Origin: Deltaproteobacteria bacterium
GTDB lineage: Bacteria > Desulfobacterota > Dissulfuribacteria > Dissulfuribacterales > UBA3076
Direction: 5' to 3'
Assembly: GCA_003194485.1 (NCBI GenBank)
Contig: PQXD01000003.1
Coordinates: forward strand, 33,067-97,066
Length of the DNA stretch: 64,000 bases
In this document: one piece after another, positions 1-64,000 of the stretch
Layout: each line of letters opens with the position of its first letter
How positions within the stretch are numbered: position 1 is the stretch's first letter
The notes under the pieces: generated by a model
What the model saw: the letters and a program-made list of their open reading frames with translations, nothing else
Database searches by the model: none
Told to the model about the DNA's origin: nothing
Position numbers and translations under genes: made by a program

Positions 1-1
1 C

Positions 2-1114
2 AGCCGCCTGCTGGGCATTGTCGGAGCCAGGGGGACAGGGAAGACAACCTTACTCCTTCAGCATCTGGCCGAGGCCGAACAAGACCAGCGCCTTTTGTAT
101 GTTTCTGCCGACCATATCCGGCTGCAAGCAAGCGGCCTTTATGAAATCGCCTCCCATTTCTTCCGCCTTGGCGGAGAGACTATTATGATAGATGAGATCC
201 ACAAATACGCCAACTGGTCGCAGGAAGTAAAGAATCTGTACGACTCCTTCCCAACCGCAAAGATATTTTTTTCAGGAAGTTCCACTCTTGCTCTGCAAAA
301 AGGAAAAGCAGACCTTTCCAGGCGGGCTGTCTTTTACAACCTTCCAGGGCTTTCTTTTCGTGAATATCTATCCTTTGCCCATGGATTGGAATTTCAGGCG
401 GTTTCCCTGCCGGAACTCTTACAAAACCATACGATAGTAGCCTCGAAACTTTTGAAGGCAGGGCCGATCCTTGGACACTTCAATGACTATCTCGATCACG
501 GGGTCTATCCCTTCTTCCTGGAGGGGATAGATGACTATCTTCCCAGGCTTTTGAACGTCCTGGAGAAAGTGCTCTATGAAGATATTCCGGCAGCCATAGC
601 CATTAAGACGGCAAATGTGCCCGTGCTGAAACGCATGTTATGGCTGGTAGCGACATCGCAGCCGTTCACACCTAATATTGAAAGAATGTCCAGGAACCTG
701 AAAATCTCTAAGGAATACGTTTATAACTATCTCGATTCCCTGGAGCGAGCCGAACTACTTTCCGGATTTTTTTCCTCGGAGACAGGCTACCGACTCGTGC
801 GAAAGCCTTCTAAGATATATATGGAAAACACGAACCTGCTAAGGGGGGTGGCCGGACAACTTGGCGGAAAGGATCAGGCAGGCACTGCGCGCGAAACCTT
901 TTTTGCCCATCAACTGAAAAGCGCAGGCGCGAATGTCCGCATCCCGAGCCGTGGCGATTTCCTGGTGGAAGGGAAATATCTGTTTGAAATCGGCGGAAGA
1001 ACCAAGGGGAAAAGTCAGGTTAAGGATGCTGATAATGGTTTTGTGGTGAGGGATGAAATTGAAGTCGGTTTCGGCAACGTAATTCCATTGTGGCTGTTCG
1101 GATTCCTGTATTGA
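2..1114 (+). CDS. AAA+ ATPase with DUF4143-type C-terminal domain (COG1373-like); 5' end lies outside the window
   Basis: Frame 2 is open from the window edge and reads ...LLGIVGARGTGKTTLLLQHL (Walker A) then IMIDEIHKY (Walker B-like). The track ORF 95..1114 starts at an internal TTG. Confidence 0.75.
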   Translation, partial: SRLLGIVGARGTGKTTLLLQHLAEAEQDQRLLYVSADHIRLQASGLYEIASHFFRLGGETIMIDEIHKYANWSQEVKNLYDSFPTAKIFFSGSSTLALQKGKADLSRRAVFYNLPGLSFREYLSFAHGLEFQAVSLPELLQNHTIVASKLLKAGPILGHFNDYLDHGVYPFFLEGIDDYLPRLLNVLEKVLYEDIPAAIAIKTANVPVLKRMLWLVATSQPFTPNIERMSRNLKISKEYVYNYLDSLERAELLSGFFSSETGYRLVRKPSKIYMENTNLLRGVAGQLGGKDQAGTARETFFAHQLKSAGANVRIPSRGDFLVEGKYLFEIGGRTKGKSQVKDADNGFVVRDEIEVGFGNVIPLWLFGFLY

Positions 1115-1303
1115 GTGAAAAGAGAACCAAGGGACGATCTTTGGTTTTACAGTTTCTAAGTATTTTAGAGCCGGTTCATGATGGCAAGAAGGTCGAAGAT
1201 AGATGAAGATTGTGAGGAATTGAGCGTTGTGGTGGATCCATGGAACCTCAAACTGAAACCTGCAAAACTGAAGGGAGTCCCCCTGGACAATGAGTTTTGA
1301 TGA

Positions 1304-1429
1304 AAAGCTGGTCACTACGATGACAAGAGGATCAGCCTCGACCTGGACGATGGCGTGAAAGTCAACTATGGCAAATTCGGGGATCTCCTGGCGGAAGTGA
1401 AAGTCGTGACAGGGAAGAAAGCAGAGTAA
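1304..1429 (+). pseudogene. C-terminal remnant of a type IIG / BREX PglX-like DNA methyltransferase
   Basis: 41 codons KAGHYDDKRISLDLDDGVKVNYGKFGDLLAEVKVVTGKKAE* follow two in-frame TGA codons. The DLDDGVKVNYxKF..LA tail is recalled as the C-terminal signature of these enzymes. No gene body lies upstream. Confidence 0.35.
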
Positions 1430-1680
1430 ACCACGAATGACACGAATAAGAAAACCTTGAATGGAATGCCGTTATCATCTAAAGCCGATGCGGCTTTCCG
1501 ACAGGCAGCAAAGAAAATAATCCAACGCGCCAGACAAACCGGTACTCCGGTTGTCATCTGGGAACAAGGCCATATCAAAGAGATCCCTGGCGAAGAGTTT
1601 GAGATAGCAACGGCAGCAATGGAGCTGCGAGAACCCAGACCCTGAACCATTCTCTAAATTATTCGTGTAATTCGTGGTTT
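1428..1680. repeat. 20-bp inverted repeats bracketing a small ORF cassette
   Basis: AAACCACGAATGACACGAAT (1428-1447) matches the reverse complement of ATTCGTGTAATTCGTGGTTT (1661-1680) at 19 of 20 positions. Confidence 0.8.
1457..1645 (+). CDS. small hypothetical protein (62 aa), possibly antitoxin-like
   Basis: Open frame MNGMPLSSKADAAFRQAAKKIIQRARQTGTPVVIWEQGHIKEI... with a TTG start, or ATG at 1466. No partner gene is visible. Function is not recognised. Confidence 0.4.
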   Translation: MNGMPLSSKADAAFRQAAKKIIQRARQTGTPVVIWEQGHIKEIPGEEFEIATAAMELREPRP

Positions 1681-1731
1681 CGTTTAGTCGGTGGTGTGAA
1701 TTACTGTAGGTAGAAGGAGGAGAAGCGGATA

Positions 1732-1768
1732 GTTCTAAGCAGAGACCTGATTAAGAAGGGATTGAGGC
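1732..1768 (+). repeat. solitary CRISPR-type direct repeat, copy 1
   Basis: GTTCTAAGCAGAGACCTGATTAAGAAGGGATTGAGGC is 37 nt, starts GTT and ends GGGATTGAGxC like 37-nt Cas6-type repeats. It matches 4564-4600 at 35 of 37 positions, and the flanks are unrelated. Confidence 0.5.
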
Positions 1769-2133
1769 GGTTTATGGATGAAAATAGAAATTAGAAATTG
1801 GACATTGGTTCTATACCCGGACAAGCCGGGACCAGACGTTTCCTTATTCCCATTTTTCTTATCTCCTTGTCAATGAGTAGCGTTACGGGCGAAAGAGGCT
1901 TATCCCCCTATTATTCTGTTGTTTTCCAACATAATCTATCTTTAATCACAGATATCAATACGAAAAAAGTACTAATTTTTTCGTATTTTTGCTTTTTTTT
2001 CGCCCTGCCTGATCTGTTTTGACGGGACAGAAAAGGCGCTATGAAGATGGAGGATTCCAGGTCTGTTTCCTGCTTGACAGCCAGGATTATGTGGTACACA
2101 CTTTTGTTAAACTTTGTACGCATAAGGAAGTAT

Positions 2134-2562
2134 ATGGGACTGAGGGGAGTTATAGTATTTGACGGCAGCGCGCTTATTTTATTGGCAAAATGCTGATTGC
2201 TGGAGATTGTGCGCGGGCTGTTTGATGCTGTTGTGGCGGAAGCCGTAATGGATGAAGTGGCCTCACAGGATCTGGTCAGGGCCTATCCTGATGCCGCCCT
2301 GATTTCCAGGCTGGCATCAGAAGGGGCAATAAAGTCATGACCCCACACCATGTCCGGATGTGGCGACCTTGCCCCTGTCGCTTCACAGGGGGAAAGAGAT
2401 GCCCTGCTGCTGGCTGCTGGACAGAACAGGGCAGTGCTTGCCACGGATGACGGCAAGGCCATCAAGGCCGCAAGATTCCTTGGCCTGCCTTTTATAATCA
2501 CTCCTGGAATCGTCGTGGAACTGTTCAGACTGGGGAAAATATCGTTTAAAAAAGGCACGTGA
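2134..2562 (+). pseudogene. DUF3368 PIN-like nuclease gene interrupted by two in-frame TGA codons
   Basis: A single frame reads MGLRGVIVFDGSALILLAKC*LLEIV...GAIKS*PHTMSG...QGERDALLLAAGQNRAVLATDDGKAIKAARFLGLPFIITPGIVVEL. The stops are at 2194-2196 and 2338-2340. The GE(R)EA..LA...DD..AR..A..LGL.vigT.Gil pattern is the DUF3368 signature. Confidence 0.6.
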
Positions 2563-2642
2563 ATCCCTTGAAAAACTTGGCCGGATCGGTAGATATTCAC
2601 CCGAGATCGTCGCTGGTCAAACATCTTCCTTACGTTCTCCGC

Positions 2643-2948
2643 TCAGTCGAAAAAAAAATGACCCATCAGTTCTTCAGGAGAGAAAACTTTCTTCAACTCT
2701 CTTAATGCAGGTTGCCCCCTTTTGCCCTTCTTCTTCCTCACGAACTTGTACTTGACCCACTGGATAAACCCTTCATCTCCAACAATGCCGCTTCCTTTTC
2801 CCAACTCCAACGGATTGTCCAAGTCTTGCATCAAGCCCCTGGCCACAAACGTACCGTATTTTTTCCTGCCTTTAGAATTGTCCCCACCCATGTAATCCAG
2901 TACAAAACCATAGTTGACAAAATCCTGCCTTTTTCTCAGCCATGACAC
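2643..2948 (-). pseudogene. internal fragment of a COG1943 / RayT-like Y1 transposase-family protein
   Basis: The 101-aa ORF reads ...DFVNYGFVLDYMGGDNSKGRKKYGTFVARGLMQDLDNPLELGKGSGIVGDEGFIQWVKYKF..GQPALRELKK. This resembles the region downstream of the Y1 catalytic domain. No HUH/Y catalytic domain is present. Confidence 0.4.
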
Positions 2949-3091
2949 TCAGCCAGCTAAAAACCAAAAAAGCTGTTGTTGAGACAGGGCTTAAATTATT
3001 GGTTCAAATTAAAAAACAAGAACGGATCAAAAGCTTACGTGGAAAATTGAAATGGGATGGTGACCTTGATGCAATGAGGTTAGACCAGTGA
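2942..3091 (+). CDS. vapB: VapB-type antitoxin, N-terminally truncated (49 aa)
   Basis: MTLSQLKTKKAVVETGLKLLVQIKKQERIKSLRGKLKWDGDLDAMRLDQ* shows the typical LRGK.kWeGDLdeMR C-terminus. Its stop overlaps the vapC GTG start (GTGA). The N-terminal DNA-binding part is replaced by the 2643-2948 fragment. Confidence 0.55.
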   Translation: MTLSQLKTKKAVVETGLKLLVQIKKQERIKSLRGKLKWDGDLDAMRLDQ

Positions 3092-3351
3092 TTTCGGTCG
3101 ACTCATCCGTATGGGTCAATTATTTCAACGGTATTTCCACATGGCAAACAGACCTTCTTGACAATTACCTTTCAAATGTACCCGTCGTCATCGGTGATTT
3201 AATTCTCACAGAGGTCCTTCAGGGTTTCAGATCTAATAAAGATTACGAAATAGCCAAGAACTTCCTCAGTGGTCTTCCGTTTCGTCAAATCGGTGGATGC
3301 AACGTCGCCATTAAAAGTGCCCAAAATTACCGACTCCTTCGAAAAGGGTGA
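3088..3351 (+). CDS. vapC: PIN-domain VapC toxin, C-terminally truncated (87 aa)
   Basis: MISVDSSVWVNYF...LILTEVLQG carries the first two conserved acidic positions (D5, E42). The ORF stops before the third and fourth acidic residues of a normal PIN domain of about 130 aa. Confidence 0.55.
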   Translation: MISVDSSVWVNYFNGISTWQTDLLDNYLSNVPVVIGDLILTEVLQGFRSNKDYEIAKNFLSGLPFRQIGGCNVAIKSAQNYRLLRKG

Positions 3352-3715
3352 TAAGAAATTGCTTTTTAGTCGGCCAGAGGCACGAAATATGCTGTTCCTG
3401 TCAAGGCATAGGAGACAGCATATATGCACTGGGCAGACGAAGCAGCGGCTTATCATCCGCGCAGGACTCATGAGTCAGCATTATGGCAGCTTCTGAACGA
3501 ACATTTTCATCATTTTGTAGCAGAATAATATCTTTTAGCCTTTTCCTGCAGGGAACGCTGGTTCTGTCCCTCATGTTAACGGTCCTCAAAAAACGCGCAT
3601 ATTTGGTGAAAAGCGCATTTGGCCACCGTTTGTGTATGCGGAAAACGAACTTTGTTGAGTATTGATAAATTTTCGGTGGGCATGTACTCGTGGTGCGGCC
3701 AAAACGCCTGTCTGC

Positions 3716-3764
3716 GCCTGCCTGTGCGTGGCCGCACGCAGACATGTGCGACGCACAGGCAGGC
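3716..3764 (-). terminator. GC-rich nested hairpin downstream of the 93-aa gene
   Basis: GCCTGCCTGTGCGT (3716-3729) pairs perfectly with ACGCACAGGCAGGC (3751-3764). An inner CGCAC/GTGCG stem lies within the loop. Only a weak, displaced T-run follows on the minus strand. Confidence 0.3.
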
Positions 3765-3815
3765 ATGATGTTGGTAACCAAGACGGAACCAAGAAAAAAC
3801 CAAGGCAAAAAATAC

Positions 3816-4097
3816 TCAGTCAACAAAATGAGGAAAATGGCTTTCGATGTCTACCCGATATGCCCGCAGCATGATTCTTCCATCCGGCTGGATGTTTAGC
3901 CAGCCCTCCACCTGGACTTGTGTATTATTTTCCCATGCCTCAAGGAATTCAAAAAGGGAGACCTTGTCGCTGAACATTGGGGTCCAGACCGGAATGTGTC
4001 TCTGATTCTCCGAGTCTTTCATGACTACCATTGCCAGCTTCTTGTCTGACTTTTTATCAAAGCGAACTACCTTGCCTTTTAGTCTGAATCTGGCCAT
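3816..4097 (-). CDS. hypothetical protein (93 aa)
   Basis: The ATG is preceded by AAGGAGAGG at proper spacing. The sequence MARFRLKGKVVRFDKKSDKKLAMVVMKDSEN... belongs to no family I recognise. Confidence 0.5.
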   Translation of the reverse strand: MARFRLKGKVVRFDKKSDKKLAMVVMKDSENQRHIPVWTPMFSDKVSLFEFLEAWENNTQVQVEGWLNIQPDGRIMLRAYRVDIESHFPHFVD

Positions 4098-4563
4098 GTC
4101 CTCTCCTTATTGTCATGAAAGAGATAACCGATAGCAAACATTTATTGGGTCAATCCGAATCTCTCAACGATTTTTGGGGAATGATTTCGCCCCATAATAG
4201 TTCTTGAGCCAGAGGTAAAAAGTCGGCGTTCTCTCGCCGTCGGCACCTTCAGGTTCAGCATGGTAAGGTGAATTTGTCAAGGCTGCGTAACGGAGTGGAG
4301 CACCCGAAGGGCTTGGCCTTGACGGATTCAACGTCCATGCTATCAGCATTTTTTCATACATCGAATGCCTTTTCTGACATCATTTTTCTCATGGTGGGCG
4401 ACCTTGGTATTCCAGCGCAGATCCCGGCCTGTTTTATAACCATGTGAAATGATGCTATCCCCTGAAACGATGGTATATACAAGGAAATGGACGTTTGGGA
4501 AATCCGGATATAGCCACTTTTTTAACCCATGGGTGGGTCAATTTTCAGTTGCCATTTCGAGAC

Positions 4564-4600
4564 GTTCTAAGCTGAGACCTGATTAAGAAGGGATTGAGAC
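4564..4600 (+). repeat. solitary CRISPR-type direct repeat, copy 2
   Basis: GTTCTAAGCTGAGACCTGATTAAGAAGGGATTGAGAC ends in ATTGAGAC, a typical 8-nt crRNA 5'-tag sequence. It lies directly upstream of the mazEF promoter. Confidence 0.5.
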
Positions 4601-4638
4601 TGCTTGGCAGATGTGAAAAATACATTGATTTTTTACGC

Positions 4639-4675
4639 TTGACTTTAAAACAAAGGTAATTACAATAATTACAAA
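4639..4675 (+). promoter_or_regulatory. sigma70-type promoter plus direct-repeat operator of mazEF
   Basis: TTGACT (4639-4644), a 16-nt spacer, then TACAAT (4661-4666). The -10 lies within the tandem AATTACAAT AATTACAAA. An AAGGAG RBS lies before the ATG at 4704. Confidence 0.55.
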
Positions 4676-4703
4676 ATAAGTAATAATTCAAGGAGCAATA
4701 ACC

Positions 4704-4976
4704 ATGGAAAAACGGATACGTGCAAGGGATATTAAATTGATCCCTATTGGAAATTCAAAAGGAGTTCGCATACCCAAGGTACTCCTTCAAAAATATGGCC
4801 TTAATAATTCCCTTTTGCTTGAAGAAACAGATAGGGGACTGCTTCTTCGAAAGAAAGATGAAAATAAACTTTCTTGGGAGGATACATATAAAGCCATGGC
4901 TGATGAAAAAGAAGATTGGGGCGATTTTGATACAACGCTTCTTGACGGATTGGAGGATGAAGGCTTTGGATATTAA
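4704..4976 (+). CDS. mazE: AbrB/MazE-family antitoxin
   Basis: The SpoVT/AbrB motif IPIGNSKGVRIPKVLLQKYGL is followed by an acidic C-terminal tail. The gene overlaps the mazF start. Confidence 0.85.
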   Translation: MEKRIRARDIKLIPIGNSKGVRIPKVLLQKYGLNNSLLLEETDRGLLLRKKDENKLSWEDTYKAMADEKEDWGDFDTTLLDGLEDEGFGY

Positions 4977-5292
4977 AAGATATGAAATATATTTCGCTGA
5001 TCTCAATCCCACTATAGGAAGCGAAATTAAAAAAGTACGTCCCGTTGTCATAATTAGCCAAGATGAAATGAATAAATATCTAGAAACCGTTGTCATATGT
5101 CCCTTAACCTCAAGGCTGCATCCACAATGGAGAACCCGCCTTCAGATAAAATGCTCGAATAAAAATGCTGAAATAGCAGTTGACCAAATACGCACTATCA
5201 GCAAACTACGATTAAAAAATAAAATTAATAAGTTATCAGAGACCGAAGCTGCTCAATTACGTATGCTGATAACTGATATGTATGGCGAATAG
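4957..5292 (+). CDS. mazF: MazF/PemK-family endoribonuclease toxin
   Basis: MKALDIKRYEIYFADLNPTIGSEIKKVRPVVIISQDEMN...VVICPLTS is the PemK signature. The ATG at 4957 is in frame within track ORF 4747..5292 and overlaps mazE by 20 nt. Confidence 0.85.
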   Translation: MKALDIKRYEIYFADLNPTIGSEIKKVRPVVIISQDEMNKYLETVVICPLTSRLHPQWRTRLQIKCSNKNAEIAVDQIRTISKLRLKNKINKLSETEAAQLRMLITDMYGE

Positions 5293-5486
5293 CCTTCCTT
5301 TTATCTTTTCTGAAACCCGTCTATCCTTCAACCCCCTGAATCAAATGTGGCACTGATCACTTCTCATGCCGGACAGGATTTAAGGGATTTTGTTTGTTGT
5401 CGACCCCGCCCCTGCCACTTTTGCTGTATCTAAGGAGAGGTTCTTCCCCTAAAGAGAGGAATCGGGCTTTTTGCCTTTCTCAGGGA

Positions 5487-5541
5487 GTACGTCTACGTGC
5501 CCTTCGCCTTGCATCTTCGGCAAACTTGGCTGCTGCATAAT
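5487..5541. repeat. half-copy of the 134-bp palindromic element found at 38109-38242
   Basis: GTACGTCTACGTGCCCTTCGCCTTGCATCTTCGGCAAACTTGGCTGCTGCATAAT aligns with 38178-38232 with only a few mismatches or indels. The left arm is absent here. Confidence 0.7.
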
Positions 5542-5576
5542 CTGAGTCTATGTCGTCATGTATAGGGAGGAGGGGA

Positions 5577-5605
5577 TTGACAAACCAGCTGGCAGGCAGG
5601 AAAAT
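5577..5605 (+). promoter_or_regulatory. possible promoter of the yitJ-like gene
   Basis: TTGACA (5577-5582), a 17-nt spacer, then a weak -10 GAAAAT (5600-5605). Confidence 0.25.
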
Positions 5606-5649
5606 CATCCATGTCTCATGGGTGATGGAGACATAGGCAGGCCTATGCT

Positions 5650-7503
5650 ATGAAAGATAACTTCGCAGAACACCTTAAAGAGAAAGTCGTGTTGGGGGAC
5701 GGCGCCTTTGGGACCTATCTCTTTGAAAAAGGAGTGGACCTCGCAAAGAATACCGATTTGCTCAACATCAGCGATCCGGACCTGGTCTATTCCATTCATG
5801 AAGAATACATCCGGGCCGGGAGCGAGCTCATTGAGACCAACACCTTTGGCGCCAATCGTTTCAAAATGCTCAAGGTCGGCCGGGAGCACAGGGTGCGGGA
5901 AATCAACCTCAGGGGGGCTGAGCTGGCATGCCGGGCTGCAGGAGATGAAATCTTTGTGGCCGGATCCATCGGCCCTACAGGTGTAAAGTTCCCGCTTGAG
6001 AGTGATGAGACTGAATCCGGCACGGTGCAGAAGGCCTTTGTCGAACAGATGACTGCCCTGCTTGAAGGCGGGGTGGATCTTTTCATTATCGAGACCTTTA
6101 CCTACCTGGACGAGCTGCTTTTGGCCATTGAAGCAGCAAAAAAGATTGCGCCCGATATCCCGGTTGTGGCCCAGATGGTCTACCCGTTCAACGGGCGGAC
6201 AGCCATCGGCCTGGACGCCCTGGCCTGCGGAAGGGCGACAGCCGCTGCAGGAGCCACAGTCGTTGGCACCAATTGCGGACGGGGAGTCAAGGCCATGCTA
6301 TCGGCAGTTGAGCGGCTGTCTTCCCTCAAAGATGAAGTTTTCCTTTCGGCGTTCCCCAATGCCGGGCTCCCTGAAGTCGTGGAACACCGCATGGTATATT
6401 CGACACCGCCGTCCTATATGGCTGAGAAGGTGACAGAAATGGTCAAGCTCGGGGTCAGGTTGATCGGCGGATGCTGCGGCACTACGCCGGACCATATCCG
6501 TGAATTCAGAAAGCACCTCCGCCTCAAGAGACACAAAGCCGTATCGGTCGCAGCCGCTGTTGAAAAATCCTCTGATTTGCCCGAAGACAGAAAGGACTCG
6601 ATCGGCAGGGGCGGAATGATCGAGAGCCTGAGACCAGGCCGCATCCCTGTGCTTGTGGAAGTGGATCCTCCCAGGCATCTGGATATAGAAGGAATTCTCA
6701 CGGGCGCACGTGCCCTGGTCGAGGCCGGTGCAGATGCCATCACCCTTGCCGAACATCCCCTGGCCGTTCTCCGGGCGGACAATCTGTCTCTCGCGCACAG
6801 GATAAGGGAGGAAACCGGGATCCAGACAGTGCTGCACCTGACTTGCCGGGATCGCAATGCCTTGGGTCTCCAGGCACAGATCATGGGAGCCCACATCCTC
6901 GGGCTGGAAGCCATTCTGGCTGTCACCGGAGATCCGGCCACATCCACGGATCAGCCCGGAGTAAGCGGCGTGTTTGATGTCCGCTCCTTTGGCCTGGTGC
7001 AGATGATAAGCCGGTTCAACCGTGGACTGAACATGGCAGGTGCCTCAATGAAAAAGCGGACCAATTTTTCTATTGGTGTGGCCTTCAGCTATCACCCTGC
7101 AAATCCTGATCTGCAAATCAGCAGATTGGAACGAAAGGTCGATCTGGGTGCACATTTTGCAATGACTCAGCCGATTTTTGACCGGGATGTCGTGGAATCC
7201 ATGATGGAACAGACGCAACACCTGGACCTCTTGATTTTCACAGGTATTTTTCCTCTGATATCCGCCAGGAATGCGGACTTTCTGCACAACGAAATCCCGG
7301 GTATTTCAATTCCCACGGAGGTTCGAAAGCATCTGTGGAAGTACGAAAAGGTCGAGGACCAGCGCAAGGCGGCCCTGGACCTCACCAGAAAGCTGATTGC
7401 CGACATCACTCCGTTCGCTGACGGACTCTATCTGATCAGTCCTCTCAACAAATGGGAGATCCCGCTGACGCTGGTCAAGGAAGTAAGGGCCTCCGGGCAC
7501 TGA
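5650..7503 (+). CDS. yitJ: bifunctional homocysteine S-methyltransferase / 5,10-methylenetetrahydrofolate reductase (YitJ type)
   Basis: The N-terminal Hcy-binding domain has GDGAFGT and the IGGCCGTTPDHI zinc-site motif. The C-terminal half of about 290 aa is MTHFR-like (VEVDPP...LHLTCRD...ILAVTGD). Confidence 0.85.
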   Translation: MKDNFAEHLKEKVVLGDGAFGTYLFEKGVDLAKNTDLLNISDPDLVYSIHEEYIRAGSELIETNTFGANRFKMLKVGREHRVREINLRGAELACRAAGDEIFVAGSIGPTGVKFPLESDETESGTVQKAFVEQMTALLEGGVDLFIIETFTYLDELLLAIEAAKKIAPDIPVVAQMVYPFNGRTAIGLDALACGRATAAAGATVVGTNCGRGVKAMLSAVERLSSLKDEVFLSAFPNAGLPEVVEHRMVYSTPPSYMAEKVTEMVKLGVRLIGGCCGTTPDHIREFRKHLRLKRHKAVSVAAAVEKSSDLPEDRKDSIGRGGMIESLRPGRIPVLVEVDPPRHLDIEGILTGARALVEAGADAITLAEHPLAVLRADNLSLAHRIREETGIQTVLHLTCRDRNALGLQAQIMGAHILGLEAILAVTGDPATSTDQPGVSGVFDVRSFGLVQMISRFNRGLNMAGASMKKRTNFSIGVAFSYHPANPDLQISRLERKVDLGAHFAMTQPIFDRDVVESMMEQTQHLDLLIFTGIFPLISARNADFLHNEIPGISIPTEVRKHLWKYEKVEDQRKAALDLTRKLIADITPFADGLYLISPLNKWEIPLTLVKEVRASGH

Positions 7504-7524
7504 CACAGGGGCGCCGCTCCCGGC

Positions 7525-7608
7525 TTGAAACTTGAAATTAGAAATTAGAACGAAACAAAAGCATGAAGGCCAAATTTCCAATTTCTATTTTCCAATTTCC
7601 AATCTCAA
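7525..7608. repeat. hairpin element built from inverted heptamer arrays (GAAATTA/GGAAATT)
   Basis: The left arm is TTGAAACTTGAAATTAGAAATTAGAA and the right arm is AATTTCCAATTTCTATTTTCCAATTTCCAATCTCAA. The loop GAAACAAAAGCATGAAGGCC is shared with the element at 35010-35095. Confidence 0.8.
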
Positions 7609-7719
7609 CCTTCCGTGAACGTTTACTCTGTCTATGTGCAGCACACAGGCGGTCCATGAAATTGAAACAGCACCGCAAATGAGGTATTATCAACAAAAGA
7701 TTGCGGTTATCTTGGTAAC

Positions 7720-8301
7720 TCTGATTAAACCACTACCTGCTGAAAGCAGGTAGATTTCTTATACGACTGAAAGTCTAACATGGTTCAATCTTTAGTCATT
7801 AGCAATAGTGAAGGCCTCTTTAGGGCTCGCCTTTTCTTGGCTTGCAATATAAGCGGCTATCATTTTTTCTGTAACATTCCCAACTGTTGCACAAAAATAG
7901 CCGCGAGCCCAAAGATGCCTTCCCCAATATCTCTTACGCAAATGCGGAAATTCTTGCTGAATCAGTCGAGAACTTCGTCCTTTCACATATTGAACTATCT
8001 TGCTCGGAGCAAGTTCTGGAGGACATGAAACATGCAGATGAACATGATCCCTGCTAACATGACCATTAAGAATTGTAATATTGCGGGCCTCACAAGTCTG
8101 ACGGATTATCTCCCTGGTTCTAAAAGCCACTTCTCCTTTCAAAACATGATAACGATATTTCGTAACCCATACGAAATGATACTGGATATCATAGATCGTG
8201 TGAGGCCCCTTGCGATATTCTTTGCTTATGGCGATAACCTCCCATGAGCAAGTTTACCACGATCCCTTAACTGCTGAAGCCTTTCGCCTGAAAGGCGAAG
8301 G
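7720..8301 (-). mobile_element. IS200/IS605-family insertion sequence (tnpA only); boundaries approximate
   Basis: A Y1 transposase gene is flanked by subterminal hairpins CTACCTGC-TGAAA-GCAGGTAG (7733-7753) and CCTTTCGCC-TGAAA-GGCGAAGG (8280-8301). No terminal inverted repeats are present, as expected for this family. Confidence 0.7.
7792..8229 (-). CDS. tnpA: IS200/IS605 Y1 transposase TnpA with ATA at the expected start position
   Basis: The frame reads (ATA)SKEYRKGPHTIYDIQYHFVWVTKYRYHVLKGEVA...HVSRDHVHLHVS...YWGRHLWARGYFCATVG, giving the HUH motif and catalytic Y. A GGGAGG SD lies 8 nt upstream of ATA at 8229. The track ORF starts at an internal TTG (8142). Confidence 0.75.
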   Translation of the reverse strand: MSKEYRKGPHTIYDIQYHFVWVTKYRYHVLKGEVAFRTREIIRQTCEARNITILNGHVSRDHVHLHVSCPPELAPSKIVQYVKGRSSRLIQQEFPHLRKRYWGRHLWARGYFCATVGNVTEKMIAAYIASQEKASPKEAFTIAND

Positions 8302-8328
8302 TTTTAGACCTGGCGCATGGAAAAATAA

Positions 8329-9819
8329 ATGTATGGGAAAAGGCCGGTCTTGTTAAAATCCGAGGGGCAAAAGGTCCATTCGTCATCCGGGATTTCATCT
8401 CTTGTCTCACTGGTCAGGCTGACTATCAGGCGCAAGAATCTCTTTGGGCCCGGGACAAGGGTAGTAGTTGCGGTTTCAGGCGGGCCGGATTCGGTCTGCC
8501 TGCTGCACATCCTGTATTTATTGAGCAGCCGGTGGAGGCTCGGCCTTGAAGTAGCCCATTTTGAGCACGGCCTCAGGGGCCGGGAATCCAGAGACGATGC
8601 CCGTTTTGTCGAGAAGCTGGCTCGCGATTTCGGGCTTGGTTTCTCCCTCGAGCACGGCAATGTCAGGGCCTTTGCCAGCAGAGAAGGCACAGGAATTCAG
8701 GAGGCCGCCCGGATCCTCAGGTATGAATTTCTGGAACGTGTGCGCTCCGATACCGGGAGCACACATATTGCCACGGCACATACCGCTGACGACCAGGCAG
8801 AAGAAGTGCTGCTGCGGTTAATCAGAGGTGCAGGCCTTCCGGGACTCAGCGGAATTCCGTGGGTGAGAGACAGCCACATAGTACGTCCGCTGCTGGGTGT
8901 AACCAGGCAGCAGATACTGGATCATCTCAAAGCTCATGGCATCCCGTTCGTAACAGATCGATCCAATAACAGCAGGGCGTATCTGCGCAATCGCATTCGC
9001 AGAGACCTTCTGCCGCTTCTATGCGAGAGCTTCAACCCGGCGATCGTGCGTACTGTCAATCGTACGGCAGAGATGCTGGCAGAAGACCACCTGTTATTAG
9101 AGAATATCGCAGAAAAGGCATATCGGGATTCATTGTCATATCCCGGCCTGGATGGAGAACCGGCCTTCAGTGTAAAAAAGATTAAAAGGCATCCGGGGCC
9201 GATTCGCCGCAGGATTTACAGAATGGCTCTGAGGAACTTAAAGCTGTTCAACGGCAGGGTGACAGCCGCTCATCTCTTGGCGATGGATAAGTTAGCCGTT
9301 GCGTCTAAAGACCCTTGCGCCTCATGCAGGCTGCCAGGAGGTGTACTGGCCTGCAGGTGCTATGATGAGCTTTTTATTTCTGCCGGCGGCCGGGAAGAAC
9401 GGTTTTTTAATTCGAATAACAGGGAGCGTTCTATAAGAGTTACCGGGCCTGGACGTTGGCCTGCTCCTCATGGAAAGGGATACGTTGAAATTTCGCTCTC
9501 GGATGTCACTGATAACTACAGGTCCCGAAATCGAAGGGACTATTTCAGCCCGCTGTGGTTAAATCCTGAGGCCGTCGGTTTCCCTCTGGATCTCAGGACA
9601 AGAAGGCCCGGAGAAATTTTTTGGCCCCTGGGCGCCAGGGGACCTTTTAAGCTCAAGAAATTCCTGATCTCAAGCAAGGTCCCCAAAGGGATCAGGGATT
9701 CTTTGCCATTGCTCGCCAGAGGAAAGGAGGTAGTGGCAATAGTGGGGGTTGAAATAGCTCATCCATACAGGCTTCTCCAGACGAGCAAAAGGGCGCTCTC
9801 ACTTCAGTGGATAAAGTGA
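8329..9819 (+). CDS. tilS: tRNA(Ile)-lysidine synthetase
   Basis: The PP-loop is VVVAVSGGPDSVCLL and the gene sits in tilS-ftsH synteny. The exact start is uncertain. Confidence 0.85.
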   Translation: MYGKRPVLLKSEGQKVHSSSGISSLVSLVRLTIRRKNLFGPGTRVVVAVSGGPDSVCLLHILYLLSSRWRLGLEVAHFEHGLRGRESRDDARFVEKLARDFGLGFSLEHGNVRAFASREGTGIQEAARILRYEFLERVRSDTGSTHIATAHTADDQAEEVLLRLIRGAGLPGLSGIPWVRDSHIVRPLLGVTRQQILDHLKAHGIPFVTDRSNNSRAYLRNRIRRDLLPLLCESFNPAIVRTVNRTAEMLAEDHLLLENIAEKAYRDSLSYPGLDGEPAFSVKKIKRHPGPIRRRIYRMALRNLKLFNGRVTAAHLLAMDKLAVASKDPCASCRLPGGVLACRCYDELFISAGGREERFFNSNNRERSIRVTGPGRWPAPHGKGYVEISLSDVTDNYRSRNRRDYFSPLWLNPEAVGFPLDLRTRRPGEIFWPLGARGPFKLKKFLISSKVPKGIRDSLPLLARGKEVVAIVGVEIAHPYRLLQTSKRALSLQWIK

Positions 9820-9936
9820 GGGCTCATATAAAATAATTATTGTATTAATTGCGTTATTTTGATTTATTATAATTTTTGATTTATGTTTAAATGATATTTT
9901 AAACGATATAAAGAATATCATAAGCGGAGGAAATTT

Positions 9937-11760
9937 TTGAATACCTTTTACAGGAACCTGAGCCTGTGGCTTGTTATCGGCCTTGTGATGGTCTTTATAT
10001 TCAATCTCTTTAACGAGCCCCAAAAATCAATACAGGAGATCCCATACAGCGACTTTTTGAAACAAGTTGAAAAAGGTGAGGTGACCGGTGTTGCCATCCA
10101 GGGAGATAGACTTGAGGGTATGCTTGAGAGCCAGACATCTTTTTTTACCATAATACCCGCACAGGACCCGGATATGATGCGCCTGTTGAAAGAAAAAGGC
10201 ATTACCATCCAGGTAAAACCTGTCAAGGAAACTCCCTGGTATCTTACATTGCTGATTTCCTGGTTTCCGATGTTGCTCCTCATTGGTGTATGGATTTTCT
10301 TTATGAGACAGATGCAGACAGGAGGTGGCCGTGCCCTGTCCTTTGGCCGCAGCAAGGCAAAGATTGTTACCGATCAGAATACCAAGGTCACATTTAAAGA
10401 TGTGGCAGGAATAGAAGAGGCCAAGGAGGAGCTGGAGGAAGTAATCGATTTTCTGAAAGATCCCAAGAAGTTCACCCGTCTCGGAGGCAGAATTCCAAAG
10501 GGTGTATTGCTGATCGGGTCGCCCGGTACGGGGAAGACCCTTCTGGCCCGGGCCATAGCCGGAGAGGCGGATGTGCCGTTTTTCAATATCAGCGGGTCTG
10601 ACTTTGTTGAAATGTTTGTCGGTGTGGGTGCTTCCAGGGTAAGAGACCTTTTTGTCCAGGCAAAGAAAAACGCACCATGCATTATCTTCATTGACGAGCT
10701 GGATGCAGTGGGACGCCACAGGGGTACCGGGCTGGGAGGCGGACATGACGAAAGGGAACAGACATTAAATCAGCTTCTGGTGGAGATGGACGGTTTTGAG
10801 AGCACCGGAGGGATTATTTTGGTTGCAGCCACCAACAGGCCTGACGTACTGGACCCCGCCCTGTTGAGACCCGGCCGCTTCGATCGACAGATAGTTGTCC
10901 CCGTACCCGATCTCAAGGGACGTGAAAATATATTGAAGGTACACGTGAACGGCGTTCCGCTCGGACCCGATGTCGAACTGGCATTAATTGCCAGGGGCAC
11001 GCCAGGGTTCTCCGGAGCCGATCTTGAAAATCTTGTAAACGAGGCGGCCCTTCTTGCAGCCAGAGAAAGCAAAGAGACCGTCAGCATGGCTGACTTTGAG
11101 AAGGCCAAAGACAAGGTGCTCATGGGCACCGAGAGAAAAAGCCTTATCATTTCGGATGAGGAAAAGCGCGTAACTGCCTACCATGAAGCAGGACACACAC
11201 TGGTGGCAAAGATTCTCCCCGGCACCGACCCGATTCACAAGGTGACCATTATACCGAGGGGCCGTACCCTCGGGCTCACCCAGCAGCTTCCTGAGGATGA
11301 GCGCCATAGCTATCCAAGGTCGTATCTTCTCAACAACCTTGCAATTCTCATGGGGGGCAGGGTGGCAGAAGAGCTGATAATGAATGAATTTACCACCGGG
11401 GCCGGGAATGACATTGAAAGGGCCTCGCATCTGGCGAGAAAGATGGTCTGTGAGTGGGGTATGAGTGACGGGCTTGGTCCGATAGCATTCGGCAGGAAGG
11501 AAGAACACCCGTTTCTCGGCAGGGACTTCAGCCAGGTTAAAGACTACAGCGAAGAAACCGCCAGGAGAATAGACAAAGAGATCCTGAAAATGGTGCATGA
11601 TTCATACAAACGGGCCAAGTCGATAATTCAAGAGGATATCGATTGCCTTCACGGTATTGCCAACGCCTTATTGGAACATGAGGCCCTTGATGCATCGAGT
11701 ATCGACCAGATAATGAGTAAGTGCAGAAAAAATACTCGGATCCAAATGGCATCTGCCTGA
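9937..11760 (+). CDS. ftsH: ATP-dependent zinc metalloprotease FtsH
   Basis: Two N-terminal TM segments, Walker A GSPGTGKT, Walker B IIFIDELD and the zinc motif HEAGH. The TTG start follows a GGAGGA RBS. Confidence 0.95.
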
Positions 11761-11770
11761 TACTGCAAGG

Positions 11771-12622
11771 ATGTCCCTCCCCGGTTTGGCTATAAAAGGG
11801 CATACATTTCACTGGGGTTCTCGTACATATATCATGGGGGTCATAAACGTGACCCCTGATTCATTTTCAGACGGCGGGAAATTCTCTTCCCCGGAAGGGG
11901 CTAAGCAGCAGGCCGCCTCCCTGATAGCCGCCGGGGCTGATATCCTGGACATAGGAGGGGAGTCTGCCCGGCCTTTCTCAGAGCCTGTTACCCTGGAAGA
12001 AGAATTGCGCCGGGTAATACCTGCCATAAGGGAAATACGGAAAATCAGTGACTGTCCGATATCCGTTGACACCGTGAAGGCCGAGATGGCCGAGGCCGCC
12101 CTCAGCGAGGGGGCCGACATTATCAACGATATCAGTGCGCTGCGCTTTGATCCAAGGATGGCCGATGTGGCATCCGCCCTTGAGGCCCCTGTTATACTTA
12201 TGCACATGAAGGGGACCCCCAGATATATGCAGGTAAACCCCAGCTATGAGGATGTAGTCGGAGAAGTCAAGCTCTTTTTGGAAAAACGCGTGACCTGGGC
12301 AAACAGCAAGGGCATACCCAGGGAAAAGATACTGATTGATCCAGGCATCGGGTTTGGGAAAAACTTTCATGACAACCTGGTTTTAATTAATCATTTGCAG
12401 GAATTTACCGAGTTAGGAGTGCCGGTCGTGGTGGGTGTATCGCGCAAGGCATTTCTGGGGACAATAACAGGGATAAAAGAGGCGGAAGAGCGTGACGTGG
12501 CCACTCTGGGTGCGGTAGCGGCGTCATCCATGAGAGGGGCGGACCTGGTAAGGGTCCATAATGTTGCCCTCACCAGGCAGGTGCTCCAGGTAGTTGATGC
12601 TATCTGCAGAGAGAGTCTTTAA
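11771..12622 (+). CDS. folP: dihydropteroate synthase
   Basis: Pterin-binding domain with IMGVINVTPDSFSDGG and DIGGESARP. Confidence 0.9.
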   Translation: MSLPGLAIKGHTFHWGSRTYIMGVINVTPDSFSDGGKFSSPEGAKQQAASLIAAGADILDIGGESARPFSEPVTLEEELRRVIPAIREIRKISDCPISVDTVKAEMAEAALSEGADIINDISALRFDPRMADVASALEAPVILMHMKGTPRYMQVNPSYEDVVGEVKLFLEKRVTWANSKGIPREKILIDPGIGFGKNFHDNLVLINHLQEFTELGVPVVVGVSRKAFLGTITGIKEAEERDVATLGAVAASSMRGADLVRVHNVALTRQVLQVVDAICRESL

Positions 12623-12677
12623 TGAAATAAATGTTGAATTTCGAATTTAATAAAGGGGGGTAACCTTAATTCAAAAT

Positions 12678-13077
12678 GTAAATATTCGGTGAACCCGTTA
12701 TATCCTGCCTTGAAGCGGTTACCTTTTTCCGGGTTTCAAAGCTCACTCATCGCGGACCGGAGAGGCAGTGCAATCCGGCCCGCGATCGAAACCCTGCAAA
12801 AGGCAAACCGCTCCTGCGGCAGGGCGCGGATGGCAACCGTTCACAGGAAGGGGATATTTCTTTGAACAGTTTATAACGGAAGCCCCCGTAGTTTTCTCGG
12901 CTTTTGCTGTGGGGGAAACTGCATCGCCTTAAGCGCAGCGTAGGGCGAATGCAGAGGGGGCAGGACATCCCCCATGTCAAAAGCCTTAAGAAAACAAGGG
13001 GCTGAAGTGTGAAGTGAAAAGAAATATCCCCTGCCAGTGAACGGTTACGTAGGGTCACGGGTTCAGCGAATATTTAC
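12678..13077 (+). mobile_element. MITE copy A (400 bp, full modular form)
   Basis: The TIRs are GTAAATATTCGGTGAACCCGT and the reverse complement GTAAATATTCGCTGAACCCGT. An exact 8-bp direct duplication TTCAAAAT flanks it at 12670-12677 and 13078-13085. Confidence 0.85.
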
Positions 13078-13167
13078 TTCAAAATTCAACATTATCTATA
13101 AAAAAATATACATCTGGAATATTTTGAGCGAAATCCCGTTCCAGGACCCTTTACAGTGTAATCTTTA

Positions 13168-13965
13168 ATGTTCAATAATCTCATCTCATATATACCAATA
13201 ATTCGATGGCAGGATGTAGTAGACATTTTAGTGGTCTCCTACATCATATACCGTGTCATCCTTCTTATCAGAGGGACACGGGCTGTACAGATGGCGGCAG
13301 GGCTGGCTGTTATTATAGTGATTTACTTTGCAGCCGGAGAGTTGAAACTCTTCACCCTGCACTGGCTGCTGGGAACCGTCCTTAGTTCCCTGTTTCTACT
13401 CATCATTATAATATTTCAGGACGATATCCGAAGAGCGCTGGCCCAGATGGGCCAGACACCTTTCCCGAAGTTCCGGGTCAAGACCTTTCAGGCCCTTGAA
13501 GAGATTGCAAAGGCAGTCTCTACTTTAATAAAGAGCCGTACAGGTGCCTTGATAGTACTTGAGAGGGATGTAGGCCTAAACGACTATCTTGAATCAGGAG
13601 TGGTAATTGACGGGCAGGTAACTCGTGCCTTGCTCTGCACAATATTTGACAAGGGATCCCGGTTGCATGACGGCGCAGTGATTATCCAGAAAGGCAGGCT
13701 TTCAGTGGCTGGGTGCGTGCTGCCCTTGAGCATGAATCCGAACATCAGTAAGCGCCTGGGCACAAGACACAGGGCGGCCATAGGCATAACCGAGCAAACT
13801 GATGCTGTGGCAGTGGTGGTTTCCGAAGAGACCGGCAGTCTCTCTGTGGCCATTGCCGGGAAAATCACCAGAGACATAGATCCCGATACGCTCAGACGTA
13901 TCCTGCATAACACCTTTGCAGGTGAAGAGACTGAAAAACCATGGTGGCGAAGGAGGATAGCTTAG
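13168..13965 (+). CDS. cdaA: diadenylate cyclase CdaA (c-di-AMP synthase)
   Basis: Three N-terminal TM helices and a DAC domain with LHDGAVII and GTRHRAA motifs. Confidence 0.9.
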   Translation: MFNNLISYIPIIRWQDVVDILVVSYIIYRVILLIRGTRAVQMAAGLAVIIVIYFAAGELKLFTLHWLLGTVLSSLFLLIIIIFQDDIRRALAQMGQTPFPKFRVKTFQALEEIAKAVSTLIKSRTGALIVLERDVGLNDYLESGVVIDGQVTRALLCTIFDKGSRLHDGAVIIQKGRLSVAGCVLPLSMNPNISKRLGTRHRAAIGITEQTDAVAVVVSEETGSLSVAIAGKITRDIDPDTLRRILHNTFAGEETEKPWWRRRIA

Positions 13966-13968
13966 TCT

Positions 13969-14901
13969 GTGCACCGGCGAGGTCTTTTTCGTAAAGATTG
14001 GGTCCCCAAGCTCCTCTCATTGGCATTTGCTTTGCTGCTTTGGTTCTTTGTGGTTGGAGGGGAAAAGGCCGAGGTAAGCGTCTCCATTCCGCTTGAAGTA
14101 GTAAACATACCCGCAGGCCTGGTAATAGCAAACGATATTCCTTCCAATATTAATGTGAGGGTCTATGGCCCCCGCAGCCTGATTCGTACCATGGCTGCCA
14201 AGGGTATTTTGAAGGTAATTGATCTTAAAGACGCAACACCGGGCAAAATCACTGTCCATATATCACCCGATAGCCTTTCTTTGCCCGGTGCGGTCAGGGC
14301 GCTCAGGATACAGCCCAGCAATGTTGAAATAATGCTGGAGCCTCTCGTGTTAAGTGATTTTCCAGTAAAACCGGTTCTAAAAGGTACGGCTGCCAAATAT
14401 TACAAAGTGCTGGACGCGTATGTAACCCCTCCGAGGGTAGTCCTTTCAGGGCCTGAAAGTGTAATAAAGGCCATGAAAGAAGTAAAGACATTCCCAGTGG
14501 ATATTGAAGGGGCTTCGGATGAGATTACCAGGAAGGTAGGCCTGGATCTTCAGGGACTTAATGTGTCGCTCGAAGAAAAGGCAACATATAAAGTCACTGT
14601 ACGTATAGTGCCTGTCCATGGGATAAGGCGCATCACTCATATACCGGTGTACATTGAAAACAACGAAGCAGGCGCTTCATGGTGGCCCAGAATAGTAAGT
14701 GTGACTTTACGGGGATCCTTACTGGATCTCAGAGAAATCGAGGCCAAAGATATACATGTAAGGATTTCGATAAAGGGTCTTGGGCCCGGCATCCACTCGT
14801 TGGAGCCTGAATGCATTGTCCCTGAAGGATTCACATTAATGGAAATAACGCCTCGAAATATCAAAGTGAATATTCCCAAGGGCTCGCAAATAAATAAGTG
14901 A
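13969..14901 (+). CDS. cdaR: YbbR-domain CdaA regulator CdaR
   Basis: N-terminal TM anchor, repeated YbbR-like beta modules, and conserved position between cdaA and glmM. Confidence 0.75.
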   Translation: MHRRGLFRKDWVPKLLSLAFALLLWFFVVGGEKAEVSVSIPLEVVNIPAGLVIANDIPSNINVRVYGPRSLIRTMAAKGILKVIDLKDATPGKITVHISPDSLSLPGAVRALRIQPSNVEIMLEPLVLSDFPVKPVLKGTAAKYYKVLDAYVTPPRVVLSGPESVIKAMKEVKTFPVDIEGASDEITRKVGLDLQGLNVSLEEKATYKVTVRIVPVHGIRRITHIPVYIENNEAGASWWPRIVSVTLRGSLLDLREIEAKDIHVRISIKGLGPGIHSLEPECIVPEGFTLMEITPRNIKVNIPKGSQINK

Positions 14902-14907
14902 AATGTA

Positions 14908-14949
14908 AACCGCTTCAAGGCAGGATATAACGGGTCACCGAATATTTAC
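14908..14949. mobile_element. MITE terminal fragment or footprint (42 bp)
   Basis: AACCGCTTCAAGGCAGGATATAACGGGTCACCGAATATTTAC equals the module-1 terminus of the MITE. It is preceded by GTAAA. The flanks AGTGAAAT and TGTTAAAT match at 6 of 8 positions. Confidence 0.7.
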
Positions 14950-14991
14950 TGTTAAATGTCGAATTATAGAAGGAATCCAGGAGGTCATCAA

Positions 14992-16347
14992 ATGCGCAAG
15001 TTGTTCGGCACAGACGGCATTCGCGGGATGGCTAACATCCATCCCATGACTACTGATATTGCCATGAAGATCGGCCGTGCCGTAGCCTATATGTTTAGAA
15101 ATCGTCGCGGGCGCCATCCCAGGATACTTATAGGGAAGGACACCCGGTTGTCGTGCTATATGCTGGAGAATGCGCTTGCAGCCGGAATATGTTCAATGGG
15201 AGTGGATGTTTTGCTGCTGGGGCCCATGCCTACTCCGGCCATTGCATTTCTTACCGCCAATATGAGAGCTGATGCCGGGGTAGTTATATCAGCGTCCCAT
15301 AATCCCTTTCAGGATAATGGGATAAAACTCTTTTCGGGTGAGGGCTTTAAATTGCCCGATGAATTAGAGGAACGAATAGAGGAACTGATGGATTCTGAGG
15401 CCCTGATAAAATCCCAGCCGACAGGACAGAATGTCGGCAAGGCCTTCCGCATTGACGATGCCCCCGGCAGGTACATAGTATTTCTGAAAAATACGTTTCC
15501 AAAGGATCTTGCCCTGGATGGCGTTAAGGTCGTGCTGGACTGTGCACATGGTGCGACCTACAAGGTGGCTCCTGCTGTTTTTGAAGAGCTTGGGGCCGAT
15601 GTAATCAGATTGGGAGTGAGCCCGAACGGCACCAATATTAACTACAGGTGCGGAGCCATTTATCCTGAACTCATACAGAAGGCCGTGGGCGAGCACAACG
15701 CCGATATCGGGATCGCTCTTGACGGTGATGGTGATCGTGTAATAGTAGTTGACGAAAAGGGTTCAGTGGTCAATGGAGATCACCTTATGGCAATATGCGC
15801 CTATGATATGATTGACAGGGGCAGACTCAACTTTAATACCGTAGTGGCGACGGTTATGAGCAATATAGGACTTGAGGTCGCCCTGGAGAATAAAGGCGGG
15901 CGTCTGGTCAGAACGCAGGTTGGTGACCGCTACGTAGTGGAGACCATGAGGAGGACAGGTTACAACTTCGGTGGTGAGCAGTCAGGACACCTGATATTCC
16001 TGGATCATATAACTACAGGAGATGGCATCCTGGCTGCCCTGCAGCTTCTGGCTATCATGCAAAGGAAAGAAAGGCCCCTTTCAGGACTTGCCGACATAAT
16101 GGATTCCTTTCCCCAGGTACTACATAATGTCCGCGTGCGGGAAAAGAAGAACGTGGATGAAATTGCCGGTCTCAAGGAACTCAAGGACCAGTTAGAGAAA
16201 GATCTTAAACGCAGAGGCAGAATACTTGTCAGGGCCTCCGGCACTGAGCCGGTTATACGCATAATGGTTGAAGGTGAAAAAGAGGAGCAGATTCACGCCA
16301 TAGCCCTGACGATGGGTAATCATATTAAGTCGGTCTTCGGTATTTAG
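14992..16347 (+). CDS. glmM: phosphoglucosamine mutase
   Basis: [13 protein letters not shown]-terminus and active-site [13 protein letters not shown]. The track start at 14956 would add 12 aa running into the MITE fragment. Confidence 0.92.
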
Positions 16348-16369
16348 TATTCCTGACAGGCCCTCAGTC

Positions 16370-17545
16370 TCAGTCCGCCTTTTGCCTGATAAAGGCAGGG
16401 ATGTCCAATTCACTGTCGTCCAGCTTGTCAAGGCCCTCAAAGTTTGATATCTGTTTTCTCGGCCTTTTTTTCAGGCCTGATTCCAATATGTGATTCATTT
16501 GGATGCAGGTCGTCGGATCACGATCCGGTTTCACAGTTTTATTCTTTTTCTTTATGGATTCTATGTGCTTTTCAAGGGATGGAGCAACAGTCCCTATGCC
16601 GGTGGCTATGACTGTTATCCTGATCTCTTCGTCTATGCCGTCGTCAAATACGGTACCGAGGATGATATTGGCGTCCTCATGGGCCTCGTCACGAATCAAG
16701 GATGATGACTGCTCCACCTCCTCCATACTCAGGGTAGAACTGCTTGCAGTGATATTGATCAGTATGCCCCTGGCTCCGCTTATGGAGATGTCTTCGAGCA
16801 ATGGATTGGCTATGGCCATTTGTACTGCCTCCAGTGCCCTGCGCGATCCCCTGGCAACACCGGTACCCATGAGGGCCATCCCCATTTCAGCCGTGACAGT
16901 GCGAACATCCGCAAAATCCACGTTTATATATCCCTTCAGGACTATGAGGTCTGAAATACCTCTTACTGCATAGTAGAGGACCTCGTCTGCCTTTCGGAAC
17001 ATCTCGAGTATCGGGGTGTTAGGCTGTGCAAGACTTCTGAGACGGTCGTTTGGTATGGTTATTATGGTATCTACAACATCTTTTAATTCTTTTATCCCTT
17101 CTTCTGCAACTTGCGTCCTGCGATTTCCTTCAAAGGAAAAAGGTTTTGTCACTACCGCTACTGTAAGGGCGCCGATTTCCTTACTGATTTCGGCAATGAC
17201 GGGGGCCCCTCCGGTGCCGGTGCCTCCGCCCATGCCGGCAGTGATGAAGACCATATCGCTTCCTTCCAGCATTGCCCGGATATCGTCTACGCTCTCTTCT
17301 GCGGCCTCCCTGCCGATTTCAGGTTTTGCCCCTGCTCCGAGTCCCCTGGTGAGCCCTTTACCCAGTTGAATCTTATTAGAGGCCAAAGACATTTCAAGGG
17401 CCTGGGAATCCGTATTTGCAGCCACAAATTCAACCCCCTTGAGTTCGGAGGCTATCATGTTGTTAATAGCGTTTCCGCCTCCGCCTCCGACTCCTATTGC
17501 CTTTATCTTTGCACTGAGGTTTGGTTCTATAAACTCAAACGACAT
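16370..17545 (-). CDS. ftsZ: cell division GTPase FtsZ
   Basis: The tubulin signature is GVGGGGGNAINNM. The ATG at 17545 is preceded by GGAGGA; the track ORF is 13 codons longer. Confidence 0.95.
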   Translation of the reverse strand: MSFEFIEPNLSAKIKAIGVGGGGGNAINNMIASELKGVEFVAANTDSQALEMSLASNKIQLGKGLTRGLGAGAKPEIGREAAEESVDDIRAMLEGSDMVFITAGMGGGTGTGGAPVIAEISKEIGALTVAVVTKPFSFEGNRRTQVAEEGIKELKDVVDTIITIPNDRLRSLAQPNTPILEMFRKADEVLYYAVRGISDLIVLKGYINVDFADVRTVTAEMGMALMGTGVARGSRRALEAVQMAIANPLLEDISISGARGILINITASSSTLSMEEVEQSSSLIRDEAHEDANIILGTVFDDGIDEEIRITVIATGIGTVAPSLEKHIESIKKKNKTVKPDRDPTTCIQMNHILESGLKKRPRKQISNFEGLDKLDDSELDIPAFIRQKAD

Positions 17546-17568
17546 ATGTTTGGTCCTCCAACTGATAT

Positions 17569-18792
17569 TTAAATCTTGAACCATGACTTCATGCGAAGGG
17601 TTACCCGATTGAATATGTTTCCATCCCTTATCCGGAATTTCTTTCTGGGTTGACTTTCCATGCCGAAGAGCACAAGACCCACGGCAGTAGCGAACATGGG
17701 TCCGTTGACCACGTCCACCAGGCCGGAGATCCGTTGCGGAAAACCGATTCTCGTCGGCAACTGGAATACCTGGTCTGCGATCTCGGCAATTCCGGGCAGC
17801 AGGGCAGAGCCTCCGGTTATAACAACTCCTCCGGCCAATAGTTCTTTAAGTCCCGTCCGTTCCATTTCCTGGTCAATCAGTGTAAAAATCTCCTCCACCC
17901 TGGGCTCAAGTATCTCAGACAATATGTGTCTGGACAGAAGCCTGGGTTTGCGCCCTCCCACACTGGGGACTTCTATCATCTGGTCTTTATCCACAAGGGA
18001 ACTGAGGCAACTGCCGTGACGTGTCTTTATTTGTTCGGCCTCCTTGACAGGCGTCCTTAACCCGACTGCTATGTCATTAGTAAGGTTGTTACCGCCAAGT
18101 CCCAGCACCGCCGTGTGTTTTATTGCACCATCAGTAAACAGGGCAAGATCCGTGGTGCCGCCCCCGAAGTCCACAAGGGCCACCCCGAGGTCCTTTTCTT
18201 CCTGGGTTAGGACGGCCTCGGCCGAGGCAAGGGGCTGAAAAACTATGTCAACTACATCGAGTCCCGCCCTGTTTGCGCACTTGATAAGGTTCTGGGCAGC
18301 CGTAACCGCTCCTGTTACTATATGTACCTTGGCTTCCAGCCTTACCCCGGTCATACCGACAGGATCCAGGATCCCTCTCTGCTCATCCACCATATACTCT
18401 TGAGGCAGAATATGAATAACCTCCCTGTCGAGGGGTATGGCCACCGCCCTTGCCGCATCTATGACCCTGTCAACGTCCTCCTGGGAGACCTCCTGGCCCT
18501 TTACAGCTATCACCCCATGGCTATTGAAGCCTTTTATATGGCCGCCGGCAATGCCGATTAACACAGAGCCTATCTCGCACCCGGCCATGAGCTCCGCCTC
18601 TTCCATAGCCCTCCGTATGGAATCAACGGTGTTGTCTATATTGACAACCACTCCCTTCCGGAGACCTACGGAAGGGTGAGTTCCCACGCCTATAATATCA
18701 GCACCCTTACTGTTGAATTCACTCACTACCGCACATATTTTAGTGGTGCCGATATCCAGACCGACGATTATGTCACCCGGCCTCTCGACCAT
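17569..18792 (-). CDS. ftsA: cell division protein FtsA
   Basis: Actin-like ATPase fold (VGLDIGTTKICAVV, DFGGGTTD) in dcw synteny. Confidence 0.93.
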   Translation of the reverse strand: MVERPGDIIVGLDIGTTKICAVVSEFNSKGADIIGVGTHPSVGLRKGVVVNIDNTVDSIRRAMEEAELMAGCEIGSVLIGIAGGHIKGFNSHGVIAVKGQEVSQEDVDRVIDAARAVAIPLDREVIHILPQEYMVDEQRGILDPVGMTGVRLEAKVHIVTGAVTAAQNLIKCANRAGLDVVDIVFQPLASAEAVLTQEEKDLGVALVDFGGGTTDLALFTDGAIKHTAVLGLGGNNLTNDIAVGLRTPVKEAEQIKTRHGSCLSSLVDKDQMIEVPSVGGRKPRLLSRHILSEILEPRVEEIFTLIDQEMERTGLKELLAGGVVITGGSALLPGIAEIADQVFQLPTRIGFPQRISGLVDVVNGPMFATAVGLVLFGMESQPRKKFRIRDGNIFNRVTLRMKSWFKI

Positions 18793-18800
18793 TTCCTCTC

Positions 18801-19655
18801 CTAATCTTTCAGACTGACCAGGGCCTGACCGGGACCGTAGTCCAGTTCAACTTTAGCCACTTTTTTATATTTTCCTGAACTATAAAGTTGATACAGGACT
18901 TTTTCCGCCTTACTGAACTGAGAGTTGAGGTCTTCAGTATCAAAGTGAAAAGGAATACCGCTGTCAGCCGTATAGAGTATTAAGGTGTCTTTTCCGGCTA
19001 TGTGTATCTGGCTTATGTTATTGACACCCAGAGTTCTTGTACCTCTGCCTGCCATGGATATTAATTCCAGGGCCTTTTGGATCTGGTGATCTGGTGATTC
19101 GGTGATCTGGTGATTCTCTGTGTACTTCGGATCAATTCCTGTGATGATGGGAAGAGATACGGGCTCTTCCGCAGAAAGTAGTTCATCGATAATCTTACCC
19201 TGCTCATCAATCAAATAGATCTTGTCAGAATTCAATAGGGCTACCGGAGTGCGTTCTTTGATCGTGATCATCAAGTGGTCCGGCAGCTCTCTCTCAACTT
19301 CAACGGCATTGACCCAGGGATGCGCCTCTATGTTCGTTGCGATTGATTCCAGATCGAGAGACATGAGATTGTCCCGGGCGGTTACACCGCTGATCTGCAA
19401 AACCTCCTCTTCTGTGAGATGATTGCAGCCTTTCACCAGGACCTGGCCGACCCTGAAAAGTTCAGACCGACATACCCAATGCCAACACACAAAAAGGCCG
19501 GCAAGAACCAGGCATGCCGAGGCCATGGCGATCAACATTTTGGGATGGATAGACCACGATACCGGAAATATCAGACTGGTCCACGGGCCTGATCCATGCA
19601 TTGAAGACCTGAATTCTGTGGACGTCCTTCTGATCTTCATGTCTCCATACCCCAA
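18801..19655 (-). CDS. ftsQ: cell division protein FtsQ
   Basis: Single TM segment plus POTRA/FtsQ domains, positioned between murB and ftsA. It contains an in-frame octamer array (19081-19116). Confidence 0.8.
   Translation of the reverse strand: MGYGDMKIRRTSTEFRSSMHGSGPWTSLIFPVSWSIHPKMLIAMASACLVLAGLFVCWHWVCRSELFRVGQVLVKGCNHLTEEEVLQISGVTARDNLMSLDLESIATNIEAHPWVNAVEVERELPDHLMITIKERTPVALLNSDKIYLIDEQGKIIDELLSAEEPVSLPIITGIDPKYTENHQITESPDHQIQKALELISMAGRGTRTLGVNNISQIHIAGKDTLILYTADSGIPFHFDTEDLNSQFSKAEKVLYQLYSSGKYKKVAKVELDYGPGQALVSLKD
19081..19116. repeat. tandem octamer array (ATCTGGTG x4, one variant ATTCGGTG) inside ftsQ
   Basis: ATCTGGTGATCTGGTGATTCGGTGATCTGGTGATTC is read directly. It encodes ..NHQITESPDHQI.. 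Confidence 0.9.
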
Positions 19656-20542
19656 ACAGACACCTCCGGGACAAGTTTAATGCCAGTCTCTTTTTGTACG
19701 CGCTCCCTGATGATTTTTAGCAGATCCACTACCTGTAGAGCACTGGCTTTTCCGCAGTTCACAATAAAGTTTGCATGCCTTTTGGATATCTCGGCATCAC
19801 CGATTCTAAGACCCTTGAGTCCGCACCGGTCTATGAGCCTTCCTGCTGAATCTCCCGGGGGATTTCTGAAAATACACCCTGCACTCGGTTCTCCTGCAGG
19901 CTGGGTGGCCCTCCGTTTGAGCATCACCCTTTTGACACGGCGCCTGATCCGATCGGGATCGGCTTTGCAGAGTTGAATCCTTGCGGCAGAGATAAGGGCC
20001 CTGTCCGGAAGCCTTAAGGACCTGTAATCAAATTGCAGTCTATCTCTCCGGAGCCAGCAACTCCCATCAGGGCCTGTAAATTGTACAGCTTCTATTGCTT
20101 CTGACATGGAAAACTTGTTAGTGCCTGCGTTCATGGCTATGGCCCCCCCTATACTTGCCGGAATACCCGAAAGATTCTCAAGGCCGGACAGGCCGTTGCG
20201 TATGGACCAGGAAACAAAGGAATCCAGCCTGCATCCTGCCCCTACGGACACTGTTTTAAGGAAATGGCCACGGGGGGAGGAATGGATACTGTTCAAAGCT
20301 GCAAGGCTCATGACTATCTTCACGCCTTTATCGCTGATCAACAGGTTGCTTCCCCGGCCCAGCACCTTATAGGGTATGGAGCGATTACTGAGGTAAGAAA
20401 TAGTCTGCTCAAGGGCCTTCAAACTGCCCGGAACCAGGAACAGATGCGCGGGCCCGCCTATCCGGAAGCTTGTAAGTGGTAAAAGAGGAACATCCTCACG
20501 TACCTGGAGATCTCTTATTTTTTTCAGATCCTCAGAAAGCAA
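19637..20542 (-). CDS. murB: UDP-N-acetylenolpyruvoylglucosamine reductase
   Basis: FAD-binding MurB pattern (LTSFRIGGPA, GRGSNLL) in dcw synteny. Confidence 0.9.
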   Translation of the reverse strand: MLSEDLKKIRDLQVREDVPLLPLTSFRIGGPAHLFLVPGSLKALEQTISYLSNRSIPYKVLGRGSNLLISDKGVKIVMSLAALNSIHSSPRGHFLKTVSVGAGCRLDSFVSWSIRNGLSGLENLSGIPASIGGAIAMNAGTNKFSMSEAIEAVQFTGPDGSCWLRRDRLQFDYRSLRLPDRALISAARIQLCKADPDRIRRRVKRVMLKRRATQPAGEPSAGCIFRNPPGDSAGRLIDRCGLKGLRIGDAEISKRHANFIVNCGKASALQVVDLLKIIRERVQKETGIKLVPEVSVWGMET

Positions 20543-21926
20543 TCGCTGGCTCCTTTGTCTTAAGCATGTCCAGAATTTTCGTTCCTATACGGCCTATAGT
20601 GCCGGCACCGAGTGTTATGACCACGTCATCCTCCTGGAGACTTGATATAATTGCCCCGGGAAGGTCCCCGCAGGACTCCACATAATGCACCTGCCTGCCC
20701 TGTTTATCCCTGATATTTCTGGCCAGACGTCTTCCACTGACTCCGACTATGGGGGTTTCGCCGGCTGGATAGATCTCTGTCAGCCACAGTTCATCAGCCT
20801 CCCCAAAGGCCGTGGTGAAATCGTCCATTAACATCCGGGTCCTGCTGTACCGGTGGGGTTCAAAAAGAACCACGAACCGGCGTTCAGGCCAACATGTCCT
20901 GGCAGCCGCGAGTGTGGCCAGTATCTCAGTAGGGTGGTGCGCATAATCATCCACTATTGTTATCCCTTCTGCCTCACCCAGTATCTCAAATCGTCTGCCT
21001 ACACCTTCATATGACATGAGACCGGTCCGGATCTTGTGAAAGGGTATCTCAAGTTCAAGGCCCAGGGCCATTGCAGCCAGGGAATTTCTTACATGGTGCA
21101 GCCCCGGGACCTTGAGTTGTATCCTGCCGAGTTCGGCGTTCTGCCACCAGGCCCTGAAGGATGCTCCCAGGCCTTCGAAGTGTATGTCTCTGGCCTGCAG
21201 ATCAGACTCGGGTCCTGTCCCGTAAGTCATTACCCGTTTTTTTACTGCCGGGAGCATCTCTCTGAGGCGGGGGTCATCTCCGCAGAGTATGGCAAGGCCA
21301 TAGAAAGGGATTTTGTCTATGAAGTCCAGAAAACACCGGATTATGGCATTCATGTCTGCATAATAGTCCAGGTGCTCTCTGTCTATATTGGTTACCACGG
21401 CTATGCTTGGCGTAAGGCGCAGGAAACTCCCGTCACTCTCATCGGCTTCTGCTATCAGGAACTCGCCCTGTCCCCAACAGGCATTGCTTCCAATACCATT
21501 CACCTTTCCCCCTATGATGACCGTCGGATCAAGGCCGGCTGCGCGAAGCACAGAAGAGATCATAGAGGTCGTGCTGGTCTTTCCGTGAGCACCGGCCACT
21601 GCTATGCCGAACTTCTTGAGCCGCATCAATTCCGCAAGCATTTCAGCCCTCGGTATGACAGGAATTTGAGAGGAATAGGCCTCCTGGACTTCGGGGTTGC
21701 TTTCCCTGACGGCAGAAGAAATCACCACTACATCGGCTCCCTGAATATTTTCAGGGGCATGACCCTTATAGATTATGCCCCCCAGCTTATTGAGACACCT
21801 GGTGATTTCAGTCTCACATAAATCAGAACCTGTGATTGTATATCCAAGATTGAGAAGGACCCTTGCAAGTCCGCTCATGCCTATTCCGCCGATTCCCACA
21901 AAATGAATATGCTGTTTTTTATACAT
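20532..21926 (-). CDS. murC: UDP-N-acetylmuramate--L-alanine ligase
   Basis: IHFVGIGGIGMSGLA and the P-loop GAHGKTSTT. Confidence 0.93.
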   Translation of the reverse strand: MYKKQHIHFVGIGGIGMSGLARVLLNLGYTITGSDLCETEITRCLNKLGGIIYKGHAPENIQGADVVVISSAVRESNPEVQEAYSSQIPVIPRAEMLAELMRLKKFGIAVAGAHGKTSTTSMISSVLRAAGLDPTVIIGGKVNGIGSNACWGQGEFLIAEADESDGSFLRLTPSIAVVTNIDREHLDYYADMNAIIRCFLDFIDKIPFYGLAILCGDDPRLREMLPAVKKRVMTYGTGPESDLQARDIHFEGLGASFRAWWQNAELGRIQLKVPGLHHVRNSLAAMALGLELEIPFHKIRTGLMSYEGVGRRFEILGEAEGITIVDDYAHHPTEILATLAAARTCWPERRFVVLFEPHRYSRTRMLMDDFTTAFGEADELWLTEIYPAGETPIVGVSGRRLARNIRDKQGRQVHYVESCGDLPGAIISSLQEDDVVITLGAGTIGRIGTKILDMLKTKEPAIAF

Positions 21927-23115
21927 GACTATGCAGTGTAGAATCTTTCAATGAATTATTCCCTGCTTCAGAACATGAAAGACTATGGCAGGCCATCTTT
22001 ATCAGCGTGGCGGCTATTTCTGCGGCTGCCATGGGTCTTCCGAGTTTTCGAGCATTTTTCCCCATATTAGCGAGTTTTTCAGGATCCTCAAGCAAGGACT
22101 GTATCTCTCCTGCCAGTTTGACAGCACCTATTTCTCCCTCCCGGAAATATTTTGCAGCCCCGGCCACAGACAGTTCTCTGGCATTGGCCTCTTGATGCAT
22201 ATCTGTTGCCGATGGATAGGGAATCAGTATAGAGGGCCTTCCAAGGGCTGTGACCTCGGCCAGCGTACCTGCACCGGCCCGGCAGATAACCAGATCCGCC
22301 CAGGAATAGGATTCACCAATATCGGATATAAATGGAGTCACTCTGGCCGGAATGTCTGCGTCCTTGTAAAATTTCTCAATATCCGGCACATCCAGCTTAC
22401 CGGTTTGGTGGATAATTTCCACATGAAAACCGGATTGCCACAAGACCTGAATGGCCGAACAGACAAGCCGGTTCAGGCATCTGGCACCCTGACTTCCCCC
22501 CAGCACCAGGAGCCTGGAATCTGGTGATCTGGTGATCTGGTGATCTGGTGATTGAATAATGTCTTTCCGTATGGGATTTCCGGTGAAAATTACCCTGTTT
22601 TTTGGAAAGTATCTGGCAGTTTCCTTGAAGCTCACAAACACGGTCTTTGCAAATCTTGAGGCCAGACGGTTCGTGAGCCCGGGGATGAGATTCTGTTCAT
22701 GGATGGCAACGGATACCCGCAATATTCTTGCTGCAAGCAGCACGGGCCCGGAGACATATCCCCCTACACCCAATACCACATGAGGCCTGAATGATTTAAG
22801 CCACAAAAAGGCCCTGGCAGCGGAGGAGGGAAGCCCGGCCAGAGAGCATATGGTTCCTGCAAGGCCTGAGCCCCTGAGAGGTCTTGTACTCAGGATGCGA
22901 TAATCCCATTGACGCCCTGAGAGTGCATCTTTTTCCACCGGACGGCCCGTGCCTATCCACAAGACATCCACATGACCGTATATTTCCATGGCTTCAGCCA
23001 CGGCTATTCCCGGAAACACATGTCCTCCCGTACCACCACCGGCTACGACCAATTTGGTGGTTTGGTGATCCGGGTTGCGGATTACGGATTGCGGATTGCG
23101 GATTGCGATGTCCAT
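21919..23115 (-). CDS. murG: undecaprenyldiphospho-muramoylpentapeptide beta-N-acetylglucosaminyltransferase MurG
   Basis: VVAGGGTGGHVFPG and GGSQGA motifs. The ATG lies 4 nt after the murD stop. The gene carries two in-frame repeat arrays. Confidence 0.9.
   Translation of the reverse strand: MDIAIRNPQSVIRNPDHQTTKLVVAGGGTGGHVFPGIAVAEAMEIYGHVDVLWIGTGRPVEKDALSGRQWDYRILSTRPLRGSGLAGTICSLAGLPSSAARAFLWLKSFRPHVVLGVGGYVSGPVLLAARILRVSVAIHEQNLIPGLTNRLASRFAKTVFVSFKETARYFPKNRVIFTGNPIRKDIIQSPDHQITRSPDSRLLVLGGSQGARCLNRLVCSAIQVLWQSGFHVEIIHQTGKLDVPDIEKFYKDADIPARVTPFISDIGESYSWADLVICRAGAGTLAEVTALGRPSILIPYPSATDMHQEANARELSVAGAAKYFREGEIGAVKLAGEIQSLLEDPEKLANMGKNARKLGRPMAAAEIAATLIKMACHSLSCSEAGNNSLKDSTLHSHV
22519..22553. 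repeat. tandem octamer array (ATCTGGTG x4) inside murG
   Basis: The unit is the same as in ftsQ. It encodes IIQSPDHQITRSPDS at the inter-domain linker just before LVLGGSQGA. Confidence 0.9.
23072..23106. repeat. tandem heptamer array (GGATTGC-type x5) at the murG 5' end
   Basis: GGGTTGC GGATTAC GGATTGC GGATTGC GGATTGC encodes IAIRNPQSVIRNP immediately after the ATG. Confidence 0.9.
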
Positions 23116-23119
23116 TTAT

Positions 23120-24529
23120 TCAATCACCCAGTTCCAGGACTGCCTTCTGAAAGGCCATGCCCCGTTCTTCATAGTTCCTGAACATATCAAAGCTGGAACA
23201 GGCCGGGGAAAGGAGTACGGCATCACCCGGCTCGGCCAGGGACATAGCCTCTCTTACGGCTTTCTCCATGGTCTTTTTGCCGTCTTTTGTTCCGCGCACT
23301 TCGATAACCGGTATTACCTTGCTCAGGACCCTTTCAAATGCCCCGGCCTCCTCTCCCATGACAACCGCGCTGCGAATGCGTCCCCCTTTTGCAGTTTCTG
23401 CCAGTGATGAGTAATCTTCACCCTTGCCGCGGCCGCCGGCAATCAGCACTATTGGCTGCCCTATGGATTTAAGGGCACAGAGTACGGATGCCATATTGGT
23501 GGCCTTGGAGTCGTCATAATAGTCTATGCCTCCATATTGGGCCACCCACTGAAGCCTGTGGGGCGCGGCTTTGAAGCTGCGGACAACAGACTGCACGGCA
23601 CCTGCACCTGCACCTGCCAGACGTGAAATAAGTATGGCGCAAGCCAGGTTTTGAGCGTTGTGCAGGCCCTTCAGTGACCAGCCTTCCAGATCATATTCCT
23701 CACATTTATTATCATGCCACATGACGTTGATCTTTTTCAGGGATGTGTCCAGCACTGCTCCGGGAACCCCGGGGCGCAGTCCTCCGAAGCAGAGCCTTCT
23801 GGCACGCCCTCTGTTCTTCCACTTTTCCAGTTCCTTGTCGTCCATATTGCGGATGGCCCAATCTTCAGGCCACTGGAAATCGTATATTACTGCCTTGCTC
23901 TCTCCGTAACTTCTGATGTCCCGGTAGCGGTCAAGGTGATCCGGGGCAAGATTGAGCCATGCCGCTATCCTGAACCTTGGAGGACGGAAGGGGAAGTATT
24001 TGACCCTGGGGAAGTAATCCAACTGGAAGCTGCTGATTTCAAGAACCGCAATAGTTTCACCGGTGTGTCTTTCAATGAACATAGATAATGGCTGCCCGAT
24101 GTTCCCTGCCTTTACATGAGGCACACCGGCCTTTTCTAACATCTCATCCACGAGCATCGTGGTAGTGGTTTTCCCGTTTGTGCCGGTTATGCCGATTAAA
24201 GGCCCCTTCCAAAAAGATGCCGCAAGGGCCAGCTCCCCGACCACAGGTATATTGGACCTGCGTGCGGCCTCAAGGGCAGGGGTTTCATGCGGAACACCCG
24301 GGCTGACCACAATCAGATCGGATGAGAGGCAGGTCTCCACCTCATGTCTTTTCGTCTCCACCCTAACGCCGTTTTCGTCACACCAGTCTGCCAGTCCCTC
24401 GGGCCACCTGTCCAGTGGATTCAAGTCGCTGCACGTGACTTGCGCCCCCTGGGAGACGATCCATCCGGCAGCCGCCTGTCCGGATACACCCATGCCCAGT
24501 ACTGTTACTTTCCTGCCTTTCAGTTCCAC
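23120..24529 (-). CDS. murD: UDP-N-acetylmuramoylalanine--D-glutamate ligase
   Basis: VLGMGVSGQAAA Rossmann N-terminus and the P-loop GITGTNGKTTTT. Confidence 0.93.
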   Translation of the reverse strand: MELKGRKVTVLGMGVSGQAAAGWIVSQGAQVTCSDLNPLDRWPEGLADWCDENGVRVETKRHEVETCLSSDLIVVSPGVPHETPALEAARRSNIPVVGELALAASFWKGPLIGITGTNGKTTTTMLVDEMLEKAGVPHVKAGNIGQPLSMFIERHTGETIAVLEISSFQLDYFPRVKYFPFRPPRFRIAAWLNLAPDHLDRYRDIRSYGESKAVIYDFQWPEDWAIRNMDDKELEKWKNRGRARRLCFGGLRPGVPGAVLDTSLKKINVMWHDNKCEEYDLEGWSLKGLHNAQNLACAILISRLAGAGAGAVQSVVRSFKAAPHRLQWVAQYGGIDYYDDSKATNMASVLCALKSIGQPIVLIAGGRGKGEDYSSLAETAKGGRIRSAVVMGEEAGAFERVLSKVIPVIEVRGTKDGKKTMEKAVREAMSLAEPGDAVLLSPACSSFDMFRNYEERGMAFQKAVLELGD

Positions 24530-24564
24530 TCAATCACCAAATATTTACTCACCAAATCCCTTTC

Positions 24565-25644
24565 CTATCTCAACTTGAGAGTGCTGACTGCAACCAGCCC
24601 CAGCAATATGGAAATTATCCAGAACCTCACGATGACCTTTGGCTCTTTCCATCCCTTAAGCTCAAAGTGATGATGGACAGGTGCCATACGGAAGATCCTC
24701 CTGCCTCCTGTTGCCTTGAAGTAGAAGACCTGAAGAATTACGGATAATGCCTCAGCTACAAAGACTCCGCCCACAATTACAAGCAGCATCTCCTGCTTCG
24801 AAAGTACGGCCACTGTCCCAAGGGCGCCGCCTGCGGCAAGGGAACCTGCATCTCCCATGAAGATCTCTGCAGGATATGTATTATACCAGAGGAAACCCAG
24901 GCCCGCTCCTACCATGGCGCCACAAAACACTGCAAGCTCTCCTGCGCCGGGGACAGAAGGAATCCTGAGGTACTGGGCAATAGTCGAGTGGCCGGCCAGG
25001 TATGTAAACAAGGTATAGACCGCTGCGGCCACTATGAAGGGGCCGGCAGCCAGCCCGTCCAGCCCGTCGGTCAGATTTACGGCATTAGAGGCCCCGACGA
25101 TCACAAGCAGGGCAAAAAGACCATACATGATTCCGAGATCGGGCCGGAAGTTCTTAAAAAAAGGGATGCTGAGATGTGTGTCCCACTTCCCATGTGCAGC
25201 GATTATCCATGCAGCCAAAAATACAAAGACTGCCTGGCCAAGAAGTTTCCATCTGCCCGGCAGCCCAACACTGTTCTTTTTTCTGATCTTCAGCAGGTCG
25301 TCTGCAAGGCCTATTGCGCCGTAACCGACAAGAATCAAAAGGCTTATCCACACGTAAAGATTACCGAGGTCCGCCCACAGGAGCGTAGCGATCACGATGG
25401 ACCCGACGATCAATATACCCCCCATGCTCGGTGTACCGGCCTTTGCACGATGTCTTGCCGGTCCGTCGTCCCTGATGATCTGCCCCATCTGCATTGCACG
25501 CATACGTCTTATGAACCAGGGGCCGAGGAACAATATTATCGAAAGGGCAGTAACAGCCGAATATATCGTCCTGAACGTAATATAACGAAAGACGTTGAAT
25601 ACGGGCCACAAATCGTGGAGAGGATACAGCAGATGAAAGAACAT
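24565..25644 (-). CDS. mraY: phospho-N-acetylmuramoyl-pentapeptide transferase
   Basis: Polytopic membrane protein with [13 protein letters not shown] and [11 protein letters not shown] motifs. Confidence 0.95.
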
Positions 25645-25647
25645 AAC

Positions 25648-28600
25648 CTATCCTCCTCCCAGATGCCTGATAAGGGCATCTGCTGCCTTCTCAAGGCCTA
25701 CGGCCCGTGATCCCTTTACGAGTATAATTGCCGGGGAAGGCATGCAATCAAGAGCGTCTGATTCTATCCATGAAAGCAAATCCTCCGTGTCGGGGAAGAT
25801 GCGGATAGCCTCTTGCGAAATACCCGCCTTTTTTGCAGCCCCGGAAACAGTATCAGCAAACCGGCCTGCTGAAACTAAAAGATCAACCCCTGTTTGGGCT
25901 GCAAGCCGTCCGAGATCCTGATGAAACTTGCGAGCGGCATTGCCGAGTTCCAGCATGTCTCCCAGGATCGCTATCTTTTTCTCGCCCCTGCTCCAGAATT
26001 CGAGGGTCTCAAGGGCCGCTCTCGCAGAACCGGGATTTGCATTATAAGAATCGTCTATCAGCCTCCATCCGGATCCAAGATTCTTCAGAAACAGACGGCC
26101 CGGAACCGGTTTCACTTCCTCAAGCCCCTGCTTTATACTGACCGGCTTCAGCCCCACTGCATGGCCTGCAGCCGCGGCTGCAACGGCATTCTGCACGTTC
26201 GCCTTACCTATGAGGGAAAGATCGACAGAGAGCCTGCTTCCCGCGATATCCAGGTCCAGCAGAGTGCCATGCTCGACCGGGGTCCAGGACAGGCAAGTGA
26301 TTGCAGCTTTGAGCTTTGAGCTTTGAGCTTTGAGTTGGGGATTGGGTGTCAGAGAATAACCCACTATCCGGCACGTCAGATCTTTTGCCCCTTCAGTAAC
26401 CAGTGGGTCGTCAAGGTTCATCACTGCCACACCCGTCCGGGGAAGGGCTCTCCAGAGTCCCCATTTTTCTTCGGCCACTTCTTTTATGCCCCCCAGGCCG
26501 ACAAGATGGGCAGGCTGTATGGTAGTAATAAGGCCCGCTTGCGGCTGAGCGATTTCGCACAGCCGGGATATCTCTCCGGGCCGGTTCGTTCCCATCTCCA
26601 GCATTACCCAGGAGTCATCGGTTTTGGCCGAAAGCAGGCTGAGGGGAAGTCCGATAAGGTTGTTGAAATTCCCCGGGGTCTTAGCCACTTTCCATTTCTT
26701 CCCCAGGATCGAGGAAATCAGTTCTTTTGTTGTGGTCTTGCCGCAACTACCTGTAATGCCGATCACCTTGATTCCGAGGTATTCCCTGTACCATGATGCG
26801 AAGTCTCCCAGGCTCTTCAAGGTATCCTGAACTTTCAACAGGACCGGACGGGATCGAGGGCTGAAAGCCGAAAGTCCAGGGTCAGGAATCGAACTGACTA
26901 CGGCACCAACGGCGCCTTTTCTTATGGCTTCGAGGACAAAGTCATGGCCGTTGAAGCGGTCCCCTGGAAGCGCCCAGAATATATTCCCTGTTCTCACCGA
27001 TCTGGAATCTGTTGATACGCCATGGATTGATATGTCAGGATCACCCGAAAGGACTCGGGCTCCAATGGCCTTTGCCACCTGGGAGGCCTTTAATCGAAAT
27101 CCCTGATCCTCAAGAACCTCTACTTTTGACTCTTGTCTTTTATTCCCTGAACCCTGAACCCTGAACCCTGAACCCTGAACCCTGCCTTTTGACCCAAAGG
27201 CCTCTTTCAATACCTCTCTATCGTCAAAGGCAAATCGCCCGCTGCCGATTATCTGGCATGTTTCGTGGCCCTTCCCTGCCACCAGCAGGCAGGCGCCGGG
27301 GCGCGCTCTTTCCGCCGCCCATGATATGGCGTCCCTCCTGTCCGGAATTACCTTCACTTTTGCTCTGTTTGCAGGATGATGAGGCGGAAGGTCCCTGAGG
27401 CCGTTCAACATCTGCTCGAGTATGGCAAGAGGGTCTTCAGTGCGGGGATTGTCAGAGGTCAGCACAACAATATCCGCGAGTGAAGCCGCTGCCTGCGCCA
27501 TAAGAGGACGCTTACTCCGGTCCCTGTCCCCACCGCAGCCGACTACGCAAATCACGGGCCTGAATCCTAATGTAACAAGGCTGTTCAGGACACATTCAAG
27601 GGCATCAGGTGTGTGAGCATAATCTACAAAAGCAGTCACTCCATTGGGAGTGCACACAGGATCGAGTCTCCCCGGAATGCGCGTCACTGATTCTATACCG
27701 GCCTGAATATGGTCCGTATCTATCCCGAGGGCGATTGAAGCCGCTACTGCTGCAAGGATGTTATAGAGATTATAGGAACCCGTAAGCCTGGATCTGAAAG
27801 AAACAGGCCCTCTGGGCGTGACAAGCCTGCCTGTTATTCCATCAATATTGATGGACTGCGACTCAGGCCTCACCTCGGCCTCAGGACTGAGACCATAACT
27901 GATCTTTTCTTTTTGCAGAATCTCCCACAGTCGCCTTCCATGGAGGTCATCAATATTAATAATTGCCGCACCAGAGGGATGCTCCAAAAACAGTTTTGCC
28001 TTAGCCCGGAAATATCGTTCCATGTCTTGGTGATAATCCAGGTGATCGCGGCCCAGATTGGTAAAGACAGATGCGGCGAAACTGCACCCGGAGATCCTTC
28101 GCTGGTCAATGGCATGAGAAGATACCTCCAAGGCCGCCGCTTTTACTCCTTGTTCCAGCATATCTGCCAGAATCTTTTGCAGTCTTACGGCATCCGGGGT
28201 GGTGAGTTCGGAAGGTACCTCCACACCTCCATGTCTCCTGTTTATAGTCCCTATTACACCAGGGTTCAGTCCGGCTTTGCTGAAGATTCCTTCCATGAGA
28301 TATGTGATCGTGGTCTTACCATTAGTGCCCGTAACGGCTACGAGGTCCATTTTTTCACTGGGGTTTCCATAAAAGGCACTTGCCAGGAGGCCGGTTGAGA
28401 GCCTGGGATCGTCAACCCCTATAACAGGAAGTGTTCCAGGTACGGATTCGATATAATAACGTCGGGCGTCCTGGCCCGGCACTAACAGGACAGCGGCTCC
28501 TTTCTCTACGGCATCACTGATAAATTGTCTTCCGTCAAATTCAGTGCCTGGAATTGCCGCGAATACGTATCCCTGCTTCACCTGCCTGGAGTCTGCGGAT

Positions 28601-28725
28601 ATGCCCGTGATTTTTACGTCATCAAGGTCCGATGGAGAAAAAACGGTGGGCCTAACAGGTCTGAGCACTCCCAACATATCCCGTAATGCCCTTTCGTTCT
28701 GCATGTTATTAGACATCACTTGCAC
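25648..28725 (-). CDS. murE-murF: fused MurE (meso-DAP-adding ligase) and MurF (D-Ala-D-Ala-adding ligase), 1025 aa
   Basis: Two complete Mur-ligase modules with P-loops VAVTGTNGKTT (N-terminal half) and ITGSCGKTTT (C-terminal half). They are joined by the linker GRVQGSGFRVQGSGNKRQESKVEVLEDQG. Confidence 0.9.
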   Translation of the reverse strand: MQVMSNNMQNERALRDMLGVLRPVRPTVFSPSDLDDVKITGISADSRQVKQGYVFAAIPGTEFDGRQFISDAVEKGAAVLLVPGQDARRYYIESVPGTLPVIGVDDPRLSTGLLASAFYGNPSEKMDLVAVTGTNGKTTITYLMEGIFSKAGLNPGVIGTINRRHGGVEVPSELTTPDAVRLQKILADMLEQGVKAAALEVSSHAIDQRRISGCSFAASVFTNLGRDHLDYHQDMERYFRAKAKLFLEHPSGAAIINIDDLHGRRLWEILQKEKISYGLSPEAEVRPESQSINIDGITGRLVTPRGPVSFRSRLTGSYNLYNILAAVAASIALGIDTDHIQAGIESVTRIPGRLDPVCTPNGVTAFVDYAHTPDALECVLNSLVTLGFRPVICVVGCGGDRDRSKRPLMAQAAASLADIVVLTSDNPRTEDPLAILEQMLNGLRDLPPHHPANRAKVKVIPDRRDAISWAAERARPGACLLVAGKGHETCQIIGSGRFAFDDREVLKEAFGSKGRVQGSGFRVQGSGNKRQESKVEVLEDQGFRLKASQVAKAIGARVLSGDPDISIHGVSTDSRSVRTGNIFWALPGDRFNGHDFVLEAIRKGAVGAVVSSIPDPGLSAFSPRSRPVLLKVQDTLKSLGDFASWYREYLGIKVIGITGSCGKTTTKELISSILGKKWKVAKTPGNFNNLIGLPLSLLSAKTDDSWVMLEMGTNRPGEISRLCEIAQPQAGLITTIQPAHLVGLGGIKEVAEEKWGLWRALPRTGVAVMNLDDPLVTEGAKDLTCRIVGYSLTPNPQLKAQSSKLKAAITCLSWTPVEHGTLLDLDIAGSRLSVDLSLIGKANVQNAVAAAAAGHAVGLKPVSIKQGLEEVKPVPGRLFLKNLGSGWRLIDDSYNANPGSARAALETLEFWSRGEKKIAILGDMLELGNAARKFHQDLGRLAAQTGVDLLVSAGRFADTVSGAAKKAGISQEAIRIFPDTEDLLSWIESDALDCMPSPAIILVKGSRAVGLEKAADALIRHLGGG
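26305..26339. repeat. tandem heptamer array (AGCTTTG x4 plus one degenerate unit) inside the MurF module
   Basis: AGCTTTGAGCTTTGAGCTTTGAGCTTTGAGTTGGG encodes PQLKAQSSKLKAA. Confidence 0.9.
27145..27184. repeat. tandem heptamer array (CCCTGAA x5.5) forming the murE-murF junction
   Basis: CCCTGAACCCTGAACCCTGAACCCTGAACCCTGAACCCTG encodes RVQGSGFRVQGSG on the minus strand. The same heptamer occurs intergenically at 50373-50397. Confidence 0.9.
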
Positions 28726-30296
28726 GTTATGTTGCAGACCTTCACGCCCTTAAGGGGCATTCCTGATCTTGGTTTCTGCGCGACCACGGTCCCTGCGCCC
28801 TTGAGTTTGATAGAAAGGCCTATGGATTGCAGAATGTCCATTGCCTGTCTTGCGGATTTTCCCTTGAGGTTTGGCATCATGGATAGATCTTTTTTGGTTT
28901 CTTTGCTTTTTGCCGTTTGCCATTCGTCGTTCAAAGGTATCTGTGCCGCCTGTTTTACCACCAACAGTGCCCGGCCTAAAGTGCCCCGGCGCTTACGAGG
29001 GTCAATTTTTACGCCATCGAGAAAACCAATATAACTTACTTTGGGTGATCTGTCGGGCCAGAATCCCAGAACCGTGACCTGGGCCGGAGATCGGATGGAT
29101 ATTCGTCCGGCCTGTCCATTCCACCTGATGCTCGCAAGAGAAGGCCCTGACCTGACTGCGAGATTTTTCCGCGATCTGAGCATAAGCTCTTCTGTTAACC
29201 ATGGGACTTTGACCTGCCTCTGGTCCTTCACGGAAGACTCGGATGGCGGGAATTCCTTACGGCCTTTCTGCAAGGCCAGGTGTGGCGTTACCAATATATT
29301 TCCATTTATCAGTGCTGAGAAGGCCCTGAGAATCTGGATCGGGCTGGCTGTAATGCCTCGGTATAGTAAGCAGTTCTGCAGCCCCGGCAGGACTGAAGAC
29401 AGGCTGCCCTGACCTTCAGCCGGAAGATCAATACCTGTCGTCTGGCCAAATCCCAGACCCCAGAGATCCCTTGACAGGCCATCGTAAGAGACAAGGTCTT
29501 TCAGCTCCTGTCCAGTCCAGGGACTCCACAGGACCACACCTTCATCCAAGGTCTCCCATTTACACTTGCAGGCCGTTCGGTCTGGAGATTGGTTTTTTGA
29601 TTTTGGCTGCTCACTTTGTTCAAACATCCAGCTCAAGAGAGTCACAAGGACTATTGGGTCGACATCATCCTGCAGGGAGTAATTTGTAATGTTCGTCGCA
29701 GGCAGCTCCCAAAAACGTCCCGGGTCCCAGGAGGGCTTGCTGGCCATGGCGAGAATCTCGCCGTTTTCAACGCTCATTATGACAAGACAGCCCTTATCGG
29801 CCTTAAGTCTTCTAAGTTGCCTGTCAAGCTCCCTTTCTGCCAGTGCCTGAATGTCTTTTTCGAGGGTAAGTATAAGTTCCTGCCCGCCCGGATAAGTCAG
29901 GGATATATTCGTATGGCTCAAAAGGCTGTTGTAAGTGTATTCAACTCCCTCGAGGCCTCTGCCGCCGCGATCGATAAACCCCAAAACCGGAGAAGCCAGT
30001 GAACCGCAAGGATATACCCTTTTATATTCGGAAGGCCTTGCCAGGCCGCAGTCCTTCTTACGGCTCACGGCGAATACCGCTCCTGCCCTGTCAAGAATTA
30101 TGCCCCTGTACAAGGGGCTTTTCGGGGAATAGTAGTCACGGCTCCGTTGCCGGGAAAACTTGGAGGAATCAGCGTCATCTTCGCTATTGACATTATTGCC
30201 CTGCCAAAAGCAGCCAACAAACGGTGCGGTAAAGATCACAAGACCTGCCAGGCCGAAAAGAAACAAAATTCTCTTATTTTTATAAGGAAAACTCAT
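28716..30296 (-). CDS. ftsI: FtsI/PBP3-like class B penicillin-binding protein homolog with degenerate catalytic motifs and a C-terminal PASTA-like domain
   Basis: N-terminal TM segment and dimerisation-domain pattern, then GCLVIMSVENGEILAMASKPSWDP and FGQTTGIDLP...ITASPIQILRAFSALINGN. The expected SxxK, SxN and KTG positions read D-P-IVLV, SRD and IRSP. Confidence 0.7.
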   Translation of the reverse strand: MSFPYKNKRILFLFGLAGLVIFTAPFVGCFWQGNNVNSEDDADSSKFSRQRSRDYYSPKSPLYRGIILDRAGAVFAVSRKKDCGLARPSEYKRVYPCGSLASPVLGFIDRGGRGLEGVEYTYNSLLSHTNISLTYPGGQELILTLEKDIQALAERELDRQLRRLKADKGCLVIMSVENGEILAMASKPSWDPGRFWELPATNITNYSLQDDVDPIVLVTLLSWMFEQSEQPKSKNQSPDRTACKCKWETLDEGVVLWSPWTGQELKDLVSYDGLSRDLWGLGFGQTTGIDLPAEGQGSLSSVLPGLQNCLLYRGITASPIQILRAFSALINGNILVTPHLALQKGRKEFPPSESSVKDQRQVKVPWLTEELMLRSRKNLAVRSGPSLASIRWNGQAGRISIRSPAQVTVLGFWPDRSPKVSYIGFLDGVKIDPRKRRGTLGRALLVVKQAAQIPLNDEWQTAKSKETKKDLSMMPNLKGKSARQAMDILQSIGLSIKLKGAGTVVAQKPRSGMPLKGVKVCNITCK

Positions 30297-30307
30297 TCAG
30301 ATCTCTG

Positions 30308-30673
30308 TCAATTAAGTGATATTATCTGTCTGTCGGCAGGTGGATGAAGTCCCATTTTTTTCCCCAGCTTTTCCAAGCGGCTTCGTGCTTTGAGCCGGTC
30401 CACCTGAGTGCTGAAATCCTGATATTGAGCACTGAGACGGCCCTTCTCAGCCTGAAGGAGCTCTATATCCTTTGCTGTTTTTCGTGTCTGGTGAGCAGTC
30501 CAGAACCCCAGAGTTAACAGGACAGCCAGGGCAAATATGATAGCGATTGCCATTTGACGGGTTGTCTTGAGTACTTTTGAGAAAGAAAGGCCGGTGCCGG
30601 TTCTGTTTTTTTGTGCCATTGGAACATATGAACGTCTCTGAGGTATTCTGATCGTCGCTGGTCGAGGACTCAT
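30308..30673 (-). CDS. ftsL: cell division protein FtsL
   Basis: Small bitopic protein with one TM segment and a coiled-coil region (IELLQAEKGRLSAQYQDFSTQVDRL), positioned between rsmH and ftsI. Confidence 0.75.
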   Translation of the reverse strand: MSPRPATIRIPQRRSYVPMAQKNRTGTGLSFSKVLKTTRQMAIAIIFALAVLLTLGFWTAHQTRKTAKDIELLQAEKGRLSAQYQDFSTQVDRLKARSRLEKLGKKMGLHPPADRQIISLN

Positions 30674-30721
30674 CTCTTTTCCTCCTGAAGCAGGCCTTGC
30701 AAGGGATCCGCTACATTGATT

Positions 30722-31636
30722 TTAATTGGGTTGCGCCAGCAGTTCTATACATTGAGCTACTCTCAGTTTGGCACTCCTGGCCCTGGGATTAATGCGTATC
30801 TCCTCAGGGCCCGGTACCAGAGGTTTCTTGGTCAAGGGTTTCAGTCTGTTATCTTCTCTGAAAGCGGTCTTTACCAGACGGTCTTCAAGGGAATGAAAAG
30901 AGATAATACACAGTCGTCCCCCAGGTTTCAGGCAGGACGGGAATGTATTAAGGGCCTCTTCAAGGTCGTCCAGCTCTCTGTTCACAGCGATTCGAAGCGC
31001 CTGGAAGGTCCTCGTGGCGGCATGAATTCGGCGGGGATGGTATTTCCTGGGAATGGCATTGGCAACCACCTTTGCCAAGTCCGCCGAGGTCAGAATCGGG
31101 GCGGTCTTCCGCCTGTCACATATGCATTTGACAATTCTCTTTGCCCATCTCTCTTCTCCGTATGTCTGGATAAGCTCGGTCAATCTTTCTGCCGGAAGCT
31201 TGTTGACCAGATCGGCAGCAGTCACTGCGCCGGAGAGATCCATTCGCATGTCAAGGGGCTCGTCTCTGGAAAAACTGAAGCCCCTCCCGCTGTTTTCCAG
31301 GTGGAAGGTGGAAATTCCGAGGTCCATGAGTATCCCGTCAACTTGCCCTATTCTGTTGGATAAGAGGATATCATGGAGATGGATAAAGTTGCTGTGAATC
31401 AATCGAATTACCCCTTCTCCAAATGGGCTCAACCTGGATTTGGCCCGCTCCAGGGTTTCTATGTCACGGTCAAGGCCGAGGACCAATTTGATCCCGGGGT
31501 ACCTTGTCAACATGGCCTCCGCATGGCCTCCCAGCCCCAGTGTTGCATCAACATAGATCCCTCCGGACCCCGGCGAAAGACTATCCAGTACTTCAGAGAC
31601 CATTACAGGTACATGTCTGGTCTCCTTTTCAGCCAC
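30722..31636 (-). CDS. rsmH: 16S rRNA (cytosine1402-N4)-methyltransferase RsmH
   Basis: HVPVMVSEVL..., DATLGLGGHAEA and the SFHSLEDR motif. The GTG at 31636 overlaps the mraZ stop (GTGGCTGA). The longer track ORF runs through mraZ. Confidence 0.9.
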   Translation of the reverse strand: MAEKETRHVPVMVSEVLDSLSPGSGGIYVDATLGLGGHAEAMLTRYPGIKLVLGLDRDIETLERAKSRLSPFGEGVIRLIHSNFIHLHDILLSNRIGQVDGILMDLGISTFHLENSGRGFSFSRDEPLDMRMDLSGAVTAADLVNKLPAERLTELIQTYGEERWAKRIVKCICDRRKTAPILTSADLAKVVANAIPRKYHPRRIHAATRTFQALRIAVNRELDDLEEALNTFPSCLKPGGRLCIISFHSLEDRLVKTAFREDNRLKPLTKKPLVPGPEEIRINPRARSAKLRVAQCIELLAQPN

Positions 31637-32078
31637 TGGCCCCGAATTTAGCAGTGATACTGCTGCTGTACTCGTCAAAGTTATCCCTCGTTTTTCGCAA
31701 CTCTTTGTCCAGGTTATCCTTGTTCGAGACCTCGAAGTAAGTAAGCATGCCCGAGAGGACCACATCCTTGGTAAGCCCCGCTTCTTCACGGAGCCTCAGA
31801 GGGATCAATATCCTTCCCTGGCCGTCCAAGGGACATTCCGCTGCTGCTCCCAACAAATACCTTTTAAAGGCGACGACCTCAGGAGGTCCGAATTGGAACC
31901 GGCTGAAATGCTCTTCTATTTTTCGCCATTCTTCAAAAGGATAAGCTGCGAGACAGGAGGGCAGGTTGGTGACTATCAACCGGCCATCGTATTTTGCCTG
32001 CAAGACCTCTCTGAAACGGGCCGGGATGCTGAGACGGCCCTTGGCGTCTAAGACATGGGCCGACCTTCCCCTGAACAT
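31629..32078 (-). CDS. mraZ: transcriptional regulator MraZ
   Basis: Duplicated SpoVT/AbrB-like halves with DAKGRLSIPARFR and DGQGRILIPLRLR. Confidence 0.93.
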   Translation of the reverse strand: MFRGRSAHVLDAKGRLSIPARFREVLQAKYDGRLIVTNLPSCLAAYPFEEWRKIEEHFSRFQFGPPEVVAFKRYLLGAAAECPLDGQGRILIPLRLREEAGLTKDVVLSGMLTYFEVSNKDNLDKELRKTRDNFDEYSSSITAKFGASG

Positions 32079-32086
32079 TGCCTTTT

Positions 32087-32105
32087 ACCCCACTTTATCC
32101 CACCA
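32087..32105 (-). promoter_or_regulatory. possible MraZ-box pair (GTGGG repeats about 11-12 bp apart)
   Basis: The minus strand reads GGTGGGATAAAGTGGGGTAAAAGGCAATG directly upstream of the mraZ ATG. Confidence 0.3.
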
Positions 32106-32359
32106 TTTTCTAACATTTTTTAATATATTGAAATAAGAAATTGTCTGTCAAGAGAATCGAGAGACAATTTAATATAAATATTACAGTATGTTATATAAAT
32201 AGAGCCACGGTTTCCTCTATTTTTCTGCGATTATCTTATGAAAACAGTGATTCTTAAAAATTGAGATGGAACCATATAAATCACCTCTGATTTTTGTATC
32301 GGGAAACAGTATCATATACTTGAAACTTTTGAAATATTTTTTTGATTATTATTTGGTGA

Positions 32360-33514
32360 TTAATAAGAAAAAGACTGGTGGTTTAAAGTGGGGGAAGATG
32401 GAAGAGCGGTTTGTGATAGATCAGGTTTGATTTCTTTTCTGGGCCGGTATTTACGTCGGCGTTGATACTGATCTACCGCCCTGTTGTGTTCATCCAGGGT
32501 CCGGGAAAAATAATGTGTTCCGTTGTTTTTTGAAACAAAATAGAAATAATCCTTTTTTGATGGATAGAGAGTCGCCCTGATGGACTCCTTACCCGGATTT
32601 GAAATCGGCCCTTTGGGGAGACCTTTGTTTACGTAAGTGTTATAGGGGGTGGCTTTTCTGAGGTCTTTCCACCTGAGACGGCGCTTCCTTACCCTGGTTT
32701 CCACAAGTATCCCGTAATGAACGGTTGGATCTGCCTGGAGAGGCATATTCTTTTTTAGCCGATTCCAGAATACACAAGCAATTAACGGCCTTTCCCATGA
32801 TTGCATAGCCTCTTTTTCCACTATGGAAGCAAGTATTACTATATCGTGGACTTTAACACCCAATTCTTCTGCTCTGCTGCTGAATCCTTCTGAATTCCAT
32901 ACTCCCCAGAAACGGTTAACAAAGGTTCGGAGCATCTCAAGTTCCGTGGCGCCCTTGGTCAACTGATAGGTATCAGGGTAAATATAGCCCTCAGCACTAT
33001 CAGCCTCTATGCCAAGGGTCTTCAAGATCTTACGGTTCCTTGCCACCTTGAGGAATGAATCGCCGGATGTCAATTTTGCATTTTCAAGAAGGCCGTTTAT
33101 TTGAAACAGGTTATAGCCCTCGGGGATGGTGACAATATACTGGCGGGTCTTTCCCTGGACCAGATAATCCAGGATCTCTACAGGCGTTTGGGTCGGGGAA
33201 AGTTCGTATTCCCCTGCCTGGATCCTGGTTGTTGCATTTCCCCACCAGGCAAGGATATAAAAATACCTTTTGGATTTTATTAAGCCTTCTGCCTCAAGTA
33301 GCTGTACTGCCGAGGAGAAGGTGCTCCCTGTGGGAATTATTATGATCTTATTTTTTCCCGTTTCCGAAACGGGCAGGGTACATCCTTTCCATATCTGATA
33401 ACCGGACAGAAAGATTAAGTAGAGCAAAATTGGCAACCAGAATTCACGTATTATGCGCATATTCTTTAGATCGGATTTTTCAACAGAATCATGTTCAGGG
33501 TTTTTGTAATGCAA
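32360..33514 (-). CDS. mltG: endolytic murein transglycosylase MltG (YceG family)
   Basis: N-terminal TM segment, EGYIYPDTY, ILASIVEKEA and YNTYVNKGLPKGPISNPG motifs. A C-terminal tail of about 40 aa follows. Confidence 0.88.
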   Translation of the reverse strand: MHYKNPEHDSVEKSDLKNMRIIREFWLPILLYLIFLSGYQIWKGCTLPVSETGKNKIIIIPTGSTFSSAVQLLEAEGLIKSKRYFYILAWWGNATTRIQAGEYELSPTQTPVEILDYLVQGKTRQYIVTIPEGYNLFQINGLLENAKLTSGDSFLKVARNRKILKTLGIEADSAEGYIYPDTYQLTKGATELEMLRTFVNRFWGVWNSEGFSSRAEELGVKVHDIVILASIVEKEAMQSWERPLIACVFWNRLKKNMPLQADPTVHYGILVETRVRKRRLRWKDLRKATPYNTYVNKGLPKGPISNPGKESIRATLYPSKKDYFYFVSKNNGTHYFSRTLDEHNRAVDQYQRRRKYRPRKEIKPDLSQTALPSSPTLNHQSFSY

Positions 33515-33538
33515 TCAGGTCATTAATAATAGAGAATT

Positions 33539-33934
33539 GTAAATATTCTTATGAACCCGTCCGTGGTCCACTGCGCAGACCGTTCACTGGCAGGGGATAT
33601 TTCTTTTCACTTAACACTTCAGCCCCTTGTTTTCTTAAGGCTTTTGACATGGGGGAGTCTTGCCCCCTCCCCGTTCTCCTTCGCTGCGCTCAGGAGCCGG
33701 GGTTTCCCCCACAGCAAAAGCCAAGAAAACTACGGGGGCTTCCGTTAAACTGTTCAAAGAAATATCCCCTTCCCGTGAACGGTTGCCATCCGTGCCCTGC
33801 CGCAGGAGCGGTTTGCCTTTTGCAGGGTTTCGATCGCGGGCCAAATTGCACTGCCCCTTTCGGTCTGCAATGAGTGAGCTTTGAAACCCGGAAAAAGGTA
33901 ACCGCTTCAAGGCAGGATATATTAGAATATTTAC
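33539..33934 (-). mobile_element. MITE copy B (396 bp, inverted relative to A and C)
   Basis: Near-identical to copy C across module 1 and the hairpin module. The flanks AGAGAATT and GAAGAATC are only partly similar. Confidence 0.85.
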
Positions 33935-33948
33935 GAAGAATCTTTCGG

Positions 33949-34593
33949 TCAGCCTGTAACATCTCTGATATCTTTAGGGCTGATAGCCCCCTCCCGTATA
34001 ATTTCAGGAGGATCAATACTTACATCTATGATCGTGGATGGAGGCCCTCCGGATACAGGACCCCCATCCAGTATATAGTCAGGGGGTGTAGACCGTAATT
34101 GATCCGCAACTTCCTCGGCTTTACAGGCGGCAGGGTGTCCTGAGAGGTTTGCACTGGTAGCGGTCACGGGGTTTCCCAGGATTGTCACCAGTGAATGTGC
34201 CCATGGATGGCTGGAAATCCTTACACCTACCTTGCCTGTATCCGCACAGAGCGGCCATGGCAGCCCGGGTCTGGCCGGTAAAAGCAGGGTCAAGGGGCCC
34301 GGCCAGAGACGCTCCATCAAGGCAACCGCTGCCGGCGGAACCCGGCTGGCCAGATGGATGAGATCCGAGGTATCTGAAATGAGGACCAAGAGCGGCTTGT
34401 GTCTCGGCCTTTTTTTGATTACATATATTCGTTCAAGGGCTTCTGTTTGAATTATTGAGGCCCCAAGCCCATAGCTCGTTTCGGTGGGAAAGGCTACTAC
34501 TCCGCCCCTCTTAATTATATCCGCAGCCAGCCGGATCAATATGCGGTCAGGTGACTGTACCATATCGTAATTAAAAAACAAGTAAGCGCTCAC
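33949..34593 (-). CDS. tsaC: L-threonylcarbamoyladenylate synthase (TsaC/YrdC/Sua5 family)
   Basis: YrdC-domain motif GGVVAFPTETSYGLGA. The true start is probably the ATG at 34563 (MVQSPDRIL...). The GTG at 34593 lies inside the MITE target duplication. Confidence 0.85.
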   Translation of the reverse strand: MSAYLFFNYDMVQSPDRILIRLAADIIKRGGVVAFPTETSYGLGASIIQTEALERIYVIKKRPRHKPLLVLISDTSDLIHLASRVPPAAVALMERLWPGPLTLLLPARPGLPWPLCADTGKVGVRISSHPWAHSLVTILGNPVTATSANLSGHPAACKAEEVADQLRSTPPDYILDGGPVSGGPPSTIIDVSIDPPEIIREGAISPKDIRDVTG

Positions 34594-34595
34594 GG

Positions 34596-34996
34596 GTAAA
34601 TATTCTTATGAACCCGTTATATCCTGCCTTGAAGCGGTTACCTTTTTCCGGGCTTCAAAGCTCACTCATCGCAGACCGGAGATGCGGTGCAATCCGGTCC
34701 GCGATCGAAACCCTGCAAAAGGCAAACCGCTCCTGCGGCAGGGGGCACAGATGGCAACCGTTCACGGGCAGGGGATATTTCTTTGAACAGTTTAACGGAA
34801 GCCCCCGTAGTTTTCTTGGCTTTTGCTGTGGGGGAAACCCCGGCTCCTGAGCGCAGCGAAGGAGAACGGGGAGGGGGCAAGACTCCCCCATGTCAAAAGC
34901 CTTAAGAAAACAAGGGGCTGAAGTGTTAAGTGAAAAGAAATATCCCCTGCCAGTGAACGGTCTGCGGAATGGACCACGGGTTCACCGGATATTTAC
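34596..34996 (+). mobile_element. MITE copy C (401 bp)
   Basis: The TIRs are GTAAATATTCTTATGAACCCGT and the reverse complement GTAAATATCCGGTGAACCCGT. An exact 8-bp duplication GCTCACGG flanks it at 34588-34595 and 34997-35004. Confidence 0.88.
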
Positions 34997-35009
34997 GCTC
35001 ACGGAACGT

Positions 35010-35095
35010 TGGAACTGGAAAATGGGAATTGGGAATTTGGCCTTTACGCTTTTGTTTCATCTCTGCCGAATTTCTAATTTCCAATCTCAAGTTCC
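35010..35095. repeat. heptamer-array hairpin element overlapping the purD-purE stop
   Basis: The arms GGAACTGGAAAATGGGAATTGGGAATTTGG and CGAATTTCTAATTTCCAATCTCAAGTTCC pair. The loop is homologous to that at 7551-7572. The last codons ELEIGN* of purD-purE lie in the right arm. Confidence 0.8.
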
Positions 35096-36882
35096 TCTAT
35101 CTCTTTTGCCTGGGCCTCTCTGTATTCCTTCAATTTCCTAGCAAGGTCCCGGTCTTCCAACGCCAGGATCTGAAGTGCCAACAAGGCGGCATTTTTTGCT
35201 CCGGCTTCTCCTATTGCCATGGTTGCAACCGGAACGCCGGGCGGCATCTGGGCAGTGGAAAGCAGGGCATCAATTCCGTTCAGTGCCGAATTGCCTACCG
35301 GCACCCCTATCACCGGAAGGATCGTATTCGCTGCCAGGGTGCCGGCCAGGTGCGCGGCCATTCCGGCGCCGGCAATCAGGACCTTTATCCCTCTGGCCTC
35401 TGCCTCCCCGGCGTATGACGCGGTAAGCCCGGGGGAACGATGGGCCGAGGCAACCCTCAACTCACAGGCTATGCCAAACTCGTTCAGAATATCCCTGGCC
35501 GCTTCCATAACCTCTTTGTCACTGAGACTTCCCATGACAATGCCCACCTTGGCGGTGCTGCCGGTATGCCGGTTTCCCGGCATACCGGCAGCACCGGACG
35601 TGTGTCTGAGAGCCTTTTGGCCGATATCCCTTCTATAGTGCATCCCCTCCCAGGAGATCTGTCCAACTGCTTCATATGCAAGGTCTATCGCCTCTGAAAT
35701 AGTATTCCCGAGTGCCGTAACCCCCAGGACCCTTCCGCCGGATGTGACGAATCGATCTCCATCCTTGGCAGTCCCTGCGTGAAAAACCATCACGTCTTGC
35801 ATCTCAGCCACTTTTTCCAGCCCGTGAATAACCTTGCCTGTCTCGTAATTTCCAGGATAGCCTCCGGAGGCCATGACAACGCAGACGGCAGTCCTTGGAT
35901 CCCACTCAAGTTTTATTTCATTCAGCCTGCCTTCAAGTGCTGCCTCAAATATCTCCATCAGGTCAGTGCGGAGTCTCATCAGGATCGGCTGGGCCTCAGG
36001 GTCACCGAACCGGCAGTTAAATTCCAGGACCTCTGGTATGCCATCTCTAATCATAAGCCCGCCGTAAAGCACTCCCTGATAGGGCCTTTTTGCCTTTGCC
36101 ATGGCTTTCACAGCGGGCCTCATAATGTTTTCCATAATATCGTCAAACAGGGCGCTGCTTACCACTGGTGCCGGAGAGTAGGCACCCATACCGCCGGTAT
36201 TGGGCCCCATGTCATTATCAAATACAGACTTATGATCCTGGGAAGTGGCAAGGGGAAGGACTGTCGTCCCGTCGGTTACAGCCATGAAGGAGGCCTCTTC
36301 TCCGGTGAGAAATTCCTCTACTATAAGTCGATTGCCTGCTTCGCCAAAGACCTTTTTGCGAAGGATAAGATCTATTGCCTCCTCCGCCTCGGCAAGGCTA
36401 TGAGCAAGCAACACCCCTTTGCCGGCCGCCAGCCCGTCCGCCTTTATTGCAACAGGCACTCCAACTATGCTCTTGACATAATCAAATGCGGCATCCGGAT
36501 CGGTAAAGACCTTGTAGGACCCTGTTCGAATGCCTGCTTCAGTCAGCAGTTCCTTTGAAAATACCTTGCTGGCCTCGATCTCAGCAGCCGCTTTAGTGGG
36601 CCCGAATACTGCAAGTCCATGCTTGCTGAAACTGTCTGCCAGGCCCTCAACCAGGGGGGCTTCCGGGCCTACAACCGTCATATCGATACCTTCCTTTTTG
36701 ACAAATGATACAAGGCCGTTAATGTCAGAGACCCTTAAGGATATGCAGGCGGCATGTTGACTTATGCCGGAATTTCCGGGCGCGCAGAATACTCTGGAAA
36801 TTTTGGGACTGGATGCCAGCTTCCAGCAAATGGCGTGTTCACGTCCTCCGGAACCTATTACCAGGATTTTTTTCTGATCCAT
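35074..36882 (-). CDS. purD-purE: fused phosphoribosylamine--glycine ligase (PurD) and N5-CAIR mutase (PurE), 602 aa
   Basis: The N-terminal part of about 425 aa is ATP-grasp PurD (KILVIGSGGREHA...). The C-terminal part of about 160 aa is PurE (VGIVMGSLSDKEVM...SAHRSP...GAGMAAHLAG). The two parts are joined by GAAGMPGNRHTGST. Confidence 0.9.
   Translation of the reverse strand: MDQKKILVIGSGGREHAICWKLASSPKISRVFCAPGNSGISQHAACISLRVSDINGLVSFVKKEGIDMTVVGPEAPLVEGLADSFSKHGLAVFGPTKAAAEIEASKVFSKELLTEAGIRTGSYKVFTDPDAAFDYVKSIVGVPVAIKADGLAAGKGVLLAHSLAEAEEAIDLILRKKVFGEAGNRLIVEEFLTGEEASFMAVTDGTTVLPLATSQDHKSVFDNDMGPNTGGMGAYSPAPVVSSALFDDIMENIMRPAVKAMAKAKRPYQGVLYGGLMIRDGIPEVLEFNCRFGDPEAQPILMRLRTDLMEIFEAALEGRLNEIKLEWDPRTAVCVVMASGGYPGNYETGKVIHGLEKVAEMQDVMVFHAGTAKDGDRFVTSGGRVLGVTALGNTISEAIDLAYEAVGQISWEGMHYRRDIGQKALRHTSGAAGMPGNRHTGSTAKVGIVMGSLSDKEVMEAARDILNEFGIACELRVASAHRSPGLTASYAGEAEARGIKVLIAGAGMAAHLAGTLAANTILPVIGVPVGNSALNGIDALLSTAQMPPGVPVATMAIGEAGAKNAALLALQILALEDRDLARKLKEYREAQAKEIEELEIGN
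35554..35595. repeat. perfect 42-nt palindrome (19-bp arms, 4-nt loop) forming the purD-purE junction
   Basis: In GGTGCTGCCGGTATGCCGG TTTC CCGGCATACCGGCAGCACC the arms are exact reverse complements. The sequence is 14 codons, in frame. Confidence 0.95.
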
Positions 36883-37092
36883 AATCTTCTCTTCCCCCTG
36901 TGTTTTTTTAAGAACAAGGCAGGCTAAAACTATCCGTATGATATAAAGGTGTCAACGCCTGTTCTGGTGATCTATGCTCTCAGATATCTGGCGTTCGGGA
37001 TAGTTGCGGTTTAGATTTGATAATGTTTGGGTAATCGCAGGATCATTGTGATTGTAATACCGTAATCGACGCCGATCTTGCTTGGCTGGAAC

Positions 37093-37289
37093 GTAAATAT
37101 TCTTATGAATCCGTGGTCCACTGTGGAAGTTGCCATCCGTGACCTGCCGCAGAAGCGGTTTGCCTTTTGCAGGGTTTCGATCGCGGGCCGGATTGCACTG
37201 CCTCTCCGGTCTGCGATGAGTGAGCTTTGAAACCCGGAAAAAGGCAACCGCTCCAAGGCGGGACTATAACGGGTTCTCCGGATATTTAC
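37093..37289 (-). mobile_element. MITE copy D (197 bp, short form lacking the internal hairpin module)
   Basis: Both TIRs and module 1 are present. An exact 8-bp duplication GCTGGAAC flanks it at 37085-37092 and 37290-37297. Confidence 0.88.
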
Positions 37290-37342
37290 GCTGGAACGGG
37301 ATAAATTGTTTCAGGGAACCAATAACAAAAGGCAGAAGGAAT

Positions 37343-38089
37343 ATGTACGCAGAACTTAAAAGAGCATTGAATGATATAGCCGCAGAAAATAGCTTACTTG
37401 AAAATGAAGTGAACATCACTGCAAAAATCCTGACACCCGAAGAAGCCATAGGCAAGACGGAAAGGAGGGATTTTCCCCTGCTTCAAGGCAGGGAATCTTT
37501 GATCCAGGCTGATTTCAAAGGGGCCTTGGGGCAGGCCTTTACTGACACCCCAAAGACCTTCAGAGGCAGACTCAAGGAAATACTCAAATTAAGATTAACG
37601 GATAACGGCAAGAGAGCGCTCTTTGTCGCTACGCTGAACGCACTGTTACGATATAAGTGTATAATTAACGACACCGTTCACTGCAAAGACAACGGGCCTG
37701 AATTATGCGCCGGGGAAATGGCCGGGGCAATCATTGAAAAATACGGACCTGATATCAACATCGGAATTGTCGGCTTTCAGCCGGCTATAATAGATAATTT
37801 TTCCAAGAGGTTGTCTGCGGAAAATATGAAGGTAACAGATTTTGATAAAGATAACATTAACAGGATTAAGTATGGGGTGCCTGTCTGGGATGGCAGAAAA
37901 ATGACAGAAGAACTCATTAAGACCTGCGACGTCATCCTGGCTACAGGCTCAACAATAGTAAATGATTCCCTGTCTCAGTTGATCTCTCTTTCAGGCAAAT
38001 ATCAAAAACCACTTTATCTCTATGGCACGACAATTGCCGGGGCCAGCAAACTCCTGAATCTGAAAAGGCTGTGCTTTCAATCTTCTTGA
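37343..38089 (+). CDS. DUF364-like Rossmann-domain protein (putative chelation/cofactor-handling family)
   Basis: The ATG at 37343 follows AAGGCAGAAGGA. The C-terminal pattern IGIVGFQP...CDVILATGSTIVNDSL...LYLYGTT resembles DUF364. The track ORF start at 37220 lies inside MITE D. Confidence 0.55.
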   Translation: MYAELKRALNDIAAENSLLENEVNITAKILTPEEAIGKTERRDFPLLQGRESLIQADFKGALGQAFTDTPKTFRGRLKEILKLRLTDNGKRALFVATLNALLRYKCIINDTVHCKDNGPELCAGEMAGAIIEKYGPDINIGIVGFQPAIIDNFSKRLSAENMKVTDFDKDNINRIKYGVPVWDGRKMTEELIKTCDVILATGSTIVNDSLSQLISLSGKYQKPLYLYGTTIAGASKLLNLKRLCFQSS

Positions 38090-38108
38090 GCGGACATTCA
38101 TAGCGGTT

Positions 38109-38242
38109 ATCATCCCGAATTATGCAGCAGCCAATTTTACCAAATCTGCTTTGTTGTCAGGCACTTGAAGTACAAAAGTACGTCTGCGTGCCTTCCGCCT
38201 CGCATCTTTGGCAAACTTGGCTGCTGCATAATTCGGGATCAT
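38109..38242. repeat. 134-bp palindromic element (36-bp arms matching at 33 of 36 positions, 62-nt loop)
   Basis: ATCATCCCGAATTATGCAGCAGCCAATTTTACCAAA (38109-38144) matches the reverse complement of TTTGGCAAACTTGGCTGCTGCATAATTCGGGATCAT (38207-38242). Confidence 0.85.
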
Positions 38243-38467
38243 ATCACGGCGAGAAGATCTTCTGCCATTTCATCCGCCTCCGTATGAGATTGTCATCTAT
38301 CCTGCCCCGCGTTTGCATTTTTTTCTTGACAGAAAAATCAAGAACTGATATTGCGCATACGTTTCAATTAAGGAATACCTTCCTGGATGTAATCCAAGAT
38401 AGAATACAAGAATTTCCTTTTGACATGCCGACACGATTTTTGTGTTGTGATATCTGGGGACTAAGGA

Positions 38468-38788
38468 GTGATCATGAAACAAAGGGGTGGCGCTTACGAC
38501 CCGTTCGACTGCAAACACTACCCGGAGGCCGATGTGGTCATGAGGCCAGGCATGCCTCTCGCTATGGCCTGCACTGGTGAAAAAGCGCGTATCGTAATGC
38601 TCGCAGGCGGCAGGGGGATGCACCAGAGGCTGACCAGCATGGGCTTGGGTGTGGGATCGGAGATCGAGATAATCAGAAGGGGGTCCCCGGGGCCTTTTCT
38701 GATAGCGACCGGCAATACGCGTCTTGCTATAGGGGCGGCTATGGCCCATAAGATCATGGTTATTCCAATGGAAAGGGAAATCGAATGA
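38468..38788 (+). CDS. FeoA-domain protein
   Basis: GEKARIVMLAGGRGMHQRLTSMGLGVGSEIEIIRRGSPGPFLIATGNTRLAIGAAMAHKIMV matches the FeoA SH3-like pattern. The real start may be the ATG at 38540. Confidence 0.65.
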   Translation: MIMKQRGGAYDPFDCKHYPEADVVMRPGMPLAMACTGEKARIVMLAGGRGMHQRLTSMGLGVGSEIEIIRRGSPGPFLIATGNTRLAIGAAMAHKIMVIPMEREIE

Positions 38789-38843
38789 CCATGGATAAAA
38801 TAAGGCCAGGCCACGGGTTGTTAATGACCGCTTTTTCTCTTTC

Positions 38844-40685
38844 TTGCAGGATGGTCTCCGGACACTGAAAGTACTCCAAGAAAAGAAAGGCCAAAAAGTG
38901 CCTGATATTCGGGAAATCACCTGGGTGTCAGAGACGGGTTCTACCAATGACCTTGCCAGAGAGAATTTTCAAAAAAGAGGGATTCTGTGGCGCTGTTTTG
39001 TTGCCGGCTCCCAGACCAGGGGCAGGGGTAGGAAAGGCCGGAACTGGATTTCTCCTCCCGGCACCGGCCTGTATCTGTCGATTGCTGTGCCAAGGCCCGG
39101 AATTCTGGAGGCCTGGCTCCCTCTAACCTGCGCCATTGCCTCATCGGCCGCCATACAATCCATTCTCACCAGGTCCCGCTGTGCCAGGCCGCCTTCTATT
39201 AAAATAAAATGGCCCAACGACCTGTATATTGAAAATGGAAAGTTGGCAGGTATGCTTTGCGAACTGGCAGACGGATCCGAAAGTCCTGCCTGGATAATCG
39301 GAATAGGCATAAACATTTGCACTCCGAAAAATGCCTTCCCGGAACATCTCAGGGAAAAGGCGTGTTCCATATCAAGCGCTACGGGTTGCCGGGTCTCCCG
39401 AGACTCCCTGCTTGAAGAACTGCTCGTTCATCTCTCTTTCTGGCTGGGAAAGATATATGAAGGCAATGTCTCGGCTATTTTGAATTTTATTGAAAAAACA
39501 GAAATAATGGGCATAATTCAGGGATCAGAAACCGGGCGGATCTCCAGCCACAGGCCCGCACAGCCTGACACAGGCGACCAGATCGCTGAATCAAGGATAA
39601 TACCGCAGATGCAGACAGATATCCGCAGGCTACAATCGTCAAATCGTCAAATCGTCAAATCGTCAAATCGTCAAATCGTCAAATCGTCAAATCCGCTGGG
39701 TATCACCATGGGCTGTCCGGCGGGAATCGGTCCTGAAATCATTATAAAGGCATTCGCTGCCAATCCTGAATGGCTGCTTTCACCTCCGGCAGTGGTCATA
39801 GGGGACATGAATATACTTAAAAAGGCATCAAGGGCGCTTGATATCGACATTCCCCTTAAGTCCTGGGTGCCTGGAGATCCCATTTCCGGCAGTGCGATAC
39901 ATGTGATTACACGGACAGACCTTAATGCCGAGGATATCCTTTGGGGAAAGCCGAACCCAGTCACTGGAAAGGCCTCTTTCGAGTATGTCACTGAGGGCAT
40001 CAGACTCTGCCTGGGAAAAAGTCTCTCCGGCCTTGTGACCGGCCCTATCAGTAAACTGGGCCTCAGGCTTGCCGGCATCTCCTACCCCGGACATACCGAG
40101 ATATTGGCCGACAGGACCAACACGGAAAGATATGCAATGATGCTGGCAGGCGACAGGCTCAGGGTAGCCCTTGTGACCATACACTGCCCCTTGAGGGAGG
40201 TGGCGGACAGCATCAGCACGGAAAAGATTTTTCAAGTAATTTTCCTTACGGATTCCTTCTTAAGAAATGAACTCGGCATAAAAGAGCCGGAGATTGCCGT
40301 GGCCGCACTGAATCCACATGGAGGCGAGTCCGGGATGTTTGGCAAAGAAGAAGAGCATATCATATCGCCCGCTATAGAAATGGCCCGGGGAAAGGGTATA
40401 GCGGCCAATGGGCCTTATCCTCCTGACACAGTGTTTTATCAGGCTGTCAATGGGAAATTCGACGCTGTAGTCTGCCAGTATCATGACCAGGGGCTGATTC
40501 CCTTTAAGCTCATTCATTTCAGAGACGGGGTCAACCTGACCTTAGGCCTTCCGATAACCAGGACTTCAGTAGATCACGGGACTGCATATGACATCGCCGG
40601 TACCGGAAAGGCGGATTGTGCCAGTCTTGAGGCGGCAATCAGACTCGCATCGAAGATAGTGGAAAAGAGAAAAGAAGGTCCATAA
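38844..40685 (+). CDS. birA-pdxA: fused biotin--protein ligase-like (BirA catalytic domain) and 4-hydroxythreonine-4-phosphate dehydrogenase (PdxA), 613 aa
   Basis: The N-terminal part has VSETGSTNDLA...AGSQTRGRGRKGRNWISPPGTGLYLS (BPL motifs). From ITMGCPAGIGPEII to the end is a complete PdxA. The junction reads QSSNRQIVKSSNRQIVKSSNP. Confidence 0.8.
   Translation: MQDGLRTLKVLQEKKGQKVPDIREITWVSETGSTNDLARENFQKRGILWRCFVAGSQTRGRGRKGRNWISPPGTGLYLSIAVPRPGILEAWLPLTCAIASSAAIQSILTRSRCARPPSIKIKWPNDLYIENGKLAGMLCELADGSESPAWIIGIGINICTPKNAFPEHLREKACSISSATGCRVSRDSLLEELLVHLSFWLGKIYEGNVSAILNFIEKTEIMGIIQGSETGRISSHRPAQPDTGDQIAESRIIPQMQTDIRRLQSSNRQIVKSSNRQIVKSSNPLGITMGCPAGIGPEIIIKAFAANPEWLLSPPAVVIGDMNILKKASRALDIDIPLKSWVPGDPISGSAIHVITRTDLNAEDILWGKPNPVTGKASFEYVTEGIRLCLGKSLSGLVTGPISKLGLRLAGISYPGHTEILADRTNTERYAMMLAGDRLRVALVTIHCPLREVADSISTEKIFQVIFLTDSFLRNELGIKEPEIAVAALNPHGGESGMFGKEEEHIISPAIEMARGKGIAANGPYPPDTVFYQAVNGKFDAVVCQYHDQGLIPFKLIHFRDGVNLTLGLPITRTSVDHGTAYDIAGTGKADCASLEAAIRLASKIVEKRKEGP
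39633..39694. repeat. tandem octamer array (CAAATCGT x6 plus partial units) at the birA-pdxA junction
   Basis: CAATCGT(CAAATCGT)x6 CAAATCC is read directly. Three units equal 24 nt and give the 8-aa peptide period SSNRQIVK. Confidence 0.95.
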
Positions 40686-40720
40686 AAAAATATGAACCAG
40701 CACGGCGGCGTGCCATCCGA

Positions 40721-41287
40721 TCAGGCGCCGTTTTTCTTCTCCCACCGGTAAACCCGCATGGGAGGGATGTTGAAAAGCTCAGCCTCCACTTGCCCGGAGC
40801 CAAGGATGGGTCGGCACAGGGAGGCAACCCGCTTGCTCACCTGATATGCTACAAAGCGCCCTCCCGGAGCGAGCGTCGACGAGACGGACTCGATAATTTG
40901 AGATCCAAGGGCGTGGCTCATGGTGGAAAAGGGGATGCCGGAAATTACAACCTCGGGAGGGGCCATTCCATACGTGTGGAGAATTTCTTTTATCTCTGTG
41001 GCACTGCCAAGGTGAACCTTCAGACGGTCGTCTTTTATGCAGTTTAGTATGGCGTGGAAATTCGGATTGATCTCTATGCACAAGAGCCTGGCGTGCGAAG
41101 TCATGGAATGCAGTATGGCCCTGGTCGTGCCCCCGGTGCCAGGACCCAGTTCCACTATAGTCTTTGCTGAACGGACTCTCGCTGCCTCTACGGTGCGACG
41201 TTCGAGAAAGCGGGAACTCGGGATTATCGAGCCGATCTGAAAGGGATGCTTCAGAAATTCCTGAAAGAAGATGGACCGGCCATTCAA
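40721..41287 (-). CDS. class I SAM-dependent methyltransferase (COG3963-like)
   Basis: FLKHPFQIGSIIPSS N-terminus and SAM motif I VELGPGTGGTT. Confidence 0.7.
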   Translation of the reverse strand: MNGRSIFFQEFLKHPFQIGSIIPSSRFLERRTVEAARVRSAKTIVELGPGTGGTTRAILHSMTSHARLLCIEINPNFHAILNCIKDDRLKVHLGSATEIKEILHTYGMAPPEVVISGIPFSTMSHALGSQIIESVSSTLAPGGRFVAYQVSKRVASLCRPILGSGQVEAELFNIPPMRVYRWEKKNGA

Positions 41288-41472
41288 TAAGGTGCCAAGT
41301 GGCTTGAAATTTGATGCCTGTATAGTCAGATCCTAATTATACTGCGAGTGTTCCAGTTCAGGCCAACATCCGCCGCGCCTCGCATTTTCCGTTTTCGTTG
41401 ATGTTTCACCTCATGGTCACTCATGCACTTTACCAGGTTTTTAGCCTATAACTTACTGTTTTTTTATATCTA

Positions 41473-41548
41473 TGGCGGTCCCAAGGGGAATCGAACCCCT
41501 GTTTCTGGCGTGAGAGGCCAGCGTCCTAGACCCCTAGACGATGGGACC
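41473..41548 (-). tRNA. tRNA-Glu (anticodon CUC), CCA encoded
   Basis: The minus strand reads GGTCCCATCGTCTAGGGGTCTAGGACGCTGGCCTCTCACGCCAGAAACAGGGGTTCGATTCCCCTTGGGACCGCCA. The acceptor stem is GGTCCCA/TGGGACC, the anticodon loop is CUCUCAC, and the T-arm is GGGGTTCGATTCCCC. Confidence 0.9.
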
Positions 41549-41718
41549 GGGAGTGACGGGAGGCAAATTAAAGGTCTGTACCAGTTATGTCAACCCTAAA
41601 GGGTAATGGTTGCATTTTCAAGGTCCGAAAGTTCCCGGTCTTTATCAGACAGCAAGGGCCGCGAACCACGGTGATTCTGTGCCTCTTATTTCAATGGTCA
41701 TCGGGTATTTCCCATGCG

Positions 41719-42942
41719 TCAGCCCTTTTCAAGAACCGATATGTGCCGCCTCATCCACCACAGGATTATCAGTCCCGGGAGAGCCGCCAAGGTGGTGACG
41801 AAAAAGAACTGCGCCCATCCCAACCATTTAACTACAAATCCTGACGGCGGGCCCACAAAGATCCTCCCCAAAGAGGCAAGGGCTGAGAACATGGCATACT
41901 GGCTTGCGGTAAAACGATGGTTGCAGAGTGCCATAAGAAAGGCCACAAAGGCTGCTGTACCCATACCCCCGGATAGATTTTCAAAACCGACTGCAGCAAT
42001 CATTGCACAGTAGCTCTTGCCGATCCAGGCAAGCAGCATGAAGGAAAGATTGGATACCGCCTGCAACACCCCGAAAAACATGAGCGCACCAAAGAGTCCG
42101 ATCTTTGTCATCAGCCCTCCCCCCAACAAGGCACCGCCAATAGTAGCAACGAGACCAAACCCCTTGTTTATAGTCCCTACGTCAGTAGGACTGAAACCGA
42201 TCCCGCGGATGAGAAAAGCGGTAGTCAAGGTACCGGCAAAGGCATCCCCGAGCTTGTAAAGTACAATAAGTACCAGCATGGAAATGGCTGCAGTCCTTGA
42301 AAAGAATTCCTTTAAGGGGCCGGAAATAGCTTCAGGTATGCTCCCGGGCGGGGAAGGCGCAAGCCTCGGCTCAGGGCCGGCAAGAGTTGCAAAGATTCCC
42401 AATGACATAATGCCTGCCATTAAAATATACGTGTTTTGCCAGCCTATGCGATCTGACAGGATAAGGGCCAAGGCGCCGGATACCAGCATGGCAATTCTGT
42501 AGCCGGTAACTGACAGTGCAGCGCCAAGACCCCGCTCTTTCTCCTCCAGCACATCAGTCCGATAGGCATCGATTACGATATCCTGGGACGCAGAACTAAA
42601 GGCGACCGTCAGGGCAAGGCAGGCCATAAGGAAAGGAGTGCTTGACGGGGAGACAAAGGCCATGGCGGATATCCCTGAAACCAGGATCACCTGAATGGGC
42701 AATATCCAGCCCCTGCGTCTTCCCAGCCAAGGAAGAGAAAAGCGGTCCATGACAGGGGACCAGAAAAACTTTAATGCGTATGGAATGCCCGCAAGGGAAA
42801 AAAGGCCGATAGTGCGGATGTCAACACCATCCATTGCAAGCCAGGCCTGTAATGTGCCGCCCGTAAGGGCCAAAGGGAGCCCTGAAGCAAACCCCATGGG
42901 CAACATGACTGCCAGCCGCCTGGAGGCAAGGAACCGGATCAA
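41719..42942 (-). CDS. ampG: AmpG-family muropeptide MFS permease
   Basis: MFS topology with the AmpG-like N-terminus MLPMGFASGLPLALTGGTLQAWL...YALKFFWSPVMDRF. Confidence 0.75.
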   Translation of the reverse strand: MIRFLASRRLAVMLPMGFASGLPLALTGGTLQAWLAMDGVDIRTIGLFSLAGIPYALKFFWSPVMDRFSLPWLGRRRGWILPIQVILVSGISAMAFVSPSSTPFLMACLALTVAFSSASQDIVIDAYRTDVLEEKERGLGAALSVTGYRIAMLVSGALALILSDRIGWQNTYILMAGIMSLGIFATLAGPEPRLAPSPPGSIPEAISGPLKEFFSRTAAISMLVLIVLYKLGDAFAGTLTTAFLIRGIGFSPTDVGTINKGFGLVATIGGALLGGGLMTKIGLFGALMFFGVLQAVSNLSFMLLAWIGKSYCAMIAAVGFENLSGGMGTAAFVAFLMALCNHRFTASQYAMFSALASLGRIFVGPPSGFVVKWLGWAQFFFVTTLAALPGLIILWWMRRHISVLEKG

Positions 42943-42961
42943 ATATCTGAGGCGCGAAATA

Positions 42962-43900
42962 CTACGTCATCTCCGACAACCTGACCAGCTTTTCGTAGTC
43001 GGCATTCACACGCTGCTGGATGTGGGCGATATGTTCTTCATCCAGATGGCGAAAGCGACGCTGGCCTTTCAGATATTCCTGAACGGGCTTGGGTTTTGTT
43101 ATCTTGCGGCTCATGATATAGCGTCCTTCGATAACTTCATACAGGGGGAAGACCCTTGTCTCCACGGCCAGCCTGGCAAACTCAATGGAACGCTCAGGCG
43201 CCGACCCCCAGCCAGTGGGGCAAGGTGAGTATATGTGTACGTAGGCAGGTCCTTTGACCAGGGCCGCCTTTTTTACCTTGTTCATGAGATCCAGGAAATA
43301 GGCGGGAGAAGCCGTAGCAACATAGGGGATGTTGTGGGCCACTGCTATTCCCGGTACGTTCTTTTTCCAGGTGACCTGGCCGAAGCTCTTTTCCCCTGGT
43401 GGGCTGGTGGTTGTCATGGCCCCGTATGGTGTGCAGCTGGAGCGCTGGACTCCAGTGTTCATGTACGCCTCATTATCTAAACATATATAAGTGAAGTCGT
43501 GGCCCCGCTCAAAAGCACCGGAGATCCAGCCAAGACCTATATCACTCGTTGCACCATCCCCTCCAATTGCCACTATGTCTATATGTCTTTTAGGGACCTT
43601 GCCCTTGCGTCTCAGGACCTTCAGGGCAGACTCTATTCCCGACGCCACGGATGCCGGGTTCTCAAAAGCAATGTGGATCCATGGCACTTTCCAGGCAGTC
43701 TGCGGATACGGAGTGGTAATGATCTCCATACAGCCCGTGGCCATACAGACAATAACATTTGGTCCCAGGGCCTTCATTGCCATCCTGAGGGCCAGGACCT
43801 CACCGCAGCCTTGACACGCCCTGTGGCCCGGTGCAAGCAGCTCTTCCTTGGGGAGATTTTTCGCCTTAAATCGTTTGAATTTTTCGAATTCAGGTATCAT
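42962..43900 (-). CDS. porB: 2-oxoacid (pyruvate):ferredoxin oxidoreductase beta subunit (TPP-binding)
   Basis: CQGCGE cluster-ligand motif and TPP motif IGGDGATSDIG. The start overlaps the porA stop. Confidence 0.85.
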   Translation of the reverse strand: MIPEFEKFKRFKAKNLPKEELLAPGHRACQGCGEVLALRMAMKALGPNVIVCMATGCMEIITTPYPQTAWKVPWIHIAFENPASVASGIESALKVLRRKGKVPKRHIDIVAIGGDGATSDIGLGWISGAFERGHDFTYICLDNEAYMNTGVQRSSCTPYGAMTTTSPPGEKSFGQVTWKKNVPGIAVAHNIPYVATASPAYFLDLMNKVKKAALVKGPAYVHIYSPCPTGWGSAPERSIEFARLAVETRVFPLYEVIEGRYIMSRKITKPKPVQEYLKGQRRFRHLDEEHIAHIQQRVNADYEKLVRLSEMT

Positions 43901-45081
43901 TTTTCACGCACTCCGATCACTTCATACAGTTCTTTTGGACGTTTCCTGGCAAATACCATGGACTTGTCTACCATTTCCTCGAACCGCTCAACTGTTACAT
44001 CCCGTCCGCCAAGCCCGGCAATGAAATTGAAAATCTTGGGGGCCCCGGGTACCTTGTAGAAAAGAGACCTGAGCTCAGCGCCCACCGGGCCGCAGATTGC
44101 GCCTGGGGGCAGGCAGCGGTCCACTACTGCCAGAATTTTTGCCTTTCCGGCAGCCTTCCGGAATTCCGGCCCTGGGAACGGACGCCACAGACGGATTCTT
44201 GCCAGCCCTGCCTTTTGCCCTTTATCCCGCATGGTATCTACCGCGGTCATGGCCGTCTCTGAAATGCTGCCCATTGTGACCAGCAAAACCTCGGCATCTT
44301 CAGAGCGGTAAGTCTCGATCGGATTATACTGACGCCCGAAAAGGTCGGCGAATTCCTTCCAGCCCTGGAGTATCACCCTCCTGGATGCCTTGAGGGCCTC
44401 GTTGTGCGCGACCTTTGCCTCTGAATATACCTCAGGAATACCTACAGGACCCATGGTGATGGGCCTTCTGGGATCCAGGCGGTAACGGGGCTTGAAGGGC
44501 GGAAGATACTGATCCACCTCCTCTTGGCTCAAGAGCTCTACAGCCTCGACAACGTGACTCAAGGTGAAGCCGTCAATGTTTACAATCACCGGCAGGGACA
44601 CGCGCCTGTCTTCAGCCACCCTGAAGGCATGAAGAGTCAGGTCAAAGGCCTCCTGGCCGTTTTCCGCAAAGGTCTGTATCCAGCCGATGTCCCTCTGGCT
44701 CATTATATCCTGGTGGTCGTTCCAGATACTTATGGGTGCAGACAATGCACGGTTCACTACAGCCATCACTATTGGAAACCTCATCGGACCGGGTATGAAG
44801 AGGATCTCGCTCATCAACAAGAGACCCTGGGAGCTGGTTGAGGTAAAGGTCCTGGCCCCGGCTGCTGAAGAACCGCAGCAACAGCTCATTGCTGCATGCT
44901 CAGATTCTACCGGGACGAATTCAGCATCTATTTCACCATTTGCTACTACTTCCGAAAGGTGTTCCACAATATGGGTCTGAGGGGTAATGGGATAGGCAGG
45001 GATCACATCTACATTCGCCAGCTTTACCGCCTCAGCTAATGCAATTGATACTTCAATTCCCACGCGTTTGGCCATGATCAT
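43897..45081 (-). CDS. porA: 2-oxoacid (pyruvate):ferredoxin oxidoreductase alpha subunit
   Basis: The ATG at 45081 overlaps the porD TGA (ATGA) and follows GGAGGAGGG. The N-terminus is MIMAKRVGIEVSIALAEAVKLANVDVIPAYPITPQT. Confidence 0.85.
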   Translation of the reverse strand: MIMAKRVGIEVSIALAEAVKLANVDVIPAYPITPQTHIVEHLSEVVANGEIDAEFVPVESEHAAMSCCCGSSAAGARTFTSTSSQGLLLMSEILFIPGPMRFPIVMAVVNRALSAPISIWNDHQDIMSQRDIGWIQTFAENGQEAFDLTLHAFRVAEDRRVSLPVIVNIDGFTLSHVVEAVELLSQEEVDQYLPPFKPRYRLDPRRPITMGPVGIPEVYSEAKVAHNEALKASRRVILQGWKEFADLFGRQYNPIETYRSEDAEVLLVTMGSISETAMTAVDTMRDKGQKAGLARIRLWRPFPGPEFRKAAGKAKILAVVDRCLPPGAICGPVGAELRSLFYKVPGAPKIFNFIAGLGGRDVTVERFEEMVDKSMVFARKRPKELYEVIGVREK

Positions 45082-45371
45082 CCCTCCTCCGGGACTATTG
45101 TTATGGCATCTTTGGGGCACTCGTGGGCGCAGATGCCGCAGCCTTTACAGTACTCCATGTTTACCTCAAAGAAGCCGTCTTCAGTTTGAGTGTAGGCCAT
45201 ATCAGGACAGTATATCCAGCACATACCACACTTGATGCACTTTTCTCTGTCAATGACCGGCCTTTGAGACCGCCAGTCGCCCGTCCTGAATCTGGCCGAA
45301 CTGCCCGGCTCCATCACGTGACACCCAAAGGTTATTGTCTTCCAGCCTACAATGGCATCGGTATCGGCCAT
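45078..45371 (-). CDS. porD: 2-oxoacid:ferredoxin oxidoreductase delta subunit (2x[4Fe-4S] ferredoxin)
   Basis: Two cysteine motifs, CIKCGMCWIYCP and CKGCGICAHECP. Confidence 0.88.
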   Translation of the reverse strand: MADTDAIVGWKTITFGCHVMEPGSSARFRTGDWRSQRPVIDREKCIKCGMCWIYCPDMAYTQTEDGFFEVNMEYCKGCGICAHECPKDAITIVPEEG

Positions 45372-45445
45372 TTTGTCACTCCTTCGCTATATCTTAAAGG
45401 TATTATGGGGTTGGTAATATCTTTGGCCTTTTCCATTCACATAAA

Positions 45446-45994
45446 TCATCCAGTGACTACCGTCTCTTCAAAGGCCCTGTGCATGGCAGCCTTGTTTTTC
45501 TCTGAAAGCCGTCCAAACCGGCGATCCAATGCGTCTTCCAAGGCCTCTGTCCCGACAATACCGGTAGCCTTTAACAGAGCTCCAAGCATCGTAGTATTGG
45601 TTATGGGCAGTCCCAGGACTTCTCTGGCTATGGTATTGGCATCTACCATGGCAAGCCTGCTATCCAGGCCAAAGGTCTCCCTGATCTCAGGCTCCTTCAT
45701 GCGGGTATTAAGGATGACGATCCCGTCTTCATGCAGCCCCTCTGAGACCTTTACCAAAGAGGGGAGTGCTGAGTCCAGGACTATCACTATGTCCGGACGG
45801 TAAACTTTTTCCCTTGTCCGTATAGGGGAATCACTTACCCTTACAAAAGCCGTAACAGGGGCACCCCTCCTTTCCGGGCCGAAGCTGGGAAAGGCTTGTG
45901 CGTACTTTCCCTCGTCTATGCCTGCAGTTGCCACGAGCTCAGCCGAGGTAACAGCTCCCTGCCCGCCGCGGCCGTGAAGTCTGACTTCTTTCAT
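45446..45994 (-). CDS. porG: 2-oxoacid:ferredoxin oxidoreductase gamma subunit
   Basis: MKEVRLHGRGGQGAVT N-terminus typical of POR/KOR gamma subunits. It is the first gene of the porGDAB order. Confidence 0.85.
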   Translation of the reverse strand: MKEVRLHGRGGQGAVTSAELVATAGIDEGKYAQAFPSFGPERRGAPVTAFVRVSDSPIRTREKVYRPDIVIVLDSALPSLVKVSEGLHEDGIVILNTRMKEPEIRETFGLDSRLAMVDANTIAREVLGLPITNTTMLGALLKATGIVGTEALEDALDRRFGRLSEKNKAAMHRAFEETVVTG

Positions 45995-46093
45995 TAGCTA
46001 AATCTCCCAGTTATGTATTCCGGATATGACGAAGTAGGGCCTATAAAAAAGAAAAAATTTTACGTAAGTGGTTGGTAAAATCCTTCAGATAGT

Positions 46094-46123
46094 TTGTTAA
46101 CACGTTGGTTTTTGCCTTGTCAA
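46094..46123 (-). promoter_or_regulatory. possible por operon promoter
   Basis: The minus strand has TTGACA (46123-46118), an 18-nt spacer, then TAACAA (46099-46094). Confidence 0.3.
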
Positions 46124-46145
46124 GGCCCTGATTTATGAGCCGGGG

Positions 46146-48053
46146 CTAATTTTGACCCTCAAGGGTATTCAATTTCTTATTAAGCCGGCAGAGAACTGTG
46201 CGGACCTGTCTGGATCCTCCGCCCAACGCCTCGGCCTGTCGTCCGAGCTTTACTGCTGTTTCCCGGTCATGTGTCTCTTCAAGGTAGCCAAGGGCCAGAA
46301 GTGCCATGGACTCCGAATCTTCATGGTTATTTTTTATGGCCTGCTGCCAGGCCGTCTTGGCGTCCTGCCATCGATTAAGGATCCTGTAAGCCTTGCCGAG
46401 TATTCGGAAGATGGCCCCTGGTACCGGTTGGCCAGGTTTGTCTACAAAAGGACTGAGAACATCCAGGGCCTCTTTTGCCCGGTTTGATTCAATGAGCACT
46501 TCGGCCATACGGCCTGCCAAGCGCAGATCGCCCGGTTTCAGTGCATAGGCCCTTTTCAGGGCCTTTTCAGCGCTTCCGAGATCTCCTCTCTGGAAATAGA
46601 TGCCACCAAGGTTATAAAGGGCCATAAAATTTTCAGGAGCGGAATTTACGGCCCTGGAAAAGGCATCAATGGCCTCCTTCGTCCTTCCCAGTTCTGCAAG
46701 ACAAACTCCCAGGCTATTAAGCAGATTGGTGTTTGAGGGCTCGATCTTGAGACCACGCCTGTAGCTCCTGCAGGCACCTGGCAGATCTCCCCAGGAAAGG
46801 ATTTCGTCTCCCCTGACGTTCCAGGTCAAGCTGTCATGGATGGCCACTGAACCGTTCCCCAACATATCCGCATGCATAAAGGCCCACAGGGCCGCCACCG
46901 GTGCCCGAGATGGACCTGCTGCAGGCTGATAGCTGGCAGCAATGCCTATGGTTGATGGCGTACTCTGGGCAGCAGTGCATAGTCTCTGTATCTCATTACC
47001 CCACCGGATCAGGTCAGGTTCCCGGCTCTTTTTGCCAAATTTTCTGATCAAAAAGGCATTATCCCTTCCCCCCGAAATAAATACTCCATCCGGTCCCAAG
47101 ACATCTTTAAGATCATGGGGTGCAGGTCTAACATAAGCAACGGCACATTTTGAGCTGCCCTTGACGGCCTTTTTTACCTGATCAAGCCTTGATCTGAGCC
47201 CTTCAAGACCCAGTCGGTCTTCAAGAGCTTTTAAATCACTTGTGCAAAAAATTGCAGTACCCAGTTCCTCAGCCAACCTTTCAAGACCGTGGATATCCTC
47301 CCTTACCTGACTGATATCAAAAGGCTCTGAGACAAAGTGACCATAAGCTTTCGATATCAGTATCCTCATTGTCCGGGCCTTTGAAATCAACCGCCCGAGG
47401 CCGAAAGAGAGTTTTTTTTCGTCTGCCCCGGGCAGAAGTATCCAGAACTCCCCTGGATTTCCCCCCAGCCATTCAGGATCAGAATGTCTCCAGAGCATCG
47501 AGCACAGTTCAATCACACTTTCAGGACTGCAGTAATCGGCATTTGCACGGGGCCTTTGCAAGAGATGCAGCAAGGAGGCTGAAGACTTCTCTTTTTTATA
47601 AATAGCTTCCAAAGTAAGACTTACATATGGAGGAATTTCCCCTGGCCTTGAAAAAGAGGACTTCAATCGCAGGATCTCGAGTCTATTTTCTACCCAGGAC
47701 TGCAGAACAGGAAGCCACCTTTCAGCTTCTTCCGGTCCGATGGAGTTTTCTACTCTAAATAACACCAGAGTGCCGAGGGTAGTTTGTTGCTTGGTGGTGG
47801 CTGATCGGTCTCTTATGGGGATCAGGACCTGCTGTCCTATCCGGTCCCAAAACCCCTTTAATTCAGACAGGGCCTGAGAGGCCCTCTGTCTCTGGCGCTC
47901 TGAAAGTTTGGCTGGCGGAAGGCCGTCAACATGGTCAGAAATGGGGCAGAATATCCATTCTGAAAAGGAAAAAATTTCACCAAGCAATTTAATGACCCGG
48001 TCACCCAGCCGTTCAAGGTCTGCTGGGACCAGGCGAAATACAGGATCAGTCAT
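46146..48053 (-). CDS. TPR-repeat protein with an unrecognised N-terminal domain of about 400 aa
   Basis: The C-terminal part of about 230 aa holds several 34-aa TPR units (e.g. ALYNLGGIYFQRGDLGSAEKALKRAYALKP). The N-terminal part matches nothing I can name. Confidence 0.6.
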   Translation of the reverse strand: MTDPVFRLVPADLERLGDRVIKLLGEIFSFSEWIFCPISDHVDGLPPAKLSERQRQRASQALSELKGFWDRIGQQVLIPIRDRSATTKQQTTLGTLVLFRVENSIGPEEAERWLPVLQSWVENRLEILRLKSSFSRPGEIPPYVSLTLEAIYKKEKSSASLLHLLQRPRANADYCSPESVIELCSMLWRHSDPEWLGGNPGEFWILLPGADEKKLSFGLGRLISKARTMRILISKAYGHFVSEPFDISQVREDIHGLERLAEELGTAIFCTSDLKALEDRLGLEGLRSRLDQVKKAVKGSSKCAVAYVRPAPHDLKDVLGPDGVFISGGRDNAFLIRKFGKKSREPDLIRWGNEIQRLCTAAQSTPSTIGIAASYQPAAGPSRAPVAALWAFMHADMLGNGSVAIHDSLTWNVRGDEILSWGDLPGACRSYRRGLKIEPSNTNLLNSLGVCLAELGRTKEAIDAFSRAVNSAPENFMALYNLGGIYFQRGDLGSAEKALKRAYALKPGDLRLAGRMAEVLIESNRAKEALDVLSPFVDKPGQPVPGAIFRILGKAYRILNRWQDAKTAWQQAIKNNHEDSESMALLALGYLEETHDRETAVKLGRQAEALGGGSRQVRTVLCRLNKKLNTLEGQN

Positions 48054-48076
48054 TTGTTAATATTATCCAAACTAAG

Positions 48077-48285
48077 CAATTAGCTATTAGCGGTTAGCTA
48101 TTAGCTATTAGCTATTAGCTTAATGATTACGGAATATTTTGCTATTACAAACTTTCACCCTGTTGAATGCAGCTTCGCTGCCCCCTTTGGGGATTCAACA
48201 GGGTGAACCCATTGGGTATTTCCTGTTTAACGTAATGCCCTGATTTTTCAAAGCTAAATGCTAATGACTAACAGCTAATCGCTCA
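48077..48285. repeat. nested palindromic intergenic element flanked by inverted TAGCTAT-type heptamer arrays
   Basis: The left array is AATTAGCTATTAGCGGTTAGCTATTAGCTATTAGCTATTAGC and the right array is AGCTAAATGCTAATGACTAACAGCTAATCGC. The central perfect 14-bp stem is TCACCCTGTTGAAT (48155-48168) / ATTCAACAGGGTGA (48193-48206). Confidence 0.8.
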
Positions 48286-48309
48286 ACTTAAGTATTATTC
48301 ACTGGGTAA

Positions 48310-49725
48310 CTATTTACTCAGCCTTGCATGGGCCGAGGCCACTGCCTGTGCAATAATCCCGTAGTCTTCTTCCTGAACCGTCCTGATGTCCATAAGCACA
48401 CGGTCTTCTTCGATCCTCACGATCACAGGCGGTTCGTTTTTGCGCAGCTCGGCCTCGATGCGCGCAGCAGAAAACGCCTTGTTTTCCGGAGCAAGGGCTA
48501 CGGCCATTGACTTAAGCTGCTGCAGAGGCAAAGCACCACCCCCGACACGGGAAATGGTCTCTACTGTATTTATCGATATGCCGGTGAGTTTCAAGGCCCT
48601 TAGTCGCCTTTGCAGCCGTCTTGCACGGGATTTCAGCTCATCACGGGAAAGGCACAACATGTTGAGCGTGGGAATGACCCTAACCGCCCGCTCCGGATCC
48701 TGATAGAGTCTCAGGACCCCTTCCAGGGCCACAAGGGTGAGCTTGTCTATCCGGACCGCCCTGTTCATGGGGTTTTCCTTTATCCGGTCAACAAATTCCT
48801 TTTTCCCGATAATGATCCCTGCCTGTGGTCCGCCCAGGAGTTTATCACCACTGAAGCTCACCAGGTCCGCCCCGGCAGCCAGCGCCTCCTGGACCGTGGG
48901 CTCATGCATTATTCCATATCTTGAGAAGTCTATGAAGTTGCCGCTGCCCAGGTCTTCAAATACCGGGATGCCGTATCTTCCACCAAGTTCAGCCAGATCT
49001 GAGACGGATACGGCCATGGTAAAGCCTACCATCTGAAAGTTGCTCTGATGGACTTTGAGGAGAAGTGCGGTCTGTTCCCCTATGGCAGACTCATAGTCCC
49101 TCAAATGGGTGCGGTTTGTGGTCCCGACCTCCCTCAGGACGGCCCCGCTTTTTGTCATCACGTCAGGAATGCGGAAGGAACCGCCTATTTCCACCAGTTC
49201 ACCCCTGGAGACGATTACCTCTCTGCCCCCGGCCAGGGTTTCCAGTGTGATGAGGACTGCGGCGGCGTTGTTGTTCACTATAAGGGCCGACTCCGCCCCG
49301 GTAAGTCCACAGAGCAATTCTTCTACGTGGCTGTATCTGCTTCCCCTCATCCCTTTTTCCAGGTTATACTCCAAATTTGAGTACCGGCCTGCTACATCAA
49401 GCAAGGCCTGAGAGATCTCTTTCGGGAGAAGTGAACGTCCGAGATTTGTATGTATCACTACGCCTGTGGCGTTGACTACCGGCCTTAAGGAGGGCCTGAG
49501 CAAGGATGTCACACGCATTTCGATCTGTTTTTTTATGTTTTTATATTTTACTGATTCGGGATCAGGTTCCTGTGAGGACAGGATATATGAGCGCAGACTG
49601 TCAAGGACGTCTCTGCAGGCATTTACCTTGACCATTCGAGGAACTTTATTGGATAATGTCTGTATCAGTTCGTCAACCTTGGGAAGCTTCCTTAAGAGTT
49701 CTTGCTGAGATTGAGAATAACCCAT
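48310..49725 (-). CDS. selA: L-seryl-tRNA(Sec) selenium transferase
   Basis: LLRKLPKVDELI N-terminus, VVNATGVVIHTNLGRS, and the PLP-lysine region SFSGDKLLGGPQAG. The ATG at 49725 gives the MGYSQSQQELL start. Confidence 0.9.
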   Translation of the reverse strand: MGYSQSQQELLRKLPKVDELIQTLSNKVPRMVKVNACRDVLDSLRSYILSSQEPDPESVKYKNIKKQIEMRVTSLLRPSLRPVVNATGVVIHTNLGRSLLPKEISQALLDVAGRYSNLEYNLEKGMRGSRYSHVEELLCGLTGAESALIVNNNAAAVLITLETLAGGREVIVSRGELVEIGGSFRIPDVMTKSGAVLREVGTTNRTHLRDYESAIGEQTALLLKVHQSNFQMVGFTMAVSVSDLAELGGRYGIPVFEDLGSGNFIDFSRYGIMHEPTVQEALAAGADLVSFSGDKLLGGPQAGIIIGKKEFVDRIKENPMNRAVRIDKLTLVALEGVLRLYQDPERAVRVIPTLNMLCLSRDELKSRARRLQRRLRALKLTGISINTVETISRVGGGALPLQQLKSMAVALAPENKAFSAARIEAELRKNEPPVIVRIEEDRVLMDIRTVQEEDYGIIAQAVASAHARLSK

Positions 49726-50197
49726 GTTGCGTCTCTCTTTAATCTGGATTGATAAGACCAGGGATGCCTGGCTCAAGGCCGGCATCGAGCATTATATAGA
49801 AAAGATCGAGCATTACATTCGTGTGCAGGTCCTCCAGGTCCGGGGTGTAGGCTTTGCCCGGAATATGAGGCCTGACGAGGTCATGAAGCGCGAGGCCAAA
49901 TCCATTACAAAGGTCCTGCCAAAAGGGGGTTTTACAGTCGCTCTGGACGTAAAGGGCCGGATGTTGGATTCCCCCGGACTCGCAGAGTTGCTGACAGATC
50001 TGGAGGCAAGAGGGATTAAAGACATGGCCATGGTGATAGGCGGGGCTTCGGGGCTTGCACCGGAAATAATCAAGAGGGCGGATGAGAGCTTGTCTCTCTC
50101 CCCGATGACCTTTACACACGACATGGCAAGACTAATCCTGGTTGAGCAGATCTACAGGGCCTGCACCATCAATGCCGGCGAGCCCTATCACCATTGA
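49724..50197 (+). CDS. rlmH: 23S rRNA (pseudouridine1915-N3)-methyltransferase RlmH
   Basis: SPOUT-family RlmH pattern (IWIDKTRDAWLKAGIEHY..., VIGGASGLAPEI, SLSPMTFTH). Confidence 0.88.
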   Translation: MLRLSLIWIDKTRDAWLKAGIEHYIEKIEHYIRVQVLQVRGVGFARNMRPDEVMKREAKSITKVLPKGGFTVALDVKGRMLDSPGLAELLTDLEARGIKDMAMVIGGASGLAPEIIKRADESLSLSPMTFTHDMARLILVEQIYRACTINAGEPYHH

Positions 50198-50231
50198 AAG
50201 ATGAACGTCCAAATTGAAAGATGAACGTCCA

Positions 50232-50369
50232 ACATCGAACATCGAACGTCCAACATCGAATGAAAAACAAACATCCAATACCGAACACACAACAGCTATT
50301 TCCGTTTCTTCATCTTTTCCCATTCAAAATTCGATGTTGGACGTTCGATGTTCGATGTCCATTTTTTTT
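50232..50369 (+). terminator. long hairpin plus T8 downstream of rlmH
   Basis: ACATCGAACATCGAACGTCCAACATCGAAT (50232-50261) is the exact reverse complement of 50329-50358. A run of eight T follows at 50362-50369. Confidence 0.5.
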
Positions 50370-50412
50370 AAACCTTGAACCCTGAACCTTTGAACCCATG
50401 CCTATAATTCAT

Positions 50413-50637
50413 TCATGCCTCCACTACAGAGGTTACCTCGGGGATTTCACTCTTAAGATATCTCTCAATCCCTGACTTGAGTGTTATCTGGCTCAGGGCA
50501 CAGCCCTTGCAGGCTCCGGTGAGAGTGACCCTGACTATCCCGCTTTTTTCATCTACTTCCACCAGTTTTACATCCCCGCCGTCCCGCTGCAACATAGGGC
50601 GCACCTTGTCCAGTGCTTTTTGTACTCTGTCTTTCAT
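50413..50637 (-). CDS. NifU-like (Nfu C-terminal domain) Fe-S cluster carrier, 74 aa
   Basis: [28 protein letters not shown]...[11 protein letters not shown] carries the CxxC Nfu motif. The track ORF start at 50721 would overlap pyrE. Confidence 0.8.
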
Positions 50638-50656
50638 GATCTGTATTATTCTCCTT

Positions 50657-51226
50657 TTATTTTTCAGCCAGTGCCAGGATATCCCCACGCGTAAACAGCG
50701 CTGAAAGTTCATATCCGGCATTGCTCAGGGCCTTTCTTCCACCTTCCTCTCGATCAACAACAGTGAGTATCCGGGCCACTTCGTAACCTTCCTCCCTCGT
50801 CCTCTCAATTGCCTTTATGAGGGTTCCGCCAGTGGTAACCACGTCTTCGACAAGGGCCACCTTGCTACCAGGGGAAATGTTGGATTTTCCTTCTATCCAG
50901 GACCCGGTACCATGTCCTTTTGCTTCTTTTCGGATAATAAAGGCAGGGATGGGTCTCCCTTCAATAAAGCTCACCACGGAGACTGCTGTGACCAGCGGAT
51001 CGGCCCCCAGGGTCATTCCACCGACCCCTGAAATGCCTATGCCGGACTGCAGAATGCAATTGTACAGCAGCTTGCCGCATAGATATGCCCCCTCTGCAGA
51101 GAGCGTGGTCTGCTTGCAGTCTATGTAGAAGTCGCTCTTTTTCCCGGAGGTCAACCTGAAGGTCCCTTCTCTGTATGAGAGTTCAAATATCATCCGTCCG
51201 AGTCTTTCCCAGTCTTTCCGAATCAT
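50657..51226 (-). CDS. pyrE: orotate phosphoribosyltransferase
   Basis: [15 protein letters not shown] and the PRPP loop [13 protein letters not shown]. The start overlaps the purB stop by 4 nt. Confidence 0.9.
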
Positions 51227-52524
51227 TGCTCAGCACCAAAGACCCGCTCAAATACGGTTTTCACATGTTTAAGATGGTAATTTATGTCGAATACGGCCTC
51301 AATTTCTTCCGGGGCCAAGTACTTGGCCAGGTCTTGGTCCGCCAGGAGTCTTTCCTTGAAAGTGCCGGTTCCTTCCCATACCTCCATGGCCCGTTTCTGG
51401 ACGATTCTGTAAGACTCCTCCCTGCTGACGCCCTTCTGTGTGAGCATAAGCAACACCTGTTGGGAGAATATGAGCCCCTTGAGCATGTTCAGATTATGCT
51501 CCATCCTGTCTGGATATACTATCAAGTGATCCAATATTCCGGTAAAACGGCCCAAAATAAAATCTGTCACAATAAAGGCATCAGGGCCGATCACACGTTC
51601 AACTGATGAGTGGCTTATGTCCCGCTCGTGCCAAAGTGTTACGTTCTCAAGGGCCGGGACCGCATAGGAACGTACCAGCCGGGCAAGGCCGCAGAGGTTT
51701 TCCGACAGGATCGGGTTCCTCTTGTGCGGCATGGCCGAGGAGCCCTTTTGCCCCGGCCTGAAGTACTCTTCCGCCTCCAGCACCTCTGTTCGCTGAAGAT
51801 GGCGCACCTCGGTTGCCATCTTCTCAACAGAGCTTGCCAGCACTGCCAAGGTGCAGAACACATCTGCGTACCTGTCCCGTTGTATTATCTGGTTGGAGGC
51901 AGGGGCGGGCTTAAGACCCAGGTGTTTGCATACATGGGATTCCACCCTGGGATCCACGTGGGCAAACGTGCCGACAGCCCCTGATATCTTGCCATAGGAA
52001 ATCGTCTCCTTTGCATCCTCAAGACGCCTGCGGTTCCTCTGCATCTCATCATACCAGACGGCAAGCTTCAGGCCAAAGGTGATGGGCTCCGCATGGATAC
52101 CGTGAGACCTCCCTATCATCACGGTGTCTCTGTGTTCAAAGGCACGTCTTTTTATGACGTCCATCAGTAAGTCCACGTCATCAAGGATGATTTCCATGGC
52201 CTGCCTGAATAATACGGCCATTGCCGTGTCCAGCATGTCGGATGACGTAAGGCCCCAGTGCAGATACCGGGCAGACGGACCTATGTGCTCTCCTACGTTT
52301 GTAAGAAAGGCAATCACATCGTGACGTGTCTTTTCCTCGATCTCGGCTATCCGTTCCGGCTCAAAGGCGGCCCTGGCCCTTATGTCCTCTGCAGCCTCTT
52401 TCGGTATTACTCCGAGCTCAGCCCATGCCTCTGCCGCAAGGATCTCTACCTCAAGCCAGGTCTTGTATTTGTTCTCCGGGGTCCAGATGGCCGCCATTCC
52501 AGGCCGGCTGTATCTATCTATCAT
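51223..52524 (-). CDS. purB: adenylosuccinate lyase
   Basis: Fumarate-lyase signature GSSAMPHKRNP and the N-terminus MIDRYSRPGMAAIW. Confidence 0.93.
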   Translation of the reverse strand: MIDRYSRPGMAAIWTPENKYKTWLEVEILAAEAWAELGVIPKEAAEDIRARAAFEPERIAEIEEKTRHDVIAFLTNVGEHIGPSARYLHWGLTSSDMLDTAMAVLFRQAMEIILDDVDLLMDVIKRRAFEHRDTVMIGRSHGIHAEPITFGLKLAVWYDEMQRNRRRLEDAKETISYGKISGAVGTFAHVDPRVESHVCKHLGLKPAPASNQIIQRDRYADVFCTLAVLASSVEKMATEVRHLQRTEVLEAEEYFRPGQKGSSAMPHKRNPILSENLCGLARLVRSYAVPALENVTLWHERDISHSSVERVIGPDAFIVTDFILGRFTGILDHLIVYPDRMEHNLNMLKGLIFSQQVLLMLTQKGVSREESYRIVQKRAMEVWEGTGTFKERLLADQDLAKYLAPEEIEAVFDINYHLKHVKTVFERVFGAEQ

Positions 52525-52628
52525 AAAAAATCCCTGTTATAGTTCAGATTCCAATGCCCCTTCCTGTGCCCCAAGGCCCGGTATCTATATACGAGACAAG
52601 ACCTCGCTGTGGAAGAGGCTGTTTTATT

Positions 52629-52999
52629 GTAAACCGATTACAGGGTGCTTCTTTTTCCAACATGCTCTCGCCCCTTGTTTTCTGAGGCTTTTGCAGCCCG
52701 GGACCCTCCCCGTTCTCCTTCGCTGCGCTCCGGAGCCGGGGTATCCAGTTCTGCAAAAGCCAAAAAAACTACAAGGGCTAACGCAAATCGTTTCCAAAAG
52801 AAGCACCCTGTAATCGGTTTAAGTCCATTGTGCTTCGGAGTTGCCATCAGCACCCTGCCGCAGGAGCGGTTTGCCTTTTGCAGGGTTTCAACCGCGGGCC
52901 GGATTGCACTGCCTCTCCGGTCCGCGATGAGTGAGCTTTGAAACCCTGAAAAAGGTAACCGCTTCAAGGCAGGATATAACAGGTTCACCGAATATTTAC
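52629..52999 (-). mobile_element. MITE copy E (variant hairpin arms; left terminus divergent or truncated)
   Basis: Module 1 and the right TIR (reverse complement GTAAATATTCGGTGAACC) are conserved. The hairpin arms are replaced by AAACCGATTACAGGGTGCTTCTTTT / AAAAGAAGCACCCTGTAATCGGTTT. No target duplication is seen. Confidence 0.75.
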
Positions 53000-53031
53000 C
53001 GCGCTTTTTTCTGTTTTTCAAATTATTCGCC

Positions 53032-54381
53032 TTAGAACATTATGTGACACATAACGAGCGCCATCAGAATTCCTGTCATATCTGCAAGCAGGGCAGCCGC
53101 TACTGCATGCCGGGTCCGAACCACACCGACGGCACCGAAATATACTGCCAGGACATAGAAAGTGGTTTCCGTGGAGCCCTGCATTGTGGAGACCAAAAAG
53201 GATGAGAAGCTGTCCGGGGCATGGCTCACTATCTCACTCATGATTCCAAACGCCCCGGAGCCGGAAAGGGGCCGCATAAGGGCCATGGGAAGGGCGTCTG
53301 CCGGCATGCCGATCATTGATGTGAGCGGTTGGAACGCTGATACCATAAGGTCAAAAGCACCCGAGGCCCGAAACATCCCGATGGCAACCATGATCATCAC
53401 AAGAAACGGGATAATCTTTACTGCTACCTGAAATCCTTCCTTTGCACCTGTGGTAGCGGCTTCGTAGACCCTGACACCCCGAAAATAACCAAACAGGAGA
53501 AGGCTGCACATAATTACAGGGACCAGCCAGTAGGAGAGGATCTCTCCTGCCAGGTCCCGCCAATCAGTGCCGGCAGTTAGACGAAATACGGCTCCGCCTG
53601 CAAAGGCAAGGACGGTCAGTATGACCGCCCACCTGCCGATCCATCCGGGCGGGTTAAGTTCTCCATCGGCTTCTTTTTCTCCATTGCAGACCGCAACAGG
53701 GTCCTGTTCCGTATCACCGGGATCTTTGCTTACTGTTTCTATGGGTGTTTTGTGTCTGCTGAAACGAACAAAGGCCTTTGAGGCAATAATGGCCATTGTG
53801 GTAGAGCAGATCGTTGCAACAAGCGAAGGAATAAGAATGGAAGCCGGCTCTGCGGCACCGGCGGCCGCCCGCACTCCGATTACGCCCAACGGGAGGATCG
53901 TGACGCTCGACGTATTAATCGCCAAAAAAAGACACATCGCATTGGTAGCCTCACCCTTGTTCGGATTCAGCCGGTCTAATTCCATCATCGCCTTGATTCC
54001 CATTGGCGTGGCTGCATTGCCGAGTCCCAGGGCATTGGCGGACATATTCATAATCATGGCCGACATGGCCGGATGCTCGGCAGGCACATCAGGAAACAGA
54101 CGGCACATGACAGGACGGATGGCACGGGCGATCAGACGCATCAAGCCACCGGCTTCAGCGACTTTCATAAGACCAAGCCACAGTGCCATAACCCCGATCA
54201 AGCCAATCGCCAGGTTAACGGAATTTTTTGCGGATTCGAACGAAGCATCGACCAGTTGCTTCATTCTGCCGTTGTAGGAGGCGACCACTGTAGCCAGGAG
54301 AATCATAAAAAGCCATATCAGATTAATTGCTGCCGGACGTTTTTCCAATGGCTCAATTACCCATAGCCAGGCCGCACTCAA
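53032..54381 (-). CDS. nucleoside-recognition (Gate) domain membrane protein, SpmA/SpmB-like fusion
   Basis: Polytopic protein with two Gate-like halves separated by an acidic hydrophilic linker (TVSKDPGDTEQDPVAVCNGEKEADGE). Confidence 0.6.
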   Translation of the reverse strand: MSAAWLWVIEPLEKRPAAINLIWLFMILLATVVASYNGRMKQLVDASFESAKNSVNLAIGLIGVMALWLGLMKVAEAGGLMRLIARAIRPVMCRLFPDVPAEHPAMSAMIMNMSANALGLGNAATPMGIKAMMELDRLNPNKGEATNAMCLFLAINTSSVTILPLGVIGVRAAAGAAEPASILIPSLVATICSTTMAIIASKAFVRFSRHKTPIETVSKDPGDTEQDPVAVCNGEKEADGELNPPGWIGRWAVILTVLAFAGGAVFRLTAGTDWRDLAGEILSYWLVPVIMCSLLLFGYFRGVRVYEAATTGAKEGFQVAVKIIPFLVMIMVAIGMFRASGAFDLMVSAFQPLTSMIGMPADALPMALMRPLSGSGAFGIMSEIVSHAPDSFSSFLVSTMQGSTETTFYVLAVYFGAVGVVRTRHAVAAALLADMTGILMALVMCHIMF

Positions 54382-55568
54382 GGACCCTGAATGAGATCCA
54401 TGGCGAGGTCTGCCGCCCTCTCTGCCGCCCCTGGTTTACCCAGGGCATTTTTTACCTCTTTCAGATCCCTGATCATATTCTCCATTGCGGCTTTGTCCCC
54501 GAAAAGAGACAGTACCTCATGAGAGAGCCGCCCGGCACTGACATCCCCCTGGAGTATCTCGGGTACTACCCGGCGTCCTGCCACCAGGTTTACAAGGGAC
54601 ACAAAAGGGACTTTTACGAGACATCTTCCCAGAAAATATGTAACAGGGGACACCATGTAGGTGACCACCATGGGAGTGCCCAGAATAGCGGCCTCAAGGG
54701 TGACTGTCCCTGAGGCCGCAAGTATCAGGTCGGAAGCGGCTATGGCATCATAGGTCTGGCCCCTCACCATTCGAATAATCGGGTGGTCGGGTGATCCATC
54801 CGTCTGTGTTCGTCTGTGCTGGTCCGTGGTCACTGACTCGGTAACCTGATAAATAAATGGTTCCAGAGTTCCGGGATCAAGCGATGGTGCAAGCGGTAGC
54901 ACAAACTGGACATCCCGCCCGTCTTTAAGCATCCTCCGGGCAGCACCTGCCATCACGGGAAATAACCTCGAGACCTCGCTCTTTCGACTGCCAGGGACGA
55001 GTCCTATTACCGGCCTTTCCGGATTGAGTCCCGCCTTTTTGCAAAACTCGCTTCTGGAGACCCGGGCCTTGACCACGTCAAGAAGGGGATGGCCTACAAA
55101 TCTCGCTTTCATGCCGTGAGACCTGAAAAAGGCCTCCTCAAACGGCAAAATGACAGCCATTCGATCTGTCAGACGGCGAAGCTTTTTCAATCTGCCCTTA
55201 CGCCAGGCCCATACCTGGGGACTTATATAGTAAAAAACGGGAATACCCAGCTTCTTTGCCTTGGCGGCCACCTGGAGGTTAAACTCCGGATAATCTATAA
55301 GAATGAGTAAATCCGGTCTCTCTTTGCGCAGCCAGTCTGTAGTACGGCCAAAGGCCCTTAAAATCGGCCCAATATGACCGGCGACCTCGACCACACCAAC
55401 CACCGCAAGCTCAGAGCTTGAAAAAAGAAGCTCCAGCCCTGCCTCCTCCATTTTCGGGCCACCTATGCCTACAAATCTTGCCTGTGGAAGCCTGGTCTTA
55501 AGGGCACGGATGAGGTTTGAACCATGAAGGTCGCCAGAGGGCTCCCCGGCTATGATAAATACCTGCAC
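54378..55568 (-). CDS. lpxB: lipid-A-disaccharide synthase
   Basis: IIAGEPSGDLHGSNLI N-terminus in lpx synteny. The start is GTG at 55568. It contains an in-frame decamer repeat insert. Confidence 0.9.
   Translation of the reverse strand: MQVFIIAGEPSGDLHGSNLIRALKTRLPQARFVGIGGPKMEEAGLELLFSSSELAVVGVVEVAGHIGPILRAFGRTTDWLRKERPDLLILIDYPEFNLQVAAKAKKLGIPVFYYISPQVWAWRKGRLKKLRRLTDRMAVILPFEEAFFRSHGMKARFVGHPLLDVVKARVSRSEFCKKAGLNPERPVIGLVPGSRKSEVSRLFPVMAGAARRMLKDGRDVQFVLPLAPSLDPGTLEPFIYQVTESVTTDQHRRTQTDGSPDHPIIRMVRGQTYDAIAASDLILAASGTVTLEAAILGTPMVVTYMVSPVTYFLGRCLVKVPFVSLVNLVAGRRVVPEILQGDVSAGRLSHEVLSLFGDKAAMENMIRDLKEVKNALGKPGAAERAADLAMDLIQGP
54801..54830. repeat. tandem decamer (CGTCTGTGTT-type x3) inside lpxB
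   Basis: CGTCTGTGTT CGTCTGTGCT GGTCCGTGGT encodes part of TTDQHRRTQTDGSPDHPI. Confidence 0.8.
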
Positions 55569-55571
55569 CCA

Positions 55572-56558
55572 CTAATTCCTGGTTTCATCTCTGCCAAATT
55601 TCTGATTTCCAACTTCAAGTTTCAAGGTATTAAGCCCTTGCATAATCCGGGCATTTATATCCAGGGCAAGCTTGAGCGCCTTCCTTCCCGCCTCTCCTGT
55701 AACTTTGGGTTTTTCAAGGCCCTGCACTGCTCTTACGAATGACACGAGTTCATCATAGAGCATGTCTGTCCCCTCGTGGGTCTTGAATTCAGGTCTGATG
55801 GCAGCCATTGGGCCTGCGCTTAAGTCTCTGGTAACAATCAGGCTCTTGCGCTCCGCGCAATCCGCAGATATATATGCCCCTGGCTGAAATACCCTGATTC
55901 TGCGCATATCCTGGAGAGAAATACGGCTTGCCGTAAGATTTGCAGTGCATCCATTCTCGAAGATGAGCCGCGCGTTTGCAATATCCACCTTTTGAGTAAG
56001 TACCGGCACACCCACTGCCCTTATCTCTTTAAGAGGCGAGCTTACCAGGGCCAGGATTATCTCCAGATCGTGAATCATCAGATCCAGGACCACATCCACG
56101 TCAGTGGCCCTGTCCTTAAATCCGCTCAGCCTGTGGACCTCTATAAAGAGGGGATGCGTCACCTTTGCCTCAAGCACCTTTATGGCAGGATTAAATCGCT
56201 CCAAATGGCCCACCTGGAGTATCAAACCCTTCTCTGCTGCCAGGCCAATGAGCTCATCCGCTTCGTCCACAGTGGCAGAGATGGGCTTTTCAATCATGCA
56301 GTGCACACCATGGGAAAACAGTATCTTGGCAACTTCGTGATGATGAATAGTGGGAACTACCACCGATGCCGCATCGATCCTGCCTATCACCTCATGTATA
56401 TCTGTGCAGGCCCTGGTCCCCGCCTCCTTTGCCACCTCCTGTGCACGCTCAAGAGACAGATCCACGACTCCAACCAGATCCACTCCCTCCATCTGCGCAT
56501 ACTTCTGTGCATGAAATCGCCCCAGATATCCCGCTCCTATAACCGCTGTCCGAATCAA
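55572..56558 (-). CDS. Gfo/Idh/MocA-family NAD(P)-dependent oxidoreductase in the lpx cluster
   Basis: Rossmann N-terminus IRTAVIGAGYLGRFHA and the EKP motif CMIEKP. The last 17 codons lie in a half-copy of the heptamer hairpin element. Confidence 0.8.
   Translation of the reverse strand: MIRTAVIGAGYLGRFHAQKYAQMEGVDLVGVVDLSLERAQEVAKEAGTRACTDIHEVIGRIDAASVVVPTIHHHEVAKILFSHGVHCMIEKPISATVDEADELIGLAAEKGLILQVGHLERFNPAIKVLEAKVTHPLFIEVHRLSGFKDRATDVDVVLDLMIHDLEIILALVSSPLKEIRAVGVPVLTQKVDIANARLIFENGCTANLTASRISLQDMRRIRVFQPGAYISADCAERKSLIVTRDLSAGPMAAIRPEFKTHEGTDMLYDELVSFVRAVQGLEKPKVTGEAGRKALKLALDINARIMQGLNTLKLEVGNQKFGRDETRN
55582..55627. repeat. half-copy of the heptamer-array hairpin element, used as coding 3' end
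   Basis: GTTTCATCTCTGCCAAATTTCTGATTTCCAACTTCAAGTTTC matches 35054-35095 at 38 of 42 positions. Confidence 0.8.
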
Positions 56559-57382
56559 TGCCCTGTATCTCCTTTAACGCCAACCACGGCTATTGACGAC
56601 CTGTCAGCCGTATCAATGGTAGAATCCCTGTCAAAAAACAGTGTGCGGCCGGCCTCCACGGCCAGGACAGACGCCTTGACCCGAACCATCTGCTCAATGG
56701 TTCCGGCCCCCACGGAAGGAAGGTCAAACCTGGTGTCCTGTGCGGGTTTACAGACCTTTATCACCACCGCATCCGGCCCGCCCAGCTGCCCGCCCCTCCG
56801 GATTGTCCGGTCCGTACCTTCAATCGCCTCAACGGCCAGCACGGTACGGTCCTTGACTACCAGGCACTGGCCTATGTCAAGGCGCCCTATCTCCCTTGCG
56901 AGCCTCCAGCCGAAATGAATATCTTTCCACTGGCTCTCTGAGGGCTTGCAGCGGGTCAACACGCCGGAGGGGACAAGCAGCTCTTTCAAGAAAAAAGTGG
57001 AGGGAAGAACCCGGATGCCTTCCTGTTCAAGCTCAGCGGCAACGGACCTCAATATCCTGTCGTCCAGCCTGTTGCCCAGGCGTCTCCACAGGTCGATAGC
57101 CCTGAGATCAGGGCGGACATCCCTGAATATCCTGGTCTTGGTTATAGAACCCGCAAATATGGCCTCTGATGCCCCTGCTTTTTTTAGCGTCTTTATAAGC
57201 TTGCCCAACTGCCCCAGGTAAACCCATTCAATTTGATCCACCTCCTCTGAAAGCAGGGCATCCGTTTCCCCGTTATGAGCTATTGCCACTACCCTGCGGC
57301 CCTGTTTCCTGGCGGCCCTGGCGCATAACAGCGGGAACTGCCCTCCCCCTGCCACGAGCCCCAAAGGATGATCCTGCATCAA
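56555..57382 (-). CDS. lpxI: UDP-2,3-diacylglucosamine diphosphatase LpxI (DUF1009)
   Basis: LGLVAGGGQFPLL N-terminus and the position between lpxA and lpxB, as in lpxH-less bacteria. Confidence 0.8.
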   Translation of the reverse strand: MMQDHPLGLVAGGGQFPLLCARAARKQGRRVVAIAHNGETDALLSEEVDQIEWVYLGQLGKLIKTLKKAGASEAIFAGSITKTRIFRDVRPDLRAIDLWRRLGNRLDDRILRSVAAELEQEGIRVLPSTFFLKELLVPSGVLTRCKPSESQWKDIHFGWRLAREIGRLDIGQCLVVKDRTVLAVEAIEGTDRTIRRGGQLGGPDAVVIKVCKPAQDTRFDLPSVGAGTIEQMVRVKASVLAVEAGRTLFFDRDSTIDTADRSSIAVVGVKGDTGH

Positions 57383-58200
57383 AGTTCTTCTTCTCCATTG
57401 GAGGCCATGGGCACGCCCCTTCTGGAAGACCTGATGAATACGGTAAATCTCTTCACCTCGGGCATGCCTCCAAAACGGACCTCCACTGCATCAAGGGCTT
57501 CACTTACCACATCATTCCCTTGAAACACCATTCTATAAGTATCCCTCAAGGCCTCGATGACCTCCCTTGGAAACCCGTGCCGTCTCAACCCGACCATATT
57601 CAGGCCATAGAGATGATCCCTTTGACCCCAGTACTTCACATAAGGAGGTATATCCTTATTTACGCCTGACATGCCGCCCAGAAAGGCATAGGCCCCGATT
57701 CGGCAGAACTGATGTATGGCCGACAGTCCACCAATGATGACGTGCTCTCCTATCTCCACATGTCCCCCGAGAGTAACCCCGTTTGCCATGATCACATTGT
57801 CTCCGACTTTGCAGTCGTGTGCCACATGACAATAAGCCATGAGCAGGCACTGCCTTCCGACTCTCGTAACGCCGCCTCCGCCGTGAGTCCCGCGGTGGAC
57901 TGTGACGAATTCCCTGATTATGGTCCGGTCGCCGATCTCGACCCTCGTGGGCTCGCCACCGTACTTCAGATCCTGGGGAGGGGCGCCAATAGAGGCAAAC
58001 TGGAAAACCTTCGTCTTTTCTCCGAGTCGAGTCCGGCCCTCTATTATGGCATGCGGGCCTATTTCAGTCTCCGGCCCCAATTCGACTTCAGGCCCTATAA
58101 CCGCATAAGGCCCTATCTTTACTCCTTCCGCAATTTCCGAATCAGGAGAAATTATGGCTGTCGGGTGTATATCTCTCTCGATAATCATCAGATTGTCCAA
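57379..58200 (-). CDS. lpxA: acyl-ACP--UDP-N-acetylglucosamine O-acyltransferase
   Basis: Left-handed beta-helix hexapeptide repeats, IHPTAIISPDSEIAEGVKIGPYAVIG, and a C-terminal helical domain. Confidence 0.92.
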   Translation of the reverse strand: MDNLMIIERDIHPTAIISPDSEIAEGVKIGPYAVIGPEVELGPETEIGPHAIIEGRTRLGEKTKVFQFASIGAPPQDLKYGGEPTRVEIGDRTIIREFVTVHRGTHGGGGVTRVGRQCLLMAYCHVAHDCKVGDNVIMANGVTLGGHVEIGEHVIIGGLSAIHQFCRIGAYAFLGGMSGVNKDIPPYVKYWGQRDHLYGLNMVGLRRHGFPREVIEALRDTYRMVFQGNDVVSEALDAVEVRFGGMPEVKRFTVFIRSSRRGVPMASNGEEEL

Positions 58201-58204
58201 TATC

Positions 58205-58290
58205 GAAACTGGAAATTAGAAATTAGAAATTAGGTAATGAATCTACATCTTTGTGTTTTCCCCAATTTCCAATTTCCAGTTTCCAGTTTC
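58205..58290. repeat. heptamer-array hairpin element (lpxA-fabZ spacer)
   Basis: GAAACTGGAAATTAGAAATTAGAAATTAGG pairs with CCCCAATTTCCAATTTCCAGTTTCCAGTTTC. Confidence 0.8.
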
Positions 58291-58353
58291 ACTGCAAAAT
58301 ACAAGATCAACAAAGTGTAAACTACTTTTGACTCGCCGTGAAGGATGCCGAAT

Positions 58354-58800
58354 TTATTGAATGGCTGCTATAAGTACAGCCTCGGCCGCAACCTTATCAT
58401 CGACGGATGCAGTACCTTCCATTTTCCACACCATGGATTTGCGTTTTATGAGTTTCAGTTCCATAATCAACTGGTCGCCGGGCACAACTGACCTCCTGAA
58501 TCGCACCCCATCCATCCCTGCAAACACCAGCAGCTTACCCTCAAGACCCTCGGGGTCGGTATTCTTGGCAAAAATGATCCCTGTCTGGGCCATGGCCTCC
58601 AGGATAAGGACCCCGGGCATAATAGGCTCTCCGGGAAAGTGTCCCTGAAAAAAGGGCTCGTTTATAGTAACGTTCTTAAACGACTTGATGCTTGCACCCG
58701 GCTCAAGGCTTAAAACCCGGTCAACCAACAGGAACGGATACCTGTGAGGCAAGAGGGCAGATATCTCTTGTATTCGGAGTTGGCTATGCATCTTTTCCAT
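58354..58800 (-). CDS. fabZ: 3-hydroxyacyl-ACP dehydratase FabZ
   Basis: [13 protein letters not shown] and [16 protein letters not shown] motifs. Confidence 0.95.
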
Positions 58801-59836
58801 TTCCCTCTCCTAATAATTTGTCTTCAAGTCTGTCTATGCGTCCTTTAAGATCGCGGACCTCTTTTACCAGTTCCGGAAGGCGCTTGAGGGCGCTTCCGAC
58901 CCTTAACCACAACCTGTGAGGCATTGCAGGAGTCCCTGAGACCGCCTCACCGGCTGCCACGCTTCTGGAAACTCCTGATTGCGCACCTACCATGACCCGA
59001 TCTCCCAATTCTATGTGGCCCACTAAACCGACCTGCCCTCCCAGCACTACTCCCCTGCCCAGACGGGTACTCCCTGAAACACCGACCTGGGCCACAATCA
59101 AAGACCCGGCACCTATAGACACGTTGTGGCCAACCTGTACCAGATTGTCAATCTTGGTGCCACGGCCTATGCGGGTCTCTCCCAGGGCTGCCCTGTCTAT
59201 GGTGCAATTGGCGCCTATCTCTACATCGTCCTCTATCACTACAATGCCAATCTGGGGAATCTTTACATGGTATTCGCCACGCCTGGCATAACCGAAACCG
59301 TCGCTTCCGATCACCGTCCCTGCATGTACTGCCACCCTTTTACCAATGCGGCAGCCCTCATAAACTACCACATTGGGATACAAGGTCGTTCCTTCCTCAA
59401 TACATACATCATTCCCCACATACACTCCGGGATGGAGTGTCACATACGGGCAAATATGCACACAATCACCTATGTACACTCCGGGATATATACTGACATT
59501 CCGGTCTATTTCACATCCCGAGCCCACATGGGACTCTGAACTCACTCCCAGGGCACTGAAGGGCTTATCCGAAAATGCAGATGCTGTTAAGGCATAGGCG
59601 AGATACGGATCTTCAACCAGAACAGAGGGACGATCCAGCGGGTAAGGCCAGTCCTTTGGAAGTATCATGGCCCCTGCCCTGCTCCTTTCCACGTCTTCCC
59701 TGTAACGGGGTCCGGCAGCAAAGCTTATTTCGTCCGGACCCGCAGCCGTCAGGGCCTGAATACCTGATACAGGAAAATCCCCTGGTCCTTTCAGGTCTCC
59801 TTTGATCAAGAGCGCTATTTCTCCGAGGGTCTTCAT
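58784..59836 (-). CDS. lpxD: UDP-3-O-acylglucosamine N-acyltransferase
   Basis: LpxD N-terminal domain followed by extended hexapeptide repeats and a C-terminal coiled coil. Confidence 0.92.
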
Positions 59837-59863
59837 GGTCCATCAGTCAATAAATCATGCAAT

Positions 59864-62578
59864 TCAGAAGCTTCCTCCCATCCTGAACTCCCAATTGCTT
59901 GTGTCATCCCCTTCCTCTTTATCTATATTGTAGCCCCATTCTATGCGAAGAGGTCCCATGGGAGAAAGCCACCTCACGCCAAAACCCACGGACTTGCGTA
60001 AATCGCTCAGGTCATAAGCGCTGTCTTTTTTCCAGACATTCCCCATGTCCAGGAAGCATACCCCGTTCAGACCCATGTTTTTCAATATGGGGAAAATGGT
60101 CTCAATCTGTGTAAAACCCATGTATTCACCGCCAATGCGATCTCCTGTATCCGGATCAACAGGACTTATACGACCATACTTGAAACCCCTGACAGAGTCT
60201 ATTCCGCCCAGGAAAAATTTTTCATAGATAGGAAGTTTGCCGTTGCCTCCCTCGGAAACGTATCCGATTCCACACCTCAAGTGACCGATGACGGCCTTCC
60301 AGATGGGATGATAATATCCGATATTGCCTTCCAGTTTGACAAAAGCGCTGTCACCACCCAGGAGTCCTCCTGCATATTCAAGCGAGGCCTTGCTGTTCCA
60401 GCCATGAGCAGGATTGTAGTAGTCGTCTCTTGTATCATAGGTGAAACCGGTGCTTATAGACCTGGTGGTATGGATATCAAGTGAGTCCAATATGATTGTT
60501 GAGGCATTATCAGAATAGTCCGAAATATCAGTATCATCCATTCTCAACTTAACAAACATGCTGAGATCGTCAGTCAGAGGATAGCCAAAGCGCACCGCAC
60601 CTCCCTTGCTGTCCTTTGTGTAATCATCATACTCGTACTGCCAATTGTATAGTTCAGCACCCAATAACAGCCTGGTATCCCTGAAATAGGGCTCTACAAA
60701 ATTCAGTGAATATCGATTGGTCTCCGAGCCAATTACACCCCTGAAGCTCAGAGACTGACCCTTCCCAAGAAAATTCCTCTGGCTGATCTCCCCCATGAGC
60801 ATTAAATTTTCCACTGAACTGTATCCTGCCCCTATGCTGAAGGTGCCTGTAGGCTGCTCCTTGACCTCTACCTTGAGGTCCATATATTCCTCGCTGCTCC
60901 CTTTACTGGGAATGAGATTTACATCCTCAAAATAACCCAACCTCTTCAGCCTCTGAGTACTCTTCCTGAATCCGGAAGCACTGAAGGGCTCAAGCTCTTT
61001 GACCCTGAGCTCCCTCCTGATGACCTTATCTCTGGTCCTTGTATTCCCGACTATTTCTATCCGCTCAAACTTCACACTCGGTCCCGTATTGACCAGCAAC
61101 GTTATGTTTACCAGCTTTTTCTCCCGGTCCTTTTCGATCCTCGGAGTAATATCGGCATAAGCAAAACCTTCATCTGCATACAGATCCGTAAGTTTCAATA
61201 TATCCTGGCGAAGTATCTGCTGGCTGAAAAAAGGCTCCTGAGTGATCTTGAGCTCGCTTAAGAGCATTTCTTTATCCTTGAAAAAATCCTCCTCTATGCC
61301 TACCCGACCCACTCCATAGCGACTTCCCTCTTCTATTGGAATCGTGATATAGAGCCAGGCACCTTCCCTCCGGATCGCAGGTCGGCCCACTTTGGCATCC
61401 ACGTAACCATGATTGTGGTAATAGGCTGCAATCCTTCCCAGATCTCTCTCCAGGGCATCCTCCTTCAAGACCGCCTGATCCCCCTTAAACAGGGCCACGA
61501 TATTGCTCCAGGAAGGAATCCAGAGAGGTCTTTTTTCAGATGTCTCCAGCAAGCCTTTTAATTCCTTGTCTGAAAAGGTATGGTTACCCTGGAATTCGAT
61601 GGCCTTGACGCGGGCCTGCTCTCCTTCCGTAATCTCGAAGACCACATCGGCTGCCTGCTCTGATACCGGCTCTACTGAGGCCAGAATATTGGTTCCGATA
61701 TAACCCTTTTCCATATACAGGGCCTTGATCTTCTCGGCATTTTCCTGGAGGGTCTTTTCCTGAACAACAGTATATGGCTTAAGATCTATTACCTCACGAA
61801 TCTTTTCCTCTGAAATTTCTTTATTGCCGGAAAATTTTATTTGCCTTATGGCAGGCTTTTCTTTCAGTATGAAGGTCACTATGCGACCTGAAGGGCTTTC
61901 GCTGACATCCACCTGCACGTCATTGAAATAACCCATCTTATATATGCTCTTAATATCGGAGGCGATAATCTTGGGGTCGAAGAGATCGCCTGCCCTGGTC
62001 ATTGTCACCTGCAGGATCGCATCGGTATCCACCCTCCTGTTACCACTGACATATACCTCAGCCACCAGGTAAGGTGCGGCCAGAACCCTTATCATCTCGG
62101 CCTCCATCTGGTCCAGAAGCGTACCGATCTCGTGCCTGTCACCTTTAGCAAAGAGGATCTCAGGTTTACTGTCAGCATCCTTCAGGTCAAGGAGCCTCAA
62201 ATTCAGGCCCAGCCACTCTCCAAGGCAGCTAATACTCCCATAGAATACAAACTGGACCTGTTGGGCCTTTCCGTCCTTAATGACATCATCCAAAGACTCG
62301 GGCGGCCTGTCTTTTGACAGAAGCACCGTATATCCATGAGACTCAAGACGTCTGGAAAGTCCGTCCCGTATCTTATCTGCCAGGAAGTACGTATCTTTTG
62401 GCCCGTAATAAGCCAGGGAGGCCCCGAGAATGGTTGCAGATGGACGGGAAATGCTCCCCATGGTACCAGAGATCAAAATAAATTGAAAACACAGAGATAA
62501 GACAAGACATATGACAGACAAATAAAATGATCTGCACGTAAAGACTGCCGGTCTTCGCATGACATTAGGGGTTTTCAT
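59864..62578 (-). CDS. bamA: outer membrane protein assembly factor BamA with an N-terminal extension of about 150 aa
   Basis: POTRA repeats begin near aa 170. The C-terminal 16-strand barrel ends ...NWEFRMGGSF. Total length is 904 aa. Confidence 0.88.
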   Translation of the reverse strand: MKTPNVMRRPAVFTCRSFYLSVICLVLSLCFQFILISGTMGSISRPSATILGASLAYYGPKDTYFLADKIRDGLSRRLESHGYTVLLSKDRPPESLDDVIKDGKAQQVQFVFYGSISCLGEWLGLNLRLLDLKDADSKPEILFAKGDRHEIGTLLDQMEAEMIRVLAAPYLVAEVYVSGNRRVDTDAILQVTMTRAGDLFDPKIIASDIKSIYKMGYFNDVQVDVSESPSGRIVTFILKEKPAIRQIKFSGNKEISEEKIREVIDLKPYTVVQEKTLQENAEKIKALYMEKGYIGTNILASVEPVSEQAADVVFEITEGEQARVKAIEFQGNHTFSDKELKGLLETSEKRPLWIPSWSNIVALFKGDQAVLKEDALERDLGRIAAYYHNHGYVDAKVGRPAIRREGAWLYITIPIEEGSRYGVGRVGIEEDFFKDKEMLLSELKITQEPFFSQQILRQDILKLTDLYADEGFAYADITPRIEKDREKKLVNITLLVNTGPSVKFERIEIVGNTRTRDKVIRRELRVKELEPFSASGFRKSTQRLKRLGYFEDVNLIPSKGSSEEYMDLKVEVKEQPTGTFSIGAGYSSVENLMLMGEISQRNFLGKGQSLSFRGVIGSETNRYSLNFVEPYFRDTRLLLGAELYNWQYEYDDYTKDSKGGAVRFGYPLTDDLSMFVKLRMDDTDISDYSDNASTIILDSLDIHTTRSISTGFTYDTRDDYYNPAHGWNSKASLEYAGGLLGGDSAFVKLEGNIGYYHPIWKAVIGHLRCGIGYVSEGGNGKLPIYEKFFLGGIDSVRGFKYGRISPVDPDTGDRIGGEYMGFTQIETIFPILKNMGLNGVCFLDMGNVWKKDSAYDLSDLRKSVGFGVRWLSPMGPLRIEWGYNIDKEEGDDTSNWEFRMGGSF

Positions 62579-62612
62579 TTACTCTTTTCCGCTTCATTGT
62601 GTCATCTAAAAC

Positions 62613-63407
62613 TCAGGATATACGTCCCACGCCAAAATCCTGAAGCTCAGAGGCATTGAGCTCAACAGCCCGGCCCTCTGCCAAACCGATACATCGGTCC
62701 ATACGGCTTGCCAATGCCAGATTATGGGTGACAATCACCACGGTTGTACCGTAGCGTCTGTTTAAAGCAAAGATCAATTCCGCGGTCTTCTCTCCGGTCC
62801 TTTCATCGAGATTTCCTGTAGGTTCGTCAGCAAGCAGCAACTTTGGTTTTTTTACCATGGCCCTTGCCAGTGCCACCCGCTGCCGCTCACCACCTGAGAG
62901 CTGACCAACGCGGTAATCAAATCTCTTCTCAAGCCCGATTTCAGCCAGTATATCTTTTGCCATTTCCATGGACTTGGGCCTGGATGCCCCGGACACAAGA
63001 CATGGCATCATAACATTCTCAAGGGCGGAAAACTCCGGCAAGAGGTGATGAAACTGAAAGACAAATCCAAGTTCTTCATTGCGGAACCTGGAAAGTCTGG
63101 TATCACTCCAGGAAAACACATTCTCTCCAAAGTGCAGAACCTTGCCGCCGGTGGGACAATCCAGAGTGCCCATTATGTGAAGAAAGGTGGTCTTACCGAC
63201 CCCTGAAGCCCCAACCACCCCGACAATTTCACCGGAGTAAATAGAACACCTGAGATCCTTCAGCACCTCCACCCTGAGCCCATTGTTCACGAATGTCTTT
63301 CTAAGGCCATCAATTTTCAAAACCGGAGTTTCATCACCCAGCCTGAGAGAAGATGAAGGTTCTCTGCCATCAGCAGACCTTAATGGTGTTTTTTGAGCTT
63401 CAGCCAT
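62613..63407 (-). CDS. lolD: lipoprotein-releasing ABC transporter ATP-binding protein LolD-like
   Basis: Walker A GASGVGKTT, signature LSGGERQR, Walker B LLLADEPT. The ATG at 63407 is preferred over the track start at 63452. Confidence 0.8.
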   Translation of the reverse strand: MAEAQKTPLRSADGREPSSSLRLGDETPVLKIDGLRKTFVNNGLRVEVLKDLRCSIYSGEIVGVVGASGVGKTTFLHIMGTLDCPTGGKVLHFGENVFSWSDTRLSRFRNEELGFVFQFHHLLPEFSALENVMMPCLVSGASRPKSMEMAKDILAEIGLEKRFDYRVGQLSGGERQRVALARAMVKKPKLLLADEPTGNLDERTGEKTAELIFALNRRYGTTVVIVTHNLALASRMDRCIGLAEGRAVELNASELQDFGVGRIS

Positions 63408-63490
63408 GTTAATAAAATAAAACAGGTCTAAAATGGGCTCCAGTGATAACAAATAAGACTATCTCAATCAAGTAAAACATATAATTATAA

Positions 63491-63748
63491 CTATTGAGTT
63501 AGCTCCGTTTCGATATATAGTCTTTGATTATTGGATAATCATCCCTTGTCCCTCCAATGCTCTCATCCCTTGTTTTCTGAGGCTTTTGCAGCATGGGACC
63601 CTCCCTGCTCTCCTCCGCTGCGCTCCGGAGCCAGGGTTTCCCATACTGCAAAAGCCAGGAAAACTGCGGGACTTCCGCAAGTCACTCCAAGGGATAATCA
63701 TCCAATAATCCGTTACAATTAGCATATGATGCGGAGCTAACTCAATAG
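63491..63748. repeat. stand-alone copy of the MITE core hairpin (copy F) with its own unrelated outer stems
   Basis: The core CCCTTGTTTTCTGAGGCTTTTGCAG...CCGCTGCGCTCCGGAGCC...CTGCAAAAGCCAGGAAAACTGCGGG is shared with copies A, B, C and E. The outer stem is CTATTGAGTTAGCTCCG / CGGAGCTAACTCAATAG. No TIR or module 1 is present. Confidence 0.75.
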
Positions 63749-63833
63749 TCATAACATATAAATGGATTTTAGTTTGACACCCGGGCTTGCTGCTGTTAAC
63801 CAGAAATCATTACTCAAGGAGGATGCTTTAATT

Positions 63834-64000
63834 ATGTCCAGGCTGCCTGTGCTCTTCGGTCTCCATAACCATCAACCCCTCGGCAACTTCCACCATGTTA
63901 TAGAGAGATTGACCTGTACATGTTATCGTCCTTTTCTACAGGCCGTCTCCAGGGCTCGTTGGCTTTCACTTTCCATCCATGTCAGCGGAACCCTTCTTTC
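63834..64000 (+). CDS. glycoside hydrolase family 57 protein (alpha-glucan-active), 3' end outside window
   Basis: AAGGAGGA RBS, then MSRLPVLFGLHNHQPLGNFHHVIE...YRPFL...IHVSGTLL. The HxHQP..N motif is the GH57 N-terminal signature. Confidence 0.7.
   Translation, partial: MSRLPVLFGLHNHQPLGNFHHVIERLTCTCYRPFLQAVSRARWLSLSIHVSGTLL

What the first reader, a model, noticed from the sequence alone, without database searches (positions are those of the whole stretch)
28716..30296. The dcw-cluster FtsI homolog appears to lack all three transpeptidase motifs
The protein keeps the PBP3 architecture: TM anchor, GEILAMASKPSWDP, FGQTTGIDLP, ITASPIQILRAFSALINGN and a PASTA-like tail. By eye-alignment to E. 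coli FtsI, the expected EPGS-T-V-K reads DVDP-IVLV. The SSN (SxN) position reads SRD. The KTGTA position reads IRSPA. The only SxxK strings (SRKK, SSVK) are out of context. A catalytically dead PBP3 in the division cluster would imply a scaffolding role, with septal cross-linking done by another PBP or an L,D-transpeptidase.
Basis: partly seen in the sequence, partly recalled or inferred. Interest (0 to 1): 0.55.

Follow-up and report, generated by a model that had tools for sequence, protein, structure and literature searches.

The report
Catalytically dead FtsI, no FtsW
The cell-division gene cluster of this methane-seep sulfate reducer (Seep-SRB2) keeps a well-conserved FtsI-like protein that has lost every residue needed to cross-link cell wall, and its usual partner gene ftsW is missing from the cluster, so this lineage probably builds its division septum with other enzymes.

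Summary
The ORF at 28716-30296 (-), 526 aa, is a class B penicillin-binding protein by Pfam, sequence and predicted fold. It lies between ftsL and murE. It has none of the seven active-site residues: Ser-x-x-Lys is V216/T219, the SxN position reads W257-S258-P259, and the beta3 KTG position lies in GPSLASIRW (384-392).

- It is not a pseudogene. dN/dS is 0.23-0.24, the same as neighbouring mur genes.
- About 150 related 90%-identity sequence clusters from Thermodesulfobacteriota MAGs (Dissulfuribacterales, Desulfobulbales/Desulfobulbaceae), in at least three subfamilies, lack all seven residues or nearly all of them. About 160 canonical relatives keep all of them.
- ftsW is absent from the cluster: murD abuts murG. 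The same holds in 12/12 fetched loci with a dead FtsI (10 organisms besides the window's), against 0/37 loci with a canonical FtsI.
- murE and murF are fused here.
- The window comes from Seep-SRB2 G37, the ANME-1 partner.

Best reading: a non-catalytic divisome subunit retained after loss of the FtsW-FtsI synthase, with septal wall made by other synthases. A whole-genome PBP/SEDS inventory could not be done. I found no report of this in the searched literature.

The parts
28716..30296 (-). ftsI-like gene (PXF55520.1, C4B57_02530): class B PBP homolog, 526 aa, lacking all transpeptidase active-site residues
30210..30275 (-). N-terminal hydrophobic anchor, residues 8-29 (KRILFLFGLAGLVIFTAPFVGC). 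It ends in a lipobox-like FVGC; the canonical juxtamembrane GRLxxLQ is absent
   Evidence: model helix 8-30; lipobox-like rule matches 39/77 short dead FtsI against 3/163 canonical; the window protein itself fails by Pro at -4
30114..30209 (-). Polar/acidic linker, residues 30-61, predicted disordered
   Evidence: pLDDT <50 for residues 28-60
29682..30113 (-). Pedestal (non-penicillin-binding) module, roughly residues 62-205. It lacks the segment that aligns to E. coli FtsI 97-163, which the 585-aa relatives keep
   Evidence: the profile alignment to P. aeruginosa PBP3 is strongest here (123 bits)
29637..29666 (-). Motif-1 equivalent DVDPIVLVTL (211-220): catalytic Ser -> V216, Lys -> T219
   Evidence: helix alpha2 starts at 215
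29517..29531 (-). Motif-2 (SxN) equivalent LWSPW (256-260): S359 -> W257, N361 -> P259
   Evidence: gap-rich region, +/-1 residue uncertain; no Asn in any register
29115..29147 (-). Motif-3 (KTG, strand beta3) equivalent GPSLASIRWNG (384-394); no Lys-Thr/Ser-Gly
   Evidence: strand 387-392 in the model
28974..29066 (-). Family-specific conserved block GFWP...DPRxRRGTLG (411-441) in the transpeptidase-like domain
   Evidence: invariant G411, W413, P414, P418, Y422, D432, G441 in alignment A3
28719..28877 (-). C-terminal PASTA domain (residues 474-526)
   Evidence: Pfam PF03793, 5e-8; 26/33 family members have it
30308..30673 (-). ftsL, immediately upstream
   Evidence: TIGR02209, 1.8e-9
25648..28725 (-). 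Fused murE-murF (1025 aa), immediately downstream
   Evidence: NF008896, 2.9e-272; TIGR01085 and TIGR01143 on the two halves
21919..24529 (-). murD (23120-24529) directly followed by murG (21919-23115), 4 nt apart. This is where ftsW normally sits, and it is empty
16370..19655 (-). ftsQ (18801-19655), ftsA (17569-18792) and ftsZ (16370-17584): the rest of the divisome core is retained

Best explanation
The gene encodes the dcw-cluster ortholog of FtsI (PBP3). It has become a pseudo-transpeptidase.

Shown:
- It keeps the membrane anchor, pedestal, penicillin-binding fold and PASTA domain.
- The nucleophile Ser, the general-base Lys, the SxN residues and the KTG residues are all replaced by non-catalytic residues (V216, T219, W257, P259, and I/R/W or P/S/L in beta3).
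- It is under the same purifying selection as the neighbouring mur genes.
- It is conserved in at least three subfamilies of Thermodesulfobacteriota.
- Wherever it occurs, ftsW is missing from between murD and murG.

Inferred. In an ancestor of these lineages the FtsW-FtsI septal synthase was lost as an enzyme pair: ftsW was deleted and FtsI was inactivated. The FtsI polypeptide was kept as a structural or regulatory divisome subunit, working with the retained FtsL, FtsQ, FtsA and FtsZ. Through its pedestal and its remodelled, tryptophan-rich former active-site region plus PASTA domain, it would position or regulate another peptidoglycan synthase. Glycan polymerisation and 4-3 cross-linking of the MurF-made pentapeptide precursor would then be done by other enzymes, most likely RodA-PBP2 and/or a class A PBP encoded elsewhere.
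For: - Loss of all seven catalytic residues.
- Class B PBP fold retained.
- Selection: dN/dS 0.23 (vs L002) and 0.24 (vs L003), against murEF 0.22, murG 0.21 and murB 0.24. The transpeptidase-like domain alone gives 0.23-0.28.
- Intact orthologs at 31-79% identity with their own invariant residues (W247, W257, GFWP, DPR...G).
- The pedestal aligns to P. aeruginosa PBP3 much better (123 bits) than the catalytic domain does (33 bits).
- Breadth: about 35 dead clusters at 50% identity head a search of 1.84 billion representatives, and about 25 further dead types lie among the next 110.
- ftsW/SEDS is absent from 12/12 dead-FtsI loci and present in 37/37 canonical loci (Fisher p = 1e-11; not phylogenetically independent).
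- The lipid II pathway is intact in the window: murB, C, D, EF, G, mraY, glmM, mltG.
- ftsL, Q, A and Z are retained.
- Literature: ftsW was not found in four Desulfobulbaceae genomes, while mreBCD-pbpA-rodA is present (PMC7873302). C. difficile divides without FtsW/FtsI, using a class A PBP (PMC10693644). Catalytically inactive bPBPs still support division in B. subtilis and C. difficile (as summarised in PMC12516126).
- Seep-SRB2 cells are rods (PMC5947290), which by inference implies an elongasome.
Against: - The rest of the Seep-SRB2 G37 genome (2.55 Mb, 167 scaffolds) could not be searched. A relocated ftsW, a second canonical bPBP or an L,D-transpeptidase cannot be excluded or confirmed.
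- Divisome localisation and any partner are inferred only from gene position and homology.
- The window subtype has lost about 60 residues of the pedestal, and relatives carry a lipoprotein-like N-terminus. Both could mean that the canonical interfaces with divisome partners are also gone.
- The ftsW correlation probably reflects one or a few ancestral events, not 12 independent ones.
- The Desulfobulbaceae report rests on annotation searches by other authors. I could not confirm that cultured Desulfobulbus FtsI is dead.
Confidence: 0.6

Rival explanations
1. This is a dead bPBP that still serves a SEDS polymerase encoded elsewhere. ftsW has merely moved out of the dcw cluster, or RodA is shared. 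The dead FtsI still binds and allosterically activates it, and a second, active bPBP supplies the cross-links, as with B. subtilis PBP2B(S309A) plus PBP3.
For: - The pedestal, which mediates SEDS activation in canonical pairs (established knowledge), is the part best conserved relative to canonical FtsI.
- Precedents for catalytically inactive bPBPs that are still required exist (PMC12516126).
- ftsW lies outside the dcw cluster in Bacilli (PMC10693644).
Against: - In all 12 dead-FtsI loci ftsW is gone from its conserved slot, whereas all 37 canonical loci keep it. Relocation alone gives no reason for FtsI to lose catalysis.
- Genome-wide searches by others found no ftsW in four Desulfobulbaceae genomes (PMC7873302).
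- The N-terminal helix that contacts FtsW in canonical complexes is replaced in many family members by a lipoprotein-type signal followed by a disordered linker.
Confidence: 0.2
2. The protein is neofunctionalised. The former transpeptidase domain has acquired a different activity or ligand, for example peptidoglycan or lipid II sensing, or hydrolysis by a new set of residues. It is no longer a structural divisome part.
For: - The transpeptidase-like domain is as constrained as the pedestal (dN/dS 0.23-0.28).
- It has new family-invariant residues, several of them tryptophans lying at or near the old motif positions (W257, W413; also W247, W260), plus Y422, D432 and R434.
- The PASTA domain is retained.
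Against: - No conserved Ser/Cys/Lys/His constellation is evident among the invariant residues.
- The gene keeps its position between ftsL and murE in every locus.
- Nothing links it to another pathway.
Confidence: 0.12
3. The gene is a decaying relic with no function.
For: - All catalytic motifs are lost.
- This subtype has a 60-residue pedestal deletion.
- Pfam recognises only a third of the transpeptidase profile.
Against: - The gene has an intact reading frame in every full-length ortholog examined, in independent assemblies.
- dN/dS of 0.23-0.24 equals that of essential neighbours.
- There are 38 invariant columns across sequences as low as 31% identical.
Confidence: 0.02
4. This is an alignment artefact: the protein is an active transpeptidase whose motifs sit at shifted positions.
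For: - The region between motif 1 and 'GFGQ' is gap-rich, and HMMER cannot align it.
- SxxK strings exist (SRKK 78, SEYK 89, SSVK 354).
Against: - The protein contains no K[ST]G at all.
- The SxxK strings lie in the pedestal or in a disordered loop and are not conserved.
- Three independent alignments and the model's helix and strand boundaries agree on motif 1 and on beta3.
- One family member (P0043) has no SxxK anywhere.
Confidence: 0.02

Closest known systems
FtsI / PBP3 of E. coli and P. aeruginosa (class B PBP, the divisome DD-transpeptidase)
   Same: Same gene position (mraZ-rsmH-ftsL-ftsI-murE...). Same architecture of N-terminal anchor, pedestal and penicillin-binding fold. Best structural matches are PBP3/PBP2 (E 1e-24 to 1e-21) and best PDB sequence matches are FtsI.
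   Different: - It has no SxxK, SxN or KTG.
- No ftsW is adjacent.
- Part of the pedestal is deleted (the part aligning to E. coli 97-163).
- It has a lipobox-like end to the anchor and a disordered linker.
- It scores far below the curated cut-offs (FtsI NF011685: 49 against 737 bits).
Engineered catalytically inactive division bPBPs (B. subtilis PBP2B S309A backed up by PBP3; C. difficile SpoVD/PBP3)
   Same: A division bPBP whose transpeptidase activity is dispensable or absent while the polypeptide is still needed (PMC12516126).
   Different: Those are laboratory point mutants with an intact cognate SEDS. Here the inactivation is natural, ancient and complete (all seven residues), and the cognate SEDS gene is missing from the cluster.
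C. difficile divisome without a canonical FtsW-FtsI pair (class A PBP1 makes the septum)
   Same: FtsZ, FtsQ and FtsL are retained but there is no functional FtsW/FtsI pair for vegetative division. This is a precedent for septal synthesis by a non-cognate synthase (PMC10693644).
   Different: The dcw-encoded pair in C. difficile (SpoVD/SpoVE) is catalytically intact and repurposed for sporulation. Here the SEDS gene is gone and the bPBP is dead. The organism is a diderm, non-sporulating sulfate reducer.
Desulfobulbaceae (cable bacteria, Desulfobulbus), reported to lack ftsW
   Same: Same phylum. ftsW was not found genome-wide, and fused genes are flagged in their dcw table. The mreBCD-pbpA-rodA cluster is present (PMC7873302). 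MAGs labelled Desulfobulbaceae carry dead FtsI (P0445).
   Different: That paper assumes FtsI is an active septal synthase. It does not note the loss of catalytic motifs. I could not retrieve the FtsI of the cultured strains to check.
SpoVD (TIGR02214), the best NCBIfam match and a frequent automatic annotation of relatives
   Same: bPBP with a C-terminal PASTA domain.
   Different: Scores 114 bits against a cut-off of 688. The organism is not a sporeformer, so the label is an annotation artefact.

Membership tests
Class B penicillin-binding protein (FtsI/PBP3 type) | N-terminal membrane anchor, pedestal (PBP dimerisation) module and penicillin-binding/transpeptidase fold | tested here: met
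   Pfam PF00905, PF21922 and PF03793. PF03717 is found in 23/33 relatives. The AF2 model matches PBP3/PBP2 structures, E down to 6e-24.
Class B penicillin-binding protein (FtsI/PBP3 type) | Active-site motif 1, S-x-x-K (nucleophile Ser and Lys at the start of helix alpha2) | tested here: not met
   V216 and T219
Class B penicillin-binding protein (FtsI/PBP3 type) | Active-site motif 2, S-x-N | tested here: not met
   W257-S258-P259; no Asn in any register
Class B penicillin-binding protein (FtsI/PBP3 type) | Active-site motif 3, K-T/S-G on strand beta3 | tested here: not met
   GPSLASIRW (384-392). There is no K[ST]G anywhere in the protein.
Class B penicillin-binding protein (FtsI/PBP3 type) | Covalent binding of beta-lactams / DD-transpeptidase activity | not testable with these tools
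   Needs Bocillin-FL labelling or an in vitro cross-linking assay.
FtsI ortholog (divisome bPBP) | Encoded between ftsL and murE in the dcw cluster | tested here: met
   the same position is found in 12 related loci
FtsI ortholog (divisome bPBP) | Cognate SEDS polymerase FtsW (normally between murD and murG) | tested here: not met
   murD and murG are 4 nt apart. tblastn with E. coli FtsW and RodA finds nothing in the 64-kb window (E<=1) or in 12 dead-FtsI loci. The rest of the genome was not testable.
FtsI ortholog (divisome bPBP) | Score above the curated family cut-offs (NCBIfam FtsI, SpoVD, MrdA) | tested here: not met
   49 against 737, 114 against 688 and 68 against 455 bits
Pseudoenzyme (catalytically dead homolog kept by selection) | Catalytic residues lost, but the gene is under purifying selection and conserved across species | tested here: met
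   dN/dS 0.23-0.24; 33-sequence family with 38 invariant columns; dead in all family members
Bacterial lipoprotein (PROSITE PS51257-type signal) | Basic n-region, hydrophobic h-region, lipobox [LVI..][..][AGS]C | tested here: inconclusive
   A regex approximation matches 39/77 short dead FtsI against 3/163 canonical. The window protein has FVGC29 but Pro at -4 breaks the rule. No signal-peptide predictor was available.
PASTA-domain protein | PF03793 match above the gathering score | tested here: met
   33.2 bits against 23.2

The most novel reading that the evidence does not exclude
A whole branch of Thermodesulfobacteriota (Dissulfuribacterales including the ANME partner Seep-SRB2, Desulfobulbales/Desulfobulbaceae-type lineages and relatives) divides with FtsZ, FtsA, FtsQ and FtsL but without the supposedly near-universal FtsW-FtsI septal synthase. 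On this reading its FtsI ortholog has been converted into a dedicated non-enzymatic adaptor. In one subfamily it would be a lipid-anchored protein on a flexible tether with a tryptophan-lined former active site. The adaptor would couple the FtsQLB module to a non-cognate synthase (RodA-PBP2 or a class A PBP).
Probability: 0.3. Interest if true: 0.8.

Novelty: new variant of a known kind. Interest (0 to 1): 0.62.

Why it matters
FtsW-FtsI is treated as the essential and nearly universal engine of septal wall synthesis, and as the target of division-specific beta-lactams.

A diverse natural clade has kept the FtsI polypeptide for a long time after removing its chemistry, and has deleted ftsW from the cluster. 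This is a natural separation-of-function experiment. It isolates the non-catalytic role of a division bPBP and asks which synthase a FtsQLB-type divisome can recruit instead.

It also predicts that these sulfate reducers, including the syntrophic partners of methane-oxidising archaea and possibly cable-bacteria relatives, have no PBP3-type drug target. Automatic annotations such as 'FtsI', 'SpoVD' or 'peptidoglycan D,D-transpeptidase' would then be wrong for hundreds of database entries.

Tried and rejected
1. Whole-genome inventory of PBPs, SEDS and Ldt.
   - This was not possible. Only the window could be scanned, and it contains none.
   - Attempts to walk beyond the window with the look-up of encoding contigs returned only shorter contigs that lie inside it.
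2. Finding a cultured organism with a dead FtsI.
   - The searches seeded with SG8_35 (P0062) and with L006 returned only MAGs.
   - The cluster look-ups gave MAG names only: Dissulfuribacterales, Desulfobulbaceae, Thermodesulfobacteriota.
   - L006, labelled 'Desulfobulbaceae', groups with Dissulfuribacterales sequences.
3. Phylogeny.
   - The first script timed out.
   - A single NJ tree of 42 sequences put all dead sequences in one clade, with families A and B each monophyletic.
   - The bootstrap loop crashed, so there are no support values, and long-branch attraction is possible.
4. Literature.
   - Nine searches found no report of a naturally dead FtsI in Desulfobacterota.
   - The Seep-SRB2 papers do not mention peptidoglycan or division.
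5. Residue-level structural superposition: model coordinates are not exposed, so cleft geometry could not be examined.
6. Rejected readings: pseudogene; misaligned motifs; SpoVD (non-sporeformer, far below the cut-off).
7. Rfam found only one tRNA in the window.
Full report
**1. What is at the coordinates**

The ORF 28716..30296 on the minus strand (ATG start, 526 aa) is real. [quoted passage not shown]
- mraZ 31629-32078
- rsmH 30722-31789
- ftsL 30308-30673
- the ftsI-like gene
- a fused murE-murF 25648-28725
- mraY 24565-25644
- murD 23120-24529
- murG 21919-23115
- murC 20532-21926
- murB 19637-20542
- ftsQ 18801-19655
- ftsA 17569-18792
- ftsZ 16370-17584

mltG lies just upstream (32360-33514).

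The protein matches three Pfam families:
- Transpeptidase, E = 2.5e-12, but only positions 94-191 of the 299-position profile
- PASTA, E = 5e-8
- PBP_dimer_2

Its best PDB sequence matches are FtsI/PBP3. An AlphaFold2 model built on an 87-sequence alignment (mean pLDDT 79.7, pTM 0.74) matches class B PBP structures. These are N. gonorrhoeae PBP2, M. tuberculosis PBP3 and P. aeruginosa PBP3, at Foldseek E 6e-24 to 1e-21. It is therefore a class B PBP homolog in the FtsI position.

**2. The motifs are gone**

I fetched E. coli FtsI and aligned it with the query, family members and canonical relatives.

| E. coli FtsI | Window protein |
|---|---|
| S307 | V216 |
| K310 | T219 |
| S359 | W257 |
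| N361 | P259 |
| K494 | I390 |
| T495 | R391 |
| G496 | W392 |

- Motif 1 has independent support. phmmer against PDB FtsI aligns '...qddvdpi' with '...tdvfepg' and stops there. In the model, helix alpha2 begins at residue 215.
- For motif 3, a profile built from the family aligns 'eGPslAs' with P. aeruginosa 'AGKSGTA', which puts Lys on the family-invariant P385. MAFFT puts it on I390. Both fall in the stretch GPSLASIRW (384-392), which forms strand beta3 in the model. That stretch has no K-[ST]-G, and the whole protein contains none.
- The profile alignment breaks exactly over the segment that should carry motifs 1 and 2.
They lie about 18 and 10 residues downstream. This correction does not change the conclusion.
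- The stray SxxK strings are out of context. SRKK (78) and SEYK (89) are in the pedestal. SSVK (354) is in a loop with pLDDT below 50. None is conserved in relatives.

**3. A family trait under selection**

A search of 5.8 billion protein clusters found about 58 close-to-distant relatives (77% down to 31% identity). All come from MAGs labelled Deltaproteobacteria, Thermodesulfobacteriota or Dissulfuribacterales.
- In one alignment with E. coli FtsI, every canonical hit (about 95) has S, K, S, N/D, K, T, G (one has S in place of the final G). Every member of this 'family A' has none of them.
- A second, longer family, 'family B', also lacks all seven. It is about 664 aa, has the motif-1 region YPGELALI, and includes Desulfobacterales bacterium SG8_35 and 'Desulfobulbales' MAGs.
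- A family-A profile was run against 1.84 billion representatives at 50% identity. About 35 clusters scored well above the canonical plateau, all without a functional triad (a few keep a single residue). About 25 further degenerate types lay among the next 110 hits, with motif-1 regions such as FPGALLRL, YPGGLNRL and LPGGIGRM; most lack the whole set, and about ten keep one or two of the residues. Some of them come from 'Desulfobulbaceae bacterium' MAGs.

Codon-level comparison of the window gene with its orthologs in L002 and L003 gives dN/dS of 0.23 and 0.24. This is the same as murEF (0.22), murG (0.21) and murB (0.24). Within the gene, the transpeptidase-like domain gives 0.23-0.28 and the pedestal 0.21-0.22.

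The family has 38 invariant columns. New ones include W247, W257, G411-x-W413-P414, Y422 and D432.

So the gene is functional, and the former catalytic domain is itself constrained.

**4. ftsW is missing**

Between murD and murG, where ftsW sits in the conserved dcw order, there are 4 nt.
- tblastn with E. coli FtsW, RodA, PBP1B and LdtD finds no SEDS, no class A PBP and no L,D-transpeptidase anywhere in the 64 kb. Only the dead FtsI is hit by the FtsI and PBP2 queries.
- Pfam scans of the other 30 large ORFs agree.
- Among loci fetched from GTDB genomes and other assemblies, 12 of 12 dead-FtsI loci that reach murG lack any SEDS. These are ten organisms besides the window's own. All 37 canonical-FtsI loci that reach murG have ftsW immediately upstream of it (Fisher p = 1e-11).
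- That test overstates independence, because the dead sequences form one clade in a rough NJ tree (no bootstrap).
- murE and murF are fused in family A and in the YPGELALI subfamily. They are separate in three other dead-FtsI loci. The fusion is therefore later and not part of the core syndrome.

**5. Whose genome**

The exact protein is PXF55520.1, locus tag C4B57_02530, on a 178,603-nt contig. Supplementary tables of Murali et al. 2023 assign the PXF52718-PXF56089 accessions and the C4B57/PQXD01 tags to Seep-SRB2 G37 (GCA_003194485). This is the partner of ANME-1a in a 37 °C Guaymas Basin methane-oxidising enrichment. Seep-SRB2 is a genus in Dissulfuribacterales. The draft genome is 2.55 Mb in 167 scaffolds at 49% GC, and the cells are rods 0.5-0.8 µm wide. 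The window's GC of about 0.50 fits.

**6. Further anatomy**

- The window subtype (525-527 aa, found in many independent assemblies) lacks about 60 residues of the pedestal that the 585-aa relatives keep. The gap aligns to E. coli FtsI 97-163. From my own knowledge of bPBP structure, not checked against the model, this corresponds to the head subdomain.
- The N-terminus is a basic stretch, then a hydrophobic helix ending in FVGC29, then about 30 disordered polar or acidic residues. The canonical juxtamembrane GRLxxLQ is absent.
- A PS51257-like rule matches 39/77 short dead FtsI proteins, against 3/163 canonical and 4/110 long dead ones. The window protein itself narrowly fails because of Pro at -4.
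- This suggests, but does not show, that the FtsW-contacting transmembrane helix has turned into a lipoprotein signal in part of the family.

**7. Mechanism**

Shown:
- The protein cannot form the acyl-enzyme of a serine DD-transpeptidase.
- It is maintained by selection.
- ftsL, Q, A and Z and the full lipid II pathway, including MurF (and hence a D-Ala-D-Ala-ending precursor), are retained next to it.
- ftsW is not in the cluster.

Inferred:
- It remains a divisome component whose role is structural or regulatory.
- The septum is polymerised and cross-linked by another synthase.

Support from the literature:
- Catalytically inactive division bPBPs still function in B. subtilis and C. difficile when another bPBP cross-links (PMC12516126).
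- C. difficile divides without FtsW/FtsI, using its class A PBP (PMC10693644).
- Four Desulfobulbaceae genomes were reported to lack ftsW genome-wide while keeping mreBCD-pbpA-rodA (PMC7873302).

The main alternative is that a SEDS encoded elsewhere is still its partner.

A neofunctionalised binding or sensing domain is possible. The conserved tryptophans at or near the old motif positions are suggestive of glycan binding, but that is only a guess.

Relic and alignment-artefact explanations are contradicted by the data.

**8. Comparison and novelty**

By homology and position the protein is a member of the class B PBP superfamily and the ortholog of FtsI. It fails the defining catalytic features and the curated family thresholds. 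It should be described as an FtsI-derived pseudoenzyme, not as a D,D-transpeptidase.

Three ideas are already known:
- bPBPs have non-catalytic roles.
- ftsW can be absent.
- A divisome can use another synthase.

I found no report of the following in nine literature searches: a naturally and completely inactivated FtsI ortholog, conserved across a diverse bacterial clade and coupled to loss of ftsW from the dcw cluster. The cable-bacteria paper that noted the missing ftsW still assumed an active FtsI.

I rate this a new variant of a known kind, of moderate to high interest. The main open point is the unverified genome-wide synthase inventory.

Noticed in passing
window 21919-24529 (-): murD is followed by murG after 4 nt, so the conserved ftsW slot of the dcw cluster is empty. 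The same holds in all 12 related dead-FtsI loci, while 37/37 canonical loci have ftsW there.
   Followed up: yes
window 25648-28725 (-): murE and murF are fused into one 1025-aa ORF (NF008896, 2.9e-272, slightly below its cut-off). The fusion is shared by family A and the SG8_35-type loci, but not by three other dead-FtsI loci (L094, L097, L098).
   Followed up: partly
window 30114-30275 (-); relatives P0002-P0058: The N-terminus of the dead FtsI looks like a lipoprotein signal (…FVGC) followed by a 30-residue disordered linker. A lipobox rule matches 39/77 short dead FtsI against 3/163 canonical FtsI.
   Followed up: partly
window about 30020 (-), between residues 88 and 89 of the protein: This subtype (525-527 aa) lacks about 60 pedestal residues (aligning to E. 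coli FtsI 97-163) that the 585-aa orthologs in L002 and L003 retain. The deletion is seen in many independent assemblies.
   Followed up: partly
window 33561-33921, 34618-34979 and 37129-37298: There is a repeated element of about 360 nt. Two copies form a 98%-complementary inverted repeat flanking the tsaC/Sua5-family gene (33949-34593). A third, partial copy (85-94%) lies upstream of 37220. It has no Rfam match and no tRNA.
   Followed up: no
window 5650-7503 (+), 38844-40685 (+), 35074-36882 (-): The window holds several other fused genes. One joins a homocysteine S-methyltransferase domain to MTHFR. One joins a biotin/lipoate ligase-family domain to PdxA. A 602-aa PurD has a C-terminal extension that looks like PurE by eye (not scanned).
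   Followed up: no
window 13168-16347 (+): A cdaA (diadenylate cyclase), ybbR-like and glmM operon converges on ftsZ. It places c-di-AMP signalling and a peptidoglycan precursor gene next to the dcw cluster.
   Followed up: no
L002 (JAIWFS010000004.1): A contig carrying a bacterial dcw cluster 79-90% identical in its mur/mraY/murG proteins to the window (67% for the FtsI homolog, because of the 60-residue indel) is deposited in a MAG labelled 'archaeon isolate JL_RS_05_5'. It is probably a Seep-SRB2-like partner contig mis-binned with its ANME host.
   Followed up: no
L086, L094-L098; proteins P0062, P0180-P0273, P0404-P0507: Further, longer (620-690 aa) FtsI-like families also lack the active-site residues; most lack all seven, and a few keep one or two. 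Their motif-1 regions read YPGELALI, LPGGIGRM, YPGGLNRL, ELGSLVRF and similar. They sit in dcw clusters without ftsW and are annotated as FtsI or PBP3 in public databases.
   Followed up: partly
window 4747-5292 (+), 48310-49785 (-), 41473-41548 (-): A MazF/PemK toxin gene, selA (selenocysteine synthase) and a single tRNA-Glu(CTC) are present. They are ordinary features.
   Followed up: no

Follow-up and report, generated by a model that had tools for sequence, protein, structure and literature searches.

The described systems closest to the element reported here are ERIC/IRU of the enterobacteria and bcr1 of the Bacillus cereus group, which are likewise short, non-coding, multi-copy repeats of intergenic DNA, form an imperfect hairpin over their whole length and are often co-transcribed with adjacent genes. 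Compensatory changes that preserve the hairpin have been described for bcr1, and orientation-dependent effects on mRNA for ERIC (reviewed in PMC3184786). Among the nested or composite MITEs of other bacteria, Chunjie of Geobacter (178–235 bp) and Nezha of cyanobacteria are, going by their descriptions, also similar in size, intergenic and non-autonomous (Table 1 of PMC3184786), and the host of Chunjie is deltaproteobacterial, as here. Integron attC sites, IS200/IS605 ends and REP/RAYT sequences share with our element an imperfect hairpin, greater conservation of structure than of sequence and the retention of extra-helical bases, but differ from it in lacking 8-bp duplications, in their tyrosine or HUH enzymes, in hairpins of 20–130 nt and, for REP, in a GTAG head.

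The element studied here lies in a 64-kb stretch of DNA, which we call the window. No sequence relationship to ERIC or bcr1 was detected, and it differs from both in its longer hairpin (~205 bp), its GTAA termini, its duplications (8 bp, against TA in ERIC and 5 bp in bcr1), its host, an uncultured Seep-SRB2 deltaproteobacterium, and its nesting, as one hairpin or two, inside a second MITE. To our knowledge, nesting with three transposing size classes is undescribed for Chunjie and Nezha.

Copy C of the hairpin (type 1; 34757–34961, plus strand) is an imperfect palindrome over its whole length, ACCGTTCAC...GTGAACGGT. A preliminary description of this DNA had proposed a long imperfect hairpin, and copy C indeed folds as a single rod with an RNA minimum free energy (MFE) of −121 kcal/mol, against −69.5 ± 4.6 for dinucleotide shuffles (z = −11.2). 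The opposite strand is nearly as stable (−113.4), and the nhmmer score of copy C is 228 bits in sense and 54 in antisense. At its apex, a mini-hairpin GC-GCA-GC (34851–34857, plus strand), with a 2-bp stem and a GCA triloop, tops the apical stem CCCCG-G-CTCC/GGAG-AA-CGGGG (34838–34871, plus strand), whose asymmetric G/AA internal loop is conserved. The same description had called the hairpin an internal module of a MITE. It is rather a complete, non-autonomous palindromic MITE nested within another, with its own terminal inverted repeats, GTAAC(C/T)G...C(G/A)GTTAC, and its own 8-bp duplications. The reading frames in the hairpin and in its host MITE are spurious, overlapping and broken by indels between copies, and neither element contains a transposase gene. 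We rejected the idea that the apex is an independent REP-like unit, as the 34-nt apex was never seen outside the hairpin element, and likewise an assignment to the RAYT-mobilised REP/BIME class, which has a 20–40-nt palindrome with a GTAG head and no duplication, versus ~205 bp with 8-bp duplications here.

By BLAST of the 401-bp composite C, we located six element copies in the window, five of which carry the hairpin (A, B, C, E and F), while D is hairpin-free. Composite C (34596–34996, plus strand; 401 bp) comprises a left end, GTAAATATTC..TGAACCCG, module 1 (34617–34756), the hairpin and a right end; its 8-bp duplication, GCTCACGG, lies at 34588–34595 and 34997–35004. Composite A (12678–13077, plus strand), in the folP–cdaA spacer, has its hairpin at 12836–13045, with an alternative apical-stem haplotype, and the duplication TTCAAAAT. 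Composite B (33539–33934, minus strand; hairpin 33579–33783), in the mltG–tsaC spacer, has a partly deleted right end and a degraded duplication (5/8). Copy D (37093–37289, minus strand; 197 bp) is a host MITE without hairpin; its 8-bp duplication is GCTGGAAC. Hairpin copy E (type 2; 52630–52821, minus strand; 106.5 bits in the covariance model described below) adjoins module 1 at 52841–52999; its basal arms are unlike those of type 1, and a 13-nt one-sided loop is absent. Hairpin copy F (type 3; approximately 63520–63716, minus strand; 108 bits) is solitary, without module 1, and its left terminus has decayed. A solo end fragment of the host MITE, consisting of the terminal repeat and ~23 nt, occurs in the cdaR–glmM spacer (14908–14949, minus strand). 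The resulting gene order is folP, A, cdaA–cdaR, fragment, glmM; then mltG, B, tsaC, C, purD–purE, D, DUF364; and purB, E, a Gate-domain protein. Every copy is intergenic, among housekeeping genes, and both orientations occur. Some copies lie within operons such as folP–cdaA–cdaR–glmM, so their transcription is probable.

Several other features of the window were recorded alongside these copies. A perfect 18-bp inverted repeat, ACTATTGAGTTAGCTCCG/CGGAGCTAACTCAATAGT (63490–63507 and 63732–63749), flanks copy F ~15–20 bp outside its ends, and F may thus be nested in yet another palindromic element. The open reading frame at 35074–36882 (minus strand, 602 aa) carries the purD domains GARS_N, GARS_A and GARS_C followed by a C-terminal purE domain, AIRC, and appears to be a purD–purE fusion. 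Another short repeat family, AATTTCCAATTTCC-rich, occurs at 35054–35093 and 55582–55621, and also at 7558–7611 and 58249–58288; two of its 40-mers are 90% identical and are located at the 3′ ends of minus-strand genes. Direct repeats unrelated to the MITEs were found at 5486–5541 and 38177–38232 (56 nt, 91%) and at 1732–1773 and 4564–4605 (42 nt, 90%). The hairpin model gave weak matches at 58203–58291 (17 bits) and 38110–38240 (16.7 bits).

We collected further copies with a search pattern built on a mid-stem anchor, AGTTTTYYYGGCTTTTGC-N-CAAAAGCC, which fixes the mid-stem GGCTTTTGC/CAAAAGCC and leaves the apical and basal parts free. GTDB representative genomes yielded five loci, all in MAGs labelled 'Deltaproteobacteria', three of them (two MAGs) designated SeepSRB2, and metagenomes yielded 84 stretches, with many copies at contig ends. 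Viral contigs gave chance matches alone with a loose pattern and zero with specific ones. Across the window, Seep-SRB2 MAGs and metagenomes (713 kb), a profile search found 137 non-overlapping hairpin loci, of which 98 were full length and 95 of these distinct. Four metagenome contigs are ~99% identical to the window over 1.8–11.9 kb, so most copies are paralogues from the same population; the copies are related, the many from one population are not independent, and metagenome assembly can make chimeric repeats. The profile scored ~200 bits in sense and ~50 in antisense, which indicates that the polarity of the element is conserved.

The host MITE is 195 bp long and consists of module 1 between GTAAATATTC ends, that is, GTAAATATTC..TGAACCCG with its complement. 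Both it and the hairpin have inverted termini starting with GTAA and 8-bp target-site duplications, and both are multi-copy in Seep-SRB2 genomes. The host family falls into size classes of ~195, 395–400 and 600–608 bp, corresponding to zero, one and two tandem hairpins. Perfect 8/8 duplications flank 28 of 70 end pairs, a further seven match at 7/8, and the perfect duplications differ in sequence from one another, apart from those at insertion sites shared by two samples. The hairpin also occurs without module 1 in other Seep-SRB2 MAGs; a solo copy in L088, with ends GTGATTATTCAC...GTGAATAGTTAC, has the perfect 8-bp duplication AGAATTAA. Where a type-2 hairpin lies inside the host MITE (L094, L118 and L128), the octamer CAGTGGAC stands on both sides of it, and this octamer is single-copy in the hairpin-free host MITE. 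Taken together, the size classes, the duplicated octamer and the 8/8 duplications establish that nesting occurred and that the composites went on transposing. The original duplication of the type-1 hairpin within the host MITE is not recognisable, and no insertion site was found occupied in one sample and empty in another.

The canonical IS66 end is GTAAGCG. The IS66 family, with its ISBst12 group, is characterised by inverted repeats that begin with GTAA and by 8-bp duplications (PMC11946415), and both traits are present in the hairpin and in the host MITE. The ISBst12-group element ISDge4 has an 8-bp duplication and the repeat GTAACTGCTCAGCA (PMC12898284), which resembles the hairpin end GTAACCGTTCAC. 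By this signature of ends and duplications, which is the link between them, IS66-family insertion sequences are the likely mobilising partner. The 713 kb, a sample biased towards hairpin loci, contained no transposase or autonomous element with these termini. As candidates for a parent insertion sequence we considered inverted GTAA/GTGA ends 1–3.5 kb apart, and rejected them, since they enclose ordinary genes (an HDOD protein, a DsrE-like protein and cdaA–cdaR) and not transposases. These inverted pairs of host-MITE ends, at 12678–14949 in the window (cdaA–cdaR), L112 2482–3876 (an HDOD-domain gene), L143 6146–7516 (small DsrE-like ORFs) and L110 865–3289, form a composite-transposon-like arrangement, and their flanking octamers are unmatched.

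The preliminary description had argued from the window copies that the stems change while staying paired. In the larger alignments, with a covariance model, this holds: paired changes in 95–127 copies lie far above shuffled and slid controls. For the full stem, we took the MFE structure of copy C and the 95 distinct full-length copies. Standard pairs occupy 90.3% of cells, against 40–52% when the structure is slid; 32 of 81 pairs show changes on both sides (shuffled 18.5 ± 2.1, reached in 0/500; slid 10–16), and 226 cells are changed on both sides, versus 86 in shuffles. For the core, covariance model R1 (122 positions, 42 pairs; copy C core 34799–34921, 144.5 bits) gave 127 matches at E<1e-10, 105 of them distinct, with the E-values to be taken as rough. 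Here standard pairs fill 95.2% of cells (37–56% slid), a figure read with the leaning of such an alignment towards its own structure. Both-side changes affect 17 of the 42 pairs (shuffled 12.8 ± 1.2, with 2/500 reaching this value; slid 2–8) and 225 cells, against 60 when shuffled (0/500), and further pair types number 45 versus 38 (0/500). These tests are not tree-aware, and the sequences are related. A frequency-stratified analysis of pairing in a MAFFT alignment was set aside, confounded as it was by register shifts between types and by chimeras, in favour of the covariance-model and close-copy analyses.

Covariation extends over the full length of the stem, with helices affected from the basal arms up to the mini-stem of 2 bp at the apex. 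In the 105 distinct cores, the outer 5-bp apical helix takes four fully paired haplotypes, CCCCG/CGGGG (56), CCCTG/CAGGG (10), CCGCA/TGCGG (12) and CTGCA/TGCAG (17), and the inner 4-bp helix two, CTCC/GGAG and CGCC/GGCG. The mini-stem GCGCAGC becomes GTGCAAC in five copies, a covarying change of C-G to T-A. Further down, GGCTTTTG/CAAAAGCC alternates with GGCCTTTG/CAAAGGCC in the mid-stem, and CTGTGGGGGA/TCCCCCATGTC with CAGCATGGGA/TCCCATGCTGC in the upper mid-stem. None of the haplotypes has lost the asymmetric G/AA (or T/AA) internal loop that separates the two apical helices, and the one-sided loop of ~13 nt likewise persists while its flanking pairs switch. Within the window, the apical stems of A and of B and C are paired in both forms (CTGCATCGCC/GGCGAATGCAG versus CCCCGGCTCC/GGAGAACGGGG), the basal arms of E (TAAACCGATTACAGGGTGCTTCTTTT) are exact mutual complements, and E to F does show C>T with a paired G>A, all as first described. 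The separate haplotype credited to E, CCCCGTTCTCC/GGAGCCGGGG, is only the reverse complement of that of B and C, E being on the minus strand. The apical loop said to be constant is so within the window but varies elsewhere (GTGCAACG, GCGAAGCG, GCACAGCG, GCTCAGCG, GCGTAGCG and GCGCAGCT), and GTGCAACG is itself the compensated C-G>T-A change in the 2-bp mini-stem.

One source of such matched arms could be independent births, in which each sub-family arose as a fresh perfect palindrome through fold-back copying of a related IS end, and the compensation seen between families would be an artefact of that origin. In its favour, types 1, 2 and 3 diverge most strongly in their basal arms, which are near-perfect within a type. 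Yet the non-palindromic apex, the G/AA loop and the polarity are common to all sub-families, which points to one ancestral hairpin, and single pairs switch in otherwise identical backgrounds, as between CCCCG/CGGGG and CCCTG/CAGGG, CCGCA/TGCGG and CTGCA/TGCAG, or GCGCAGC and GTGCAAC. We therefore consider separate origins very improbable.

In a set of 40 copies with ≥93% identity to copy C, the rare stem changes comprise 26 one-sided events and one two-sided; counted by variant type, the 23 one-sided changes are 13 wobble, seven A·C and three transversions. Private changes in copies close to C are thus one-sided, and compensation belongs to the sub-families, that is, to source lineages, and not to inserted copies. 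Matched arms appear to be kept in the source lineages, and no sign of a discrete RNA emerged. Since the arms double as the terminal inverted repeats of the element, selection for matched ends in duplex DNA predicts identical 'covariation' with no fold needed.

The reading that we favour, and to which we would give an even chance, is that matched arms are maintained at the level of the element in a nested palindromic MITE. The 205-bp hairpin MITE would once have inserted into the 195-bp host MITE, and the composite would now move as a unit, its termini presumably recognised by an IS66-family-like DDE transposase supplied in trans. Source ('master') copy lineages would keep their arms matched because only well-matched elements would go on producing surviving copies. 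Such matching might be useful in duplex DNA, where the arms would serve as terminal repeats that are extended or have two-fold symmetry, or it might allow snap-back or cruciform DNA to bring the ends together. Inserted copies would then decay through one-sided changes, and a hairpin landing inside an operon would be passively co-transcribed in whichever orientation it had inserted. It is part of the same reading that the hairpin is not a discrete small-RNA gene. Against element-level maintenance stand the lack of a transposase with such ends in the 713 kb, the unrecognisable duplication of the type-1 hairpin and the hints of a strand preference given below; nor would a transposase normally require arms that match over ~100 bp as far as the dyad. 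The origin of many copies in one population and the mid-stem fixed by the search pattern count against it as well.

Neutral concerted evolution, with arms homogenised by mismatch correction in a snap-back or cruciform form, or by arm-to-arm gene conversion or recombination, would also match the arms, and paired changes would then need no selection for a fold. In its favour, no strand-specific signature is seen. Interaction between the arms is evident at two loci, L142 5868–6079 (the same locus as L157 839–1050) and L117 3600–3812, where the interior of the hairpin is flipped with respect to module 1, and in three arm-swapped chimeras that join arms of different sub-families (L143 319–527, L151 32–249 and L109 1867–2074). 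What speaks against homogenisation is that the asymmetries (the G/AA loop, the 13-nt loop and the non-palindromic apex flanks) survive at least five compensated changes 1–4 nt away. Only one of ~24–27 rare stem changes among close copies is two-sided, which argues that in-situ conversion is slow, and a one-sided intermediate, CCGCA/TGCAG, persists in two copies. On balance we think concerted evolution rather unlikely as the main cause.

Arm-mismatched forms are rare in the 105 distinct cores, consisting of these three chimeras and the two one-sided intermediates. Further chimeric hairpins were noted at L143 97–307, L150 4919–5131, L151 5242–5454, L146 169–383 and L109 9257–9473. The stems of chimeras are partly mismatched, with MFEs of −67 to −88 versus about −115 kcal/mol, and most are the second hairpin of a 600-bp composite; recombination between tandem hairpins could have produced them, as could errors of metagenome assembly. 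Inverted interiors occur in three of 61 composites, 57 having the usual orientation, and their junctions have the sequence of copy A, pointing to occasional recombination of the inverted basal arms, ~30 bp long, with each other or to a flip during assembly.

A function at the RNA level, as a cis-acting mRNA element (a processing or stability site for RNase III or RNase E, of the kind suggested for ERIC and bcr1) or as a MITE-borne small RNA, has more in its favour than covariation with retained asymmetric loops and the precedents of bcr1 and ERIC (PMC3184786). The sense fold is the stabler in 82 of 95 copies, by 7 kcal/mol on average, and the profile distinguishes the strands as given above. 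At 42 distinct sites, 20 copies are co-directional with their neighbours, nine anti-directional, nine divergent and three convergent, a mild bias, and at 29 of 41 sites the gene downstream runs in the same direction as the hairpin. Stability and downstream-gene orientation together hint at a strand preference, and the copies inside operons are probably transcribed. Set against this, there is no excess of G·U over A·C among variant types, with 43:36 overall and 13:7 (p = 0.26) or 12:13 for rare variants. We discarded the sense-strand cell count of 403:224 as RNA evidence, as it reflects a few inherited positions and the bias is absent by variant type. Conservation is no higher in unpaired than in paired columns (entropy 0.40 vs 0.36 bits, p = 0.5), the in-situ changes are one-sided, and copy C is antisense to both adjacent genes. 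A promoter and terminator scan of copy C found nothing exceeding shuffles; Rfam 15 matched nothing but a tRNA in the whole window at gathering score, and nothing credible at 34560–35030 with E up to 10. An RNA function is in our view doubtful. The earlier proposal that the fold itself is maintained, as RNA or single-stranded DNA, is therefore upheld as far as the covariation and the kept asymmetric loops go, but the wobble signature is missing, the loops are no more conserved than the stems, and matching arms could be demanded by a transposase that works on duplex DNA.

Module 1 had been said to behave in the same way as the hairpin. Folded alone, it too gives a long hairpin. Covariation in it is weak and confined to a single pair, which switches from G-C to A-U in 10 of 57 copies; the others are invariant or vary by wobble. 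With filters off, the hairpin covariance model nonetheless matched module 1, antisense to the hairpin, at 21.8–35.3 bits, matches that are lost under the default filters (12702–12824, minus; 33795–33918, plus; 34621–34743, minus; 37142–37264, plus; 52853–52975, plus). The best of these alignments forms 41 of the 42 model pairs canonically; at 24 pairs both bases depart from the hairpin consensus, and a one-sided loop of 13 nt is placed as in the hairpin. The two may be deep paralogues, or module 1 may be only an analogous rod.

A more speculative possibility, which we rate as quite improbable, is that the fold and not the sequence is the substrate, with an IS66-like transposase that makes 8-bp duplications recognising a snap-back single-stranded or cruciform form. 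If true, this would explain why a stem of ~95 bp, an asymmetric loop and a GNA-type triloop are kept through many compensated changes, and the same might even apply between the hairpin and module 1, in which 41 of the 42 model pairs form and 24 are changed on both sides. It would constitute a structure-recognised mode of DDE transposition.

Arms that change in step between sub-families, as they do here, are already known for palindromic bacterial MITEs, and the present case is a well-documented, fairly ordinary one. From a Seep-SRB2 sulfate reducer it adds two MITE families not described before, one nested in the other. Seep-SRB2 is an uncultured syntrophic partner of methane-oxidising archaea. 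Both the hairpin and the host repeats break metagenome assemblies, in which many copies lie at contig ends. With more than 100 copies in several sub-families, the set is clean and unusually large for asking why palindromic MITEs retain their hairpins. Because matched terminal repeats give the same signal, covariation in a transposon hairpin is not readable as evidence for an RNA gene.

Follow-up and report, generated by a model that had tools for sequence, protein, structure and literature searches.

Multi-copy palindromic repeats include REP/BIME and Rickettsia palindromic elements, of which the latter are inserted in frame in genes. Kelchner and Wendel are said to have described, in 1996, minute hairpin-loop inversions in chloroplast non-coding DNA. 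Template switching makes and keeps perfect stems; the changes that it yields include paired ones as well as inversions of the loop (Mönttinen and Löytynoja 2022, PMC8794818). In Proteobacteria, correction turns imperfect inverted repeats into perfect ones (PMC5941160), and quasipalindrome-associated mutation is known from E. coli (PMC7202029). Coding genes of yeast show arm homogenization together with recurrent spacer flips (Abraham and Hazkani-Covo 2021, PMC8604942), and the inverted repeat of REG2 is a case in which the arm grew from 5 bp to 16 bp (PMC8604942). The locus presented here is not a new kind of system; the mutational mechanism proposed for it is already known. What it does offer is a clear case from nature, in an uncultured sediment bacterium, of a long perfect hairpin that was born inside a coding gene without insertion or capture.

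The hairpin is located in a fused purD-purE gene within a 64-kb stretch of DNA, referred to as the window. An exact cluster look-up showed the encoded protein to be identical to PXF55526.1 from a Deltaproteobacteria MAG. The PurD part (residues 5-425) scored 545.6 bits against TIGR00877, for which the cut-off is 288. The PurE part matched PF00731 over residues 445-593 and scored 193.6 bits against TIGR01162 over residues 446-597 (cut-off, 149.6). With both domains full-length and above the curated cut-offs, the ORF can be considered a bifunctional PurD-PurE fusion. More than 120 full-length fused homologues from Desulfobacterota, with identities of 59-100%, were among the matches listed; judged by these sequences, the fusion has a long history and occurs widely in Desulfobacterota. 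According to the linker alignment, the segment joining the two domains is hypervariable in sequence and length across fused homologues. Residues 429-442 have a pLDDT below 50 in the AlphaFold2 model, and the linker is predicted to be disordered and mutation-tolerant.

Table 1. Coordinates of the fusion gene, its domains and the elements of the hairpin in the window
Feature	Position	Strand	Basis
Fused PurD-PurE ORF, 602 aa, continuous	35074..36882	-	ORF list, Pfam GARS_N/A/C + AIRC, TIGR00877, TIGR01162
PurD (phosphoribosylamine-glycine ligase), residues 5-425	35608..36870	-	TIGR00877
Interdomain linker, residues 426-444	35551..35607	-	linker alignment, AlphaFold2 model
PurE (N5-CAIR mutase / AIR carboxylase), residues 445-597	35092..35550	-	PF00731, TIGR01162
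5' hairpin arm (mRNA sense) CGGTGCTGCCGGTATGCCGG	35577..35596	-	sequence, inverted-repeat search, folding
4-nt loop/spacer	35573..35576	-	GAAA in mRNA sense, TTTC on + strand
3' hairpin arm (mRNA sense) CCGGCATACCGGCAGCACCG	35553..35572	-	sequence, inverted-repeat search, folding

Window positions 35553-35596 form a perfect inverted repeat of 44 nt, consisting of a 20-bp stem and a 4-nt loop, with 20-nt arms that are 100% complementary. An earlier note on this DNA, made from the sequence alone, had described a perfect palindrome of 42 nt at 35554-35595, where the + strand reads GGTGCTGCCGGTATGCCGG-TTTC-CCGGCATACCGGCAGCACC. This was exact but understated, as the stem is one pair longer. Since the gene is on the minus strand, the loop in the mRNA is GAAA. 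The 14 codons of the palindrome are in frame and encode GAAGMPGNRHTGST, corresponding to residues 430-443. We agree with the earlier note that protein-level selection is an unlikely source of a perfect palindrome, and it does not explain this one. No longer hairpin exists in the window, in which the runner-up among perfect hairpins with loops of 3-8 nt has 12-nt arms. The maximum arm length in 30 first-order Markov simulations of the window was 8-11 nt, compared with the 20 nt observed, and a chance origin of the palindrome is excluded. For a 60-nt stretch, the predicted folding energy was -49.2 kcal/mol when treated as RNA (z = -9.5); the corresponding DNA value was -30.5 kcal/mol (z = -10.0).

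At least 12 independent samples, processed by different assemblers, yielded contigs that carry the palindrome, with small variants, at the same site; it is therefore not an assembly artefact. By our reasoning, a de Bruijn graph with a k of 21 cannot orient the spacer of a palindrome with 20-bp arms, and one variant, the paired change described below, derives from a single short contig. Nevertheless, it is hardly credible that the palindrome or its variants were produced by assembly or sequencing. The independent samples comprise JGI, ENA/MEGAHIT k141, SPAdes, Logan and NCBI MAG data, and the full 44 nt are spanned by reads and by larger k values. Furthermore, each spacer orientation was found in at least four samples, and the ancestral one matches all outgroups.

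A GC-rich stem with a 4-nt loop, placed exactly between two domains, looks like a terminator, and the earlier note had proposed a recently captured intergenic hairpin. It would have been a terminator or REP-like element between separate purD and purE genes that was captured at gene fusion. The comparison with relatives contradicts this. In six of them (L083, L084, L007, L089, L090 and L091) the linker has the same length and can be aligned codon by codon, and in relatives with 88-96% nucleotide identity it is non-palindromic and folds no better than shuffled sequence. RNA folding gave a z value of about 0 for each of seven outgroup lineages, whereas the sister lineage L083 reached -3.6 and haplotypes of the window's species ranged from -6.3 to -8.4; the structure is not conserved across orthologues. 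As the linker of the relatives is of the same length and non-palindromic, nothing was inserted or captured, and the palindrome came about in place through substitutions. The fusion is far older than the palindrome, and the fused relatives carry a linker that is homologous position by position. The chance that a hairpin was captured at gene fusion is consequently vanishingly small.

The substitutions that built the stem were placed by parsimony on an NJ tree. Along this tree the number of Watson-Crick pairs, out of a possible 19, was 8, 10, 11, 11, 16 and then 19. The last two branches, on which the palindrome was assembled, carry nine stem substitutions, all of them pair-creating; the side branches showed a mixture. 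When nine random substitutions were simulated from a starting point of 11 pairs, 16 or more pairs were reached with a P of 1.4e-5, and 19 pairs in 0 of 2,000,000 trials. An imperfect ancestral repeat thus turned more perfect, as in arm homogenization. The tree reconstruction gave no single contiguous tract of one arm converted in one event. Instead, the pair-creating substitutions were spread across both arms and two branches, and one pair was altered on both sides (C.T to T-A), so that several events are needed. The perfect stems are free of any G-T pair. Where L083 has its two G-T pairs, the window's species has G-C pairs; the reconstruction places the origin of the G-T pairs on L083's own branch, so they were not converted en route to the window. 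After the split, L083 acquired pair-breaking changes only (3 of 3).

It should be noted that the hairpin shares its perfect GC-rich stem, 4-nt loop and very high stability with intrinsic (Rho-independent) terminators. Unlike these, it lacks a U-tract, lies inside a continuous ORF, exceeds typical stems with its 20 bp and is not conserved in relatives. No U-rich tract follows the stem on either strand; the sense strand continues with GCCAAGGTGGGC and the + strand with GACGTGTGTCTG, and a terminator scan reported no site at the palindrome. The resemblance to a terminator or REP element seen by the earlier note does not hold, given this missing T/U run and the failure to find a further copy, two observations that also count against a captured hairpin.

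Single-copy status was established for the 64-kb window and for public collections. Allowing up to 3 mismatches, no further copy of the arm exists in the window. Among 185,579 species genomes (596 Gb), the 19-nt arm gave 34 unpaired chance singletons in unrelated taxa and no paired match. In the metagenome collection it gave 36 stretches, and both arms occurred together in only one of these (L055), at the same locus. A small mobile palindromic element inserted in frame, of the type of Rickettsia palindromic elements or REP/MITE repeats, would have dispersed copies and a length difference from orthologues. Neither multiple copies in the window, genomes or metagenomes nor an insertion relative to the six relatives, whose linker length is identical, was found. 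In-frame palindromic insertions are known in Rickettsia, and here, too, a palindrome lies in frame within a protein-coding gene that is not destroyed. A MITE-like intergenic repeat family adjoins the fusion gene, but the palindrome arm is not part of the flanking repeats. In contrast to REP/BIME and Rickettsia elements, the palindrome is single-copy, involves no insertion compared with orthologues and has no family among the genomes or metagenomes searched, which leaves a mobile element an exceedingly remote prospect.

Variation within the species was concentrated in the palindrome. In the rest of the gene (1765 nt), haplotypes of the species differ by 2-5 nt (0.1-0.3%), while the 44-nt palindrome contains 7 variable columns and an indel. 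The difference between palindrome and remaining gene was significant whether counted by columns (Fisher P = 2e-9) or by events (P = 1.6e-6). The palindrome is a local mutation hotspot in present strains. Its variants comprise a TTTC/GAAA loop inversion, an indel of a GCT triplet, a loop substitution and a paired C>T/G>A change. The spacer is polymorphic, with TTTC, GAAA and AAAA occurring in the species. TTTC, which is common to all outgroups and hence ancestral, was found in 4 samples, and GAAA in the window and 6 samples, meaning that the spacer of the window is inverted relative to the ancestral orientation. TTTC and GAAA are exchanged as an exact reverse complement between haplotypes that are otherwise about 99.8% identical, and the exchange swaps the linker peptide between VS and GN. 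Both spacer orientations are found with and without the GCT indel, which makes four combinations; as consensus contigs from metagenomes may mix strains, recurrent spacer flips are inseparable from recombination in these data. In a single short contig (L082, 2164 nt), a C>T change in one arm is accompanied by G>A at the paired position of the other, so the stem stays perfect; outside the palindrome, the gene of this contig shows 4 differences in 1765 positions.

This pattern resembles the inverted repeats of S. cerevisiae (PMC8604942), which are perfect, lie in ORFs and have 2-5 bp spacers that are inverted exactly, the flips replacing one or two amino acids and being apparently recurrent among close strains. 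The bacterial locus differs from them in its arms (20 bp versus 10-16 bp) and in its position in the interdomain linker of a fusion protein. In addition, triplet-slippage and paired-change variants segregate here in natural populations. With the chloroplast inversions it shares a short loop that apparently flips recurrently between perfect arms among close relatives, but those concern organellar, non-coding DNA, whereas here a bacterial coding sequence is affected and two amino acids are changed.

Taken together, we consider it probable that the palindrome is a young, lineage-specific perfect repeat that arose in place in the disordered linker of an old fusion, most likely via template switching. 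The data show that it arose in place, is absent from relatives and is single-copy, that pairs were gained directionally and that the site is a hotspot; the mechanism, as well as the view that the hairpin serves no selected function, is what we infer from the sequence patterns. The starting point would have been a chance quasi-palindrome in the Gly/Ala/Ser/Thr-rich codons of the linker, which may have become more self-complementary in steps until it was perfect. During replication, template switching could have copied one arm from the other in a hairpin, a process that homogenizes arms and can invert the spacer. The origin would thus comprise several conversions in both directions along with point mutations and no single template-switch event. 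Once perfect, the repeat would have turned into a local hotspot that gives rise to spacer flips, GCT slippage, loop substitution and paired changes on both arms. Stems made up entirely of Watson-Crick pairs are in keeping with DNA-level copying; selection at the RNA level would be expected to tolerate G-U pairs. It is likely that disordered linkers rich in Gly, Ala, Ser and Thr can seed such events, because their codons are mutual reverse complements.

Similarly to template-switch and quasipalindrome mutation (PMC8794818, PMC7202029, PMC5941160), the locus exhibits the change from an imperfect to a perfect repeat, multinucleotide changes, loop inversion, fully Watson-Crick stems and a mutational hotspot; a candidate for a further common feature is the paired change on both arms seen in one short contig. 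It departs from the described cases in affecting a protein-coding linker of an uncultured Desulfobacterota lineage, compared with an RNA gene or a laboratory reporter. Its 20-bp stem is very long, several steps on both arms are involved, and the mechanism is deduced from sequence patterns. We had also considered a single template-switch event in an L007-like ancestor, whose loop and 3' arm would have served as the template for a reverse-complemented copy that replaced the 5' arm and loop. It was dropped after the intermediates P0123/L083, P0136/L084 and P0127/L078-81 had been inspected, as the 5' arm (peptide AAGMP) is older than the loop inversion, and the changes are stepwise and on both arms. 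Sister lineages thus preserve intermediates of a process that appears to be still running, as spacer flips, triplet slippage and the paired arm change indicate. The locus is a caution against taking every perfect palindrome in a gene for a captured terminator or mobile element, and against reading all clustered non-synonymous or seemingly compensatory changes as signs of selection.

The perfect dyad symmetry could also reflect selection for a DNA-level binding site of a dimeric protein, such as a regulator or nuclease, and inversion of the spacer would be irrelevant to a symmetric binder. However, 20 bp of symmetry per arm is far beyond the needs of an operator, the palindrome is absent from relatives, and it is single-copy, the rest of the window containing nothing similar. 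The analysis pointed to no candidate protein that would bind there, and we know of no motif that matches the palindrome as a binding site. We regard a site of this kind as very improbable.

The directional gain of pairs would look the same if it were due to positive selection for a stable hairpin. The selected structure might be an mRNA hairpin at the domain boundary that slows ribosomes and helps PurD to fold co-translationally before PurE emerges, or a determinant of processing or stability that alters the relative outputs, with its substitutions fixed by selection. The nine pair-creating substitutions towards the window, the near-perfect stem in every haplotype of the species despite a varying loop, the compensatory-looking double change in one haplotype and the very stable stem (-49 kcal/mol as RNA) exactly at the domain junction are what such selection could produce. 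Still, we find it unlikely. All other sampled lineages with the same fusion lack the hairpin (z of about 0), and the sister lineage gained only changes that break pairs. Haplotypes are only about 0.2% apart, so that retention of the stem says little on constraint, and at such divergence it is implausible that paired sites were hit by point mutations independently of each other. All-Watson-Crick stems without G-U pairs and the exact loop inversion are signatures of the DNA level. A covariation count on 11 sequences gave a modest signal that is inflated by near-identical species haplotypes, with the structure taken from one haplotype, and for these reasons we did not use it as evidence of function. 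The earlier note had also suggested that stalling of ribosomes or RNA polymerase at the hairpin could modulate the ratio of PurD to PurE. Comparison with relatives lends no support to this idea, as only one species-level lineage has the structure and its sister lineage shows decay.

A further variant of selection would be a newly evolved boundary hairpin that acts as a translational pause or mRNA processing site and thereby adjusts co-translational folding or the balance between the two activities. The flipping spacer would then be a rapid, reversible switch between peptides (VS, GN and EN) or between loops (UUUC versus the GNRA-type GAAA). This scenario is distinctly improbable; if true, it would mean that a functional RNA structure was born by template switching inside a coding region. 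Neither the missing U-tract nor the upstream sequence favors a selected hairpin: the upstream sequence, CTC AGA CAC ACG TCC, contains no slippery heptamer of the type X XXY YYZ, which a stimulator of programmed -1 frameshifting would need 5-9 nt ahead of the structure. No Rfam family was matched either: in a scan of positions 32000-39000 with E values up to 1, the best match was a chance one to a miRNA precursor, with 22.9 bits compared with a gathering score of 95. The same scan also returned one weak, unrelated sRNA match.

The palindrome reported in the earlier note at 35554-35595 was confirmed, with the sequence GGTGCTGCCGGTATGCCGG-TTTC-CCGGCATACCGGCAGCACC on the plus strand, and the actual repeat proved to be one pair longer. 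It is the longest short-loop hairpin of the window, the runner-up having arms of 12 nt, and the longest arms in Markov-simulated sequences (n = 30) were 8 to 11 nt. Folding of a 60-nt stretch at this site yielded -49.2 kcal/mol (z = -9.5) for RNA and -30.5 kcal/mol (z = -10.0) for DNA. The palindrome is in frame within a continuous purD-purE open reading frame on the minus strand, so the loop in the mRNA is GAAA. Its 14 codons encode GAAGMPGNRHTGST, residues 430 to 443. An AlphaFold2 model of the fusion had a mean pLDDT of 85, falling below 50 at residues 429 to 442, which points to a disordered interdomain linker as the segment encoded by the palindrome. The fusion protein has exactly the sequence of PXF55526.1, which comes from a Deltaproteobacteria MAG.

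Coordinates of the fused gene, its domains, the palindrome and the MITE-like repeats
Feature	Position	Strand	Remarks
purD-purE ORF	35074-36882	minus	602 aa, palindrome in frame inside
PurD	residues 5-425	minus	TIGR00877, 545.6 bits (cut-off 288)
PurE	residues 446-597	minus	TIGR01162, 193.6 bits (cut-off 149.6)
Palindrome arms	35553-35572, 35577-35596		20 nt each, 100% complementary, 4 nt between
MITE-like copy	~12678-13045		
MITE-like copy	33561-33921		
MITE-like copy	34587-34979		
MITE-like copy	37128-37298		
MITE-like copy	52662-52999		
MITE-like copy	63557-63665		

A protein search with the fusion (E <= 1e-30) gave 8000 candidates. The best 120 of these 8000 were without exception full-length fusions (574 to 622 aa, GARS plus AIRC domains) with 100% to 59% identity to the query, and those with names were Desulfobacterota, including Thermodesulfobacteriota and Dissulfurimicrobium. 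In an alignment of 33 fusion members, the domains were well conserved and the linker was variable in sequence and length. From these comparisons, the fusion is old. Among the matches listed, the closest named relatives by fusion protein were Dissulfurimicrobium, Thermodesulfobacteriota MAGs and 'delta proteobacterium ML8_D'.

Linker DNA was compared from nine other lineages, whose nucleotide identity to the window, in the gene outside the linker, ranged from 95.5% (the sister lineage, L083) down to 75.8% (L094). The linker has exactly the same length in L083, L084, L007, L089, L090 and L091 and can be aligned codon by codon; in L007 it reads GGT GCG ACC AGC ACG CCG GTT TCC CCG CAT TCC GGC AGC TCT. 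Folding z-scores, calculated over 87 nt per lineage (75 nt for L093, which has a shorter linker), were close to 0 in seven lineages (L094, L091, L093, L090, L089, L007 and L084); L083 reached -3.6, and the window's species -6.3 to -8.4. The hairpin is restricted to one young lineage, with no insertion or capture. The earlier note had suggested a recently captured intergenic hairpin and a comparison with purD/purE of relatives. That comparison refutes capture, since the fusion is old and the relatives carry a same-length, codon-alignable linker that neither contains the palindrome nor, in the outgroups, folds. The note's further idea, that the hairpin could stall ribosomes or RNA polymerase and so modulate the PurD to PurE ratio, is speculative and unsupported.

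A neighbor-joining tree was built from the gene outside the palindrome, with the topology (((window, L079), L083), L084), L089, (L093, L007), L090, L091, L094; L079 is a same-species contig. Ancestral states were reconstructed by parsimony over 42 nt, and Watson-Crick pairs were counted out of 19 along the backbone. Their number rose from 8 at the root to 10 after the L090 split, 11 after the L007 split, 11 at the node common to L084, 16 in the ancestor of L083 and the species, and 19 in the species (haplotype H3). All stem substitutions created pairs on the branch to the L083-species ancestor (5/5) and on that to the species (4/4), side-branch changes had mixed effects, and the three changes on the branch of L083 itself all broke pairs. 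Nine random substitutions starting from 11 pairs reach at least 16 pairs with P = 1.4e-5, and 19 pairs were reached in none of 2,000,000 trials; pair gain is strongly directional. Pair-creating changes occurred on both arms and one pair was altered on both sides (C.T to T-A); a single event does not explain the origin. The 8 to 11 of 19 positions already complementary in the outgroups may reflect Gly, Ala, Ser and Thr codons being mutually reverse complementary.

Same-species contigs from at least 12 independent samples show 2 to 5 differences from the window over the other 1765 gene positions, and the 44-nt palindrome exists as six haplotypes. H3 (L078-L081, four samples) has a perfect stem and a TTTC spacer, oriented as in all outgroups, on the ancestral flanking-SNP background. 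The spacer is inverted to GAAA in H1 (the window), and in H2 (L001-L006, six samples) the inversion is accompanied by an inserted GCT (Ala) triplet in the 5' arm; H4 (L088) carries the insertion with the spacer un-inverted. In H6 (L055) the spacer is AAAA and the 20th pair is broken. H5, known from one short contig (L082), combines C>T in one arm with G>A at the matching position in the opposite arm, leaving the palindrome perfect. Variable columns numbered 7/44 in the palindrome versus 5/1765 outside (Fisher P = 2e-9; P = 1.6e-6 when counted by events). Spacer orientation and the GCT indel occur in all four possible combinations, and orientation conflicts with flanking SNP 747, implying recurrent events or recombination. 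Further linker peptide variants were seen in the 90% cluster of the window protein: TAAGMPGN in P0134, an EN loop peptide in P0130, P0132 and P0131 (the protein of the L055 contig), and an L>F change near this site in P0122. The true number of haplotypes is probably higher than six.

Template switching during replication at an inverted repeat would homogenize the arms and invert the spacer exactly, would alter paired positions in both arms together, and would leave stems that are fully Watson-Crick and a locally hypermutable site. The palindrome shows this pattern, with the paired change seen in one short contig (H5), and the match favors a mutational origin. The main rival is that selection favored a stable mRNA hairpin where the two domains meet. 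This would also fit the directional gain of pairs, but we regard it as unlikely, given that it lacks comparative support and leaves the DNA-level signatures unexplained. We therefore consider it reasonably probable that the palindrome arose by mutation in a disordered linker that tolerates change, and that no function need be invoked. Template switching is known to make and maintain perfect stems, give multibase compensatory changes and invert loops (PMC8794818). Coding genes of yeast show arm homogenization and flips of 2- to 5-bp spacers, some of them recurrent, that exchange one or two amino acids; one arm there expanded from 5 to 16 bp (PMC8604942). Imperfect repeats in Proteobacteria are apparently corrected preferentially to perfect ones (PMC5941160), and quasipalindromes in E. 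coli are hotspots of template switching (PMC7202029). We regard the palindrome as a new, unusually clear bacterial case of a mutational phenomenon that is already known, and not as an element of a new type.

Other identities were rejected. The likeness to a terminator did not hold, because neither strand has a T-run after the stem and a terminator scan gave no site at the palindrome. The palindrome matched no known RNA family, and no slippery heptamer indicative of a frameshift site was found upstream of the stem. Other copies, which the earlier note had proposed to look for, were not found: the 64-kb window held no further arm copy with up to 3 mismatches, the 19-nt arm occurred across 185,579 species genomes only as unpaired chance singletons in unrelated taxa, and its sole paired match in the metagenome collection was the same purD-purE locus. 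Over the window and these collections, the searches make a repeated or mobile element very unlikely. Independent assemblies from JGI, ENA, Logan and NCBI exclude an artefact, with the caveat that H5 is a single short contig.

The motif GCCTGCCTGT is common to two other inverted repeats of the window (3716-3764 and 27825-27868), one with 17-nt arms (94% complementary, 15-nt loop) and the other with 22-nt arms (73% complementary); they may be another small repeat or regulatory hairpins. Gene order around the fusion is kept across L083, L084, L089-L092 and L094, with a divergent DUF364 gene upstream, purD-purE and then Sua5/YrdC, followed by a YceG/MltG-like gene in L084-L087 and L090-L092. Window positions 32360-38089 contain the same neighbors, spaced apart by copies of a MITE-like intergenic repeat family (~370-400 nt, at least six copies in the window) with no Rfam match in 32000-39000. 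Inverted copies at 33561-33797 and 34743-34979 (237 nt, 98% complementary) flank the Sua5/YrdC-like gene just downstream of purDE, and a further copy lies just upstream. Since Sua5 follows purDE after ~20-40 nt in L083 and L084, the copies beside purDE look like lineage-specific insertions. Communities of hydrothermal or seep sediments are suggested as a recurrent habitat of the organism by sample and contig labels of L001-L006 and L078-L088, such as DOMB18-1, SPET22-1 and the JGI 33000214xx-215xx series.
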